DNA of 63,962 nucleotides, counting the filler, from Stramenopiles sp. TOSAG23-2 (Eukaryota), in assembly GCA_900128395.1 (NCBI GenBank). It is 5 parts of 5 records of this genome, joined end to end, with 100 filler letters (N's around TTAATTAATTAA, not from the genome) between each part and the next. Parts side by side here need not be neighbours in the genome. Positions count along the whole stretch, not along the records: positions 1 to 12,750 come from LT649836.1; 4 more parts are not named here. The stretch is one strand, 5' to 3'. The translations under genes were made by a program, and so were the position numbers. Below, in pieces: positions 1 through 63,962 of this stretch. The first letter of the stretch is position 1. Each line of letters starts with the position of its first letter. Below the pieces are notes generated by a model. That model was not told where the DNA came from and searched no databases. It worked only from the letters and a program-made list of their open reading frames with translations.

Positions 1-862
1 AAAAACACTGGTAAAATTTGTCACAAAAATTATATTTTAAAAATACTTAATATTATATGTCATAACTATTAAAACTATATATAAATTTAAGGAATAGCAT
101 CAGAATAGCACAGACTATAAAATCATACAGATTCATACGAAAATCTTAAAAAAAATCATAAATTTAGTTAAACAAATTCAGAAGCGGTGTAAATGGAGCG
201 TTTACTTCACCGAACGCTGTTCCCAACAGAGAATCCATCGACATTGACCGTTCACCCATAGATTCAGTACGTTCGTCTGCGTTAGTGAGCTCCCTTAGAA
301 AATCGATGGAATTTTCTTGATGGTTCTGATCAGTCTGTACCAGTGTTGTTGCAGCACCAATATATCGTCCATTTTTCGAAAGTATAATAGTTACATAGTT
401 CACTCGTTTGTATCTAATCAATTTACATGTCAGCATCAATAAATTGATCAGAGAAAATGCACTTTGAACTTTATTAAACATATTATAAAAGTTTCCATAG
501 GAATGTTCAAGCTCTTTACACATGTAAACTAAGCAACATGCATAACTAGGAGCATTTTGATCAACAATAACGTAGTTATGTTGTGGAAATTCCAAGTGTA
601 ACAGAATGATGCTAGTCTTATAACTGTATAGCATTGTAATTACCTTATTGTTTTGTCCATTGCGTCGTCACACAATTTTTTTCATTTATTCTATCATTCT
701 ATCGTCAATAGTACGATGGTGGCAGATGTTCGATTACAGGTGTATAAAATTGATGGCGTCGAAATTCTTTATTTGTATGTTCTAATCACTAAAAGCAAAG
801 ATAAATTTCCAAAAATGCAATTTGTAAATCAAACATGCACACATGTAACGCAAGTAACTTGT

Positions 863-1083
863 GGTGAAGGACAATTTTGGAAAACGATGCTGCTTAAGCG
901 TGCAAAGAATAATATCTGAATTTTCGGCATAGAAGATTAAATTGGAAAACGATGCTGCTTATAAGGGCATAGCACTACCTGGAAGTGCTACGTGCTTAAA
1001 ATATGCGCTTAGACCCAATAATATCCGAATTTCGGTATAGATTAAGGTGAATGACAATTTTGGAAAACCGATGCTTTAGCTTA
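863..1083. repeat. Degenerate direct-repeat cluster (TTGGAAAACGATGCT-like x3; AATAATATCYGAATTT x2)
   Basis: ttggaaaac(c)gatgct at ~877, ~942 and ~1060; ggtgaaKgacaattttggaaaac at ~863 and ~1046; aataatatcYgaattt(t)cggYatag at ~908 and ~1017. Confidence 0.7.
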
Positions 1084-1087
1084 CTCG

Positions 1088-2673
1088 GCTGAGGTATGTA
1101 GAGATGTTGCTGTGTCCATGCTAAACCTGGCGAATCATCTCAATTCATACTCTAACAAGTCCTATGATATAAATATTTTCAAGCCTATTACAGCGTAAAA
1201 GTAATAAATGTTAAAAAAAAATATTTTCATGAAGAAACCGGATGTTTGGCTTGGTCTTTTTTTACCTTTTAGCATTTTGGGAATTATCCAAAATTATTAC
1301 AAGCAAGGTTGCCAATGGATACTAGAATATCCATGTCATAGTATGGAAATAGCATTGTGAGAGTTTACACACACTTTTATTGTGCAATTGCAATATATAT
1401 ATATATATTTATGCATATGAAAATCTCACTCGTAAATTTATACATAGACGTTTTGTTTTATACCTTTTAAAGTTATATCATTAATATAAAAGTAAATTTA
1501 TTCAAATTTGTGAGAGTTTACACACACTTTTATTGTGCAATTGCAATATATATATATATATTTATGCATATGAAAATCTCACTCGTAAATTTATACATAG
1601 ACGTTTTGTTTTATACCTTTTAAAGTTATATCGTATACCTTGCACCGGTTGTTTCAATTTACAGCTATTCTTAATAGCTGTGAAAAAAGTTAAGCGGTGC
1701 AATATATACGACATAACTTTAGAAACTGCATAGAATAAAAAAATTGTAAATTATCGTTAAAATAAACCAGTCTTATTAGTACCAAAGCAACGTTTACAGT
1801 AGGACCACATGTACTTGTCAGATGTCAACATAGAACAGTAGAAGGATGAGAATCATTACATGATGGAAACATTGTGTCCATTGGGTGTTATTAGAGGAAA
1901 TAGAAAGCGCCTAGAAAAAGAAATAGAATAAAATGCAAAGTTTTGATTTTATAGTTATAATGAATGCCATGTTAATATGCAAAGAATGTGTGTGATATAT
2001 ACACAGGGAACTTTGCACATTTTAAACGTAACATGAACTGGTTGTAAAAATTCAATATCTTTATAAATTTTGGTTTAAATGTCAATTTTATATGCAACTA
2101 TCGACTATTTGATCCAATAAATAACAAAAAACTGAAAATTATAGTCTAGTAATGCATATTTCATTTTAAATTTGGTACATTTACTTCCATTTAGTTGCAT
2201 TTTGGATGTATTATTGCACCTAATTTTAACGAATATTTCTTCTTTTTCATTTTTGTTTCACAATTGTATATATTGTTATGATTGGATGTTTATTTATTGA
2301 GATAATAATGTATTTGATGTTGATTGTGTTTTAAAAATATGTTTAGATAATATAATTATCAATTTTATAATATATTATAAATATCTTTGTATTTAATATT
2401 TTCATTTAAAATAATATCTTTTTCCATTTGATGTATCAATTTCATCAAAATACTTCTATAACTTGTGCAATTCTAACATAAATTTGCATCATTTATTTAG
2501 TGCCGGAGGAAGCAAAAATACACAAATTATAAGGTGAAATGATGAAATATCACATTACGATGTAATAGGCCAATAGGCCTGAAAATATTTATATGATAGG
2601 ACTTGTTAGAGTATGAATTGTGATGGTTCGCCAAATTTAGCATGGACACAGCAGGATCTCTACATACCTCAGC
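1088..2673. mobile_element. Candidate non-autonomous DNA transposon remnant bounded by 102-bp inverted repeats
   Basis: 1088-1189 matches the reverse complement of 2572-2673 at 94/102 positions by manual alignment. No intact ORF inside; no target-site duplication found. Confidence 0.5.
1355..1632. repeat. Two identical 125-bp direct repeats with a 28-bp spacer
   Basis: 1355-1479 = 1508-1632 (period 153). Confidence 0.9.
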
Positions 2674-2965
2674 AGACTCTTTCTTTCGAAAGAGTCTGAC
2701 GACGCAGACTAAAATCTGCACATCTGATGGATATCTGGAAATCTGGAAATCTAAACCGCGTGCGAAAGTCCGTGTAGCCGATGCTCTGTCCATGCTATAT
2801 TTTATTACCTTAAAACAAAATCATTAGAACAAGTCTTCTGTTAATGTGTGTACTTGTGTAAAGTCTATTTAGGGTAAGGTATAGTATACATCAATGATGA
2901 TGATGGGCGGCAATTTTTTTTGTGGAGTTTTTTTGTTTATTCAATTTAAATTTTTATATAAATAG

Positions 2966-3213
2966 AATAAATAAGTTTAATGGAAAGATGGGAGAGGGTG
3001 GATATATCATTTCATAAATCATAAGTATATTTCATTGATTGATTGGACGTGTGTTTATTTCATTTATTCATTTTGTGTGTGTGTGAGAAATAAATAAGTT
3101 TAATGGAAAGATGGGAGAGGGTGGATATATCATTTCATAAATCATAAGTATATTTCATTGATTGATTGGACGTGTGTTTATTTCATTTATTCATTTTGTG
3201 TGTGTGTGAGAAA
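2966..3213. repeat. Perfect 123-bp tandem duplication (probable assembly artefact)
   Basis: 2966-3088 repeated at 3089-3211. Confidence 0.9.
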
Positions 3214-3395
3214 GAATCGTTTCCTTATTGTGTGAAATATATATATATTTGGTATAGCAATCTTTTATTTTTATTATTATTATTATTTTCAAAAGGATTA
3301 TTATAATAATTATCAATATATATTTGGTTTTAAATAAAGAATATATATATATACAACGTATCAACTTATAATATACATATACATATAAATAAACA

Positions 3396-4334
3396 ATGTA
3401 TAAAAAACGTGCAGGAAAACCGAATGCGCATGTAGATGCCATTTATAGTGTAGATTGGACGCCATATGGAGATATTATTACTGGTTCATTAGATGAAACA
3501 GTACGTATATGGAATCATACACATACATTAGGGGATGATGATTCTGGTGGTCATGGTAAAGATACACTTGTAGAGAAAAAATGTTTTGAAGGTCATGAAC
3601 TTGGTGTAGTTTCAGCAAAAGTGCATAAAGATGGAAAAATATTAGCAGCAAGTAGTTTGGATAGTCATATACGTTTATATGATATGGAAACTGGTAATTT
3701 AAGTCAATCATTAGATGCTGGCCCAATTGAATCTTGGTCCATTTCATTTCATCCAACGGAACATTATTTAGCAACTGGTGGTTTTGAAGGAAAAGTAAAT
3801 ATATGGGATTGTGAAAAAGCACAAGTTACAAATACATTAACAGTAGATAATGGAACATTTGCATTAAGTGTACAATATGCACCATCTGGTAATAAACTTG
3901 GTGTTGGTTGTCAAAGTGGCACCGTAGCAATTTTTGATACATCTGCAAAGGAACATGGTAAAGTATTGCAAAAATATGATGATTTAAAAAAATCAGTACG
4001 TTGTGTTGAATTTGATAAAGAAGGTTCATTATTATTTGCTGCATGTGATGATTGTAATATTAATATGTATGATGTACGTAAAGCAAAACCAATTGCAACA
4101 TTAACAAGTCATACGGCATGGGTGTTAAGTGTTGCATCTAGTCCAGATGGTAAACATTTTGCAAGTAGTTCCACTGATAAAACGGTGAAAATATGGGATA
4201 TTGGATTGAGAAAATATATTCATTCATTTGAAAATCATAGTGATCAAGTCTGGGATATTGCATATGCTAGTGATGGTAGACATTTAGTATCTGTTGGGGA
4301 AGATTCTGCATTGAATTTGTATGAGGTGTTGTGA
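3396..4334 (+). CDS. WDR61: WD40-repeat protein WDR61/SKI8 (SKI and PAF1 complex subunit)
   Basis: 312 aa of WD40 repeats. AHVDAIYSVDW, ITGSLDETVRIW, EGHELGVVS, AASSLDSHIRLYD, DAGPIESW, HTAWVLSVA and HSDQVW are colinear with WDR61. Confidence 0.92.
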   Translation: MYKKRAGKPNAHVDAIYSVDWTPYGDIITGSLDETVRIWNHTHTLGDDDSGGHGKDTLVEKKCFEGHELGVVSAKVHKDGKILAASSLDSHIRLYDMETGNLSQSLDAGPIESWSISFHPTEHYLATGGFEGKVNIWDCEKAQVTNTLTVDNGTFALSVQYAPSGNKLGVGCQSGTVAIFDTSAKEHGKVLQKYDDLKKSVRCVEFDKEGSLLFAACDDCNINMYDVRKAKPIATLTSHTAWVLSVASSPDGKHFASSSTDKTVKIWDIGLRKYIHSFENHSDQVWDIAYASDGRHLVSVGEDSALNLYEVL

Positions 4335-4668
4335 AAGGTTTTAAAGAGAGAGTGTGTGGTGCAAGGTTTTGATGGGACGTGTGTGTGCCATTTGAAATAT
4401 ACAAGGCGAATCTTTACTTTATGTGTGAGTAATACAGAAAATTACCCAGATTTAGTTTCTATTTTTTCCTCCCATGATTTCGACAAAATACCAAGAAGAC
4501 GTAAATTAAAGATAACATATATTTCTACATTTCAATTTTCTATAGGCTAATTCTAAGTTCTGTTTTTGACAAAGAATAAGAAAACCAAACTGATAGTATC
4601 TATTCCACAGTATATATAATAATATATATAATAAGTTGAATTAATATATAAATATATTTCATGACAAA

Positions 4669-5851
4669 ATGCTCTCTGTCCAATGTACCAAGTATGATGA
4701 ATCTCCTTTAAATGCGGTAAAAGTTAATACCGTGCCGAGAATCAATATTAAAACGCCAAGACCAGACAACATCATTGTACAAACATATGTATGTCCACTT
4801 GATTTTGTACAATTATTGTTAATCCAACGTAAATACCAAGTACGGGCCGAACCGCCTTTTGCTCTCGGCGCTGAAACTATTGGAAGAATAGTAGCAATTG
4901 GGAATAATGTTGATCCAACCAGATATAAAATTGGTCAAATGGTAAATGCTGGACCAACTGATGCAGATGGAAATGCATGGTCTAATTACGGAGGATTTAG
5001 CGAATATGTCGAGTGTGAAGGAAGATCAGCTATTATTTACCCTGATGATATGGATCCATGTTTATTTCCAAGTCCATATGGCTACTATACAGGAATGCAT
5101 GCGTTGGAAGACCGTGCACAAATAAAAAAAGGAGAAACTTTGCTAATTTTAGGAGCTAGTGGAGGTGTAGGTGTCGCTGCAATTGAATTAGGAAAGTTAT
5201 ACGGTGTCACAGTCATCGCTGCTGCATCGTCAGATGAAAAGTTACAAACGTGCAAGAAGTTAGGTGCTGATTATTTAATTAATTATGAAAAAGAAAATTT
5301 AAAAACGAGATGTAGGGAAATTACAAATGGTAAAGGTGTTGATGTCGTCTATGATCCAGTTGGAGATAAATATGCAGAGCCAGCGGTACGTGCATTGGCA
5401 TGGAAAGGAAGATATGTGACTATTGGATATGCTGGTGGTGATATTCCAAAAATTGCATTGAATCTTTTATTGTTAAAAGAGGCAAGTATATTAGGTTCCA
5501 TGGCTGCTGAATATATTAAACATGAAGAAGATACTGCTTTGGAATTAAGAAGAAAATTTGGAGCATTAGTCCATAAAGGAGATGTATTTAGTGAACCAAA
5601 ACCTATTAGTGTTTACAAAGTAACAGAAGCGGCAAAGGCATTGAATTTATTTAATCAAAGACAGGTTCAAGGAAAGGTAATGCTAGTTATGCCTATTTAT
5701 GAGGAAGAGTATGGGTTTGTAAACAGAAGCGGCAAAGGCATTGAATTTATTTAATCAAAGACAGGTTCAAGGAAAGGTAATGCTAGTTATGCCTATTTAT
5801 GAGGAAGAGTATGGGTTTGTAAATCAAAGGGTTTCCGAAGCGAAATTGTAA
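4669..5851 (+). CDS. NADPH:quinone oxidoreductase (MDR/zeta-crystallin-like family); true C-terminus probably ...GFVNQRVSEAKL
   Basis: PPFALGAE, GGFSEY, LILGASGGVGVAAIELGK and GKGVDVVYDPVG motifs. As assembled the ORF stops at 5754; removing one copy of the 100-bp duplication (5622-5823) restores the frame to TAA at 5849-5851. Confidence 0.88.
5622..5823. repeat. Perfect 100-bp tandem duplication frameshifting the oxidoreductase 3' end
   Basis: 5622-5721 = 5722-5821. Confidence 0.9.
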
Positions 5852-6301
5852 AAAGAGTGGGATTAAATAACAATATTTTACGTATCATATTTCATATCAT
5901 TACTTGTGGTTCGTTTTATATTTTTTTTTACGGCTCGTATATTTTACTTCGTATATTTTAAAAAAATACCAGTATATTCATACCGCATATGTCATACGTA
6001 ATTATTATTTGTGTGACATATCATACGATTCGTAGATAATAGATATATGATACGGCTCGTAATTAACATTGGCTCAAACACTAAGGCATATTATTCTTTT
6101 GAGAGTGTATGATATATGCACGTAGGAATTGTCATTGGTAGAAATAAAAAATCAAAATACGCGTACTTTATTATTCTATCTCCATGTGAGATGCACCTTT
6201 TCGTATTACGCTTCTTCGTACGAAGGAGTTGTTGTTGAAGTGAGAGGTTTTTAAATATAAATTATACGACTTCGTACATATCATATCATATTTGTCACTT
6301 C

Positions 6302-9300
6302 TCACACCGCACGACTAGATCCATTTGTAGTTGGTGGTTTCATAAGCGTCTTCAAATTGCTACCATCTCTTTGGCGAGTTTTTTTACCATATTTGTAAGC
6401 AGCAGTTTCAGCTTCCATTTTTTTTGCTTCTTGTGCAGCGTTTTCATCATCTGTCTTATATGAGAACGTGAAAGTACATCGTGTCTCCCCAATCCTTCTC
6501 CGTCGTTGTCTTTCCCATTTAAAGTTCTTTGGATTATCACGTTCCAACAGCTCCCAGTCCACATCTTCATATTTTGGTTGCCATAACCAACGAAGGGTAC
6601 TGTTATGATGAAACACATTACTAACATTCGATTTGGGAATTTCTGGTTCCCGAAGTATTTCGCTATTTGTATCCCACCTTTTGTCCAAGTTAAAGTCAGC
6701 TTGGGAATAAAGGAAAGGCTCCCCATCTTTATTAAAAAACGTCGATTTGTTGTAACACATGAGACAAACTTGGTAACCGGTTTGAAAGTGAACATAGCAT
6801 GGATCTTTATCCCACTTTGATAAACATATATATTGCTCATTGTGGCAATTGTCATGCTCATCCACTGATTCAAATTCAGCTTTTCTATTTTTCTTTTTTT
6901 GTGTTCTCGTCTGGGGTGCTTCCTCCAATTCAGCAAGTTCCTCTCTCAACATAATCATTAAGGCCTCTAAGCTATCAACGTCCTCTTTTCCAAACATAGC
7001 GACCAATAATGCTACAACATCATTTGGACTTTTGAAACCTTTACTAGTATAAACCTTTTCGTCTTTTATCTTCCAATCATTAGTATTTATGTTGCTAAGA
7101 CCGGTTGACAATGTATCACGTATAATTTTTAAGTTTGCATTGTCTCGATGCGCTAAAAATTTTGCTTGTATCTTTCCAACATTGAATACAACTTGGCATT
7201 TTAAATGGGCATTATATTTGAATTTGATAAAACCTATAATTTGGTATATACTCATTTTTTTCTGTAAATCTAATTTCTCATCTTTTGTTGATATCGATTG
7301 TTTCAATATGTTTTTATTGCCATCTTTATCAACATCTGCCATTTCAGTAATAAATCTGTCACCGTCTTTCACATTTGTAATAGTAATGTTGCTATTCCCT
7401 CCACTTCGATCCATGATTTTTCTACCCGCATCAGTCAATGTCTTTCCTGGAGTATTTATTTCCAATTTAACTAGATTCGTATGATTGCTGTTGCTTGTTG
7501 AAGCATACATACGTTTTACTTCACTTCCCCTGACTACCGCGGGTAGTACAGACATCGCACTACATTTAGTACACATTGGGAAGCCTATTTTTTGAAACCA
7601 AGCTTCACTTGGCGCCGTTAATCCAAAATTATTAGTTTTGACATAAGTTACAACCCAAATACGTTTTTCCATTTTGATATCAAAGTGTTCTCCTATCGTT
7701 AATTTTAACGTAGTCCTTTTCATTTTGAAAAGTTTGTCGCATATGCGATCATTTTCTGGATAAACCAATTCATAAGTGAATTTCTTTGGCAATTTTTGAT
7801 ACATAATTTCACCGCTAACGGCTTTTATCCGCATCTCGTTTGCTTTAGTTTTATTTGCCTCCCATTCTTTTTTACTAGCATCCTTCATAGTGCATACCAT
7901 GACATTAACTTCTTCTTTTACATACGAAACGTCATCACTCATACCTAACTGTTTCCAATTTTGGTAATCTGTATTTGTGCCAAGTAAAAACCTTGCATGA
8001 CAAGTACTTCGCTTTTTTCTTTCATTTTCTCTACAAAAGGATTTTCCAGTATTTTTCAACATATTATTTAATGATTTATATGTAGGATTAAATACTGGGA
8101 ACATTGACCTAGAAGTTTCTTCATTTTGACAAGCGGCTCGATAACAATATACACCACAAAGCTTTATCATTGGCTCGAGTTTCAAAGCATTTTTGTTCAT
8201 CATTGGCGAACATTTCGATAATGCGGCTTTCTTTTTGACAGACGTATGAGCATCCTTCATTTCGTTATGTTTATCGCGGACTGCGTTTTTTTTTCTTGTC
8301 TCTTCTCTTTTTTTTCGCCTTTCCTCTTTCTTTTCTTCTTCTTCCATTCTTCTTCTCTCTGCAGCTTCTTCTTTTGCAATTTTTCTTTCTTCTGCAGCTT
8401 TTTCTTTTGCAATTTTTCTTTCTTCTGCAGCTTTTTCCTTTGTAATTTTCCTTGTTGCCTCTTTTTTTTCGCTTCTTACTTTTTTCGATCTTCTTCTTGT
8501 TAATGCATTATTACTTTCGCCAAATTTTGGTGCATTAAAACCACCAGAAATAACAGACAAAGGTCGTTTTCTATCAGTTTTTTCTTTCTTATGCATGTTT
8601 TTCTTCGTAGTATTGGTGATATGATCTTGGGCAGTTGAGCGTCTTGTGTTGATGCTACCTTGTATCGTTGTGGTAGTTGTAGTAGTTGTGACAGTAATAT
8701 CTTGCTGGTTATCATCTACATCCAGATTCTCCGATGATATAAATGAAACTTGGTCTTCTTCGCCACCAGGTTCTTTATTATTATCACTACTACTAATCTT
8801 TTTATCTTTACTTTCCTCTGAACTATAGTCTACATCAACTTCCATATCACCCGATGACACATATGAACTTTCATCTTCGTTATTTGGGCGATCGTTATGA
8901 TCATCATCGCTATTTTTTTCATTTTTTCCAAAAGCACTCTCATTTCCTGATATCTCATCTATGTCCATATAACTAATCTTGTTTGTGTCCAATCTTTCGT
9001 TCATTTCTGCATTGCGCTCCCTTCCAACTTGTTCTTGCGCATGTTGGATTGTTGTATTTTTTTTGTGATGTTCTGAATTATACTCATTGTCATCATTGCC
9101 ATCAAAATCAGTTTCAGACAAATCAGCATCCATATCACCTGATACCACATCTGACATTTGATCTTCTTCTTCTTCTTCAGCGTGTGAATACCGATTTTCT
9201 TCATCTTCACTAGAACTGTCATCATCTTCAGTATAATCGCCATCTTCATCTGTTTGCTCATCCTCAGAAATAACAATTGGATCGAAAAAAATATTATCAA

Positions 9301-12300
9301 ATCCATCATCTGCTACTTTCCCCAAATCAAATGCACCTATATCACCGTAAATCTTAGCGAAAGACATTGTAAATGTTGTAGTTGGGGAACCTGTGTTTTC
9401 TTGTTCAGCTAAAAAGCGTTGAATGGCATCTTCATTTACATTGGCATACTTTGGATCATTTAAAAACTGTCTTAAAATTTCAAGTGTTGCTTTTCGAAAT
9501 CGTCCACGTAATTGTGGTATTCTATGTGTGCCTCCTAGTTTTGCATTTTTGCTAATTGAGCCTTGAAAGAATATCCTCCTTACAAGTTCAGAATGGAATC
9601 CAGCCCCAAGCTTGTCTATGATGAAAATAATATCGATTTCTCCAGCTTGTGCTAGACGAATAAATTCGTCATCACCCTGCACGCGTTTAGTATCTCCATT
9701 TGGCATGTAAATTAAAAGAGCTTCATCACTAGTATGTTTGGCATAACTCAATCCATTTCTCCCCATATATTCTTTTAAATTGTCTATACATGTATCGATA
9801 TATGACTTATTACTTAGTCGTATCAGCGATTGAAATGGTAAGCCGCCATATTCATTGCGTAATTTAATTAATTCATGAATTTCACCTTTAACATTATTTG
9901 TTAAGTTGTCCAAATTTAATAAGGTTACTTTCTCTTTAGGCCCATCGCCGACTTTTCTATAGTTTTCCAGTTCAACAACGGTTGTCTCTGGCACTATTTT
10001 CATATTCACCAATTCACTACGTGTTACTTCATGTATTATTTGCCGGTCTATATAATCACCATTATTTAATTTGTATCTTCTTTTACACGTTGCTGTGAAT
10101 TCATATCTTATTTTGGCCCCATGGAGCTCTGCGGCTATGATGCGATTAACTGGTATAGCCTTACTGTTCCATTCCTCTGCATTTACAGTTGTAAATCCAT
10201 GATTACCTGCATGCATATCATCCATGCAAACCATTCCGTATTCTTGACCAATAAAGCACGGTCCAAAAGTGTGTGCATTATTTTCATCATCATCATTATT
10301 TTCGCAATGGAAGCATTTTTTTCGTTTGTTGCAATCTTTATGGGGGCAGAATGTGCAAGCAAAAATTGCATTTTCATTCTCTCCTTTCGAACTCCTTTGG
10401 ATATAAAATGTATTTATAATGTCAATCATAGGACATTTACTTAGAAACATTTCTGTGGTGCAAACATCTTTTCCGTCGTCATAAAATGTTGGCTCATGAC
10501 CCTTTTGATTTATATATCTCGAAAATTTATATACCAAGTAATATGTAGACACTTTCGCATATGTTTGGTCATTCATATTTTTTGTAAATCCACCATCAAA
10601 TGAATTTGTATCAGTTTGATCTTTGCAAAATTCAGGATAAAAATTGTCATTATAATCAACAACTTCACGCGAATCATTAACTTTTACCCAAAAGTTCCGT
10701 TTTAATCCTGGTACCAATTTTATCAAAAGTTTTGCTTCCTTGTGTAAATATGTACACTGATCTATATCTTCATCGGTTAATGCACAACCACTTTCAAGAT
10801 CTAATAAACATTTCATTTGTTGTTGTGAAAGAAAATGTTCATCTACAGCTTGATTATCTGAAAAGATATCTTTTTCATTTCTGGACGATGGGTCATTTAC
10901 ATCACACAATGGGTCCTTATATCCACGAAAAGCAAATCCCATTTGTGATAATCCTGATCCAGGCGATGTAATTAAACTCCTTGTAGATTCCCAATTTGGA
11001 GAATTACTATTAAGAGTAGATTTATCGAAAACATCCCCAATCCATGCTGATGGAAATAACGGAATTACACACTCTTGGATGCTCTTCCCTGATGATGTTG
11101 CATGCTTAATTACAGGAGAATTTGGAATTTCTAAGTGCTGTCCATGCCAGCCATCTAGTTTTTGTTGTCGAATATTTTCAAAGTCAATTTGTTTGACATT
11201 GCCATTTGCATCTGTGTATGTTTGCGTTATATGGCTTGCAAATACGGCCTTTTGATACGAGCGTATTAAATTCGTTGCTAATGGAAAGGTGCTAGCATTT
11301 CCTGCATTATTACCTGGTGCTAAGCTTTCCAAGATCAAATGTTTTGATGTATCACTATCATTATTTCCAACACGAAATATCTCAGTCTTTAATTCCTCGT
11401 AAAAAGAGCAAAGCTTTTGCATTTTTCTTTTTCTTTCTGCAGAATAAAAATTGGTAAAACTTCTGCTTGCATCATCAATATCATTGTATATAATGCTTTC
11501 TGTAGATCCTTTGTCGTATTCAGGCGAATTTTGTATGCGACGATACATACCACCTGAAATATAACCACAAACTTGGAGAGTGTTTTCCATCGTAATATTA
11601 TGATCTAGTAACGTATGTTTGTCTTCTAATTGTTTACCAGCATAGAGTAATCGTTGTTTATTTGGTGGTATACCTTGCTTGTCCTGAATCTTTTCCTTGA
11701 CTTTGTGAATTGTACAATTTGGATTGACGTCAAGCGTCATGGTGTTACCCTCCCAATCTTTCACAAAAATGGGCATTGATTCAGACTGTTGAACTTTTCT
11801 TTTATGAACGTCTGTTTGGTTTTCCTCCAATTTCTCAAATACATCAAATACATCAATAGGCCAAACATTCTCTAATTGCATATCGGATATTTTGTTTTGA
11901 ACGTCCGAATCTATTTGACTTAGTGTATCTAAAACTTCCATATCAGAATCCATCTTTGGTACCGATACCTCCAAGATATCTTTGTTATTTGTATTAGTTT
12001 CCGTGTTTTTATTTTTTTTGGTAAAATTAACATAAAAAACAAAAAGTTTGTCCAATGCATTTACCAAAGGCAACGAACGGCGTCTACACCACCATCTACT
12101 ACATCTACGGAAACATTTTAAACTAGCTTCTTCTAAAGCTATAATTCCGGCTATTCTTTTGGCAGCACGTCTTTTGTTACGTCTAATACGTTTGTTTTGT
12201 CTACGTCTTTTGTTACGCTTACGACGTTTGTTTTGTTTACGTCTTTTCCTTGCTTTATTTATTAATTGACAGCAAACAATAGCCAAATTATCGGCATGTT

Positions 12301-12376
12301 CTTCTTCGCCATCTTCAAATCCAAACTTTACGTCAGGATTGTAATCGTCTGCGAAACCGTTCAAGTTTGGTTTCAC
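6302..12376 (-). CDS. Ubiquitin-fused divergent SF2 (restriction Res/HsdR-like) helicase with acidic and coiled-coil linker and possible AP2-like C-terminus
   Basis: 2024-codon ORF. 76-aa Ub-like unit at 11776-11549 ([10 protein letters not shown]...[18 protein letters not shown]...ISGG). Then HATSSGKS (motif I), VCMDDMH (II), FTATCKR (III), [13 protein letters not shown] (V), QLRGRFR (VI). Start codon uncertain: the ORF opens on GTG and the first ATG is ~140 codons in. Confidence 0.7.
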
Positions 12377-12750
12377 ATCTACATAATTATGCGATTGTAA
12401 TTTACGTCGGTTTTGTGTCGTACACGTTCAATATCATGTTGTTCAATATATATGTATATATAGTGTTTTGTTGCAAAGGTATGTTTAGTTGTTGTTAGTT
12501 TTTAGTTTAAGTTACTATATTATTTTTTTATTCTATTATTATGGGCGTATTTTACTATATAATATATATAAATATATATAGTATAAAAGTAGCCTATCAA
12601 AAAGTATACCATTCGTGATTTGCAATTTCAACTCATGCGAACATGCGAACATACTATCCTCTTAACGTGATTTCTAAATAGACTTATATAAGCCTATTTG
12701 TAGCAGGTAAATAGCATTAAAAAAATAAAAGTTATAAATTTTATAAAATT

Positions 12751-12850
12751 NNNNNNNNNNNNNNNNNNNNNNNNNNNNNNNNNNNNNNNNNNNNTTAATT
12801 AATTAANNNNNNNNNNNNNNNNNNNNNNNNNNNNNNNNNNNNNNNNNNNN
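12751..12850. other. Artificial contig linker
   Basis: 44 N + TTAATTAATTAA (stops in all six frames) + 44 N. Confidence 0.98.
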
Positions 12851-12935
12851 TTGTATTTTCTAAAGCCTTTATTTTTTTTTCATTATTATTTTCTTCGACT
12901 TTTTCGTTATTCATATCTGTTACAATTGTCGTCAT
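12851..12935 (-). CDS. 5' fragment of a hypothetical protein cut by the contig edge (MTTIVTDMNNEKVEENNNEKKNKGFRKY...)
   Basis: ATG at 12935 in an A-rich context like other genes here; frame stays open to the N-run. Confidence 0.5.
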
Positions 12936-13575
12936 TATTTAAAATAAACTTTTTTTTAAAATTTTTTGTTTTTGATATAATGTATATATACACACAAAGG
13001 TAAAGAGAGAGAGAGATAGAGGATATATATAGGAGTGGGAAAAAAACAAATATATATATAGGGAGGAGGAGGAGAGTTGATCTATCTCTTCTCTCCTTTG
13101 TTTACGTATTACCTATATATCGTCTCTGTGTGGTGAACAGGTATATCTTTATGGACTTTAACTTGGTAAAATCCGAAATCCGAACCTTAATAATATTATA
13201 CCAAAATATCACAAATTAAAATACAACCAAGATGTACCTATCAAATATTTAATTTTTAATTTTTAATTTTTAATTTTCCGCATGTAATTTATTTTTTACT
13301 CCTATATATAGGCTATCTCCTGCCGAGCGTCGTGTGTTCCGAATAAGTCTATCTATACTTCGTATATAGTAGTATATAGTAGTATATATTAATATAAGTA
13401 TTTAAATCATTTTTGATTTGAGACGTTAATGTCCGGGAGTAAAAGAAATTTATATACGTAATATATATGAGTAAGAGAAAATTTTTATATAAGTACGCGT
13501 ATTTTAATTTTTATTTCCACTCGCGTGATAATTCCAAAAGAGAGTAGTTTACTTCTACACACACAATTTATAAAC

Positions 13576-16500
13576 TTATACGAACCGGTTCGTACTTTTT
13601 TTTTCAGCTGGTGCGATTTTCGAGGGAGCAATTTTCGAACCAGATTTAGGCATTTTCCCCGGCTTTTTCATACCTTTTACGACAGCTAGGAGAGTAAATA
13701 AAACACCGAAGATGATAACAAAAACAATTACTGTTGAAAACATTAACCAAATTGATAAGGCAATGTCTTGAGATGCGTTCCCTATCCCCTTTTCTCGTTC
13801 ATACGTTCGATGAGTAATCATTAAACCGGTAATTAATGTGCAAAATAATTGCACACTTGTAAAATATTGTAAAACTTGATCTTTTTTACTGGTTAATGGC
13901 TCTAAATACGAGGCAAGTAATACGTAAAAGAAACAAATTACAATTCCAGCAAAAATTTGCATTCCGCTTGTTCCAAGCATGACCAATGCACCAACTAGGG
14001 AAATTTTCCTTATCATCTCTACTAGTTCAAACCAATAATATTTGCGCTTATAATCTTTATACATGGAACCAAATTCAGTGCGACATTTCATCACTTCTTG
14101 ATGATCATCTGGATGAACAGATTTGCCTTCTTCATCTGGATCCTTTGCAATAATCTTTCTTTTCATATATAAAATCGTTATATACAAAGTTGGTATACCA
14201 CACACATAAAGAACCATGAAAATCCATGCAAATGCTCTCATGGTGATATATTTAGGATCTGATTCTTTGACCGACAAATCTGAACTCATATACCGTGCTC
14301 CTTCTTCACACTCTTCGGTATACTTTTTATGATCTGGAATAGTTGGGTCATTTGGATCCACATCATCTCTCAATTTTGGGTCAAAACAGGAAAGCGCAAA
14401 GACTCTAAAAATTCTTAATCCAATACCAGGGTACATTAAAAAGACAACTAAATTTCCCATTTTTAAAACTCGTGCATACAATGTTTTATGGTCATAATGT
14501 GGTTTACACAGTTTACAGCACATAAGCTTTTTGTAAACAACAGCGGTTAACCACGATGCTAAAATCACACCGATCAACATTGGCAGCATCGCCATGTGCA
14601 TATAAAATGCCTCAGTATACGACGTGTCCACAACACAGCCCATGTCTTTAAAAAAGCTGAAGAGATCTATATTGAATGGTGCATACATTGCGGTCATTAA
14701 GGCATCAAACTCCAGAGGCCATTTAATTTTGAATGTCAAATTAAAGGACGATAGGATTTGCCCCCAACCGAATATGATTTTAACTGTAGGTGCGATATTT
14801 TTAAGGCCATCTAAGTTTAGGGAGATTGTTGTTGTCGGTGCTTTTGGCGCAGCGGTTGAAGAGTCTACATCTACTGTATGAGTTTCACCACCGTCAATTT
14901 CTGTTTCAGTCGTTTCTGTTTCATTCCTGTCCACCCCGTCCGTCCCGTCACCAACTCCTGTCCCATCAGTTTCATCGACGGCTGCTGCCGTTTGATCACC
15001 ATCTACATGAGCTGCCTCACGCCTTTCCACGCGTTCTGCTATGCGTTCTTGATTTTCCGCTACCCCTTGATGCATTTGAGCGTTTAAATTCAACTCTCCA
15101 ATCACACGAGCATGGTTACTTCGTTGCTGTTTAACCTTTTCATCCTTTTCTTTCGCATTTGCTGCTTTAACAATAGCTTTAATCTCCTTGCCAAGGACTT
15201 CAGGGGCTGTTTTCGGCTTAGCGACCCGTAAGTGGGTATAGTCCCACATTTTTAAAAAAAGTTTTTCACGTATTTCCCCATTTTCATCTATGTCAAATGC
15301 TTCAAAAATAGCTTCTAACTCGCTCTCATGTATTTGTTCTTCGGTGTAATTTGCATAATTCCGCACTGCATGTTTGTACTCCTTTACGTCGACACTACCA
15401 CTGTCATCTTCGTCCAGCATTTGAAAGATCATCCCAGAACGTGTCAAGCTATATAATGAAAAACCATAGAACGCAGACACTAGAAAAAACCCCAGAAGCG
15501 TTGTCAAGGCATCGTAATCCACGACATTTTTTAAATCTTCGCATCTTGCACAATATGTTCTTCCTTCCATCTCGGGATGCGGCTGTTCTAAATATTGACC
15601 GAATGGCCCGCATCTATTACACAGTGGCCCAATCCTCCCTTCTGCACATTGGCTCCCCTCAAACTCTCCTCGCATATTCGCCGTCATATTTGATGTCTCA
15701 TTGGACGTTGCTAATCCCCTATTTTCTGTTAATCTCCTATTATCATCTACTTTTTCACCCATGTTATTATCATCTACTTTTCCACCCATGCATTGTGTTG
15801 ATGTAGAAGGATCCATTCCAGGAAAATCTACATCTGCACATTTATAATATTTCACTGTTCCAGGACGCGCACGATAGAAACCCCGCAAGGCAATCAAATC
15901 CTTTATTGTTTGACCAGGTTCTGAACAATCAACTGCAACATCTGTACCGACTTTAGGGCATTCTCTGCAACGTAAATTATCAGGCTTATTTGGGTCTAGT
16001 TCTGTTGTGTAAGACTTATTGTAGGATATACGAGCATCGTAATAATTTTTTGCACAGCTGCAAACGGTGCTTGACTTAGCCCCTAATTCCACGCCATCGC
16101 TGTTTGAAATGACATTACTACATAACAAGCACGAAGTCTGTTCTTTTAAATGTTGGTATCTTCCGGCTTCACAAGACGTACATTTTAAAGCAAGTCTTCC
16201 GCCATCAACAGATGTTCCAACACTATATTTTCCTGGTGAGCAAATCTTACATTCAGTTATTTTCTTACCATTGCCATCAACATCAGAATCTAATGTACTG
16301 GAGTCTTGATATCGACCTGGTTCACAAGGTATGCAACGGCCAGGCATTCTCCCTTGATGGTAACCAGCAGGGCATTTGGTAGTAGATTTTGCGCTAATTG
16401 TACATAAATTAGTAGTTTTTGTTCCTTCCAAGTATAGACCATCGTTGCAAGTGTACGAACCATCCTTGTGAGTTCTACACTTCGTTGTTTCCCCTAGGTG

Positions 16501-19500
16501 TAACGAACACGTAGAATCAGGATTTTCAGTGCTGCAGCAAGCAGCATCACAATTTGACTCGAAATTTGACACATGTCTCCATGATGCCACGTTGTCATCT
16601 AATTCGGTATTTCCGTTAACATCATCAAATTCTTTCGCTTTTCCAGCAAAGTTATCTCCAAATGTAGTTCGTTTAATTGTTGCCTTGAAGAGTTTACTAT
16701 CGCATACTAGTTCCTCACATTTGTAATCTCCATTATGAACCCCCTTATCTAGCTTAATAGCACCACCGTTGCCTTGAACGGCTCCATTTCCCTGAAATGT
16801 GGAATCATCAACAAAGAACTTAATAACTGAATTTTTTGCAACTGTTCTGCCACCAAGCAGATTGATTGCACCGCCACTTTTCCACGCATAATTGTTTGTA
16901 AAGCTTGAAGTGCTAGATATTGAAACATCTACTGAACCATGCGATCCAAATGCACGACGTATACTTGCAACTTTGTCCAACGCTCCCGTTTCTAAAACTC
17001 GCTTGTACCTAATGCCTGTACCGATCGAGATTGCACCACCATAACCACCTGTTAAAGTGTCGAAAGTATTTACTGGACCTCGCGTTACCGACATTGCCAA
17101 GTTATTTTCAAATTTGCAGTTGTTACATTCAAATCTTGTACTCAGTGGCAAACCGGCAGACAAAAGATCTATTCTTTCTTCGTAATTTGAATCATCTGCA
17201 TACACATCCAAATCTGGATCGACGATTACACGGCCCTGTTGTGGACTTTCAATGAATATGGCCCCACCATTTCCTGTTACTCGGTTGTTTCTGAAGGTAC
17301 AATTGTTACAAGAAAACAATTTACCGGAGAAGAAAATTGCGCCTCCATGCCGTTTTCCTATTGGCCCAGTCAACGATTCTACCAATCTTTGCGGCCTCTC
17401 ACAAAATTTGGCAAAAGCAGAATATGCTGGTCCAAGATTAGCTGCGTTGTCTAAACTTAAGCTTGGATCCAACAAGATTCTCTCTAATTTTGATGATACA
17501 AGTACAGAACGAATAGGGCTATTTTCAACATGTTCGATTAACATTGGATTAAAATCAACATCATCAGAGATACCAGAATTGCTAAGTTCAACATTATCAA
17601 TTTTCAACTGTGCATCTTTGTTGAATATTTTAATTAAACGCATGTTATAATTGCCCATATATTGTGTATTAATATCGTTTCTTGTCACTCCATCCTCTGT
17701 TCTACTTGGAGTGATGGATGGCATTTCAAATCTTGGAGGTGAAACGATCATATCAGCGGGCGCAAGTAAAGGTTTAATTGTATTGTTGTAATGGCCAGCA
17801 GCACTTAAGATAATATTTTTGAATGATGAAAGAACCCCAAAACTTTTTGGTACGAGCTCCCCAGCTTGATACGGTGCCATAACTGCATCTTCTAGAATAT
17901 AATAGTCATATTCATCTTCCTCTCCTATTTTTTTAAGCTTTAGCATGGTAACCCTCTCTCCAATCCACATACATTCCATCCCAGGCTGAGTTGGATCGCA
18001 TATAGGTATTAAATCACTTTCATCACCATGTTGAAACAATTGTCCAACTTTTACATTGTTTCTTGCACAGCTGTGCGTTGGAAGTTTTACCACCAATTCA
18101 GATCCAGACAATGCTGCCGATGCACCGGTAGGAAATTTTACTTCCCCTGATTCAGTTGCTGTGTAAGTTACATAATCTGATTCTGGAAGATCCAATGATA
18201 AATCATCGGAACCTCCGTGGCAATAGAAGGTGCAAGGCACATTCCCATCATCACAATACGCCCTGTCTACACGAACATTGGAATTTGTTAAAGGGTTTGT
18301 ATTTTGAACATTCACGTGGATGCAAGAAGAAGCACCTTGATCATTTCCAATTTCGACTGAACCAACACCGACTACACTGCCATCCTCAAGCCTCCATTGT
18401 TCAATATTACTAGTACCAGGTACAATATTAAAATTAATTAACGGTTCCTCAAGGTTGTCTGGCATCATTGGCCCCATGTCTATATCGATGATTTTTCTCA
18501 ATGCAGAATAGCATATAACTTTTTTCACCGGTTCAAAAGCATAATCTGAAAATTGACCGGTATGCGCAGGATCGACGTATTTTACAGACAACTTATTGGC
18601 ATCGATAACCGTTACAGGCACTTCAACGTCTTTAATGGCATCCTTCTTTGGGATTTCAATGGTAACCATATTTCCAGTAGTTTGACGATGTGGTCCAGGA
18701 AATGTTAAAGTCAGTTCACCATTATTGTATTCTATGTTTTGTATTTGTTGTAACACTGGCGAGCGACTAATTACTTCCAGTGTGTTTTTTAAGTAGAACG
18801 GACCGGCATCTGCATGTAACTGTATCTCAAGCGTAGTTGCACGCTGGTTTACACCACCGACAGAGAGTACACCCGCAGTATTATCTACGCTAAAAGCACG
18901 CTGTAAAGCGCTGCCTGGACTGCAAAATTTATTTACAATATTCTTATCTAATACAATTTTTGCGACAGTCCCAGACTTCTTAAATGCAGCACCTTCCCAG
19001 CAATCATCACAACATCCACCTGTTGGTAGCCCATTATCATCTACCTCTTGGTTAGGGTTCAACCAATTACATTCTCCAACTAAAACACTTTCTGGTGCAT
19101 CTGATGTCGCATTTATTTGATACGATAAAAGCAAACGTCCATTCAGTTGCACTAGAAAAACACTGTCCTCGCAAGATCTTAAATGCACTGGCATCGTAGA
19201 AGGTGTTTTCCAATACAAGCCATCATTCAAACGGGGTATAGGTTGCCCATTTTTAAGTGCATTTCGAGTTGTTTGAAAATACAAAATATTTTCAGTACCC
19301 AACCTTTCAACAATTAAGTCTCTGTTTAAAACAGGACTATCGACGGTTGCTGCAGTACCGTAATGACGGGTTTTCACGCCCAAAGCAGTAGTTGGATTAT
19401 TAAATTTAATTCCACGGAGATTGCTCGAAAAAGTATCTGCGAATTTTGAAACGATAATTTCATATTGCACACTGGTCATATTCAGCCATGTACCCGAACT

Positions 19501-22500
19501 CCAACCCATACGTTTGACATGTACTATAATTGTTTTTTCCAATTCATTTGCTTCAAATTCAATTGTAGCCGAACGATTTCCATTAAAAATTTTAAACTCA
19601 TTACCATCCACAACTGCTGACGTCTCAATTGCTTTAAAATTACTTCTTGCGTATATAGTGAAGCTGCTCAATGTCCCTGCAGATACATAGTATGGACCCA
19701 TGAAATTTGGTGTAAAGTTGGGCCACATTTGCAAACCATGGTTATCATTTACATTTGCCGCCACCGCAGCTAACGAAAGCAATCTCGGTTGTGTGCACAG
19801 CGGTTGATGAAGACGTGTCAACTTTCCTTCTATCGTCCCATCCGCAGTTCGTTCACACCTTAAACCTTGCATTGGCAGAGTTCCTTTATCTGGAGCGTAG
19901 CAACTACCTGTTCCATTGTTCTTTAAGTCAGCGAAGCTTGGACCATTGGCATTCTTTTTGCATACAGCCCCACCAAAACATGTACTTTGCACTATCGCAT
20001 TTGTCGTTGTAATATTTGTTGAGGGATTCGTAGTGGTTACATTATAAGATACTATCGTGGTCTTTAATGCCGCGTTGTACTCACAGCTAAGTTTCTTTGC
20101 AGACCCACCAAATTCTAGATTTTTCTCCTCAATCAGCGTTACATTTACCTTCGATTCGTTGTATGGCAAATATTGAATCCAACTAGTCGATTTGCAAGAT
20201 TTTGATGGACAATCACTATTCCGTTCACATGTTGGATAATTTGGATTGTCTGCTTCTTTTAAATTTTCAAACGAAGTACAATCATTCGACGTGATCTGCG
20301 AAGACGTATCTTGCAACATATTAATCAAACCTTTTGGTAAACATCCAGCATCTTGGCATTTTGTCGTATCTGTACTTATGCAAGCACTACCAGTAGTGGA
20401 TGCTTTCGAACCATAAGTCATTGAAAAGATAGGTGACATTGCCATTCGTACTTCTTTCATTGGCCCCATATTCCATATACTAAGTTGAACATCTGGGAGT
20501 ATTGATTGATAGGAACAAGCAACAACTTTCAAAGTGCTTTTTACACCGCTGTTCCCAGTCTTGATTGGAAATTTGTATTTATATCCATAAACGGTACCAC
20601 CGTCCGTATCCGTTTTAATTTGCGTTCCAACTCTACACTTAATTTCACTTTTTTTTTGATGTGGCATTTCCATCGACATCATCATTGGCTCGTGCCTATG
20701 TCTCCAAATGTCACACACCGGGTTGATCACCGTGTCATATTCTCCTGTACCATGAGTGTAGCACAGTGTAACAGGCGATTCTTCATAGGGATAGTCCCCT
20801 TTGACGCCAGGCTGATAATTGGTTTCGTTACAATACTGATCACCTGTAAAAAGACGGGTTACATCAAATCCCTGCGATATCATTGAAAAATCACAACATT
20901 TAAAATAGTTGAAATCTGCAGGCTCGAATACTTGGGCATTATCTTCTCTAAAAATTGGTGGATGAATCCCCGCATTCCTATCAAATCTTGGACAGGTTAG
21001 AGTGCTACCAGTTCCTCCCCAATTATTTGGACTTATTAATTTTCGAGCGTGATAAAATTCGCCTATTCTATCTTCAGTTATTGTAAGTTTAATGGAATTT
21101 AATGTGTTTGGCGGCATCCATGTCACAGTTTCACTTCTACCATTCACATTTGTAGAATCAATATTTACTTCGTTCTCAAATTCACCCGTAATTCGTAAAG
21201 CATTCATGATGTATGGTATTCGAATTTGATTAGCCATCCAATTATCCTCCCATTGTACCTCAGTCTGGAGCGTTTGCCAATTATCTTGATGTCCAGGTAG
21301 CTTGCGACCACGATTTAGGACTGCTTGTCCCTCCTTATCCGCATTTAGCAACCGGCGACGATATGGCATTCCACCCCTTGGCCCCTGCATATTGTTATCA
21401 TCATTCAGTGGCTGAAACGCACTGCATCGAACATTGCCGCATTTTACGCCATCACTCTCGGTTGGGGTACATACGTGGTTCAAAGGACATCCCTCACTAG
21501 AACCTATGCTTGTACAATCTGTTGCACCAACATTTAGCGCCTCAAAACATTCGGTTTGCGTATTGTAGATTTTTCCAGTAAATTTATCAACTATTGGTCC
21601 ACGATCTCTTTTCGCATTATAAGGGTCATTACCCTCATTAAATATGTTGTAGCTTACGTGCATTTTCTTTAAGCGTCCAGCTTCTACAATTTTCGAGCCC
21701 AACACTGTATTGGCATTACTGCAGAGCCCTGGTAAGTTGCCACCATCTAAAGTCCAATCACAGCTTCCGTGGCAACAATCTGAATCGCCGTAGCAACCAT
21801 GTAATTCATGGGTACAGTTCCATACTTGACAAGTACCAGCTCCAGAAGATAACGTGACCGGCACGCCGTCCATTGGAATTCCTTCGCAAAACATTTGTCT
21901 CCCAGTTATAATATCTACCCCACACGCTTCGTTTTGGCCACATTTGTCACCTAGCCCACATGCACCATTAGCATTTACTTGATCGCATGCAACGACACAT
22001 TCGTGGTCGTCCGTGCATTTCCCACCATCGAAACAATCATCCTTTTCGAGGCATCGGTCACCTGGTCCACAATAGCCTTGTTTTGTCAAGCATTTCTTTT
22101 CATTTTCGTCGAAAAAGCAACCATTTGCTTCACATGAACTTCTTCCTTTCGTACCACACTGTAGTTGGTCTAGAGTAGCACCTAAGGTACATTGGCATTT
22201 ATTTGAAGTACAGTTTTTAGAAATACACTCCGCGTTCCCTTCTGCTGGGGTCATGTCAATTCCACATTCTTCACCGTTCCCATACAGTACAATTTCTTTC
22301 TTACAAATGTTAATATTTAAACGCTCGTCAAATTCACATAGATAACCTTCGCAACATTTTCCAAATTCAAACTCCATCATACCGTGTAACATCGCTATAC
22401 CACATCGTTCACCTTCAGCAGGACACTTAAGTGAGCAGGGTTTGTCAGTGTCACCGGCAGAATCATAGTTGCAAGAATAAAATGCGTCGCATTCAGCCTT

Positions 22501-24177
22501 CGTTTCACACAGGTCGCAAGCTGTTGCGTCACAAATTTCTGGCTGTAAACATACCGATTCCTGGGGGGCGTAATTACCGCCATCAGGACCATAAGGGCCA
22601 CTCATACCATAACCGCCATCATTCATACCACCAGGATCATTTTTAGTCATCAGTAACTGGCGACGACGAGTGAGACCAGGATCATTACGTAGGTCCGTAT
22701 CTCCTTCTGATATTACATCACAGCGATTATGTTTACATTGTTTGTTTTCCCAACACTCGGTGAAAGTTGGTTTTCTTGTTTGACATAATCTACCGTCGCA
22801 ATACTCATTACCAATGCTGTCGCAATCATCATCTGACTGGCAAGATTCAGTACAAATCCCTCGGTCGCATGCATTAGAAAGGCATTCTTGTTCCATAAAA
22901 CAAGGCATCCCGTTCTCTAATTTTTCTTTACAACGCATGTTCATATGATCCGTGTAGCAGGCAGGTGACACGTCGCATGCCATGTTGTCACAAGAGTCGC
23001 AATTGTTTGGATCACAAGCATTGACACACCGTTGGTTCGCATTAGACCATTGACAATTGTAATCATCGGACTCAGACTCACACATTGTTTGCTCCCATTG
23101 TTGCTCACAATAATTGTTACACGTCCCGTATTGATATTGGCAATTATTATCATCGGACTCGCACATAGTTTGATCACAATTATAACAACTACTTGATTCA
23201 CACGACATTGAGGGACCTGAACCTGACCCAGCAGTATAATCACCACTTGGACCACTCATCCCACTAGAAGCGACACATGTTTCACCTGTACATGCGTCTG
23301 GATAAGCACAATCAGCGTCAGAACTGCATCCACAGAATCCATGACCATTACATATGTTTGGAGACGGACATTCACTGTCGAGAGTGCATGATTGCTGACA
23401 TTCGTTACGACTTGAATCGCAATCGTCTGACACACACTCATAATAGTCAATACAATGTGAGCCAGAACTTTTTTTAGAAAGACAGTTAGATCCATCACAA
23501 TACTCGTTTGCATTACAAGCTGGATCGCTTCCCCCTGTCATACTGCAAGAAGTTGGTCCAGTAGAAGCGACACATGTTTCACCTCCTGTACATACTTGTG
23601 GATGAGTACAATCAGCGTCAGAACTGCATCCACAGAATCCATGACCATTACATATGTTTGGAGACGGACATTCACTGTCGAGAGTGCATGATTGCTGACA
23701 TTCGTTACGACTTGAATCGCAATCGTCTGACACACACTCATAATAGTCAATACAATGTGAGCCAGAACTTTTTTTAGAAAGACAGTTAGATCCATCACAA
23801 TACTCGTTTGTATTACAAGCTGGATCGCTTCCCCCTGTCATACTGCAAGAAGTTGGTCCAGTAGAAGCGACACATGCTGGGCAGTTGGCACCACCGCAAT
23901 CAACACCAGTCTCGTCGCCATTTATAACGCTATCATAGTTACATAGCGGCTTACATACATCATAATCACAATATTCTGTTGCCAAACAGTCGCCGTCGTC
24001 GTCGTTACAATGACAATATCCATCTGAATTACAATGTGACACAGTCAAACAGTCTGAGTTGTCATTACAGCAGTTATTGGGAAAAGAACACGTTGTTGCA
24101 CCAGCTGTTGTTAAAAGAACGTGAGTGGAAACCATAAAACATATTGATATTAATAACTTAATTACTTTACACTCCAT
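13576..24177 (-). CDS. Giant Cys-rich cell-surface protein: signal peptide, Cys-rich repeats, PMP-type beta-helix repeats, GCC2/GCC3-like repeats, TM, EF-hand pair, multi-pass TM C-terminus
   Basis: 3533 aa. Hydrophobic N-terminus; NGDETGVDCGG-CPAC motif; repeated FxxN...GGAI (~16640-17350); CxxCxxGxY repeats; DEDDSGSVDVKE and DIDENGEI loops; C-terminal TM block with FGSMYKDYKRKYYWFELVEMIRK. Confidence 0.85.
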   Translation of the reverse strand: MECKVIKLLISICFMVSTHVLLTTAGATTCSFPNNCCNDNSDCLTVSHCNSDGYCHCNDDDGDCLATEYCDYDVCKPLCNYDSVINGDETGVDCGGANCPACVASTGPTSCSMTGGSDPACNTNEYCDGSNCLSKKSSGSHCIDYYECVSDDCDSSRNECQQSCTLDSECPSPNICNGHGFCGCSSDADCTHPQVCTGGETCVASTGPTSCSMTGGSDPACNANEYCDGSNCLSKKSSGSHCIDYYECVSDDCDSSRNECQQSCTLDSECPSPNICNGHGFCGCSSDADCAYPDACTGETCVASSGMSGPSGDYTAGSGSGPSMSCESSSCYNCDQTMCESDDNNCQYQYGTCNNYCEQQWEQTMCESESDDYNCQWSNANQRCVNACDPNNCDSCDNMACDVSPACYTDHMNMRCKEKLENGMPCFMEQECLSNACDRGICTESCQSDDDCDSIGNEYCDGRLCQTRKPTFTECWENKQCKHNRCDVISEGDTDLRNDPGLTRRRQLLMTKNDPGGMNDGGYGMSGPYGPDGGNYAPQESVCLQPEICDATACDLCETKAECDAFYSCNYDSAGDTDKPCSLKCPAEGERCGIAMLHGMMEFEFGKCCEGYLCEFDERLNINICKKEIVLYGNGEECGIDMTPAEGNAECISKNCTSNKCQCTLGATLDQLQCGTKGRSSCEANGCFFDENEKKCLTKQGYCGPGDRCLEKDDCFDGGKCTDDHECVVACDQVNANGACGLGDKCGQNEACGVDIITGRQMFCEGIPMDGVPVTLSSGAGTCQVWNCTHELHGCYGDSDCCHGSCDWTLDGGNLPGLCSNANTVLGSKIVEAGRLKKMHVSYNIFNEGNDPYNAKRDRGPIVDKFTGKIYNTQTECFEALNVGATDCTSIGSSEGCPLNHVCTPTESDGVKCGNVRCSAFQPLNDDNNMQGPRGGMPYRRRLLNADKEGQAVLNRGRKLPGHQDNWQTLQTEVQWEDNWMANQIRIPYIMNALRITGEFENEVNIDSTNVNGRSETVTWMPPNTLNSIKLTITEDRIGEFYHARKLISPNNWGGTGSTLTCPRFDRNAGIHPPIFREDNAQVFEPADFNYFKCCDFSMISQGFDVTRLFTGDQYCNETNYQPGVKGDYPYEESPVTLCYTHGTGEYDTVINPVCDIWRHRHEPMMMSMEMPHQKKSEIKCRVGTQIKTDTDGGTVYGYKYKFPIKTGNSGVKSTLKVVACSYQSILPDVQLSIWNMGPMKEVRMAMSPIFSMTYGSKASTTGSACISTDTTKCQDAGCLPKGLINMLQDTSSQITSNDCTSFENLKEADNPNYPTCERNSDCPSKSCKSTSWIQYLPYNESKVNVTLIEEKNLEFGGSAKKLSCEYNAALKTTIVSYNVTTTNPSTNITTTNAIVQSTCFGGAVCKKNANGPSFADLKNNGTGSCYAPDKGTLPMQGLRCERTADGTIEGKLTRLHQPLCTQPRLLSLAAVAANVNDNHGLQMWPNFTPNFMGPYYVSAGTLSSFTIYARSNFKAIETSAVVDGNEFKIFNGNRSATIEFEANELEKTIIVHVKRMGWSSGTWLNMTSVQYEIIVSKFADTFSSNLRGIKFNNPTTALGVKTRHYGTAATVDSPVLNRDLIVERLGTENILYFQTTRNALKNGQPIPRLNDGLYWKTPSTMPVHLRSCEDSVFLVQLNGRLLLSYQINATSDAPESVLVGECNWLNPNQEVDDNGLPTGGCCDDCWEGAAFKKSGTVAKIVLDKNIVNKFCSPGSALQRAFSVDNTAGVLSVGGVNQRATTLEIQLHADAGPFYLKNTLEVISRSPVLQQIQNIEYNNGELTLTFPGPHRQTTGNMVTIEIPKKDAIKDVEVPVTVIDANKLSVKYVDPAHTGQFSDYAFEPVKKVICYSALRKIIDIDMGPMMPDNLEEPLINFNIVPGTSNIEQWRLEDGSVVGVGSVEIGNDQGASSCIHVNVQNTNPLTNSNVRVDRAYCDDGNVPCTFYCHGGSDDLSLDLPESDYVTYTATESGEVKFPTGASAALSGSELVVKLPTHSCARNNVKVGQLFQHGDESDLIPICDPTQPGMECMWIGERVTMLKLKKIGEEDEYDYYILEDAVMAPYQAGELVPKSFGVLSSFKNIILSAAGHYNNTIKPLLAPADMIVSPPRFEMPSITPSRTEDGVTRNDINTQYMGNYNMRLIKIFNKDAQLKIDNVELSNSGISDDVDFNPMLIEHVENSPIRSVLVSSKLERILLDPSLSLDNAANLGPAYSAFAKFCERPQRLVESLTGPIGKRHGGAIFFSGKLFSCNNCTFRNNRVTGNGGAIFIESPQQGRVIVDPDLDVYADDSNYEERIDLLSAGLPLSTRFECNNCKFENNLAMSVTRGPVNTFDTLTGGYGGAISIGTGIRYKRVLETGALDKVASIRRAFGSHGSVDVSISSTSSFTNNYAWKSGGAINLLGGRTVAKNSVIKFFVDDSTFQGNGAVQGNGGAIKLDKGVHNGDYKCEELVCDSKLFKATIKRTTFGDNFAGKAKEFDDVNGNTELDDNVASWRHVSNFESNCDAACCSTENPDSTCSLHLGETTKCRTHKDGSYTCNDGLYLEGTKTTNLCTISAKSTTKCPAGYHQGRMPGRCIPCEPGRYQDSSTLDSDVDGNGKKITECKICSPGKYSVGTSVDGGRLALKCTSCEAGRYQHLKEQTSCLLCSNVISNSDGVELGAKSSTVCSCAKNYYDARISYNKSYTTELDPNKPDNLRCRECPKVGTDVAVDCSEPGQTIKDLIALRGFYRARPGTVKYYKCADVDFPGMDPSTSTQCMGGKVDDNNMGEKVDDNRRLTENRGLATSNETSNMTANMRGEFEGSQCAEGRIGPLCNRCGPFGQYLEQPHPEMEGRTYCARCEDLKNVVDYDALTTLLGFFLVSAFYGFSLYSLTRSGMIFQMLDEDDSGSVDVKEYKHAVRNYANYTEEQIHESELEAIFEAFDIDENGEIREKLFLKMWDYTHLRVAKPKTAPEVLGKEIKAIVKAANAKEKDEKVKQQRSNHARVIGELNLNAQMHQGVAENQERIAERVERREAAHVDGDQTAAAVDETDGTGVGDGTDGVDRNETETTETEIDGGETHTVDVDSSTAAPKAPTTTISLNLDGLKNIAPTVKIIFGWGQILSSFNLTFKIKWPLEFDALMTAMYAPFNIDLFSFFKDMGCVVDTSYTEAFYMHMAMLPMLIGVILASWLTAVVYKKLMCCKLCKPHYDHKTLYARVLKMGNLVVFLMYPGIGLRIFRVFALSCFDPKLRDDVDPNDPTIPDHKKYTEECEEGARYMSSDLSVKESDPKYITMRAFAWIFMVLYVCGIPTLYITILYMKRKIIAKDPDEEGKSVHPDDHQEVMKCRTEFGSMYKDYKRKYYWFELVEMIRKISLVGALVMLGTSGMQIFAGIVICFFYVLLASYLEPLTSKKDQVLQYFTSVQLFCTLITGLMITHRTYEREKGIGNASQDIALSIWLMFSTVIVFVIIFGVLFTLLAVVKGMKKPGKMPKSGSKIAPSKIAPAEKKSTNRFV
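23265..23876. repeat. In-frame ~300-bp tandem duplication encoding two ~100-aa Cys-rich units
   Basis: tagaagcgacacatg recurs at 23265, 23562 and 23862. The copies differ at a few codons (NTN/NAN; CTHPQVCTGGET/CAYPDACTGET). Confidence 0.92.
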
Positions 24178-25147
24178 TTCTTACCTTTATCTATATATAT
24201 GTCAAATAACAATAAATAACTTTATTATATATATATTAAATTCTTTTAGGATTATATTTGTAAAATATTGTCACTTAAATCAACTATATCTTACCGCATT
24301 AATTAAAAAATCATAATGGATGCCAGACTACATATATATAAATTATAAATATTGTTAATAAAGCAATTATCCCTTTTAAAATATTATTATAATAAACAGT
24401 GGCTGCAGTGAAAAAAAACCACAAACTAAAACGGGCCAGCCAGCCAACAAAAGAAGAATGATTTATTAGATTGCATATAATATTAATTAATAAAGACTGT
24501 TAGATGATATTCTATTGTAGAGGGTTCATTGTATTATATGCTGGTATGCCAGTATAATATTATTAATATGCTGTAATATGCTTTTTTATTAATATTTATT
24601 GACAGTTTACAAACCTGAGAAAACTAAAACTCCCCAACCTATATTTTTATTTTGATATATTGGTCTAATTTCACTAAATTTCCATTCAAGTATAAAATAT
24701 GTTGTCATGTTGATAGGAAAAACATAAATAACAATAGTAACAAAGTACACAAATCTATTTATTAATCAGCAGAGCAATAATATAAATATATATTTATCAA
24801 TGGCATTCCTTTCATTCCTATAGGGTTCAAAAAATGGCCAAATAATGGCCACGAGCTATAGCCAGCTAGCATCACATAGCACTCACTACAATTTGCTAGC
24901 ACATACACACCATTAGTAATGCTATTCCATGCTAAGTTCAAAATTGCCCGTACCATACACACAGAAGGGGCTAAAATACATCAATAAATTATATCGATAC
25001 ACTATTGGAAAATGGGTCTCACTCTTCCATTAGCATGACATAGCATTACATCGTATTATATAGGTAATCAGTAGTAATTAGTCTACATAAAGTACAAGTG
25101 GCCATTCGACCACCCCCTACAGGTATATATATATATAAACATCATAT

Positions 25148-25177
25148 ATAGATAGACAGATAGATAGATAGATAGAT
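25148..25177. repeat. (GATA)n microsatellite
   Basis: atagatagacagatagatagatagatagatac. Confidence 0.8.
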
Positions 25178-25387
25178 ACATTTTTATATATGTATAATAT
25201 ATTTAACAACCATACCTAGTATATGTAACCAGTACGATAATTAAACAGGAAAGAAAAAGTTAGTTATATATATACTGTTCAGATTATATTATATTATATT
25301 CGATTATATTATATATAATTACTAAAATTATACCTCTCCTACATTTTTTTATTTTTTCATATATTCATTTATATATATTATTAAAAA

Positions 25388-25566
25388 ATGACGTCGATTG
25401 CAACAGATAATAATAATGTAAATGACAATAATAACAATGATAATCCAACTTCTCCTACAAATCTTACTGTAAAAAGAGATAGTAATGTTAGCAATGATGA
25501 TAATGGTGGTAATACAAATATAAAACCAATATCAATGTGGGAGAAAGAGGAGAAATATTTTTTCAT
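25388..25566 (+). CDS. 5' fragment of a hypothetical protein with an Asn-rich N-terminus, cut by the contig edge
   Basis: aaaaaATG start; MTSIATDNNNVNDNNNN... open to the N-run. Confidence 0.6.
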
Positions 25567-25666
25567 NNNNNNNNNNNNNNNNNNNNNNNNNNNNNNNNNN
25601 NNNNNNNNNNTTAATTAATTAANNNNNNNNNNNNNNNNNNNNNNNNNNNNNNNNNNNNNNNNNNNN
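25567..25666. other. Artificial contig linker
   Basis: 44 N + TTAATTAATTAA + 44 N. Confidence 0.98.
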
Positions 25667-25908
25667 AGGCATTTGGGCATAAAGTTAAAATGAACGCATA
25701 ATATAACACAAAAAAATTTCATAAAACAAAATGTAATATAAAAAAAATTTCATAACACTTATTTTAGGCAGTTAGGCATAAAGTTTCGGAGACGTATAGG
25801 GCCGACGATGCGTATTCGAAGAAGTACAACATCCTTGTCAATCCCTATATCAGCCGTAATATAATAATAGAGGGTTTGTACTTGAAGTATACTAAAACAT
25901 ATAGGATT

Positions 25909-26282
25909 TGCATTTAATTCGCCCACTCATCGTATTCGTTTTCGTCGTCTGAATCAATATTTGAATCAGATTCAGTATCAAAAATAGAATCATAATCTGA
26001 ATTGTAAGGAGTGATATTTCCATGGTTTTCTACCGTAGATGAATTGCTAGTGCTATTTTCCTCTACTTGTTTCCGTATAAGTTCATCCTTTCGTGCATTT
26101 AATTCGCCCACTCATCGTATTCGTTTTCGTCGTCTGAATCAATATTTGAATCAGATTCAGTATCAAAAATAGAATCATAATCTGAATTGTAAGGAGTGAT
26201 ATTTCCATGGTTTTCTACCGTAGATGAATTGCTAGTGCTATTTTCCTCTACTTGTTTCCGTATAAGTTCATCCTTTCGTGCA
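25909..26282. repeat. Perfect 185-bp tandem duplication of the RING gene 3' end
   Basis: 25909-26093 = 26094-26278; 4-bp TGCA microhomology at the junction. Confidence 0.9.
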
Positions 26283-26713
26283 AATGCCGCTTTGTCATTT
26301 TTAAACCATCCGGGTTGCATACTTGTATTACAATACGGACATTTATACCACAAATTTATGTCTTCATCCAGTTTCGTCATTTTGAGAATACAACCACGGC
26401 ATACCATCTTGTCTCTACCTTTGCACGTGGTACAATGGTTTTCCGTGCATTTTTCACCACACCATAATGCACAATCGGAAATTAGGAATTCTTCGACATC
26501 GTTTTTTAATTGTAGAAATTCATTTCCGTTTATATGTTGCTTGTGTTTCTTGAAGGATTTCCATATGCTCTCCATCGAACCGTCTTTAAAGCCCGAATTT
26601 ACTGTTTGAACGACTTTGGCATATTTTCTGTCGCTGATTTTATTGCGTAAGTTATAGTAAATACTATTCATGCAAGCTTGTGTAACTTCGGATTTTGATG
26701 TAAATTTGACCAT
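26099..26713 (-). CDS. Small RING-finger-like protein with acidic tail
   Basis: 204 aa; CALWC...HCTTC...VCRGCILKM...YKCPYC spacing resembles a divergent RING. Confidence 0.6.
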   Translation of the reverse strand: MVKFTSKSEVTQACMNSIYYNLRNKISDRKYAKVVQTVNSGFKDGSMESIWKSFKKHKQHINGNEFLQLKNDVEEFLISDCALWCGEKCTENHCTTCKGRDKMVCRGCILKMTKLDEDINLWYKCPYCNTSMQPGWFKNDKAAFARKDELIRKQVEENSTSNSSTVENHGNITPYNSDYDSIFDTESDSNIDSDDENEYDEWAN

Positions 26714-26790
26714 TATTTCTGAAGGTTTTTGATAGGTTTCGTTTATATACTTAGAGTCTATAATTCGGAGATTGTATACGCAAAGGTATA

Positions 26791-27059
26791 ATGTCGAAAT
26801 TGTTATTTAATTAATAAAGGGCATGTTGTATCAGAATATTCTTATCAAATTCGGACATTTAAATGGTACAATAGCACTGGACAGTGGTGTGCACGGCCTA
26901 AAAACAAATGCGAAAACCCTACACATGTCGAAATTGTTATTTAATTAATAAAGGGCATGTTGTATCAGAATATTCTTATAAAATTCGGACATTTAAATGG
27001 ATGACCCGTACAAGACAGTGGTGTGCACGGCCTAAAGACAAGTGCGAAAAACCCCACAC
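26791..27059. repeat. Two ~134-bp imperfect tandem units with a different 13-nt internal segment
   Basis: Units start at 26791 and 26925; ...tttaaatgg[tacaatagcactg / atgacccgtacaa]gacagtggtgtgcacggcctaaa... Confidence 0.9.
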
Positions 27060-28399
27060 TTGTTGATAGCCCAAACCGTACTTGGAAATCCTCCACACAT
27101 GGGAATTATTCCGTCTGAAAAATTAGGTCGTTTTTTCCGTTTTTACTGCGGTTATTTGGATTATCTAACTCGCTTTTAGGACTCCTCATCTTTTAATGAA
27201 CGCTATCCAATGCTACGAGACACGCCGAAAAAAAGACTTAGAAAAGAGGTTTTAGGCGGCTGTTCCGCTGCTGGAAAGCATGATTTTGAGAGAAATGGGA
27301 ATTTAGTGCGGTAGCGTGAGAATCGATTTTGAGACTATCTGGCTGCTATTCACAACATGAAAATACTATTACAGGAGCAAAATTAATTGATGTAGTTACA
27401 ACAACAATACCTTAATAATCAGGATTTTTGCTGGGCTTTTTCTATTCGTTTGCATCACACAGCAATGCAAACAGGAGAGTCCGAGCTGTTGGTATTTTTA
27501 CACTGGTTTGTAGCCTCCGAACCTATGTTAAAAGGTATATTTATCGTAGTCTAATGGCCCACTTGGATTGGGACCGAAATAGGCAAATCCTTCACAAGTT
27601 GGGCAGTTTAGTACACAAGAGTTTTAAAAAATGAATAAATATGTAATAAACGGTGCATCCAACGAAAACTTTTTTGTAAACGGATCATTCTACAAATCAT
27701 ACATAAAATAAAGAAGTGCTATATAGTTTTGTTGCAAGAGCAAAAATTCACGGACGCATATCTACTATTTTGTGGACGTGCATAGATATTTTTTTATATA
27801 GTTGTTTCACCAAAGGGTTTTTGGGATCGTTGGACGGATATATATATATTTTAGGTCTTCGATAGTGGTTGATCTACGGTTGTTTTTAGCGGCTTTGGTT
27901 ATTTTGTTTGCGCATAGTTGTTTTCGGGCGTATAGTTGCCTTTTAAGCATTCGATTGTACTAACGCACTTCTATTCTTTCGGAAACGCGCATAGCTATTG
28001 TTTTACGTGGCCGGTTGATTTTTTTACAACATTTTGTTTGGTATCGCTTCGATCGTGAAGCAAATATTTTTTTAGTAGACTTCTTTTCTAACTGCTGGTC
28101 TACTGTTTGTTGAGCAACTTGTTTCTCCGTTTGGTGTTATTTGGCGTTCTACTGGATTGATTTAGTAATTGCAGTCACGAACTAGTTGTCACGATTCTTG
28201 AATTTTTTATTTCGACCCATAATAGTTACACAAGCTCTCATTAACTACTACAGGAACGTTTTCAAAGACTCTGGCAAACTCTATCTGTCCTACAAACGGT
28301 ATGACTCGGCTTGCTGCTGTTTGGTGCTGTTTTTTGCTGGTTGCTTCCGTGTATGCGGCGGAGTGGGATTGTGCGTCTAATGCTGTTGTTACTATTTAT

Positions 28400-30092
28400 A
28401 ATACTACCATAGATGGTAATTATGGTGGTATGTTTATATATTCCAGTAATGTAACAATGACAAATACAATCATATGAAATAATCAAGTTTTTGCTGGTAG
28501 TGGAGGTGGCCTCTCTATATGGGGTGAAGATAGTAGTACAGTCATTCTCCGCCAATCATCATTTATCAATAATGATGCAAAATATGGTACCAATAATGAT
28601 CAAATTTATGGTAATGGTGATGAAATATATACAGAATACTCACCAACCATATCATTAATAAATACATATTTCAACAATCCAAACTCCAAAAATGCAATCC
28701 ATGTCACCAAATGTTTCTACGATTGCTGGCGGTGTCATTACAATTGTAAATGGCGAAAATTTTGGCTCAAGTTCAAATTCTTACATTACGTTTTCCGTTA
28801 TTGATGTAAATGCAAATAAAGATATTGTATGGAAAGATATTAATTATGTTTCTCCAACTGAGATTAATGTTACTTCCGTATTTGGTTTAGGCCAAAACTT
28901 GATTGTTCGCTTGATTGTGGATGGTATTGGTAGCACTTTCTTAAATATGTCAGAACAATTTAAATTCAGTTATTTAGATCCAAAAATCAATGACATAATT
29001 TCACCTCCATTGCTTGGAGGTACGTTATAAATCATCGGCGAATCATTTGCACCACAAGCGGAAAGTTTTACACAGATTTTCATCGTAGAAAATTGTCGTG
29101 AGAATTTATGCATTGAACTTGTAATAGTAAGTATATTCTCCGAATAAACCAAAAGTAGAAATCGTCTTTAACACGTCATTCTTTTTATACGCTACGCTCC
29201 AAAGGTATCTTCTGCTAAAATAACATGTCAATATATTGGATTGGATTAGCGAATGTTTGTACAAATAAAACAGTTGTTGTACGCACACAATTTGAAAGTA
29301 ACATTCGTAGTTCAAACGCACAACAATTGTGCTATAATGTAGATCGAGATGAAATATTAAATGTGCCTACATTAGAGCAAACAATAGAAGAAGTCGATGG
29401 CATTGTATCCTATTCTATATTGTTATCCCCAGCAGTTGTTCCGACAAAGGAGGTACGAAATAAAATACAAAGCAAAGCGTATGATTATCTCAACAACCAA
29501 TTAGATATGCGAGAAGGATATCGATGTTTAACATCAACAACTGTAATTATTGTCACAGGAACCAATCATGATATATCTCAATCTGTTATAGTCACACCCG
29601 AAGATAATAAAGTTGATGAAGGTACGTTAGAAACCATAGCATATAAATGCCGAGTATTTCATAGTATAGAATCGTTAGATAAGCAATATGTAAGTAAATG
29701 TTATTCCTCTTTAATATCGTAGATATGCTCTCTAACACTTTCATACGCTACAATCCAAAACTAGAATCAATCAAGATATTACGAATCAACGTTCTAAATG
29801 ATGATAATGCTGATTTAAAGTTACAAATCGAAGATGAAGTAAATCCTAGTATGTTTGATCCAGATAAAGTAAAATCGATTGGTCCAATGTGTTTAACTGA
29901 AATGTCTAATGTTACGTATGGTATTACATTAAGTTCTGAACCAACAGAAAATGTTCAAGTATGCCACCAATTACAAAATGTTTATACAGATTCACCATTG
30001 CAATTTCAAATATATCCAAATGGTCTGTACCCACGAATGAATGGACTACTGCACAAGAATGTGATCCGGAGGGAGAATATTTAAACACAACA
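28400..30092 (+). pseudogene. Decayed gene for a large surface protein (PMP-like repeat, IPT/TIG-like and Calx-beta-like segments, start of a Cys-rich repeat)
   Basis: Successive + strand fragments in shifting frames with stops: GSGGGLSIWG...FINNDA; QSMSPNVSTIAGGVITIVNGENFG; EEVDGIVSYSILLSPAVVPT; TYGITLSSEPTENVQV; AQECDPEGEYLNTT. Confidence 0.7.
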
Positions 30093-30097
30093 TGTGA

Positions 30098-30391
30098 TTA
30101 TCCATTCATAATTATTTTATGCTTCTATTCGAAAAGAGGGTAGAGGGAGGTGCGTATCTGAAGGATGAAGATTGGACACTTCCCTCCATTGTCAAACAGA
30201 TTCGCTCCTCTGATGTATTCACTTCTCTTACAAGAAGGGACAAGTATAGCAAAGAATTGACTGCCGCGGCTATGAAGGAATTCTTCAAAACAAATGCGTT
30301 TTACAAAAAAGATGTGAACTACAGCAGCAGCATGAAGAAATTCTCATTAAAAGGATGGAGATTAGTTGTAGAAGGAGATGCTGATGAATAA
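30098..30391 (+). pseudogene. Isolated 3' gene fragment, possibly the C-terminus of a viral D5-like primase-helicase
   Basis: DEDWTLPSIVKQIRSSDVFTSLTRRDKYSKE...KEFFKTNAFYKKDV...LKGWRL reads as real protein and starts abruptly where the pseudogene ends. The family assignment is from recall only. Confidence 0.3.
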
Positions 30392-30739
30392 AAACAAATG
30401 TATATATTATGAAATATCAAATGTATATTAAAAAGTAATTTACGGGAAAAATTACAGGGTTTGGGTAAGCTCCCGTGTGGGGCAAAAGTCATCTGCCACC
30501 TGCCGGCAGTTGGCACTTGTAAAATCCCAAGAATCTCGAGCAAGCAAACCCTTGCATTTTTTCCCGTTTTCCCGCAAGTTTTTGGATGCTAAAATGAAGC
30601 AAACAATAGGAATAAAATTATGTATAGATTCGCTTAATTTTTATTTCGCACGCACCACCTGCGCCAGCACCGAACATGTTGGTTAATCCAATAGACGCAA
30701 TGGGCGCAATGCACGCATATTGTCTCATAAAGGTTCGCA

Positions 30740-31210
30740 TTATACCTGTTCTTCTAGAATTTTCTCCAGTTGCCGTATCTCATTCTTCAATTTCGAATTT
30801 TCTTCGAAGATATTGAAAAAGGTATGGTTTTGTTCCAAATATTGATCGTGCAAAGTCAACCTTTTTCTGATAAGGCCTATGCTTTCTGTGAACTGATGAT
30901 CCAACGTAATCAATCTCTGTATAATGTGCTCGCACGATAATTGCAAAGCAGCTTCTCTTTGCTCCAATGCGTTCATTCTTTGGGTTAAAAAATTATCCAT
31001 GGCAGCAACGGCGTGGAGTGTTTCCAAATCCGGCATAGGTCTTGACTGTGTTGCGCGGTGTCTGTTATACTCTGTCATATGTTTGCAAGCTTTGTGCGAA
31101 GAATATAAAAAGGCCTTGCACGTACACGAGACAGGCCTCCCGTTCTCTACCACGAGATTGTATTCAATGCTTGGGTTGGTTTCCGATTGTATTTTGATAA
31201 TTGAATTCAT
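30740..31210 (-). CDS. SWIM zinc-finger protein with C-terminal coiled coil
   Basis: 156 aa; SETNPSIEYNLVV...SCTCKAFLYSSHKACKH fits CxCx(n)CxH. Confidence 0.8.
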   Translation of the reverse strand: MNSIIKIQSETNPSIEYNLVVENGRPVSCTCKAFLYSSHKACKHMTEYNRHRATQSRPMPDLETLHAVAAMDNFLTQRMNALEQREAALQLSCEHIIQRLITLDHQFTESIGLIRKRLTLHDQYLEQNHTFFNIFEENSKLKNEIRQLEKILEEQV

Positions 31211-31750
31211 TTTTAAGTGTTGGTATCAATAGCTTTTTTCTTTTTTGATTATGTAAAAAGATATTTTGTATGTGTGTATATTTATTCATTCAAGTTTTTT
31301 TTAGATGAATAGAAAAGTATGGTTTAAAGAAGAAGAGTTGATCAAAGGTGATACTATCATGTCGTTATTATTGGATCCTCATCAAGAAGAAAAAAAAGGG
31401 GGGATTGGATGCCTCCTTGTCTGCAAAGTCAAAATTAATGGATAGAAAGGCAACTTTAAGCCTATTACATGGTAATAGATGCCGAAAAAATTAAACTATT
31501 TAAAAGAACTTTTTAAAATACTCTTGGCTGCAATTCAATGCTATCTCATAGTATGGTTGATCGGATCCTTGCAATAATACTGCCACAAAACTAAAAGATC
31601 GTGTGTAACAAGTGTGCATGTATGAAAAGTGACATATGCAAAAAGAAGTGATATAACCAACATATCCATTTAGTCATCTACTATACATTGATTTATTTCT
31701 CATAATTACATGTTGCGATAAAAAAATAATTTTTTTTGTGTATTTTTACT

Positions 31751-34168
31751 ATGAGTTTTCTCTTCAACTTGTTTAGTGGATCCCAACCTGCCGAAGAGGA
31801 AAGCGGCGAAGACTTGGACAGTAGTAGTGAAACTGAACAGGATCAAAGCGATAGCCAAGAAGTTCATACAAGACCATCTGGCTCCACATTGACACATGAA
31901 TGTATGAGGAAAGCAAAGAGACAGAAGAAAAATAATGTCGAAGATAACAGTCCAGTTATGAAAGGATTCTCTATGCAACATACACAAGCACCTATACAAC
32001 ATATGCAAACGTGGCCTGTGAAAAGGTATGAACCGTCACTGGGCGTCCAAGAGCCATATACCAATAACAAACCGGTTTCGCAACCAAACCAACCGTACAG
32101 TGACATCATGTCTCCTGTAAGAGGCCAGCAACATTATCCGATGAGCAATTTTATGCAAAATTCTAATGCGCAAAATTCCAATGCGCAAAATTCCAACGCT
32201 TTCCCGCCACGAATGATGCAACAAGAAAGAAACGCAGCATATCTTTCTCCCCCAAGGTTCTCCAGAGAAACGCGACAAGTCTATGATCCAAGGTTGTCTA
32301 GTCCTAATCGATCGCAGGAACTGGCGTTGAACCCCTACCAATCTCCGCATTATCAATCAGAAAGCGTTCATTCAAGCTTTCCAATGTTCCACAAGATGGA
32401 GGAATCAAACTATCAAACCCCACGCCCTTCCCCGGCACGCGATAATAACTCAACAAGGTTGAACTATCACAAAAAACCTGCATGGCCAGTGATAGACCGA
32501 GACCGCAACGAGTCAGACGAGTCTGGTGATTTTGCATCTAGTTCTCAAGCAAGTTTGGACAATGAAGAACAGGCAGAGAAGAACAATAAATGCGCCTTTT
32601 GTAAAATGGGAAAAGAGAGTGGCGAGCAAGTGCTTGGACCATATTCAAAAGTTGGCTCTTCAAGAAAATATTATGTTCATGAAACCTGCGCAAGATGGTG
32701 CCCTGATTTGAAAGAATTCTCTCAGTCTACTTTGTACCCACCACCACGAAGGTTTAACGTAGTGTTGATAAAAGCAATCACGCGTTCTAGTGCATTGAAA
32801 TGTGCATATTGTAGAGAAAAGGGAGCCGGTATTGGATGCATTGATCACAAATGCAAACATTCCTACCATCTACCATGCGCAGTGAAAGATGGTGCGGCCT
32901 TTGTTCGTATAGAGAATTTTTTACAGAAGCAAAAGATTGTACCCTTTCTCTGTGGCATTTATTGCCGAGATTGTAGCCCATTCCATCAGCACATTCCATC
33001 CACTCCAAATCACCCAATGAATGTGTACAAAATGCTGCAAAACAATCGGTTTAAACCAGAAGAAATGAAAGAAATGGCACGCACATTGTTAATCGTGGAT
33101 AAAGTGGTGAACGAACGCGAAGGAAAAAAAAAGAAGGAGGTGGAGGTAAAATTCTTTGGTGGAAACTATTCACAGTGGGTGCAAGTGGAAGATGTTCCAG
33201 ATTCATTACTTCGTCATCGTCATTCGAAGATGAAGAAAAGGTCTCCTTTGTACAATGCTACTTCAGAAGAAGACAACAACGAAGAAGAGGAAGAAGAAGA
33301 AGAGGAAGAAGAAGCCGACGAAGAAGTGTGTGATGTATGCAAGGGCGAAAAATCAACCAGTAGGAATCCAATAATTTATTGCGATGGAAAAGGTTGTGAA
33401 GTAAGTGTCCATAAACGATGTTACGGTATTTCAAGCGTACCCAAAGGAAAGTGGTTGTGTTATCGCTGTGCTGCTCAAGCACCATTGAATACGAAATGCT
33501 CGCGCTGCAATTCCGCAAAAGCTAGTCAAGCAATGACATGCAAATTCTCCGAATGGGTACATGTTACATGTCTGAACGAGGATAGGAAGTTTCAAGTGGC
33601 AAAAGGGTCCTCCTTTTCTTCTGTGAAAACTCGGCGTGCACTTCAAATGGCAAGAATAACACCTCGTGATAGGCAAGATATTTGGGAGATTATCCTTCGT
33701 GAAGAGACGCATGTAAAATGCCCTGTATGTAGAATCAACCACATCAAAAAGGAGGGTTCGTTTCAATGTGCGCATATTGACGCAACAGCGAAGGGTAAAG
33801 GGAAAACTGCACAAGAGGAGATATGGAATATGATACCATCTTGTAGTAAATGCAATTTGACATGCAATACAAAAAACTTGATTGATTTTATGGATAATTC
33901 TATCATGATGCGACCACACATTAAGCCACTCTTGTTTCTAAAGGTAAAATCCATTATACGTAGTCAAATGGATTGTTGCCCGTTAAGCATCAAAGAAATC
34001 CTCAGTGAGAAAAATTTTGTAACAGTAGTCGGAAAACTATACAACCCTAAAAAAATGTCTACAATCGCTCGCTTGTTGACACTATCGTCAGAGGAACACC
34101 ATAATTTGTTTGTGGAACCGGACGAACCGGCACCAGTACACTTTTACAATAAATTTCTTAGCAAATAG
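31751..34168 (+). CDS. ePHD - chromo-like - PHD/Zn-knuckle - HNH endonuclease fusion protein
   Basis: Likely ATG at 31751. ePHD ~32591-32975 (CAFC...VHETCARWCP...CAYC...GC...C...YHLPC); chromo-like ~33092-33200; poly-E; AF10/BRPF-type PHD ~33329-33470; HNH ~33653-33890 (RQDIW...CPVC...FQCAHI...NMIPSCSKCN...TKNL). Confidence 0.85.
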   Translation: MSFLFNLFSGSQPAEEESGEDLDSSSETEQDQSDSQEVHTRPSGSTLTHECMRKAKRQKKNNVEDNSPVMKGFSMQHTQAPIQHMQTWPVKRYEPSLGVQEPYTNNKPVSQPNQPYSDIMSPVRGQQHYPMSNFMQNSNAQNSNAQNSNAFPPRMMQQERNAAYLSPPRFSRETRQVYDPRLSSPNRSQELALNPYQSPHYQSESVHSSFPMFHKMEESNYQTPRPSPARDNNSTRLNYHKKPAWPVIDRDRNESDESGDFASSSQASLDNEEQAEKNNKCAFCKMGKESGEQVLGPYSKVGSSRKYYVHETCARWCPDLKEFSQSTLYPPPRRFNVVLIKAITRSSALKCAYCREKGAGIGCIDHKCKHSYHLPCAVKDGAAFVRIENFLQKQKIVPFLCGIYCRDCSPFHQHIPSTPNHPMNVYKMLQNNRFKPEEMKEMARTLLIVDKVVNEREGKKKKEVEVKFFGGNYSQWVQVEDVPDSLLRHRHSKMKKRSPLYNATSEEDNNEEEEEEEEEEEADEEVCDVCKGEKSTSRNPIIYCDGKGCEVSVHKRCYGISSVPKGKWLCYRCAAQAPLNTKCSRCNSAKASQAMTCKFSEWVHVTCLNEDRKFQVAKGSSFSSVKTRRALQMARITPRDRQDIWEIILREETHVKCPVCRINHIKKEGSFQCAHIDATAKGKGKTAQEEIWNMIPSCSKCNLTCNTKNLIDFMDNSIMMRPHIKPLLFLKVKSIIRSQMDCCPLSIKEILSEKNFVTVVGKLYNPKKMSTIARLLTLSSEEHHNLFVEPDEPAPVHFYNKFLSK

Positions 34169-34481
34169 ATTTGGGTCTATATTCAACCGTTGGTATAGAT
34201 TGTAAATCGAGTTGATGCGCCTCGACCAGTGTAAATACCACCAAATCTTGACAATTATTGCTAGTGATATGCACCGTAATAGTGTCACCATCTTTCTGCA
34301 ACCGAATGGTAGAGTTACTGCCCAGTTGGGTCAGCAGAATCCTGTTAGCATGATAAGTGCCTAGTTTACAGAATCGTATAGCAAATGTAGCATTGTTAAA
34401 GGGAAGTTTCGCTTGGAGGCTCAAGTAGATAGTGTCGCTAGGAGTAATACGAGCAGTAAACATATGGTTTAAAATATCCAT
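34158..34481 (-). CDS. Small hypothetical protein (107 aa from MDILNHMF)
   Basis: Fills the gap between two large genes almost exactly, overlapping the HNH gene end by 11 nt; ordinary amino-acid composition. Confidence 0.4.
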   Translation of the reverse strand: MDILNHMFTARITPSDTIYLSLQAKLPFNNATFAIRFCKLGTYHANRILLTQLGSNSTIRLQKDGDTITVHITSNNCQDLVVFTLVEAHQLDLQSIPTVEYRPKSIC

Positions 34482-34533
34482 TGATGGAATATAAATTATA
34501 TTTATAGTCAAAAAATATCTGAAAGCTATTCTT

Positions 34534-37515
34534 TTATACGGGCGCATTAGCATATTCATGGACACGTGGGTTTACTAATGCTTCGCCGTTTCGTTTGCTG
34601 CCACTCAAGCGTCTCATCAAGCGTCCACATAGTGAATCGTCGTTCTCCGAATCGTAGTCGGTTGCTTGCTTGAATTTTTCATTCCAACGTTGTTGCGCCA
34701 CCTCCATTCTGTTGTCCCATTGTTGTTGGAGCGAGGTCAAATTGTATTTGCAAATAACACGATATAGTTCCCACACCAATTTAAACCAAAAGATTTGCGC
34801 ATTCTGCTCCAATGTTGTCAATTTGCACATGTTCACAAATCTGTCTTCGTTAGCACCATTAGAGCCATCGTATTCCGCAAAGTGTTTGTATTCTTTCTCC
34901 CACGAAGGAGGATGGCTTGGATGCGAGGACATGCGGTCAATAACATAATCTGTAAATTCGAAAAGACTGGCTAACTTGCGAAGATTGCATTTGAAAGGCG
35001 TATAGCTTTTTTTCACAACGTTTCGAGACACGTGATTTTCTTTCATGCAAATCATCGCGATGTCTTCATTGATTTTATTCAAAATATCTCCAGAATGACA
35101 ATTACCTTCCGCTTTTAGATAATCGTATATTTTAATCAATAAAATCGCTGAGCCGTATCTTCCAGCATAATCGTATTCCAATTTACAATTCGCTCGAGCT
35201 GCAATTTTTAAATGCTCTGGAATTTCACCAGTGTAAACCATTGGGTCAACATTCCCAAACCATTTTTTTGGTAATACAATTTTACCTGTGCGCACGATGG
35301 TTTTCCATAATGTATCCATTTCGGTAATGGATTCTGAAACCCCAGGATTATTCCCTTTCCCTGTATTTGGCAATTGCAAGGTATTTGGTGGACGCACCGC
35401 ACATGTCATGGTTTTTAAAGGTAATTTCATCTCCTCACCATTAATAGTAAATCGAGCAGTCAATTGAGAAACCTTTTTGCTGTATACATCGTTCTTCCAA
35501 ACGTTGAGTGCTTTTAAGTCGTTTGGTAAAAGCTGTTCTGGATTGGTTAAGCATTTAATGACTGCATCATGTGGTGTATTTTCTGGTACAACAGGTGAAA
35601 TGAACACTCTTGAACCATACTTGTAGTTTGGCGTTACGAGCGGAAACAGATGAATCTTCGTGCAGGTATAATTGGAACGGCCTTTTTTTGCACCTTTTGT
35701 GATGGCTATTCGTGGTTCTGTGTTGTTGTATAAGACTCGATGTCCAGTACAGTGCTCATATGCATCCACTAAATCGCAGCAAAAAGCATGCAAACCTTCT
35801 TTCTCACCTGTTTCATGGCCATTGATGATAAAATTAAAATCCGTTTTTTTCTTTTGTTTTTTGTCATCATCCCGTCTCATTTTTGCCTCTTTTTTAATGA
35901 TGCGAAATCGATTTCCATGCATTACAACAATGGATAATCCATAGTCAAATTTGGGCAATCCTTCTGGATAACTAGCTACGCCTGCCGTATCACCATTTGG
36001 ATTAAACAATTGATAATCTTTTTGCGATTTTATATGAATTTGGATATTGTTCATTTTACGCATACTAAAACGACAAGAAAATTCGAGGGGAGTTTGCCAT
36101 TGTGTAAATGTATGGGCATAAGGTGTGTCTTTTAATTGCATCTTCACATGATGAATCATGTCATACACATCTTCCAATGTGTTGCCAAGCAAAGAAGGTG
36201 CTTTGTATCGTGTACCAGCATTCTCTGCTTCTTCGTGTGCTACTACTAAGGCGGCAAAATAAAACCGAACCCACCTTGCACCTTCGTTCGTTTGAACAAG
36301 GTATTTAATGAATTTTCTTGGTGTCGTACCATGCAAACCTTTCATATGGCCGTTCATCGAATACAAATAAATTAATTCTTTGTAAATGTTTCCAGATACC
36401 ATATTGTTGTGAAATGTGTCGGTATTTTTTCGAATTTCGGCGAAGTTTTTTTGAAATTTGTGCGCGTTTTTCACCTCCTGATGGAATTGGAAATCGGTTC
36501 TTTTGTCGATGAGGCTCCCCAACGTAATGACGTCAGGCACTTTTGTTTGCATAATAGCGTTTACAAAATCTTGCTGCATTTTTAAACGTTTGTTTGGTTT
36601 TGCATTCTTCTTCTTTTCGATAGTTGCCCCTTTTTTTATTTTTCTCAATCGCACGGCATCGTGGCAATGCTCAATTGCATTGTTTTTCGATTCGATATTG
36701 TAAAGGTAACATGCTGCTTTTAACCCATTGCCTATTTTACGCCCAGCAGTTGCTACCGATTCACCAGATAATGTGCCGTTGTTTATCATACAAAAATCTG
36801 TTTTAGGTGCAATGTTTTTCACCGTTTCCCATTGATTTGGAATATTCAACAATTTCGCACATTCTCTTGCTATGGATTCGTCATCATCTTTTTCTTCTTC
36901 TGTTTTAAATGCGGTTTTCAACTTGTGGAAGTAGCGAATGGTACGATTCAAGTGAATCAACGGCGCATCGTTGTTTCTCAAGGTTTCTTTGCGTGTGTTC
37001 ACAATAGACAAGATTTTGGATTTACAGCGCAAACCAGACCAAAACTTGGAGGATGTGTTGTCTTCTTTTGTATATATTAACCAGTCGATAAACGTATTTT
37101 GGTGTTTATCGTTTCTGGATAAATTATAGTTTTTCGATGCAGTAATTACTTCGGCGGCATAATCACAGTGTTTTATATGATCCAAGATGGAAATAAATTC
37201 ATCTATCGTATAAACGACAATACAACGAGTAGTGATGCCTTGATGTTTACATATCGCTTTGATTTCAGCATTCATTGCTTTGTGTGCAGGTGAATTATGT
37301 TTCATCTTTAACGTACGGGCTGCTTTGGTTATTAATGATTTTTCAAATTCCGTGTAATTGAAAGCCGATACCCAGATCTTGACATCTTTTACATAGTAAA
37401 CTGATTTGAGAGGCGAACCTTTTCTCGCGTCTACGATCTGAACGCTCTCGTATTGTGTCGTTTCTCTTTGCAAAGGTTCTTCGAAGACTTTTTGATTGCC
37501 AATGAAACCAAACAT
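34534..37515 (-). CDS. Large hypothetical protein (~993 aa), no recognised domain
   Basis: Uninterrupted ORF open from 37698; likely start acaaaacATG at 37515 (MFGFIGNQ). Globular-looking composition without the host's Asn-rich tracts. Confidence 0.8.
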   Translation of the reverse strand: MFGFIGNQKVFEEPLQRETTQYESVQIVDARKGSPLKSVYYVKDVKIWVSAFNYTEFEKSLITKAARTLKMKHNSPAHKAMNAEIKAICKHQGITTRCIVVYTIDEFISILDHIKHCDYAAEVITASKNYNLSRNDKHQNTFIDWLIYTKEDNTSSKFWSGLRCKSKILSIVNTRKETLRNNDAPLIHLNRTIRYFHKLKTAFKTEEEKDDDESIARECAKLLNIPNQWETVKNIAPKTDFCMINNGTLSGESVATAGRKIGNGLKAACYLYNIESKNNAIEHCHDAVRLRKIKKGATIEKKKNAKPNKRLKMQQDFVNAIMQTKVPDVITLGSLIDKRTDFQFHQEVKNAHKFQKNFAEIRKNTDTFHNNMVSGNIYKELIYLYSMNGHMKGLHGTTPRKFIKYLVQTNEGARWVRFYFAALVVAHEEAENAGTRYKAPSLLGNTLEDVYDMIHHVKMQLKDTPYAHTFTQWQTPLEFSCRFSMRKMNNIQIHIKSQKDYQLFNPNGDTAGVASYPEGLPKFDYGLSIVVMHGNRFRIIKKEAKMRRDDDKKQKKKTDFNFIINGHETGEKEGLHAFCCDLVDAYEHCTGHRVLYNNTEPRIAITKGAKKGRSNYTCTKIHLFPLVTPNYKYGSRVFISPVVPENTPHDAVIKCLTNPEQLLPNDLKALNVWKNDVYSKKVSQLTARFTINGEEMKLPLKTMTCAVRPPNTLQLPNTGKGNNPGVSESITEMDTLWKTIVRTGKIVLPKKWFGNVDPMVYTGEIPEHLKIAARANCKLEYDYAGRYGSAILLIKIYDYLKAEGNCHSGDILNKINEDIAMICMKENHVSRNVVKKSYTPFKCNLRKLASLFEFTDYVIDRMSSHPSHPPSWEKEYKHFAEYDGSNGANEDRFVNMCKLTTLEQNAQIFWFKLVWELYRVICKYNLTSLQQQWDNRMEVAQQRWNEKFKQATDYDSENDDSLCGRLMRRLSGSKRNGEALVNPRVHEYANAPV

Positions 37516-38372
37516 GTTTTGTGTTCTTGTTTCGTGTCTTGTCTCGTGTTGAGGGTTGTGGTGTATTGTTTTTTTATCTCTGTTGAAATATATGTATGTA
37601 CGGTTGTTGCATGCACGTGTTGGTTGTGTGCGTGTTGGCGTACATAATTTATTAATAGTGTTATTTTCATAGTATAAAATATCGTAAAAACAAGCCATAT
37701 TTTTTTTTTCTCGTTTATTTTCATAAATTGTATGTGCTGCTAGAATATTCTAATAAAATTCCAACATTTTTTTAGCACTACACAGGACCCACAAAAACGT
37801 GCATATTATTCCCATGCTAATTTACAAAATTGGTCCTTTTTCCAGATGGATTTTCTAATCGAGCGCTCGAGCTCTCCATTTTGCACGGATTTTGGGTGTT
37901 TTTAAGGATGTTGCCGGAAATAGTTGGGATAGTTCAATTTCGACGTTGGGACTTTCCGGTAAAGTTGAGCCTATGCTGTGTGCTGCTAATTCCAACTTTA
38001 CGGCGAACTTTGCGGCTTTTTTTATTTTGAATGGTCAAAAATGCCTTGTAATCCCATAGTGACTATTTTTCTCGGGATCGCAGGGAAAGTACATTGGGAA
38101 TAGGCCGGTTAGCTTGTGATTAGATTATATAATATGGTATATGCATCCGAAGTTTATAGCTTCCCTTAATATAATATTAAGGGCGGAGGAGGATCGATTT
38201 TGTAGATCTAAAAAAATTGCACCATCAGCTGATCGTCAGCTTCGTGCGGTATTAATAATAAATGTATGTCCCCTACATTAGTTGTTACGTCACAGGGTCC
38301 TCATTTTAAGGATTATTAACATAAAGTGGTTTAAATTGTTTCTAGTATAAATAATAATACTGTTAGAGTATT

Positions 38373-38472
38373 NNNNNNNNNNNNNNNNNNNNNNNNNNNN
38401 NNNNNNNNNNNNNNNNTTAATTAATTAANNNNNNNNNNNNNNNNNNNNNNNNNNNNNNNNNNNNNNNNNNNN
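38373..38472. other. Artificial contig linker
   Basis: 44 N + TTAATTAATTAA + 44 N. Confidence 0.98.
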
Positions 38473-38473
38473 G

Positions 38474-38551
38474 GAGAAAGATTACGAAGAAGTTGGTGCA
38501 GAAACAGCTGAAGGTGAAGGTGAAGAAGAAGACTATGGTGAAGAGTATTAA
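38474..38551 (+). CDS. TUBA: Alpha-tubulin, last 25 codons (partial; absent from the ORF track)
   Basis: Translates EKDYEEVGAETAEGEGEEEDYGEEY*, the alpha-tubulin C-terminal tail ending EEY. Confidence 0.95.
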   Translation, partial: EKDYEEVGAETAEGEGEEEDYGEEY

Positions 38552-39208
38552 GTTACATTATTTACCATTTCGAGAAATACCAAATACCGCAACAAAATAA
38601 GAATGATTATAATTATAACTTTTGATAAAGATGATGGCCGGAGAACAGCTTGCTGGCTTGTTTCTCTGTGCCTTTTTTGATGCCGTTGTGTGTGTGTCTG
38701 GTATGATATATCTCGTGTGTATGTTTTTCAATTTTTTTTTATACAATATAGAACAATGTAAAAGTTAGCGAATGAAAGTAGCTAGAAACAATTCCGTGTC
38801 TGATGATGTCCTGTCGTGTGTCGTGTTTAAAATTTTTTATACAATTTGATAAAATAGAATAATACATAAAATTCAACAAAAAAAGCTATCATGTGTATAT
38901 ATTTTAGATGTGCACTCTGATATCTGATAATACTCGATCCCCTCATTTTCATCTGCTAATCAGGCATTTTGAGCAAAATAGACATGAAAAAATGTGCAAA
39001 AACACTTTCCTGTACTCCAAAAAACATTGTAAAAACATTTCGCCGCCCAGTGTAAAACTGCTTCAAAACAATAAAATGGGAAGTCAGGAAAGTCCATTTG
39101 CACATTTTGAGATACATAATATATATATACTACAGTATCATATCAATAAGAGATCATTAATCTTCGCTTTGGTTCCGGTGTTCCGGTCGTCAAGTTTGTT
39201 CCAAGGTG

Positions 39209-39242
39209 GAGTTGACTAGAGAGGATCCTCTCTAGAGTTGAC
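39209..39242. mobile_element. 18-bp perfect palindrome flanked by an 8-bp direct repeat (possible hAT-type relic)
   Basis: GAGTTGAC-TAGAGAGGATCCTCTCTA-GAGTTGAC. Confidence 0.45.
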
Positions 39243-39566
39243 AACTTCGGTCTAAATAAATATGGAAAACACAATGGTATGTCTATGCTAAATTTAAAAT
39301 TGATGATGGAGGAAGAAGAAACAAACAACAAACAAGATTGAATAGATAATATATATTGAAGTGGAATATAAATTATTGTGATGTCAAGAATGTTGTATGT
39401 AGAGGTGAAAACAATATATATAGATATTAGATATAGATATATATATAATTTTCAAGTACTAATAATACATATTAATAATTTTTATTTTGAGAGAAAAACA
39501 ATATATATATATATATATATACACACACACGTACGTACGTACGTATACAAAAAGAAAGAAAGAAAA

Positions 39567-42500
39567 ATGTCGGAACAAGATATGTCGTTTATTGCGACGG
39601 ATAATTTATGTGGTCAAACTTTATTACGTTTAGTTGCACGTGGTTCATCTATTATGGCAGAATTATTTCGTCTATCACAAAATGTACCAACCGCATTTCG
39701 CGTCGTTTCAAGTGGAAAGGCGGCAAATGCTGATGCTGCTAGGTATGCCCCAATTTTGTTTGATTTTCGCTATTTAAAGACGCAAGAGATTTTTGAAAGG
39801 CAAGTTAATAAAAATGTTAATTTACAAACAATAGATGAAGAATTAAGTGAGACACTTGAAGATATTCTTGCAAGATTTTACAATTTTTTTGAAAGTATTT
39901 ATAAATATCGTACAGACCTTGTGAAATATTTCAACGATGTTCAAACTGGTTTTTATTTGCAACATTCTATCGAGTTAATTTTACTTGATAAAGATGGAAG
40001 GCAATTAGTATGCGAAGCAGTTTATTTAATGGCAGCTATGTTATTATTGTTAGATTTGCGTATTCCAGGACCAACGCGGGAGAAGTTAATTGTTGCATAT
40101 TATCGTTATCAAGGAGAATCGCGATTGACGAATTTCGATGAAGTTTGTCGGCTTAGCAAAAACACTGGGTTTTTACCTGGCGGAAAGATACCAAAAGGAT
40201 ACCCGGAAGATTATCTATCACGCTTGAAAATTGATGAAGAGTTAGTGGAAATGATCATAGCAAGGTTACAAGCGGAAGATATTTATTTGCAAACTAGAGC
40301 ATTTCCATCTCCACGCCATCGTAGTGTTGCCTTAGCAAATCAATCTGCCATGTTGTACACCATCTTGTACTTCACTCCAAGGATATTGCATAAAGATAAA
40401 CACAAAATGCGAGAGATTGTTGATCGTGCATTTAATGATAATTGGATGATTACAACGTATATGGGTGTAACGATTGATTTAAGCATCGAATGGGCACGCT
40501 ATAAAGCAGCAAAAGAAGCATTGGCAAATACGACTAGCTTGGAAAATATACAAAATGTTCAGCAATTAAATGCTAAAGATTTTGACTTGGCAGAAAAAGA
40601 TTTAGATCGTTATTTGATGGAAGGAGTTTTATTGGAAACATTTGTACTTGACAATATCAATCCATTGATGAATGCCTTGCGAAGGAGTAATGTTGCATTG
40701 CGCTGGTTACTACTTCATCGTAGGGTTGATCATCCATATACATCATATGTATATGTAGATTCGACACGGAGGAAATGGATAGATATCATCAAAACAAAAG
40801 GTGTATCAATCGAACGTGTAATTTCCATCTTATTTAAAACTGCGCAATTGGAATTTAAATTGAAAACGATGTTAAATTCTATTTTGGAATCAAAGGAAAA
40901 ACGATGGATGGATGCTAGGGAACAAGTTTCCGGGAGGATGGAAGAATTAGCGCAATATTTCACGGGACAAATGGCATTGACTCGCGTGAAGCAAGATGAC
41001 AATTTAAATGCTTGGTTTACAAAGTTAATGAACGATGTGAAAGCATTGGAATATGGGCAATCTCAACTTGCAGGAAACGTAGCTGGTCGTAAAATACAAA
41101 ACATTATCAGTGCATTGGAAGATGTTGAACGATTTGAAGAAATTGATACCTCTTTGCAAATTAAACAATTTCTATCAGAGACCAGAGATTTATTGACACA
41201 GATGGTAAGAATAGTGAATGTAACGACAACGGTTGCGGGAACTTTAGACACAGTGTCTGATTTTTCCTATGCATGGGAGTTAATGAATGATTATGTACCA
41301 CAGTTTCATGATCGAGTACGACGAGATCCACGTGCAGTTATTTTATTGCGTGCTGTATTTTTAAAATTGGTTTCTATTTTAGATGTGCCATTGACACGTA
41401 TTGTTGAAGCCAGTAGCCCGGATTATGAAAGTGTTGCTGATTATTACAGTGGGGAATTGGTAGAATTTGTTAGGCGTGTATTGGATGTAATACCACGTTC
41501 TATCTTTTCCAACTTATCGGAGATTATTCAAATATTGACAAATCGTATACAAACGTTGCCATTGAAATTGGAAACGGTACGTTTAAAAGCAGCATCGCAG
41601 CTTGATCATCGCTTTCAACTTGCACAACGTACGCATCAAATTAGTGTGTTTTCCGAAGGTATATTAGCTATGGAGGAAACTAAGCTTGGGATGATTGAAG
41701 TCGATTCTAGACAAATATTAGATGATGGTGTGAGAAAAGAGTTGGTCCGCCAAATATCTACGGTAATGCATTTAGGCATTCCATCCATTAATGATAAGAA
41801 TTTTAATAGTAGCAATATGGAACAATGGTTGCAACGTTTGAAACAATCGTTGGAGGGGTTCAAAAAAGCTGTTTTATATATACAAGATTACGTTAGCATA
41901 TATGGTTTGAAAATGTGGCAAGAGGAATTTTCTCGCATTGTAAATTTTAATATCGAGCAAGAATGCAATCGATTTATTACGAAAAAAATTGTTGTAGAAA
42001 AAAGTATATATTGGAAACGGGCAATACCAATTCCTATCTTTGCAGTAAATCCAACGAAGGGTGACACTTCTAAAAACTTTATGGGGCGATTGTTGATACA
42101 CTTAGAGAAAGTCACTAACTTTCGTAGTACAATATATGCCATTGAATGCAGTGGTTGGTATGATAAAGAAGGGACTGAAGTTGCTGGTAGTAAATTATTT
42201 TCATTATTAAATCATAGCGTTGGTGCCCAAGGATTAGCCGGGATAGACCGTTTATTATCGTTCAAGCTTGTACATGGTCTGAAAAATTTCTTTAAATCGG
42301 TTAAAGCAACGACAAATAAATATGCTGATTTTTTGCAACAATTCCGTGATACATTGAAACCACAACATAAAATTCCAGGTAAAAATGCACCGCAACTTTA
42401 CGTCTCCGCCACTTCAAAGTTGTCAAAGGTAGTGCCACAAATGTTGGAGTTGATTCAATCACTTGGTCAAGCCCAATTACTTCGACGATCGATTGCGAAT

Positions 42501-43115
42501 GAGCTTAAATTTAGTTCTCAATTAGATAGTAAATCATTATCACATGCATTAGATAATTTCAATAAAGCCTTAATGAATGATTTAGGCATTCATTATAAAA
42601 ATCCAGATGTAAACCCAGCTCCAAATGATACAAATCCATTGTTATTTGAATTTTCTAAATATTTAGCCTCAAGTGGTAAGCATGATCCGTTGAAAACTAT
42701 TTTTGTAACAACCGAGCCATTGTACAGTATACCAATCTTATTATTTGTATTGTCAGTTACGGCTTTACCACAAATGAAATACGATAAACATTTAGTTGCA
42801 TTAGCACGTAGGGATAAGAAAAAAGGAATTGATGGTGCTGCATTAATAGTTGGCGTTGCGACGATTTTAAAGCAATTCCACTCTGCATTTTTGATGGACT
42901 ACATGTCTTATATGGGTCAATTTATACGTGCAACAATGCATCATACATTAACACCATCTAAAAGTGGGAGGACTGCAACACTACCATATGAAGTGGCAAA
43001 TGCAATATTATTTTTAGAGCAATTAGTACAGTATGCAGGAATTGATCGTAGTATATTAAATAGTGTTATGCCAAATGCAACAGTTGATTTATTAAGATAT
43101 GCCAGAGGTGATTAA
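39567..43115 (+). CDS. WASHC5: Strumpellin, WASH complex subunit 5
   Basis: MSFIATDNLCGQTLLRLVARGSSIMAELFRLS, HRSVALANQSAMLY.ILYF, DFSYAW, LDDGVRKELV, IYGLKMWQEEFSRIVNFNIEQECN, LKQFH. Likely start at 39567; the upstream in-frame extension is low-complexity. Confidence 0.95.
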   Translation: MSEQDMSFIATDNLCGQTLLRLVARGSSIMAELFRLSQNVPTAFRVVSSGKAANADAARYAPILFDFRYLKTQEIFERQVNKNVNLQTIDEELSETLEDILARFYNFFESIYKYRTDLVKYFNDVQTGFYLQHSIELILLDKDGRQLVCEAVYLMAAMLLLLDLRIPGPTREKLIVAYYRYQGESRLTNFDEVCRLSKNTGFLPGGKIPKGYPEDYLSRLKIDEELVEMIIARLQAEDIYLQTRAFPSPRHRSVALANQSAMLYTILYFTPRILHKDKHKMREIVDRAFNDNWMITTYMGVTIDLSIEWARYKAAKEALANTTSLENIQNVQQLNAKDFDLAEKDLDRYLMEGVLLETFVLDNINPLMNALRRSNVALRWLLLHRRVDHPYTSYVYVDSTRRKWIDIIKTKGVSIERVISILFKTAQLEFKLKTMLNSILESKEKRWMDAREQVSGRMEELAQYFTGQMALTRVKQDDNLNAWFTKLMNDVKALEYGQSQLAGNVAGRKIQNIISALEDVERFEEIDTSLQIKQFLSETRDLLTQMVRIVNVTTTVAGTLDTVSDFSYAWELMNDYVPQFHDRVRRDPRAVILLRAVFLKLVSILDVPLTRIVEASSPDYESVADYYSGELVEFVRRVLDVIPRSIFSNLSEIIQILTNRIQTLPLKLETVRLKAASQLDHRFQLAQRTHQISVFSEGILAMEETKLGMIEVDSRQILDDGVRKELVRQISTVMHLGIPSINDKNFNSSNMEQWLQRLKQSLEGFKKAVLYIQDYVSIYGLKMWQEEFSRIVNFNIEQECNRFITKKIVVEKSIYWKRAIPIPIFAVNPTKGDTSKNFMGRLLIHLEKVTNFRSTIYAIECSGWYDKEGTEVAGSKLFSLLNHSVGAQGLAGIDRLLSFKLVHGLKNFFKSVKATTNKYADFLQQFRDTLKPQHKIPGKNAPQLYVSATSKLSKVVPQMLELIQSLGQAQLLRRSIANELKFSSQLDSKSLSHALDNFNKALMNDLGIHYKNPDVNPAPNDTNPLLFEFSKYLASSGKHDPLKTIFVTTEPLYSIPILLFVLSVTALPQMKYDKHLVALARRDKKKGIDGAALIVGVATILKQFHSAFLMDYMSYMGQFIRATMHHTLTPSKSGRTATLPYEVANAILFLEQLVQYAGIDRSILNSVMPNATVDLLRYARGD

Positions 43116-43475
43116 AAAATTTGTACACCGCGCAGTTTGTGTATATTACGAGACTCGTATGTGATGTTTTTTTATTTAAAAATAAATAATAAAAAATTTT
43201 GTATTATAAAAAAGAAAAATATGCATACGAGTACTTTTTATAAAATCAGAATATATGATATGGTTTTTATTATTTTTTAGATATTTACGGGAACAAAAAC
43301 GTTATTTTTTTACAATTTTATACGCTCGTACATGTATATTTTAAAAACACTATCTCATATTATATCATACGAAGTACGTGTATCATATACATAAATATAC
43401 GATATACACACGAGTATTTATTGCATTCTGTAATCACACAGAGACAAAAAAAGTCTTTTTCCTTTTACCCTTTCC

Positions 43476-44903
43476 TCATATTTTTGATTTTAATTTTTCT
43501 TTATCCTGGGCAGAAGATGTTGTAAATAAATATTTAGAAATATATATTGATGATAAATCAGCTAATTGCCAAAATAATTTACCTGCAATTCGTTCATTGC
43601 AAGCTGCAACTTTTGAAACTTCTAATATATGTTTCATCAACGCAGCAATTTTACCATTTATTATGAAATTATTAAAGCAAAGACTTCCATCAAATTCACC
43701 AAGGCTTACACAATATATATGAGGTACGTGGTTATTGTTTACAACACCTTCTGGATATGATAGTAATTTTTCATTATTTGATAAACGAACAATATTTTCA
43801 ACAACTAAATGTGCATTAATTTCGGCAGTATGGCCTAATTTGATATCATTTGATTTACTATGTATCATACAATCTCCCATACCAAATACATTTGATGTTT
43901 CTAGTGCTCTTAACTGGTCATCTACGATTAAACTATTACCTTTGAAATGTTTTGTTCCTAAATCTGTTTTCATAAATTCCGCTGTTGCTTTAAATCCCAT
44001 GCATTTGTATACCAGGTCGGCGTTTATTCTTTGGTCGTTTGACAAAGTGCATCCATTTTCATCAATTAAAAGCCCATTTGGAAAGGTCCCACCAATTGGC
44101 GTTCCTAAAATTAATTCACAATTGTGTTCAATAAGCCAAGAGGTCATATAATCAACACTAGCTTTTGGAAACGATGGACAAATCGTTTTAGCCATATCGG
44201 TTATGATGACATTTTTATTTGGAAATTGCGTTAATATTTCACCAGCAAGTTCTACACCAACTGGACCACCACCTATAATTAATATTGCCTTCGCTTTTTG
44301 TATTTTATTGTATTCGTTTTCTATTGTTTTTTTTCTGATTTGTAATGTTGTTTCATATTTTTGTGGCTTAATTGGTTGTTCATATGAGCTACCGCTTCCT
44401 ATCAATAAATAATCGTATGGTACATGTATAACTTCTTCAACATCATTACTTGTTCTTTTTGTGGCTCCTGTGGATTTGTCTATAAGTTTTACTGTTAGTT
44501 CACCAGTCGGTTCCCCGCGTTTAAAACCAATAACTTCACCAAATATGAATTTATTACGTTTTGATGGTATCTTACCTGTTAAACGTGTAATGTGCTTTGG
44601 GTTGACGAAACTTCTTAAAATTCCAGGTGTATATTCGAAATAATTCTTCATATCAATCACCGTCACATCAAATTCATCTCCATATTCACATATACTACGT
44701 TGTGCAGTTAAACCAGCAAATCCAGCACCGATAATAACAACTCGTTTCCTTTTTTTTGGCATTTTATTATTACGTAAATAATAAAATGGAACACCAAACA
44801 TAGCTTTTGTTATTTCTAATGCTTGGTCTAAAGTAAAAAAAGTCATTTCTAATAATGACAAGAATATTCTCCAAGCAGACGTCATAATTACATTTGTTGT
44901 CAT
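43476..44903 (-). CDS. AIFM2/FSP1-like FAD-dependent NAD(P)H oxidoreductase
   Basis: VVIIGAGFAG, PYDYLLIGSGS, IIGGGPVGVELAGEI, NVFGMGD; ends ...KLKSKI. Confidence 0.85.
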   Translation of the reverse strand: MTTNVIMTSAWRIFLSLLEMTFFTLDQALEITKAMFGVPFYYLRNNKMPKKRKRVVIIGAGFAGLTAQRSICEYGDEFDVTVIDMKNYFEYTPGILRSFVNPKHITRLTGKIPSKRNKFIFGEVIGFKRGEPTGELTVKLIDKSTGATKRTSNDVEEVIHVPYDYLLIGSGSSYEQPIKPQKYETTLQIRKKTIENEYNKIQKAKAILIIGGGPVGVELAGEILTQFPNKNVIITDMAKTICPSFPKASVDYMTSWLIEHNCELILGTPIGGTFPNGLLIDENGCTLSNDQRINADLVYKCMGFKATAEFMKTDLGTKHFKGNSLIVDDQLRALETSNVFGMGDCMIHSKSNDIKLGHTAEINAHLVVENIVRLSNNEKLLSYPEGVVNNNHVPHIYCVSLGEFDGSLCFNNFIINGKIAALMKHILEVSKVAACNERIAGKLFWQLADLSSIYISKYLFTTSSAQDKEKLKSKI

Positions 44904-45562
44904 TGTTGAAAATAATAATTAATTATATTTTTATTTGTTATTCGTCCAACAATTATATAATATTTCTTTTGACAATGACTTGTTACTTCATAAATAATTT
45001 ATATATATGTGTGTATGTGTATTGAACAAATATGTAGTATCTATTGATTTACTTTTGACTCTTTGCATCCTTATAAATAAATTTCCTACGTCGTGGATTG
45101 ATCGATGAATTAGAATGTTCGCGGGATGGAGAAATATATATTTTCTGTCGTCGGTCGTCGTATTTATTATTTTTTTTTATTAATTATTTGTGGCCAACTT
45201 CCCAATAACATGGACACACCATTGTCCCAGCGCGTAGCGAATTATTATACTTGGTACTATAGCTAGTCTATCGATAGGGTGCTGATAGAGCGTAATAAAA
45301 TCGGAAGGAACACAGGCACACATCACAGGAAAACAACAGTCTTTTTTTTGTAGTATAATAATATTTTTTTTTTGAAAACTCTACTAAATAATATTATACT
45401 ATTATTATTATACAATATATATATGCACAACATATTATCAGTCGTCTACCGTTAAAAGAACTTTTTCTTTTATTGTTTAATACAAAACAGAAAAGGTTGT
45501 TGTTGATTATCATGTACATGTAAGTATAAACGTTTTGAGAGAGAACGTAATATTTGTTAAAC

Positions 45563-46744
45563 ATGGAAAGAAATATGAAATTGTTCATATCATTGTCGTG
45601 TTGTTTGATATTGTTACCTATTGTTTGTGCCGAGGAAATTAACAATGTAGAAAGTCACTGTAAAGCTGGTGAAAGTCCTGTCTATGAAAACATACGTACA
45701 AATGGTACGCAATGTACTGGTTTTTATAAAATTATAACAGCAGAAGAATGTAAATTAGCAGCTGAATATAATAGCTTCAATAATATTGATAACAATAAAG
45801 GATATGGGGGCGAACGGAGTTGGTCGTATTATCCATTTGGTTGTTTTTACAATAGGGATGGGTTTTATTATTTAAATACCTTCTCCATGTCAACAATAAC
45901 CTGTACTAAGTTGTACAAATGTATATGCAAACCTCAAACTTGTATTAAATGCCCATTACATCATTATAGCGAAGGCGGTAAGAGTGCATTATGTATAAAG
46001 TGTCCTAGCGATCGGCCATATACCGTTTTAAATAGTAAGCGCGATTCTGTTGATTCATGTAGTAAATGTCCAACAAATCATCATATTGACGACGGTGGTA
46101 CATGTATAACTACAACTGACGTAACTGCAACTGTTCTTTCACAAAGTGGTTGTAAAGCTGGTGAAGGTGTTATTGGATCTGGGGATGTATTTGCATCCGG
46201 TTCAGCATCACAATGTAATGGTCTTAATAAGATAAAAACAGCAGAAGAATGTAAATTAGCAGCTGAATATAATAGTTTGAATAATATTGATGCTAAATAT
46301 AATATGATGACAAGAGGTGATGGTGTTACAATAATGACACATCTTTCAAACATCAACAATAAATATGATAATGTTATTTTGAATAATATTGGTAATAATG
46401 GAGGATATGGAGGTCAAACAAGTTATTCAGGTTATCCACATGGATGTATATATGATACTCGTAGTGATCATAAGAAATATTATTTTAATGACAATATAGC
46501 ACCAACAACAGAATGTAGTGAATTATATAAATGTATATGCAAACCAAAAACATGTAGTAAATGCCCAAGCAAAACATATAGTGAAGGAGGTAAATGTATC
46601 CAATGTCCTAGAGATAGACCATATACTGTTTTAAATAGTAAACAGGATTCTATTGATTCATGCACGGATGAACTAGTATGTAATTCTGGTGAAGGTTATT
46701 CAATGTTGGATTCTTCTACGCCTGGATTAATGGTCTGCTCGTGA
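45563..46744 (+). CDS. Secreted Cys-rich protein with two internal repeats (possibly truncated)
   Basis: Signal-like MKLFISLSCCLILLPIVCA; duplicated module CKAGE...TAEECKLAAEYNS...GYGG...YPxGC...YKCICKP.TC.KCP...YSEGG...RPYTVLNSK. Stops just after a third unit begins (CNSGEGY). Confidence 0.75.
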   Translation: MERNMKLFISLSCCLILLPIVCAEEINNVESHCKAGESPVYENIRTNGTQCTGFYKIITAEECKLAAEYNSFNNIDNNKGYGGERSWSYYPFGCFYNRDGFYYLNTFSMSTITCTKLYKCICKPQTCIKCPLHHYSEGGKSALCIKCPSDRPYTVLNSKRDSVDSCSKCPTNHHIDDGGTCITTTDVTATVLSQSGCKAGEGVIGSGDVFASGSASQCNGLNKIKTAEECKLAAEYNSLNNIDAKYNMMTRGDGVTIMTHLSNINNKYDNVILNNIGNNGGYGGQTSYSGYPHGCIYDTRSDHKKYYFNDNIAPTTECSELYKCICKPKTCSKCPSKTYSEGGKCIQCPRDRPYTVLNSKQDSIDSCTDELVCNSGEGYSMLDSSTPGLMVCS

Positions 46745-47156
46745 TTATATCCGTGTGATTATATAAAATAAGTAAAAAGTGTGTATATATATACATGAAG
46801 TCTTGTATTTTACGTGTGTGATGATGTGGTAAAAATTCTCGTACGATAAGTAAAACAATATATTAGTGTGGTGATGCAGCCGGCTGTGGTTTTTCACAGC
46901 GGGGCATCCATTTTACTAGCCGCTGTCGTATTACGCAAGTCATTTCCTATAGTGTGCTCCAGAAAGAGTATTACTGTATGTGCAGCCAGATTCTTTTCCA
47001 TTGATTTGGATGCTGTTAATGCATTGGAAATGTGAAAAGATGTTTGGAGAAACCATATCATAACCATACGTACTGTATGATACACGTGCGTTGTATTTAC
47101 CATGGTAAAATAGTGTATCATATGATACTATATTACTTTGTAATCATGTAATATAT

Positions 47157-47160
<4 letters not shown>

Positions 47161-47193
<33 letters not shown>
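47161..47193. repeat. (CT)n microsatellite
   Basis: About 16 CT units just past the oxidase stop codon. Confidence 0.9.
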
Positions 47194-47197
<4 letters not shown>

Positions 47198-47199
47198 CT

Positions 47200-48684
47200 T
47201 TAGAAAAACCGTGCTGGTGTACATTTTTTCAACAATTCTTCTGTTAACGCTTTTAATTCTTCAGCATCATCATCATCATCATCATAAAGACCACTATAAT
47301 TATTACCAATATTTTTTGGCAAGGAAGAAGATAATACTATTTCAGAAACACAATCACCAATTACTGGTGCAAATTTAAAACCTTCTCCTCGAAATCCAGT
47401 GCAAATTATTACATTTTTATCTTCAGGATGAGGACCAATGATAAAGTCTAAATCAATTGCACTTGTGTATAAACAGCGACAAATCATTTTTGGAGTTTCA
47501 AAATTTAATGTTGGTAAATGTGTTTTAACAAAAGATGTAACAATCGCTTTTTGATAATTATCAATTTCATCTACGTTTGGTTGTCTTGTATTTAAAGTTT
47601 TACGATGATATACTGTTGAATCTATAAAATTTAATGGTGATGATCCTGGGACAACATGGAAATCGGAAGTGTGTAAAAATTCTCCCATGCAATGTACTGC
47701 GCATTTAAAAGCTTTCTTTCCACCTGGAACCATAGGAAAACAATATACAAAACTTTTTTTCGTTACACCATCAGCAGTTATATTTGTAATTTCTCCATCA
47801 ATAACAGGCATTTTTGATATAGAGTAATAATTGTTTGCATTCTTTTTAATGTTATTATTTTTTTTCGGCTCAAGATATAATAATTGTTCTGCAGATACAA
47901 ATATTGGAAGTTGTGACAAATTAGCAGACTTCAACGTCCGATTTGTCCACGGTCCAGATGCAAGTATTAATTTTGAATATTGTATTCTATTATTATTATT
48001 TGTAAGCAACTCACATTTTGAAGTATTTATTTTGTCTACTCTTTCCGATAAATTTATAATTGCACCATGTGCCTCTGCTTTGTCTTGCATGGCGTTTAAA
48101 CACTCTGGTGCATTAATAGCTAAACAATTATAATCAACAAATCCTACTTCGTTTTTTTCAAATTTCACTGCTGAAAATGCACTTTCGGCTTGATCTTTAT
48201 TAAATAAATTTATATTAGTTCCATGGCCATTTGCTACATGTTCATTTTTTACTTTTATGGCCTCTTCTTTTGATGGAAGTATTAACATATTTGATGATTG
48301 AAAAAATAGTCTACCTCTGCCATGATTTAAATTAGAATTATTATCATCTTCTAGTTGTAATTTTTCCCATAATCTTTTGCTTCGTCTTACTAACTTTCCA
48401 TAAATACCAGTATATCCATTTTGCAATCCCCGCGTATCACCCCAAGATGACCGTACGTTATGACTCTCATCAATTAAAATTACCTGGCCACCTTTTGAAG
48501 CAATACTTGCAGCAATTGATGATCCCATGATTCCACCGCCGACGATAACAATTGGTTTTTCATTAATAATTTCCTGATGAGCGAAAATATTTTTTTTGTC
48601 ATTATAAAGAGATATACCAATTATTGTTGGAAAACTTGCCGATAAAATGATTTTGTTGATGTTCTTCCGTGCAAATTTAAACAT
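47200..48684 (-). CDS. Sarcosine/L-pipecolate oxidase-family flavoprotein
   Basis: VIVGGGIMG, SSWGDTR, LILASGPW, CLYT (covalent-FAD Cys position), DFIIGPHP...GFRGEGFKFAPVIG. Confidence 0.85.
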   Translation of the reverse strand: MFKFARKNINKIILSASFPTIIGISLYNDKKNIFAHQEIINEKPIVIVGGGIMGSSIAASIASKGGQVILIDESHNVRSSWGDTRGLQNGYTGIYGKLVRRSKRLWEKLQLEDDNNSNLNHGRGRLFFQSSNMLILPSKEEAIKVKNEHVANGHGTNINLFNKDQAESAFSAVKFEKNEVGFVDYNCLAINAPECLNAMQDKAEAHGAIINLSERVDKINTSKCELLTNNNNRIQYSKLILASGPWTNRTLKSANLSQLPIFVSAEQLLYLEPKKNNNIKKNANNYYSISKMPVIDGEITNITADGVTKKSFVYCFPMVPGGKKAFKCAVHCMGEFLHTSDFHVVPGSSPLNFIDSTVYHRKTLNTRQPNVDEIDNYQKAIVTSFVKTHLPTLNFETPKMICRCLYTSAIDLDFIIGPHPEDKNVIICTGFRGEGFKFAPVIGDCVSEIVLSSSLPKNIGNNYSGLYDDDDDDAEELKALTEELLKKCTPARFF

Positions 48685-49137
48685 TATGTCTGATATTATT
48701 ATTCGTTGCTTTATTCTATGACGTATATATTTAAATTGTTGTAATTTATACAGATGATGTGTATTTATAATAGATAGACTATATATAATTACTGCTATTG
48801 TATCTCTTATATATAAATTTTTTTCATCACATCTTGGGCTCGTATGTATGCCAGTTGTTATTAGCGACAGGTACCAATTTAAATTACAATAATACCAGGT
48901 ATTATATCATCCAAAAAAAATAAAAAATGAAAAAAAAAAAAATGCACCAGGTACACATAAAAAATATACGAATATATAAAAAAAAAGTTCTACGACGTAT
49001 TAAAATATTAATAATTCGTACGTACTTCGTACCGCTTTAAACACACCCTCTCCCTGTGATAAAAATGCTTTTTCTCCCACCTCAACAAAAATATCATGTT
49101 TGTAAATGTATTATATATATATAGTTCGTTTCTCTAT

Positions 49138-50814
49138 CTATACCGTTTCCGTATTATTTTGTTTTGTCATTTCAACATTTGCAGTTTTGCTATTATACTT
49201 TGAAATAGTATTTTTACCACCACCTTCACTTTGTTGTACTGCATTTCCAGCCAAATTCAATTTCTTTCCACATCCAACAAATTTAAATAAAACGGCTAAT
49301 TCAATCAAACCTATGCATCCACCTATTAACCACATAACATGTGAAAAACTTCCATAATCATGCGTAAGCCTTAAAATATCCGATTGAAATAACGGCCCAC
49401 TAATTAAGGGGCATAAAGTAAATCCAATGCTCATTGAACCAGCGATTATACCAGTTGCTTTACCTCTTAAGTTTGGTGGAACAGCTGGTGTTGCAATTTG
49501 CAATAATGTTGGTAACGATAAGGAAAATCCAACACTAATTGTACATACAAAGAAAATAGCATGAATCCAAAATGGTGTAATAAATGTATACCCAACAATA
49601 CCTATTGATTGTAAAATGCAAGCTACTGCGATTGTACGAGGTGCACCAATCTTTTTAATAAATGCTTTTACACCACATACATTCATGACTATAGAGATGA
49701 CACCTACACCGGTTAAAAATATACCTAATTCAGTAGGACCAAAGTTAAACAAAATCATCCACACAAGCCCTGTCATACTAGTCATGCAAGTGAAACTAAA
49801 AGCTGCTAGCAATTGAGCAAGCGCACATGCCAATACAATAGCTGGTAATTTTCCCTCTGCCTTTTTCTTTGGGCCACCTCCTGGTGGTCCGCTTTTTTTG
49901 AATTCCCCAACAGTTGGTGGTTTGCCATCGCTTGATGATGGAGGCGCTTTTTTTCCAGCACCACTACCACCACCAGAAGCGCCACTCCCAAAACCACCTT
50001 TTTTTTTCCCTTTCATAATAAATGCTAGAAATTGTTGATGACCTTTTTCATATATTTCATCAACATTTTTTTTCCTAGGACCACAAATTCCTCCATTAGG
50101 TCTAGTCTCTGCGATTTTAAAGAAACCTATGATGCAACATATGCTTGCAACAACCACTGGGGAGAAAAATGCAACTCGTTTATTACCAGAGATAAAGGTA
50201 ACTAGAGCACCTAAACCAGGGCCAACCATAAAGCCAAGTCCCAACATGGCAGATGCTATTCCGAAATACTTTGCGCGCTCTCTTGGATCTCCAACAACAT
50301 CTAATACCATTGCTTGTACGACTGGTAATGTGCCTCCGCATATTCCTGATATTAACCTAGCCATTAATAATGATGGAATCGTTGTTGCAACACCACACCA
50401 TACATACCCAAGTGCTGATCCCATCAAACTGGTCATTATAATTGCTTTACGTCCCACTTTATCAGATAGTCGTGACATCAGTATATTGCCAATGACTTGT
50501 CCAAAACCGAAAAAGAAAATTGATAAACCAACTTCGATTGAAGTACCACATCCTTTCACTTCACCACATCGACCGACACTTAATGTAATATTGACATTTG
50601 GAGCTTGAGGGCATGTAGGACATGCCGTACCATCTTCCCAAGGCAATTCCAACATGTAATATGGTAGAATAGGAATTGCTATTCCCGCACCAAGAAAATC
50701 TACGAAGGCACACATATATGCAGGCCATAATAATTTAAAAATATTTGGCTGTCCTTCTTCCTTTTTATTGTCATTACTTTCACTTTCCTCTATTTTTGGT
50801 TGTTCCTCATTCAT
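49138..50814 (-). CDS. MFS transporter, tetracycline-resistance (DHA1)-like
   Basis: About 12 hydrophobic segments; motif A SRLSDKVGRK; ARLISGICGG; GFMVGPGLG. Likely start MNEEQPK at 50814. Confidence 0.88.
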   Translation of the reverse strand: MNEEQPKIEESESNDNKKEEGQPNIFKLLWPAYMCAFVDFLGAGIAIPILPYYMLELPWEDGTACPTCPQAPNVNITLSVGRCGEVKGCGTSIEVGLSIFFFGFGQVIGNILMSRLSDKVGRKAIIMTSLMGSALGYVWCGVATTIPSLLMARLISGICGGTLPVVQAMVLDVVGDPRERAKYFGIASAMLGLGFMVGPGLGALVTFISGNKRVAFFSPVVVASICCIIGFFKIAETRPNGGICGPRKKNVDEIYEKGHQQFLAFIMKGKKKGGFGSGASGGGSGAGKKAPPSSSDGKPPTVGEFKKSGPPGGGPKKKAEGKLPAIVLACALAQLLAAFSFTCMTSMTGLVWMILFNFGPTELGIFLTGVGVISIVMNVCGVKAFIKKIGAPRTIAVACILQSIGIVGYTFITPFWIHAIFFVCTISVGFSLSLPTLLQIATPAVPPNLRGKATGIIAGSMSIGFTLCPLISGPLFQSDILRLTHDYGSFSHVMWLIGGCIGLIELAVLFKFVGCGKKLNLAGNAVQQSEGGGKNTISKYNSKTANVEMTKQNNTETV

Positions 50815-51173
50815 TATGTTGTAATTATTATTTTCTTTTTCTATCTGTACGTAAAAATATATATTATATGATGTGTCGACTATACATGGTTGAATTTTGT
50901 GCAAAATAATTCTATATATTTATTCGAAGAGCATCTTAATAATGGGTTGAAGAATCAAATGATTCCACAATTTATACTTGTAAAAGAGACGGCGGATCTC
51001 AAAATAAAAAACGTCGGGTTGGTGATTTAGTATGGGAATAGCAGGTGTTATAATGCTGTGTAGATATTATTGCGATAGACGTACTTAAATTATGAACATT
51101 ATAACAATTTCTACTCCTATCAAAATTTGTATTATCTGTTTCCTATGTAACATATATATTCTACTAAGTACAA

Positions 51174-51273
51174 NNNNNNNNNNNNNNNNNNNNNNNNNNN
51201 NNNNNNNNNNNNNNNNNTTAATTAATTAANNNNNNNNNNNNNNNNNNNNNNNNNNNNNNNNNNNNNNNNNNNN
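51174..51273. other. Artificial contig linker
   Basis: 44 N + TTAATTAATTAA + 44 N. Confidence 0.98.
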
Positions 51274-51497
51274 TATATATATATATTTTGAATAATCAAG
51301 TAACAGAGCATGGTAACACATTATTAATTCCATACACTGTTAAACTTAATACAGGGAGAAGAAAGATCATTTTGTGTAGAAGTAATTATATTCTCTCTCA
51401 CACACACGCTCTCTCTCTCTCTCTCTCTTAATTATATATTTACCCTTTTTGTAATTAATAATATAATAATATATTATATATATATTAAATATTAAAA

Positions 51498-54008
51498 ATG
51501 AGTGGACTTGTTGTGGATAATAATAATAATAATACTGACGAAGCAGATAATAATAATAATGATAAAGGTGACAGCACGAAAGATATAAAACATAAATTCA
51601 AAAAATTAAGTGTCAATATACAAGCAGAAGTAGTGGATGACTATCAAAAACCACAAGTGAGTCCACGGTGGCTAGCGCCGAATCACGTAAAAACCGCTGC
51701 TCTGTTACATTTATATGCTTCTGTACATATGGAAGAAAAAAAAAATGATAGTCTATTCTTTCGTAAAGCAACCTCTACAAAAGCCGTTGGCTTTAAATTC
51801 GTCAAAGCTCCGATTAAAGAACCTTTGCATTTTCAAGCATTGGGTGGAAGTATTGTAAAAAAAGGTAGTGGCAAGAATAAGACGTTAGAAGGACTTCGGG
51901 CGTCTGCATTAGAAAATTTTAAATATATTATGTTTTATATGAAGGATATAACTGCAAAAGAGGCGGAACTAGGAGCAGCTGCTCAACATATGACAGACGA
52001 AGTATGTCGTAGTAAAATATCACAAGCTGGGTTGACCAGACCAGAATTACGTGATGAATTATTTGTTCAACTAGTCAAACAAACTAATGAGAATCCAAAC
52101 GCTGATTCAAAAGTACGAGGTTGGCAATTGATTGCATGTTGTGCAAACGTTTATAAACCTTCTGAAGAATTATTTCCTGCTTTTTTTCGATATGTACATG
52201 ATCATTGTTTCGTCGGTGGATCAATTGGGGCATTAGCAGTGTATACATTGAGGCAATTAATGAAACCGAAGGCATATGTTGCAACTCCATCTGCACGGCA
52301 TCAACAATCTATGGTGTCAAATTACGAATTAGGGAAATTAGAAGGGGACGTTGTGTGCGCTTCGCCATTTGCAGCTCCAAGTATTGGGGCAGTTTTAAAA
52401 CTTGAAGAATTTGTTGCGGAAGTTCATAAATACAAAGAAGCATTACAAGCTATGGGTAATATATTAGGCATGGCAAGCACGTCGAGGGGAAGCGGGAAAA
52501 CAGTTGCTGCAAAATTTGCCAACGTATCAGAGTCTGACGTAGATCTAGTAACTAAAGGTGCATGTGTACACATTAAAGGAGTTGACCAAACGAAATATCG
52601 TAAACGTTATGTATGGGTCCCTGAAACTTTAGATGGGCTTTGTTGGAATCGTGGCGATAAAAAGAATACACATAAATATAAAATTGTTGAATTGATCACG
52701 CTAAGTCGCTGTGAACGTGGTCCACCGGAAAAAGGCTTTGTAAAAGGCAGCGATCCTTATTTATTTCTATCCTTAATCGGACGCAATAAGGATAGAACAA
52801 ACTCGATGGATTTCAAATTTGAGAAAGGTTCAACATGTGAGGAATGGACAAAATCATTGAGGGATCTATTAGATGTTAGCAATTCATCCGCCAAGGCTAG
52901 ACAAGAAGCGGCGTCAAAACGTGCTGGGAACGTGTTACCAACAGCGTTTAAAGTGTCAAATGCTGGTGAGTCGTCGGTTAATGGAGTTTACCGGGCGAGG
53001 GGGAAAGTAGTCAATGGATCTCGTGTATATAAATGTCCAAGTGGCTATGTTATGAAAAAAGTTAAAATGAATGGTAAGCATGGCTGGGTCATTGAAGATG
53101 TAAATGCTGAAGATGAAAGTAAAAAAAATATGTATTTTTGGATCGGAAACAATAATGTTCCTGAAGAATTTGGATGGGAAGCTTTAGCCGGCGGAAAAGT
53201 GCCTGTTCCCATTGTAAAAGAAACACAATTTTCACGTAGAGCATCTGCAATTGCATCTGCGGCCGCAGCAGCAGCTGCAGTGCAAATGGGTTTACAAAGT
53301 ACGGATTCCCATGATGAAGATTTTAAAGATTTAAGCGATGATGAAGGCGGCAAGGATAGTAGGCACAGTATGATAAATTATATCGGGTGGGAAAATATGT
53401 TTGAGAAAACATATGACTTCCATACGGAGAATATACCAGTTATTGTGCAATTGCTTTGCAAGGCAGTTGTCCGTTTAGGTGGTTTCAATAGAGAAGGTAT
53501 ATTTCGCCTCGCTGGTAGTGTAGAAAAAGTAGAGTTGGCAAGAAAAAATTTAGAAAAGCGTGATTATAGTGACATTATGAAAAGTGGTGCTGTAACGGAT
53601 GCGCTGGTGGCAGCTGATCTGTTGAAACAATGGTTACGAGCAATGGAAGAACCTTTAGTGGAGTACAAAGTATATAACCATGCAGTAGATTGTGGAAATA
53701 GAAGAAAGAAAGAAATGTTAAGAGATGTTTTGTTGAAGTTAAGCATTGCAAATCGATGTGTGCTGCTATATTTAGCATGCTTCTTTAATCAATTGTCACA
53801 AAACTTTAAAGTGACGAAGATGGGAACAGCAAATTTAGCCATTGTTATTATGCCAAATATTATTAAAAGTAATAATGATGCTAATCCAGCGATGCAATTA
53901 ATGAATGTTAATGGTGAAAAAGATTTTGTAACTATGCTTTTTGAAGAGGCGCCTGTGTTATATGAAGAGTTTAAATCTACGATGCAATGTAAAGTTGAGA
54001 GTATTTAA
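51498..54008 (+). CDS. MyTH4 - PH-like - RhoGAP protein (ARHGAP39/vilse-like architecture)
   Basis: LRDELFVQLVKQTNENP...RGWQL (MyTH4); PH-like block ending CEEWTKSLRDLL; EGIFRLAG arginine finger, LLKQWLRAMEEPL and KMGTANLAIVIMPNI (RhoGAP). Confidence 0.88.
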   Translation: MSGLVVDNNNNNTDEADNNNNDKGDSTKDIKHKFKKLSVNIQAEVVDDYQKPQVSPRWLAPNHVKTAALLHLYASVHMEEKKNDSLFFRKATSTKAVGFKFVKAPIKEPLHFQALGGSIVKKGSGKNKTLEGLRASALENFKYIMFYMKDITAKEAELGAAAQHMTDEVCRSKISQAGLTRPELRDELFVQLVKQTNENPNADSKVRGWQLIACCANVYKPSEELFPAFFRYVHDHCFVGGSIGALAVYTLRQLMKPKAYVATPSARHQQSMVSNYELGKLEGDVVCASPFAAPSIGAVLKLEEFVAEVHKYKEALQAMGNILGMASTSRGSGKTVAAKFANVSESDVDLVTKGACVHIKGVDQTKYRKRYVWVPETLDGLCWNRGDKKNTHKYKIVELITLSRCERGPPEKGFVKGSDPYLFLSLIGRNKDRTNSMDFKFEKGSTCEEWTKSLRDLLDVSNSSAKARQEAASKRAGNVLPTAFKVSNAGESSVNGVYRARGKVVNGSRVYKCPSGYVMKKVKMNGKHGWVIEDVNAEDESKKNMYFWIGNNNVPEEFGWEALAGGKVPVPIVKETQFSRRASAIASAAAAAAAVQMGLQSTDSHDEDFKDLSDDEGGKDSRHSMINYIGWENMFEKTYDFHTENIPVIVQLLCKAVVRLGGFNREGIFRLAGSVEKVELARKNLEKRDYSDIMKSGAVTDALVAADLLKQWLRAMEEPLVEYKVYNHAVDCGNRRKKEMLRDVLLKLSIANRCVLLYLACFFNQLSQNFKVTKMGTANLAIVIMPNIIKSNNDANPAMQLMNVNGEKDFVTMLFEEAPVLYEEFKSTMQCKVESI

Positions 54009-54611
54009 AAAAAAATGTGGACCCACAAAGATAAAAGTTTTAAAAGAAAAAATATTAAAAATTATTAATAATATCATACTCGTATTTACTCCTAATCTTG
54101 TTGTGGGTGTGTACATAATGTAAAATAATGATCTCTGGTTAAAATCTAAGTTTTTAAAAATATGATGTGCATATCATTATGCATATCATAACATATGCAT
54201 TTACACATATGATAATATTAAATAATTTAATTAATGATATAATATATATATTATAAATAAGAGAAATTTTTTATATATATATATATGTTGCGTTATTTCT
54301 GGTAATTACATACATATATATATATACAGTATGAGTAAATAAAATCTTTAACTTATAAATATGATAAGAGAATTTTTTATATATGTTGCGTGTGGAATGG
54401 TGTGGTTTTTAAAATTCGTACATTTGTGTAATTAATGGGTATGTACAATGAAGACGTATTATGTTTCCAATACTACCCTCTGTATCTTTAAAACTTAAAA
54501 AAATATAATAAAAATCCATTACGTGTTTAGAATATTGATGGGGGGTTTTATACTCGTACATCCTGTCTCTTTCTGGCTTTATGATGTACAACTTTTTTAT
54601 ATTCCTTAGTT

Positions 54612-55163
54612 TTATATATCAATAAAAGTATTTGTCTTATGTGAAGCTCTTCTATGTCTTTCTCGTTGCTTCTCTTTCTTTATTTGATCTTTAATTTTTT
54701 TTAATCTAGCATCAAATGCATCTGATGCACTTTTAGCTGAGTCAGAAATTTGAGCAGCCTTTTTATAATGACATACACACAGTCCGCGACAGGTACAAGG
54801 CCCATCAAATGTATTTGATGCAACAGAATTGCTTGGATTTTTGGCATTATTCAATTTATTTCTAATGCGTTGTTTCAACATATCTTTCCTTTTCTCCCAC
54901 TCCGTCATTTGCGCTTTATTTTTGCTGTAAAAACCACCATTACGACTGCCATCTCCACTATCTAAGCAAGCGACTCTCGGTGCTGCACATAATCCTCCTC
55001 CACCACTTTTATCATCATTATTTTTGTCTTTGTTATTATCTCTTGCATGTCGTTGAAAATTTAGTTTCGGTTTTTGTCCACCAGTATTTTGTTTCACTTC
55101 CCTTTTTGCAGCACACCATCCACCATTATCTTCATATCCTCCATTATCTTGTGTATTTCCCAT
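54612..55163 (-). CDS. Hypothetical small basic protein, possible N-myristoylation (MGNTQ)
   Basis: 183-aa ORF with acaaATG start, CxCxxxCxC cluster and charged C-terminal helix. Confidence 0.65.
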   Translation of the reverse strand: MGNTQDNGGYEDNGGWCAAKREVKQNTGGQKPKLNFQRHARDNNKDKNNDDKSGGGGLCAAPRVACLDSGDGSRNGGFYSKNKAQMTEWEKRKDMLKQRIRNKLNNAKNPSNSVASNTFDGPCTCRGLCVCHYKKAAQISDSAKSASDAFDARLKKIKDQIKKEKQRERHRRASHKTNTFIDI

Positions 55164-55477
55164 TTGTTTCGATACATACGCCGAATATAATACAAAAAGG
55201 TGTTTTTATTTCTAATAACTGAAATTTTTTTATCCCATTATATTTTTGTATAACTAAAACAAATGTTTACTGTATAAAATGTGTACCTTCATAAAAATAT
55301 GATATAATATATATTAAATACGTGTTTTTTTTCAACAACAATTAATTATTAGGATTACACAATCAATTATTAATTACGTAATAATTTCATAATGTACAGT
55401 ATTAGCCTATATATAGGATATGAGTGTAATCTTTTTGGTACAGTAATGCTGTATGCTGTGGTGATGATTTGTGTCAG

Positions 55478-55576
55478 GTATTCCAGTATTCCAGTATTCT
55501 GGTATTCTGGTATTCCAGTATTAGCTCAATCTGGCAATCTGGCAATCTGGGCAATCCCGGCAATCCAGCAATCCAG
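55478..55576. repeat. Two adjacent 8-mer minisatellites in a divergent intergenic region
   Basis: gtattcYR x5 then caatcYRg x6. Confidence 0.75.
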
Positions 55577-55761
55577 GTGCGATGATGATGCAAATTTGCA
55601 CATTTTAAATCTAGATCAATGAAAAATCAAATATATTGCCTGGGGATTGAATAATAATAAATAATATATTTTTGTATTTAATATACAAGCATGCACAATA
55701 TAAAGTTTACATTATCATTGATACAAATCAATATAAACCACCGTAGAAAGCTTATCGACAA

Positions 55762-58700
55762 ATGGCATCAGACGAAGAATGGGTCCCGTCAGGAAATGAC
55801 GAGGAAGAGGATGACAGTGAAATGATGATAGTGGACGATGAAAAAAAAGATGTTAATGAAGATGAGGAAATAATTGATAATTTGAAAAATAATGATGCGG
55901 AAAAAGAAAAAGAAGTGCCAAAACAAGTAGAAAACAAGACAGATGAATCCATTGGTAAGGCTGTTGTAAATGTTCGTAGTATTAATGATAATATTCCATT
56001 AGAAGACTTGGAATTTAAGTATAATGTAAAAGCGAGAGCAAAAGGGAAGGAAAATAAACGGCTTCAAGGTCAGTTTACACCTTTAATCGTACATAATGGG
56101 TTTTTTCGTGGTCACGCATCAGTTGGGAGAGTAGTTCCTTGGAAAGCAGCGCCATGTTTAAAGTTGCGCAATGTAATGGCTGTTTGTGAAGGTGGTAAGG
56201 AGGGAGATGAAACTAGTGTCAAAGTAATTGGGTACACGTATGATGTTCCTGTAATCAATTATCAACCAAAAGGTGGATTATGCTGGAACATCACCGGGTT
56301 ATCCCCTGACAATAGTTCAAATCAAAGATATGCCCCAAAAAAGCTTATAAGAACAACACCGCTACATAATAGAGTTACTGAAAAGCCAAATAATTTTACT
56401 ATCTTTACGGAATACAACACTTTGCCATTTGAAACGTTTAATTTCAATACTATTAGACATAATTTTAAAGGAAAACGTAAGCCTGGGGATCCGCTCTATA
56501 ATAAAACAGAATGTGAAGAATTAGGTGCCATGCGGCCTTTCGATTATATAATGCGCCTTAATAATACAGATGAAATTGGACAAAAGTCATTTAATCATAT
56601 TGTGAAAAAAATTTTATCTGTTGAGCCAAACAAAATTGCTTTTATAGGCATGTATCGTCCTAAGTTAAAGAAATATTGGCCTCCAACACTTGAATTAGGT
56701 CGTTTGTGTATCAAGCATCGTGATTTGAAACGTAGAAGTAAAAGAAAAAATTATGGAAAATCCAGCACTAACGCATCATTCGACGGACGTCGTACTGCAT
56801 ATATTAGAACTAGGCCGTTGCCTTTATTACAATCACAAGTCGTTTTGCATGTAAACGCAGCTGAGGATGATAATGAAATTGTGGAAAAGCAATCGGATAA
56901 TGCAATTGGTGAAGTAGCTGTTGTGGTGGAAAAAGATGAGGAACTTTTGGAGAAAAAGCGACAAGAAGAAGTTAAAAAACGTGCAAGAAAGATTTTAAGA
57001 ACCCACTTTACGCGTAAGAAGAGATACCGTGACCAGTTACGGGCACAAATCATGGCTTTAAAGTATTTGCTTGGTAATGAAAATCCACCGCCGAAATTAC
57101 TAGCCGATGTTTTACAACAAGGTGCTGACGGCAATGAATTTGGCAGTAGCGTTGATACCAGAGGTCGAGTAAAACGTTGGAATAGAACACATGGCGATAG
57201 TAGTAAACGTAGATCAGGTAAGCGAAGATATAGATTAACTAAAAAATCCACTGCAGATGGAGATGAATCGTGGAATTCAAGAGCATCGCGAGGAGGTGGT
57301 CGCCCAAAAAAACGTGCAAAGAGGCCAACGGAAGAAGTTATTACGTTAGAGCAATATGGTGGTATAAAAGAAGACTTTGAGCTGGCAAAGAAAATACGTA
57401 GACAAAAAAAGCAAAGACAAGCATATGAATTGAGCAAACGAAGGTTGGAAATAATTATCGCATGCCGTTTGCGTGATTTATCAAGCTCTGAAGGTGGTGG
57501 ACAGACGATTGAATTTCTAGTAAAGTTCAAACGTGAATCCTATCTAACTGGATGCCTTTGGGTTGAACCGTCCATGATTGCAATGGAAGGTGATACCGAT
57601 GGATGCGAAGCGATGGATGACTGGCTTCGCGATGAGGATACTGTGGTTGAGCAATGGGAAAACGCTAAAGTAAAGGCTCGGACGGATTATTTTAAGCCTG
57701 AATGGACTGAAATTGATCGCATATTAGCTTGTCGTGTGGATTATGAAACGGTGCAAATGCGCGGGGAATATGGATCAGTGTTGAAAGGGCAAACAACTTC
57801 AAAAGAAAGTAGGAAATATTTAGTAAAGTGGAAAAATTTATCATACGCATTGTCGACATGGGAAGAGGAAGATGCGATTGAAGATGAAGGTAAAATAGCA
57901 CAGTTTCATAGATTTAATTATCCACCACGATTGAAAAATGCACCGCCTATTTTTTTCCGTGATGTAAGACCTCCTGCATCCGCGTGGGCAAAATATAATT
58001 CATCGCCTATTTACAAAGATGGTTTAAAATTGAGGCCATATCAAGTGGAAGGATTAAACTGGTTGAATTTTTGCTGGTTTCAACGCCGTAGCTGCATTCT
58101 TGCAGATGAAATGGGTCTTGGAAAGACTGTTCAAGCAGTCTCCTTTTTAGAACATCTGAAAACAAGACAAAATGTACGTGGCCCATTCCTTGTAATTGCT
58201 CCATTAGCAACATTAGAACATTGGAAACGTGAATTTGAGAGTTGGACAGATTTAAACGTGGTACTTTACCATGCATCAGAAGGCGGTAGAGAAACGAGAG
58301 AAATGATTCAAAAATACGAGTGGCACTATCCAACTGGTACTAGAGAGCAGCAACAATTGATTAAATTTAACGTTTTATTAACATCTTATGAACTTGTTTC
58401 AAGTGATTTTGATGATCTATTCCCAATCGATTGGCGCTGTATTATAGTGGATGAGGCACATCGTTTAAAAAATTTGGACTCACAATTGGCATTAAGTTTA
58501 AATGAATATCATTTTGACCATCTCGTTTTAATGACAGGAACACCATTACAAAATGATATGTTGGAGCTTTGGGCGCTTCTTCATTTTATTGAGCCAGAAA
58601 ATTTTTCAAATGCACAAGCATTTGTGGATCAATTTGGTCAAATGACAGATGCAAACTCATTAGCAGCGTTGCATGATCGTTTGAGGCCTTACATGTTAAG

Positions 58701-61023
58701 ACGCCTGAAAGAAGATGTAGAAAAAAGTATTCCAGCAAAAGAGGAGACAATCGTTAATGTTGAATTAACAATCAAGCAGAAAAAGTATTACCGCGCAATT
58801 TTTGAAAGGAATAGAGGTGTATTAACCGGTGGTGTTAAAAAATCAAATGGTAAAGTTGGTGTTACGGGTGAGAAACGAAAATCTGGCCCGTCGCTTATTA
58901 ATTTAGAAATGCAAATGAGAAAATGTTGTTGTCACCCATATATGATCGATGGTGTTGAAGCAAACGAGACAGATGAATGCTTTAAGAAAAGCCTTGCGGA
59001 AGGAAAGGCCACTACGCGTGCTAATGAAATTGAGCATATGATACATTGCAGTGGCAAAATGATTTTGCTACATAAATTGTTTCCAAAGTTACGCAAAGAG
59101 GGACATCGTATTTTAATATTTTCGCAATTCAGAGGCATGCTTGGGTTAATAGGTTTGTTGTTGGAATATCATGGATTGCGATATGAACGATTAGATGGAA
59201 TGGTACGTGGTATTGAAAGGCAACGTGCAATTGACAGGTTTGATACAGATACTGACATTTTTGCCTTTCTATTGTCAACGAAGGCTGGCGGCGTAGGTTT
59301 AAATTTACAATCAGCAGATACTGTAATCATTTATGATAGTGACTGGAATCCACAAAATGATATACAGGCACAAGCGCGTGCACATCGCATTGGGCAAACA
59401 ACGTCTGTCCGTGTGTATCGATTAGTGACGAACAAAACATATGAAGCGGAAATGTTCGCTAGAGCATCTCGAAAATTAGGATTGTCAACAGCAGTTTTTC
59501 GTCACGGTTCTTTAGAAGGAAACACGACTGGGTCATTAGAAGATGATGTTGACGATCAAAGCACTAATAGTGGTGGTATGATGTCCTTATTGACAATGGA
59601 CAAAGATGAAGTAGAAATGCTATTACGTTATGGTGCTTATGCGATCTTGGATAAAGACGATTCATCTGCAGAACAATTTACAGAAGCGACGATTGATAAA
59701 TTATTAGAAAAGAGCACTACTATCAGGTACGGGGGTAAAACAGATGATAATCCTAGAAATAGTAATGATAAGGATAATGATCGTACCCAAGGCAGTAGCA
59801 GCACATCAACGACTACTACTACTACCACTACAATCGCTACACGCACTTCTGAAACAAAAAAATCTTCGGTGCCATCACTATCTTTAGCAAAGGCGTCTTT
59901 TATGGCATCTACCGAGGATGGCGATATTAATTTTGGGGATGAAAACTTTTGGGAGAAAGTTTTAGGTCCAAAACCAGTAGATCGTTTAATGAAATTCATT
60001 CGCGACGGGCAATTAGAAAAGGCTACAGAAGACGAAACTCGAAATTTTTTACATGAAGTTGGAGAAATGGCACGAGGGATGTGGTTGCGCCAAGCAGAAG
60101 GGAGGAAACACGAAGATGCGGAGGGTATCATGAATGTTTTAATTGAACTTAAAGTACGTGGAAGAAAGGCAAATGTTGCACATGGAAAGTTAGATCAACG
60201 CGAATTGGCTGCATATTGGATTGATGTCATCGAAAATTCTAGAAGAAGAAGAAACAAACTTGCAAAATCATATAAAAACGCCAAACCTATAAATGTTTAT
60301 GGAAAAAAATGGGGTTTATATGGTTACAGCGATGACGAATATGATGACAGCGAAGAAGCATCTAGTATTGTTGCTAATGGGCATAACAACAAGAGTAATG
60401 ACGTTACCTTTATATCCGATGATGAAGAAATGATAGACGTAGAGAATGGGAAAAAATCAATTATTGACGAACCATTTGATGAAGAGAATGAAGTTTCTGG
60501 CTACGTTTCAGGTATTTCTTTGCGGATTAATACAACTGACTTTTCAAACATTAGAAAAAAAGATTTTGAAGTTGTAAAACTGCCAAAAATATTGCGTGGT
60601 GGTCAATTTGTAATGAGAAACATAACGAAAGAAAGTGATAAATTGAAAGTATCGCAAGCAATAAAAGTGCTGAAAATGCTATTGATGGATCCTCAAAGTT
60701 TAGCTTTTCGTTTCCCTATTGATACTAGCAAATTATTTGACTATGACAAATATATCAAAGAGGATCATTGCTTAATGTCTATTTTAGAAAGTTTGAAAAA
60801 TGGATTGTACGGTCGTGCAAATAGTAATGAAACATTTGTAAGCTCGCAATTTTTTCGTGATTTAAATTTAGTTTGGTATAATTGTATTTTATATAACAAA
60901 GATGGTTCATTCATAACTGAAATTGCTAAACGCATGCATAAAAAGGCAGATATGTTACTTGGTGGATATTTTCATTTAAATCGCTCGGGGATTCAAACGA
61001 AGAACTCTGAAGCTGTGAAATAG
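55762..61023 (+). CDS. CHD-family chromatin remodeller (tandem chromodomains, SNF2 ATPase) with C-terminal bromodomain
   Basis: EFLVKFK and KYLVKWKNLSYALSTWE chromodomains; ILADEMGLGKT, DEAHRLKN, DSDWNPQNDIQAQARAHRIGQ; bromodomain AFRFPID...DY...FFRDLNLVWYNCILYN. Confidence 0.93.
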   Translation: MASDEEWVPSGNDEEEDDSEMMIVDDEKKDVNEDEEIIDNLKNNDAEKEKEVPKQVENKTDESIGKAVVNVRSINDNIPLEDLEFKYNVKARAKGKENKRLQGQFTPLIVHNGFFRGHASVGRVVPWKAAPCLKLRNVMAVCEGGKEGDETSVKVIGYTYDVPVINYQPKGGLCWNITGLSPDNSSNQRYAPKKLIRTTPLHNRVTEKPNNFTIFTEYNTLPFETFNFNTIRHNFKGKRKPGDPLYNKTECEELGAMRPFDYIMRLNNTDEIGQKSFNHIVKKILSVEPNKIAFIGMYRPKLKKYWPPTLELGRLCIKHRDLKRRSKRKNYGKSSTNASFDGRRTAYIRTRPLPLLQSQVVLHVNAAEDDNEIVEKQSDNAIGEVAVVVEKDEELLEKKRQEEVKKRARKILRTHFTRKKRYRDQLRAQIMALKYLLGNENPPPKLLADVLQQGADGNEFGSSVDTRGRVKRWNRTHGDSSKRRSGKRRYRLTKKSTADGDESWNSRASRGGGRPKKRAKRPTEEVITLEQYGGIKEDFELAKKIRRQKKQRQAYELSKRRLEIIIACRLRDLSSSEGGGQTIEFLVKFKRESYLTGCLWVEPSMIAMEGDTDGCEAMDDWLRDEDTVVEQWENAKVKARTDYFKPEWTEIDRILACRVDYETVQMRGEYGSVLKGQTTSKESRKYLVKWKNLSYALSTWEEEDAIEDEGKIAQFHRFNYPPRLKNAPPIFFRDVRPPASAWAKYNSSPIYKDGLKLRPYQVEGLNWLNFCWFQRRSCILADEMGLGKTVQAVSFLEHLKTRQNVRGPFLVIAPLATLEHWKREFESWTDLNVVLYHASEGGRETREMIQKYEWHYPTGTREQQQLIKFNVLLTSYELVSSDFDDLFPIDWRCIIVDEAHRLKNLDSQLALSLNEYHFDHLVLMTGTPLQNDMLELWALLHFIEPENFSNAQAFVDQFGQMTDANSLAALHDRLRPYMLRRLKEDVEKSIPAKEETIVNVELTIKQKKYYRAIFERNRGVLTGGVKKSNGKVGVTGEKRKSGPSLINLEMQMRKCCCHPYMIDGVEANETDECFKKSLAEGKATTRANEIEHMIHCSGKMILLHKLFPKLRKEGHRILIFSQFRGMLGLIGLLLEYHGLRYERLDGMVRGIERQRAIDRFDTDTDIFAFLLSTKAGGVGLNLQSADTVIIYDSDWNPQNDIQAQARAHRIGQTTSVRVYRLVTNKTYEAEMFARASRKLGLSTAVFRHGSLEGNTTGSLEDDVDDQSTNSGGMMSLLTMDKDEVEMLLRYGAYAILDKDDSSAEQFTEATIDKLLEKSTTIRYGGKTDDNPRNSNDKDNDRTQGSSSTSTTTTTTTTIATRTSETKKSSVPSLSLAKASFMASTEDGDINFGDENFWEKVLGPKPVDRLMKFIRDGQLEKATEDETRNFLHEVGEMARGMWLRQAEGRKHEDAEGIMNVLIELKVRGRKANVAHGKLDQRELAAYWIDVIENSRRRRNKLAKSYKNAKPINVYGKKWGLYGYSDDEYDDSEEASSIVANGHNNKSNDVTFISDDEEMIDVENGKKSIIDEPFDEENEVSGYVSGISLRINTTDFSNIRKKDFEVVKLPKILRGGQFVMRNITKESDKLKVSQAIKVLKMLLMDPQSLAFRFPIDTSKLFDYDKYIKEDHCLMSILESLKNGLYGRANSNETFVSSQFFRDLNLVWYNCILYNKDGSFITEIAKRMHKKADMLLGGYFHLNRSGIQTKNSEAVK

Positions 61024-61191
61024 TGCGTGGTATAAGAAAGAAAAGTGTGAGTGTTGTGTTGTGTGTTTGTGTGTGTGTGTTCAAACCGCTCGGGGATTCA
61101 AACGAAGAACTCTGAAGCTGTGAAATAGTGCGTGGTATAAGAAAGAAAAGTGTGAGTGTTGTGTTGTGTGTTTGTGTGTGTGTGTTCAAAC
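60982..61191. repeat. Perfect 105-bp tandem duplication over the CHD stop codon
   Basis: 60982-61086 = 61087-61191. Confidence 0.9.
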
Positions 61192-61594
61192 AGTGTATAA
61201 CACTAATCAGTCACATTATATTTTAATATATCGTATATTGAGATTTTATTATTTTATTAACGTCGTACCGAAGTTTGTGTAGTAAATTGTAAATTTTTCT
61301 TTTTGAAGAGTAAAAAGAATTATCAACTGTTGAGTAAAATTTAGATTTTAACCATCATATATTTTGTGAGAGTTCGTATGCATCATATCATACATTTTTT
61401 AAAATACGCGCATACTTTATTGTGTACAAAATATTTTTTTAAATTTAAAAATATATTTTTAATATATATTATATTAATAAAAAAATAAAATACGACCACG
61501 TACATTAATATTTTGTCTGTTTGAGAAAGTGGTAAAATATCAAAATCAACTTTCTTGTGTGCGTGGTGCGTGTGTGAGTGTTTATTTCTTCTTT

Positions 61595-62605
61595 TTATAT
61601 TGATGTCTTTCCTGCACGTTCATGCATTGGATTGATAACGTCTTCTCCAAAGCTTTCTGATCTTTTTCTAGTTGCCAAATCAACATGTAAGGCAGCTTTT
61701 TTTTCAAAATTGCAACATCTATTGCAAGTTCCCACAACACTCCTACCAAGTAATAATAATAAAGCCCAGTAACCTCCAAATTTTGATAATATGCCAAACA
61801 CATCACTTGATGGGACTAATCTGACAATTGATTCATCTGCAGTCATTCTGATGTAAAATTTCATGAATGAATCCGGCGGGCCACCACTTGGCAAAGCTTG
61901 AAGCGATTTGTACGCTGGTTCATATTTAACAAATGTTAAATCGGAATATTCCCTATTCAATTCTTTTATTTTAATTGTCCAATGTTGAACTATGATACGT
62001 CGCACTCTATGATATACATCAATTTTCTGTTGGGTATTGTGCATGTATAAAAATCTACTACTTTTCATATTTGCAGATGTAGGTATGTCGCGCTCATATG
62101 TCTGTCCTCCGGAAACCAATGCTGATACATTATGCTGGACATTTTCTTCATAAATTGAACATTCAGCTTCTCTTACCCAAGCACTAACCTTGTTTGGGTC
62201 TTGATGACATTTATCCCCAATCGTAGTGCTTTTATTTCCATCCCATGGACAACTCTCAACCTCTACTTGTAAATACTTATATTTATCTTTTTCATAAACT
62301 CCTTCTAATGCATATGAATCGGAATCTACACAATGTAAATGATGTGACTCGCTTTGGAAAAACATCCCATAATCATTGCTAAAATGTTGAAAGATGGTAA
62401 ATTCTATCCAAGTCCAACTAGTGATGATTTGTAAAAACATTATTACACGCGACGGTGTATATAACAGGAGGTCATTGACACGTTTTGTGTGAGATACGGT
62501 AGATATTATTAATATTGGCTCAGTCACTGGTATTCTTTTGAGAGTAGGAATTGTGCAACTTGTCATGAGTGTAGAAAATGAAAAATTTAAAACATCTCGG
62601 TACAT
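61595..62605 (-). CDS. Hypothetical membrane protein with Cys-containing ectodomain and C-terminal TM; N-terminus uncertain
   Basis: YALEGVYEKDKYKYLQVEVESC...C; SDVFGILSKFGGYWALLLLLG hydrophobic segment. Confidence 0.55.
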   Translation of the reverse strand: MYRDVLNFSFSTLMTSCTIPTLKRIPVTEPILIISTVSHTKRVNDLLLYTPSRVIMFLQIITSWTWIEFTIFQHFSNDYGMFFQSESHHLHCVDSDSYALEGVYEKDKYKYLQVEVESCPWDGNKSTTIGDKCHQDPNKVSAWVREAECSIYEENVQHNVSALVSGGQTYERDIPTSANMKSSRFLYMHNTQQKIDVYHRVRRIIVQHWTIKIKELNREYSDLTFVKYEPAYKSLQALPSGGPPDSFMKFYIRMTADESIVRLVPSSDVFGILSKFGGYWALLLLLGRSVVGTCNRCCNFEKKAALHVDLATRKRSESFGEDVINPMHERAGKTSI

Positions 62606-62864
62606 TTATTATTTTTTTAAAAATTACGAACGTATTTAAATACGAGTATATTTTACGGTGTAATATAATTAATACGAGTAATATTATACGTATCATGTAC
62701 GAGTATTTTATATACGAGTGCGTAAAATATTGTGTACGCGAAGTATATATTTTTTTTTATTTTAAAAAAATAAAGAAATGTTTTTTTTATAATAATAATA
62801 AATTAATACACGATTTTAACCACATACTTCGTATGACATATTATATTTTTATACGAATTCGTAT

Positions 62865-63142
62865 TTTTAGTATCTTGCTCTTTCTCTTCACAATTCCAAA
62901 TTCTCCTCAATGTTTTGCTTTGGAACTTCTTTTTTTGGTGTCATGTTTGGTGAATCTAGAAATGTTCCCAACAACTGGGTCTCATCAAAACTTACATTTC
63001 CACTTTTAGTATCTTGCTCTTTCTCTTCACAATTCCAAATTCTCCTCAATGTTTTGCTTTGGAACTTCTTTTTTTGGTGTCATGTTTGGTGAATCTAGAA
63101 ATGTTCCCAACAACTGGGTCTCATCAAAACTTACATTTCCAC
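62865..63142. repeat. Perfect 139-bp tandem duplication at a gene 3' end
   Basis: 62865-63003 = 63004-63142. Confidence 0.9.
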
Positions 63143-63962
63143 TATCTTTACTATCACTACGTAATTTTGATATTCTATCAGTATCATTATTCTCATATAT
63201 CGATTCATTTGATATTCCCAACATGGAATTTCTAAATTCACTAAAATCTGCTTCATGATTATTTTGTTGTTGTGCGTCTGGCACCATAGGATTTAAGTGC
63301 ATGTTTCCAATCATTGAATTTATCGATGAGTAGTATTCTTGTTGGTTAAAATTTAAATATGGATTATTCATACCATTATTTGTATTTGCATTAAATTGAT
63401 TATTGTTATGTAATGAATCGGAGGATAAAGATGATGAAGTTTCCATAGACTTGGTTTGATTTACAAATAATGCATCAAAATATCCACCGGTTGGTTTACC
63501 CCATGTTGATTCTTGCTGCCATGATGATGGTGATATAGATGTTGAACGATTGGGATAAGTAACATCTGATTTAGCGTCCTGGCCTTCTCCCCATACTTTT
63601 AATAAATTTTCTGGGACTTCTTTTTGATCATTGATGCTACTTTCATGATCTTTTGATAATTTATTTTGACTTATTTCTTGCGTATCAGATAAACCATTAT
63701 CAGTTTCCTTTTTCTCTGCTTCTGCCTTGTCTTTTGCATTTTGTTTGTACTGCTCTAATAATCTTTCTTGTTCTTCCAACAATTCTTTGTGCTCTAAGTT
63801 ATAGTGTGGCTCATCTAAAAATTCATCATCATTTCCCGCATTTGCTTTTTGTTTGCTTTTTGTTTGTTTTGATTTCTTCGTTGGAGTAATAGTATTACTA
63901 GCAATGGAACTTTCAGCTTTTTTAAGACTTCTTCCTGTTTCATTATTAATATTTTTTACGTG
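63027..63962 (-). CDS. 3' part of a low-complexity hypothetical protein (5' end beyond the window)
   Basis: The frame of the 251-aa ORF stays open upstream of 63782 to the window end (HVKNINNETGRSLKKAESS...DEPHYNLEHKELLEEQ...). Confidence 0.75.
   Translation of the reverse strand, partial: HVKNINNETGRSLKKAESSIASNTITPTKKSKQTKSKQKANAGNDDEFLDEPHYNLEHKELLEEQERLLEQYKQNAKDKAEAEKKETDNGLSDTQEISQNKLSKDHESSINDQKEVPENLLKVWGEGQDAKSDVTYPNRSTSISPSSWQQESTWGKPTGGYFDALFVNQTKSMETSSSLSSDSLHNNNQFNANTNNGMNNPYLNFNQQEYYSSINSMIGNMHLNPMVPDAQQQNNHEADFSEFRNSMLGISNESIYENNDTDRISKLRSDSKDSGNVSFDETQLLGTFLDSPNMTPKKEVPKQNIEENLEL

Follow-up and report, generated by a model that had tools for sequence, protein, structure and literature searches.

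The question raised by this locus is whether a gene in which a ubiquitin-like unit ending in Gly-Gly is joined directly to a helicase-like protein encodes a precursor that is processed at the junction. The gene lies in the window, that is, the whole composite stretch of 63,962 nt that was analysed, whose pieces are separated by spacers, and it encodes a large helicase-like protein that is previously undescribed. The reading that we favour, with a probability of roughly one in two, is that of a resident gene for a precursor that would be cut after the Gly-Gly by a deubiquitinase, freeing an orphan SF2 ATPase of the DDxH type with a Met-aromatic N-terminus.

Extent of the gene and its relatives

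One open frame of 2024 codons was found on the minus strand (6302..12376, with the stop codon at 6302-6304), of which the ubiquitin-like unit and the helicase motifs first described make up only about 760 codons. The helicase part is followed in the same frame by about 1,000 further residues. The best explanation is a multi-domain protein of about 1,900-2,050 residues, whose parts are the following (residue numbers count along the frame, and P0002 is a relative described below):

6302..12427, minus strand: whole open frame, stop to stop, collinear with P0002 from the ubiquitin-like unit to residue ~1830
11954..12427, minus strand: open stretch of 158 codons 5' of the first ATG, with no ATG within, probably coding
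11777..11953, minus strand: acidic leader of 59 codons, from residue 142 to the ubiquitin-like unit
11549..11776, minus strand: the ubiquitin-like unit, 76 residues exactly (201-276) with Gly275-Gly276 at its end, delimited by Pfam PF00240 and a gapless alignment
11537..11557, minus strand: junction SGG-MYRR, with the proposed cut after Gly276, then Met277-Tyr-Arg
9317..11548, minus strand: residues 277-1020, the helicase-like region, conserved along its whole length with 42% identity to P0002 (E 7.3e-165)
8237..9316, minus strand: low-complexity residues 1021-1380, an acidic Ser/Asp/Glu-rich region and then a Lys/Glu/Arg-rich repeat region
6887..8236, minus strand: conserved C-terminal domain of unrecognised fold, residues 1381-1830
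6305..6886, minus strand: tail of 194 residues with a Cys/His cluster at 6746-6856, absent from P0002

The first in-frame ATG corresponds to residue 142 (nt 11953-11951) and lies 59 codons 5' of the ubiquitin-like unit. The 158 codons upstream of it are probably coding: they contain no stop in the frame of the gene, as compared to 11 and 21 stops in the other two frames, and none of 20,000 shuffles of this stretch remained open. A Lys/Arg-rich tract within it is encoded by a 36-nt tandem repeat (12167-12238), and no Pfam match was obtained for the stretch 11954..12427. Further upstream, the DNA piece comes to its end after another 374 nt.

Relatives were sought with phmmer among 1.84 billion representative proteins, and eight were obtained. 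The only full-length relative found, as 1 match among 4,536 candidates, is P0002, a eukaryotic protein of 1870 residues with the same layout as the protein of the window (P0001), namely leader, ubiquitin unit, helicase part and C-terminal domain. P0009 is a distant relative (phmmer E 1.5e-7), which BLASTP aligned with an E value of 2e-20 over 332 columns, from the Cys knuckle to motif VI. When the family alignment was used as query, the fragment P0004, already known, was the sole match. In a further homologue search, six of the eight matches hit the ubiquitin unit only and were polyubiquitins, P0014 covered the unit and 13 residues, and P0005 alone matched the helicase part. Since a protein of another eukaryote, 42% identical, shows the same layout and motifs, the observed arrangement is not due to chance. 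No ubiquitin-helicase fusion was found described in the open-access literature searched.

The conservation with P0002 is uneven. The leader is identical to the 105-residue leader of P0002 at 18% of aligned positions, and BLASTP between the two gave no match better than E 34. Residues 1021-1380 are 26% identical to P0002 and have no Pfam match. The C-terminal domain was aligned with P0002 by BLASTP at E 1.1e-32 (26% identity over 453 columns); it had no match in Pfam, PHROG, NCBIfam or PDB sequences (phmmer), and residues 1380-2024 had none in the ESM Atlas. BLASTP of the 194-residue tail against P0002 gave nothing at E below 1.

The ubiquitin-like unit and the Gly-Gly/Met junction

Residues 201-276 pass the Pfam model PF00240 'ubiquitin' with an E value of 9.6e-22 (77 bits vs. 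a cut-off of 25.4) and align without gaps, positions 1-76 to positions 1-76, with ubiquitin chains of the PDB, 44 of the 76 positions being identical (58%, as counted from the alignment). The tail reads GYISGG, with Arg72 replaced by Tyr, Leu73 by Ile and Arg74 by Ser; further changes with respect to ubiquitin are Lys63 to Met, Leu8 to Trp and Ile44 to Leu. In the unit of P0002, positions 44 and 8 are Gln and Pro. Ubiquitin is near-invariant among eukaryotes; residues 201-276 have neither the near-invariant sequence nor the Leu-Arg-Leu-Arg-Gly-Gly tail of ubiquitin proper and, because of the 44/76 identity and of the changes in the tail and at Lys63, Leu8 and Ile44, they are best classed as a diverged ubiquitin-like domain rather than as ubiquitin. 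The preliminary description had reported an exact 76-residue ubiquitin unit at 11776-11549 that ends in ISGG, departs from LRLRGG and is followed by Met. Pfam, the alignment and the codons bear out the length, the position, the following Met and the altered tail, and the unit does belong to the ubiquitin family; it does not qualify as ubiquitin proper.

Met277 directly abuts Gly276, the codons of GG-M lying at nt 11554-11546. The same GG-M junction is present in both full-length proteins and in the 97%-identical fragment P0014, in which the ubiquitin unit is followed by GG-MYRC. In P0002, whose unit passes the Pfam model at E 4.6e-13 and begins with Phe instead of Met after 105 residues, the junction is canonical (RLRGG-MFRQ), so that the fusion proposed earlier for examination in homologues is conserved in the only full-length one. 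The sequence M-[Y/F/W]-R was found in all five proteins that span the position (P0001, P0002, P0003, P0006 and P0014). Two of these, the fragments P0003 and P0006, begin exactly at the junction Met (MWRQ and MYRC), a coincidence that could also stem from an intron or from gene calling. Conservation with P0002 begins at the ubiquitin unit and runs across the junction, with 43% identity in the unit and 40% in residues 277-425, whereas the leaders are unrelated.

In a cleavable fusion the residue after Gly-Gly must not be Pro. In the window protein the Gly-Gly stands at positions 75-76 of the unit, abuts the partner and is followed by a residue other than Pro. The unit is nevertheless internal and not at the extreme N-terminus, both in the window protein, in which at least 59 and probably about 200 residues precede it, and in P0002; internal ubiquitin units are known nonetheless (PMC6332867; PMC8310069). 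Cleavage by a deubiquitinase appears to be the most economical reading, because the fusion is conserved in P0002 with a canonical RLRGG-M junction. The replacement of Arg72, Leu73 and Arg74 in the GYISGG tail makes recognition by general deubiquitinases uncertain.

The internal position, the fast evolution and the changed positions 8 and 44 would also fit a permanent built-in domain, with the Gly-Gly acting as a flexible hinge and the uncleaved unit either regulating the protein from within or offering a docking surface, for instance to ubiquitin-binding partners or the proteasome. Its identity to P0002 (43%) is comparable to that of the helicase part (40-55%), so the unit appears to evolve as fast as the remainder of the protein; its tail is non-canonical, and many ubiquitin-like domains are described as stable features of their proteins (PMC13572447). 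We consider this explanation less likely than processing: both full-length proteins keep exactly 76 residues with Gly-Gly at 75-76, P0002 even keeps RLRGG, and in each sequence the next residue is Met, at which two fragmentary relatives begin. Moreover, positions 8 and 44, through which ubiquitin usually interacts, have changed, and docking via the usual surface is therefore disfavoured.

According to the precursor reading, the protein consists of a poorly conserved leader, the 76-residue ubiquitin-like unit, a conserved Met-aromatic-Arg peptide, an orphan SF2 core, long acidic and basic tracts and the C-terminal domain; the core carries motifs I, Ia, II (DDxH), III, V and VI, and an insertion of about 240 residues, with a Cys3-His knuckle at its end, interrupts its presumed first RecA-like half. 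The protein would be made as a precursor, and a cellular deubiquitinase would cut after Gly276, removing the leader together with the unit and freeing the helicase-like protein with a Met277-Tyr278 N-terminus, probably not acetylated, which may act as a degron. A bolder version, which we regard as doubtful, sees here nature's equivalent of the laboratory 'ubiquitin fusion technique': the gene would keep its own fast-evolving ubiquitin-like module only to have a deubiquitinase expose, once translation is over, a free and unacetylated Met-aromatic N-terminus of the helicase, and its removal would both activate the enzyme and start an N-degron clock. M-[Y/F/W]-R-x-[I/L] would then be a degron or free-N-terminus motif, and the helicase would found a new SF2 family, with DDxH and a Cys3-His knuckle in the first RecA half, confined to few protist lineages.

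The helicase-like region

Motifs I, II, III, V and VI were located by script in the canonical SF2 order within residues 277-1020, in agreement with the order given in the preliminary description. The elements of the region are the following:

11243..11269, minus strand: LIRSYQKAV, a 'Y/H-Q-x-x-A' element 5' of motif I, at an unusually long spacing of 47 residues from it
11081..11101, minus strand: motif I (Walker A), ATSSGKS, residues 426-432
10940..10975, minus strand: motif Ia-like element of 12 residues; LITSP..GL also in P0002, P0003 and P0006
10226..10939, minus strand: family-specific, well conserved insertion of about 238 residues between motifs Ia and II
10271..10357, minus strand: Cys cluster C674/C677/C682/C688/C691, which together with His702 may form a zinc knuckle immediately N-terminal to motif II
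10211..10225, minus strand: motif II (Walker B) variant MDDMH, residues 718-722
10088..10099, minus strand: motif III, FTAT, residues 760-763; F[TS]AT in all five covering sequences
9593..9622, minus strand: motif V region of 10 residues, 919-928, aligned with the Helicase_C part of P0009
9494..9514, minus strand: motif VI, QLRGRFR, residues 955-961

The element LIRSYQKAV, which may correspond to the LRxYQ element of ResIII/SNF2-type helicases, is kept as HQKEA, HQREA and YQREA in P0002, P0003 and P0006. Walker A is present in four of the five covering sequences (AT[SC]SGKS also in P0002, P0003 and P0006) and is lost, as judged by eye, in the degenerate fragment P0008. Motifs I and II are separated by 285 residues, close to the 290 or so first estimated, and these include the Cys cluster noted earlier (18 residues, 674-691). 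Within the insertion, residues 481-715 are 50% identical to P0002 and have no family or PDB match. C-x2-C-x4-C occurs in P0001, P0002, P0004, P0009 and P0010 and is followed by His in every one, and the resulting Cys3-His knuckle may bind zinc. Motif III ([ST]AT) and motif VI (QxxGRxxR) are correctly ordered and kept in all covering sequences, the latter reading QLHGRFR in P0002, QIPGRLR in P0009 and, by eye, QLEGRFR in P0005.

The assignment of residues 277-1020 as helicase-like is suggested by these conserved motifs and by P0009, which passes the Pfam model Helicase_C (PF00271) with 39.8 bits vs. a cut-off of 23.5 over a stretch that aligns to residues ~847-943. The helicase part of the window protein itself gave no Helicase_C match and no Pfam match at E <= 1, and no match in NCBIfam, PADLOC or PDB sequences (phmmer); the single PDB match of the family profile, at E 0.0007, fell in a low-complexity part of an ion channel. 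Weak leads in the same direction came from PHROG 16 'DNA helicase', reached by P0009 at 4e-7 and by the window protein at 0.0055, and from the ESM Atlas, where all named neighbours of the window protein carry Helicase_C and/or ResIII (scores 0.89-0.92, leads only). Between 19 and 94% of the members of these neighbours carry ResIII, and most of them are phage helicase clusters, although the taxa of such neighbours are not evidence of transfer. A weak hhalign alignment (E 0.011, probability 3.9) put the motif IV-V region, motif V included, in register with the ResIII/Helicase_C helicase of a lipothrixvirus. The AlphaFold2 models of residues 277-1020 (8-row alignment) and 640-1020 (7-row alignment) had mean pLDDT values of 42.4 and 41.7, with alternating strand-helix elements at residues ~850-940 at low model confidence; Foldseek with both low-confidence models gave no PDB match at E <= 0.001, the best E values (0.25 and 0.19) being noise.

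The resemblance to type I/III restriction subunits that had been proposed was not supported. ResIII (PF04851) has no match at E <= 1 in residues 277-1020, in P0002 or in P0009, and the label comes only from the ESM Atlas leads; neither a nuclease domain nor a partner methyltransferase gene, the hallmarks of restriction R/Res subunits, was found, and the neighbouring genes are eukaryotic.

The departure from DExH to DDxH reported earlier was found again: DD[AM]H is present in all five covering sequences (P0001, P0002, P0004, P0009 and P0010, the last two being near-identical), with the first Asp kept and the catalytic Glu replaced by Asp, so that the DExx signature of SF2 is absent. Because of this replacement, and because the Asp of motif V is His, the core might have lost catalysis and act as a scaffolding pseudo-enzyme, a view that the consistency of DDxH and the lack of any helicase model recognising the protein directly would favour. 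We consider it unlikely, since the Walker A GKS, motif III and the motif VI arginines are all retained across ~25-45% sequence identity, Asp is a conservative replacement that may still act as a base, and the retention of the complete set of motifs suggests that nucleotides are handled. The SF2 core of the proposed precursor is treated here as a putative NTPase.

Genomic setting and origin

The best reading of the genomic context is that of a resident cellular gene, single-copy within the window, of an AT-rich, intron-poor eukaryote. The window contains one copy, the codon usage correlates with that of the other genes of the window at r = 0.98, and the same DNA piece carries WD40 and alcohol-dehydrogenase-type genes. 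The preliminary description had instead suggested a polyprotein of mobile or viral origin, related to restriction R subunits and processed by deubiquitinases to release a DNA translocase. The large intron-free frame, the phage clusters among the ESM Atlas neighbours and the pestiviruses, which likewise place ubiquitin ahead of the NS3 helicase (PMC8310069), would fit this suggestion. We regard it as very improbable, and a recent origin of this kind is already largely refuted: multiple copies, terminal repeats, hallmark genes and foreign composition were all absent within the window, the gene has no transposase, integrase, capsid or polymerase domain (Pfam, PHROG), there is no ResIII match at E <= 1, tblastn against 50,697 phage records gave no match, and no relative was found among the 31 pattern matches obtained in prokaryotic genomes with the window protein as query. 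'Polyprotein' also overstates the case, the product being better described as one large cellular protein of several domains, among them a putatively removable ubiquitin-like module. With P0009 as query, the prokaryotic genomes gave one Helicase_C-only match, in a metagenome-assembled bacterium, which is not informative.

A pair of 22-nt terminal inverted repeats (6147-6168 and 13491-13512) was considered as the ends of an element and rejected, because its two arms come from separate pieces of the composite window, its flanks show no target duplication and its core is palindromic.

That the fusion is an artefact, with separate ubiquitin and helicase genes joined by an assembly or sequencing error, might be suspected from the composite nature of the window with its spacers and from an exact 100-nt tandem duplication near the gene, but it can be dismissed, as the same fusion occurs in an independent protein of another species, the 97%-identical P0014 has the same junction, and no spacer comes closer than 1.2 kb to the Gly-Gly/Met junction.

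Comparison with known systems

Apart from the two genes for ribosomal proteins, ubiquitin fusions are seldom met and most have not been described; the ubiquitin part of the ribosomal fusions is almost invariant. It is only recently that cleavable built-in ubiquitin-like domains, such as that of SDE2, have come to be seen as switches of maturation. Pestivirus NS3 contains an SF2 helicase.

Ubiquitin-eL40, ubiquitin-eS31, FUBI-eS30 and the protist fusions share with the window gene the joining of one 76-residue Gly-Gly unit directly to another protein. The unit of the window differs from those of the ribosomal fusions in being 58% identical to ubiquitin and only 43% identical between two species. 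FUBI-eS30 is cut by USP36 (PMC8354635). Protist genomes are reported to contain many ubiquitin fusions, with N-terminal, C-terminal or internal ubiquitin; the two tables of that survey list no helicase partner, and the word 'helicase' occurs 0 times in it (PMC6332867).

A close parallel is with human SDE2 and fission yeast Sde2, which carry a diverged ubiquitin-like domain; a deubiquitinase cleaves behind its Gly-Gly and sets free the functional C-terminal part, of which the new N-terminus is an N-degron (PMC13572447; PMC5131917). As in the window gene, an in-frame diverged ubiquitin-like domain ending in Gly-Gly precedes a nucleic-acid-related protein, which in the case of SDE2 is nuclear. 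The partners, however, are unrelated, that of SDE2 being a small splicing and replication factor and not a helicase; the ubiquitin-like domain of SDE2 is at the very N-terminus, whereas in the window protein a leader comes first; and the residue exposed is Lys in SDE2, whereas it would be Met-Tyr upon the proposed cleavage of the window protein. If the precursor reading is true, the conserved fusion to a large helicase, with a conserved Met-aromatic pair exposed by cleavage, would represent a second, independent natural case of SDE2-like control logic. It would also offer a simple test system, since it is clear where the cut would fall, which Gly-Gly mutant to make and what N-terminus to expect. 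If cleavage does not take place, the protein would be an orphan helicase with a ubiquitin-like domain, of modest interest.

In cytopathogenic pestiviruses, insertions of ubiquitin, even with N-terminal extensions, signal to cellular ubiquitin C-terminal hydrolases to create the authentic N-terminus of NS3 (PMC8310069). These insertions resemble the window unit in that the ubiquitin is internal and preceded by other sequence, but in them an RNA virus has recently acquired the ubiquitin of its host, whereas the gene in the window is cellular, has the codon usage of the host and carries a unit that is old and diverged.

With the DExH/ResIII plus Helicase_C group of SF2 helicases (type III Res, XPB-like and phage enzymes) the window protein has motifs I, Ia, III, V and VI in common, in form as well as in order; its relative P0009 passes Helicase_C, and its language-model neighbours belong to this group. 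It differs in the lack of a direct profile match, in DDxH, in the 285-residue stretch with the Cys3-His knuckle between motifs I and II, in having neither methyltransferase partner nor nuclease domain, and in its ~1,000 extra residues. The partner of the ubiquitin-like unit is thus a 2,000-residue protein with a helicase core beyond all curated profiles, an altered catalytic motif, a putative metal-knuckle insertion and almost no relatives among billions of database proteins.

Open frame and surroundings of the ubiquitin-helicase gene

The gene is a single open frame of 2024 codons on the minus strand (6302..12376) and is far longer than the span given in the preliminary description, whose observations (a ubiquitin unit with Gly-Gly followed by Met, the listed motifs and the Cys cluster) were all present as written. 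The ubiquitin unit (residues 201-276) and the helicase-like part (residues 277-1020) are followed by four more C-terminal segments.

Segments C-terminal to the helicase-like part
Residues 1021-1380, minus strand: acidic low-complexity region and Lys/Glu/Arg-rich repeat region, together
Residues 1381-1830, minus strand: conserved C-terminal domain, similar to P0002 (a 1870-residue eukaryotic homologue)
After residue 1830, minus strand: tail of 194 residues with a Cys/His cluster

The ubiquitin unit has an internal position: the first in-frame ATG (residue 142, nt 11953-11951) lies 59 codons ahead of it. Above this ATG the frame stays open for 158 more codons without ATG; in the same stretch the other two frames contain 11 and 21 stops, and none of 20,000 shuffles (0/20,000) remained open. 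The gene probably starts still higher up, at an upstream exon or start codon. A 36-nt tandem repeat (12167-12238, two copies, 86% identical) encodes a K/R-rich tract upstream of the first ATG which, if translated, might serve as a nuclear localisation signal.

Four identical spacers (44 N, TTAATTAATTAA, 44 N) at 12751-12850, 25567-25666, 38373-38472 and 51174-51273, at intervals of about 12.8 kb, split the window into five artificially joined pieces of about 12.7 kb each, so that genes on either side of a spacer need not adjoin in the genome. The first piece has the ubiquitin-helicase gene at its end and extends 374 nt beyond the top of the frame; the certain neighbours of the gene are only the following three.

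Certain neighbours on the first piece
3396-4334: WD40-repeat gene
4669-5754: zinc-dehydrogenase-type gene
164-634: ORF

The 3' end of the zinc-dehydrogenase-type ORF is overlapped by a 100-nt tandem duplication (5622-5821, two copies, 100% identical), which could be either genuine or an assembly artefact.

Relatives of the protein

When residues 277-1010 were searched against 5.8 billion clustered proteins, P0002, from a eukaryote protein set, was the sole match in the length range 1113-3542 (E 7.3e-165, 42% identity, 100% coverage). It contains the ubiquitin unit, Gly-Gly, Met and helicase-like part, so the arrangement that the preliminary description had proposed to look for in homologues is conserved, and it runs colinear with the window's protein between the ubiquitin unit and residue ~1830. 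The C-terminal domains align over 453 columns (BLASTP E 1.1e-32). An exhaustive phmmer search of 1.84 billion representatives gave 8 proteins at E <= 0.001, none of which is more than a fragment (128-434 residues).

Identity to P0002 by segment
Leaders: 18%
Ubiquitin unit: 43%
Residues 277-425: 40%
Helicase segments: 45-55%
Low-complexity tracts: 26%
C-terminal domain: 28%

The ubiquitin unit and its junction

Over the whole frame, the ubiquitin family was the sole family type found with Pfam: PF00240 matched residues 203-269 (E 9.6e-22, 77 bits vs. a cut-off of 25.4), and the further matches were Rad60-SLD and two sub-threshold ubiquitin-like models (4 families at E <= 0.1). With the full-length protein as query, a sequence search of the PDB gave 386 different chains at E <= 0.01, the best 60 of which were all ubiquitin-type and covered residues ~195-288. 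The 76 residues encoded by 11776-11549 (minus strand) align without gaps to ubiquitin 1-76, with 44 identities; the unit belongs to the ubiquitin family but is not ubiquitin itself. Its tail, GYISGG, is directly followed by Met277-Tyr-Arg-Arg. In P0002, the unit (Pfam E 4.6e-13) aligns at residues 2-76 to ubiquitin 2-76 with 41 identities and ends in a canonical RLRGG, directly followed by MFRQ. At this position, all five covering sequences have Met-[Tyr/Phe/Trp]-Arg (P0001, the window's own protein, P0002, and the fragments P0003, P0006 and P0014). P0003 (MWRQ...) and P0006 (MYRC...) have as their first residue the very Met found after Gly-Gly in both full-length proteins; an intron or a gene-calling effect may be an alternative cause of this start. 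Four changes with respect to ubiquitin are common to both units (Glu16 to Asp, Ala28 to Glu, Asp39 to Asn and Phe45 to Tyr), which mildly favours a single old fusion over two independent captures. P0014 has 165 residues and comes from a 660-nt contig. Its match, 97% identical, takes in the unit and 13 residues past Gly-Gly; by tblastn only its residues 19-113 match, and the sequence on either side has no relation to the window. A paralogous fusion, a chimeric contig or, in a close relative, an exon between introns could each explain it.

The complete 76-residue fold, Gly-Gly at 75-76 and the Met-aromatic-Arg peptide, kept in both full-length proteins, together with RLRGG in P0002, are the signature of a deubiquitinase-cut precursor, a reading to which we give a probability of roughly one half. 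Equally concrete features speak against it. The tail of the window's protein, GYISGG, would also suit a ubiquitin-like unit that persists as an uncleaved, built-in domain, which we regard as the less likely of the two readings; pointing the same way are the changes in both proteins at positions 8 and 44 of the usual contact surface of ubiquitin, the leader that precedes the unit and the pace at which the unit evolves, which equals that of its partner. If the protein is a precursor, cleavage after Gly276 by a deubiquitinase would yield a helicase-like protein with a new Met-aromatic-Arg N-terminus. Produced by a post-translational cut, this N-terminus would, by our own reasoning, probably be unacetylated, so that loss of the unit could at one stroke mature the enzyme and determine how long it lasts.

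Precedents support the cleavage model. In PMC13572447 and PMC5131917, the diverged ubiquitin-like domain of SDE2 is described as cut off at Gly-Gly by USP5, which liberates the active C-terminal part and uncovers an N-degron. The window's protein likewise has a diverged ubiquitin-like domain with Gly-Gly ahead of a larger partner, but the cut is demonstrated for SDE2 and predicted here. Ubiquitin fusions of protists have many partners and the ubiquitin is sometimes internal (PMC6332867); ubiquitin insertions of pestiviruses, according to PMC8310069, are processing signals for cellular ubiquitin hydrolases even behind other sequence, and yield the N-terminus of NS3. As in these two cases, the unit in the window's protein is internal, behind other sequence. 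A helicase partner is absent from the tables of PMC6332867, in the text of which the word 'helicase' occurs 0 times, and no described ubiquitin-helicase fusion was found in the open-access full texts searched. Cleavable ubiquitin or ubiquitin-like fusions are already known; judged by that literature, the helicase partner would be the new aspect. The finding would gain in weight if the processing and the degron logic held true.

Probable helicase identity of the partner

The SF2 motif set of the window's protein is complete, in order and kept by relatives.

Motifs of the helicase-like part (minus strand)
Residues 426-432: motif I, ATSSGKS
Residues 674-691: Cys cluster
Residues 718-722: motif II, MDDMH
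Residues 760-763: motif III, FTAT
Residues 919-928: motif V
Residues 955-961: motif VI, QLRGRFR

Among covering sequences, scanned by script and, for the fragments P0005, P0007 and P0008, read by eye, motif I was found in 4/5 (the exception being P0008, a degenerate fragment), DDxH in 5/5, [ST]AT of motif III in 5/5, G-[F/M]-H of motif V in 4/5 (P0007, the end of which looks degenerate, differs) and motif VI in 4/4. The family features, all conserved, are DDxH for DExH, His in motif V for the usual acidic residue, and 285 residues between motifs I and II, a stretch ending in C-x2-C-x4-C...H in 5/5 covering sequences.

Residues 277-1020 gave no match to Pfam (E <= 1), NCBIfam, PADLOC or PDB sequences, and the family profile gave only a low-complexity match in the PDB. 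A bridge is provided by P0009, a distant relative of 347 residues, which is related to residues 640-975 (phmmer E 1.5e-7 library-wide; BLASTP E 2e-20, 76/332 identical) in an alignment that spans the Cys knuckle, motifs II and III and motif VI. P0009 clears Pfam Helicase_C and matches PHROG 16 'DNA helicase' (4e-7); by tblastn it matched helicases of archaeal and bacterial viruses, with 46 matching records in all, the best of them (E 3e-5) annotated 'putative helicase'. The window's protein itself matches PHROG 16 weakly (E 0.0055). The named ESM Atlas neighbours, which the tool grades as leads, all have Helicase_C and/or ResIII (scores 0.89-0.92), and hhalign of the family with a lipothrixvirus helicase (ResIII + Helicase_C) placed the motif IV-V stretch in register, though weakly (probability 3.9, E 0.011). 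Two AlphaFold2 models had mean pLDDT of 42.4 and 41.7, and Foldseek on these low-confidence models gave 0 matches at E <= 0.001. Indirect but consistent, the motif set, the P0009 bridge, PHROG 16, the ESM Atlas neighbours and hhalign suggest an SF2 protein; judged from sequence, the partner is probably an SF2-type NTPase, with no subfamily or DNA-vs-RNA assignment. The resemblance to restriction subunits that had been proposed was not borne out: neither the Helicase_C nor the ResIII profile recognises the partner directly, and it is without the catalytic Glu; it is therefore not filed under restriction R subunits.

Origin of the gene

A mobile or viral origin had also been suggested, and the evidence points the opposite way. 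The gene is present in one copy within the window; the correlation of its codon usage with that of the remaining genes taken together, r = 0.98, falls inside the span of 0.88-0.99 seen among those genes, assuming that the five pieces are one genome; Pfam and PHROG revealed no transposase, integrase, polymerase or capsid domain in its protein; and sequence searches gave no phage match and no prokaryotic relative. A 22-nt inverted pair (6147-6168 / 13491-13512, one mismatch, palindromic core AGTACGCGTA) was rejected as element ends, since its arms lie on different pieces of the composite and its core is palindromic. Each 22-nt copy lies 64-155 nt past the stop codon of a minus-strand gene, and the core occurs 8 times with <=1 mismatch vs. 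1.5 expected; the element could be a 3'-end or regulatory element.

Other genes in the window

An ORF at 12851-12934 (minus strand), from an ATG at 12934 (MTTIVTDMNNEK...), runs into the spacer; it is the beginning of a gene truncated where the second piece ends, and has no relation to the ubiquitin-helicase gene. At 13576-24177 (minus strand), an intron-free ORF of 3533 codons has a Cys-rich N-terminal half with internal repeats, a middle with GGAI-type repeats, which we take to resemble those of chlamydial polymorphic membrane proteins, and a C-terminal part with an EF-hand pair (residues 2916-2976) and a TRP-channel-like membrane domain (3315-3502). A chromatin remodeller of 1753 residues, encoded at 55762-61023 (plus strand), has a chromodomain, an SNF2 ATPase with Helicase_C and, at its C-terminus, a bromodomain, a seemingly unusual combination for a single protein.
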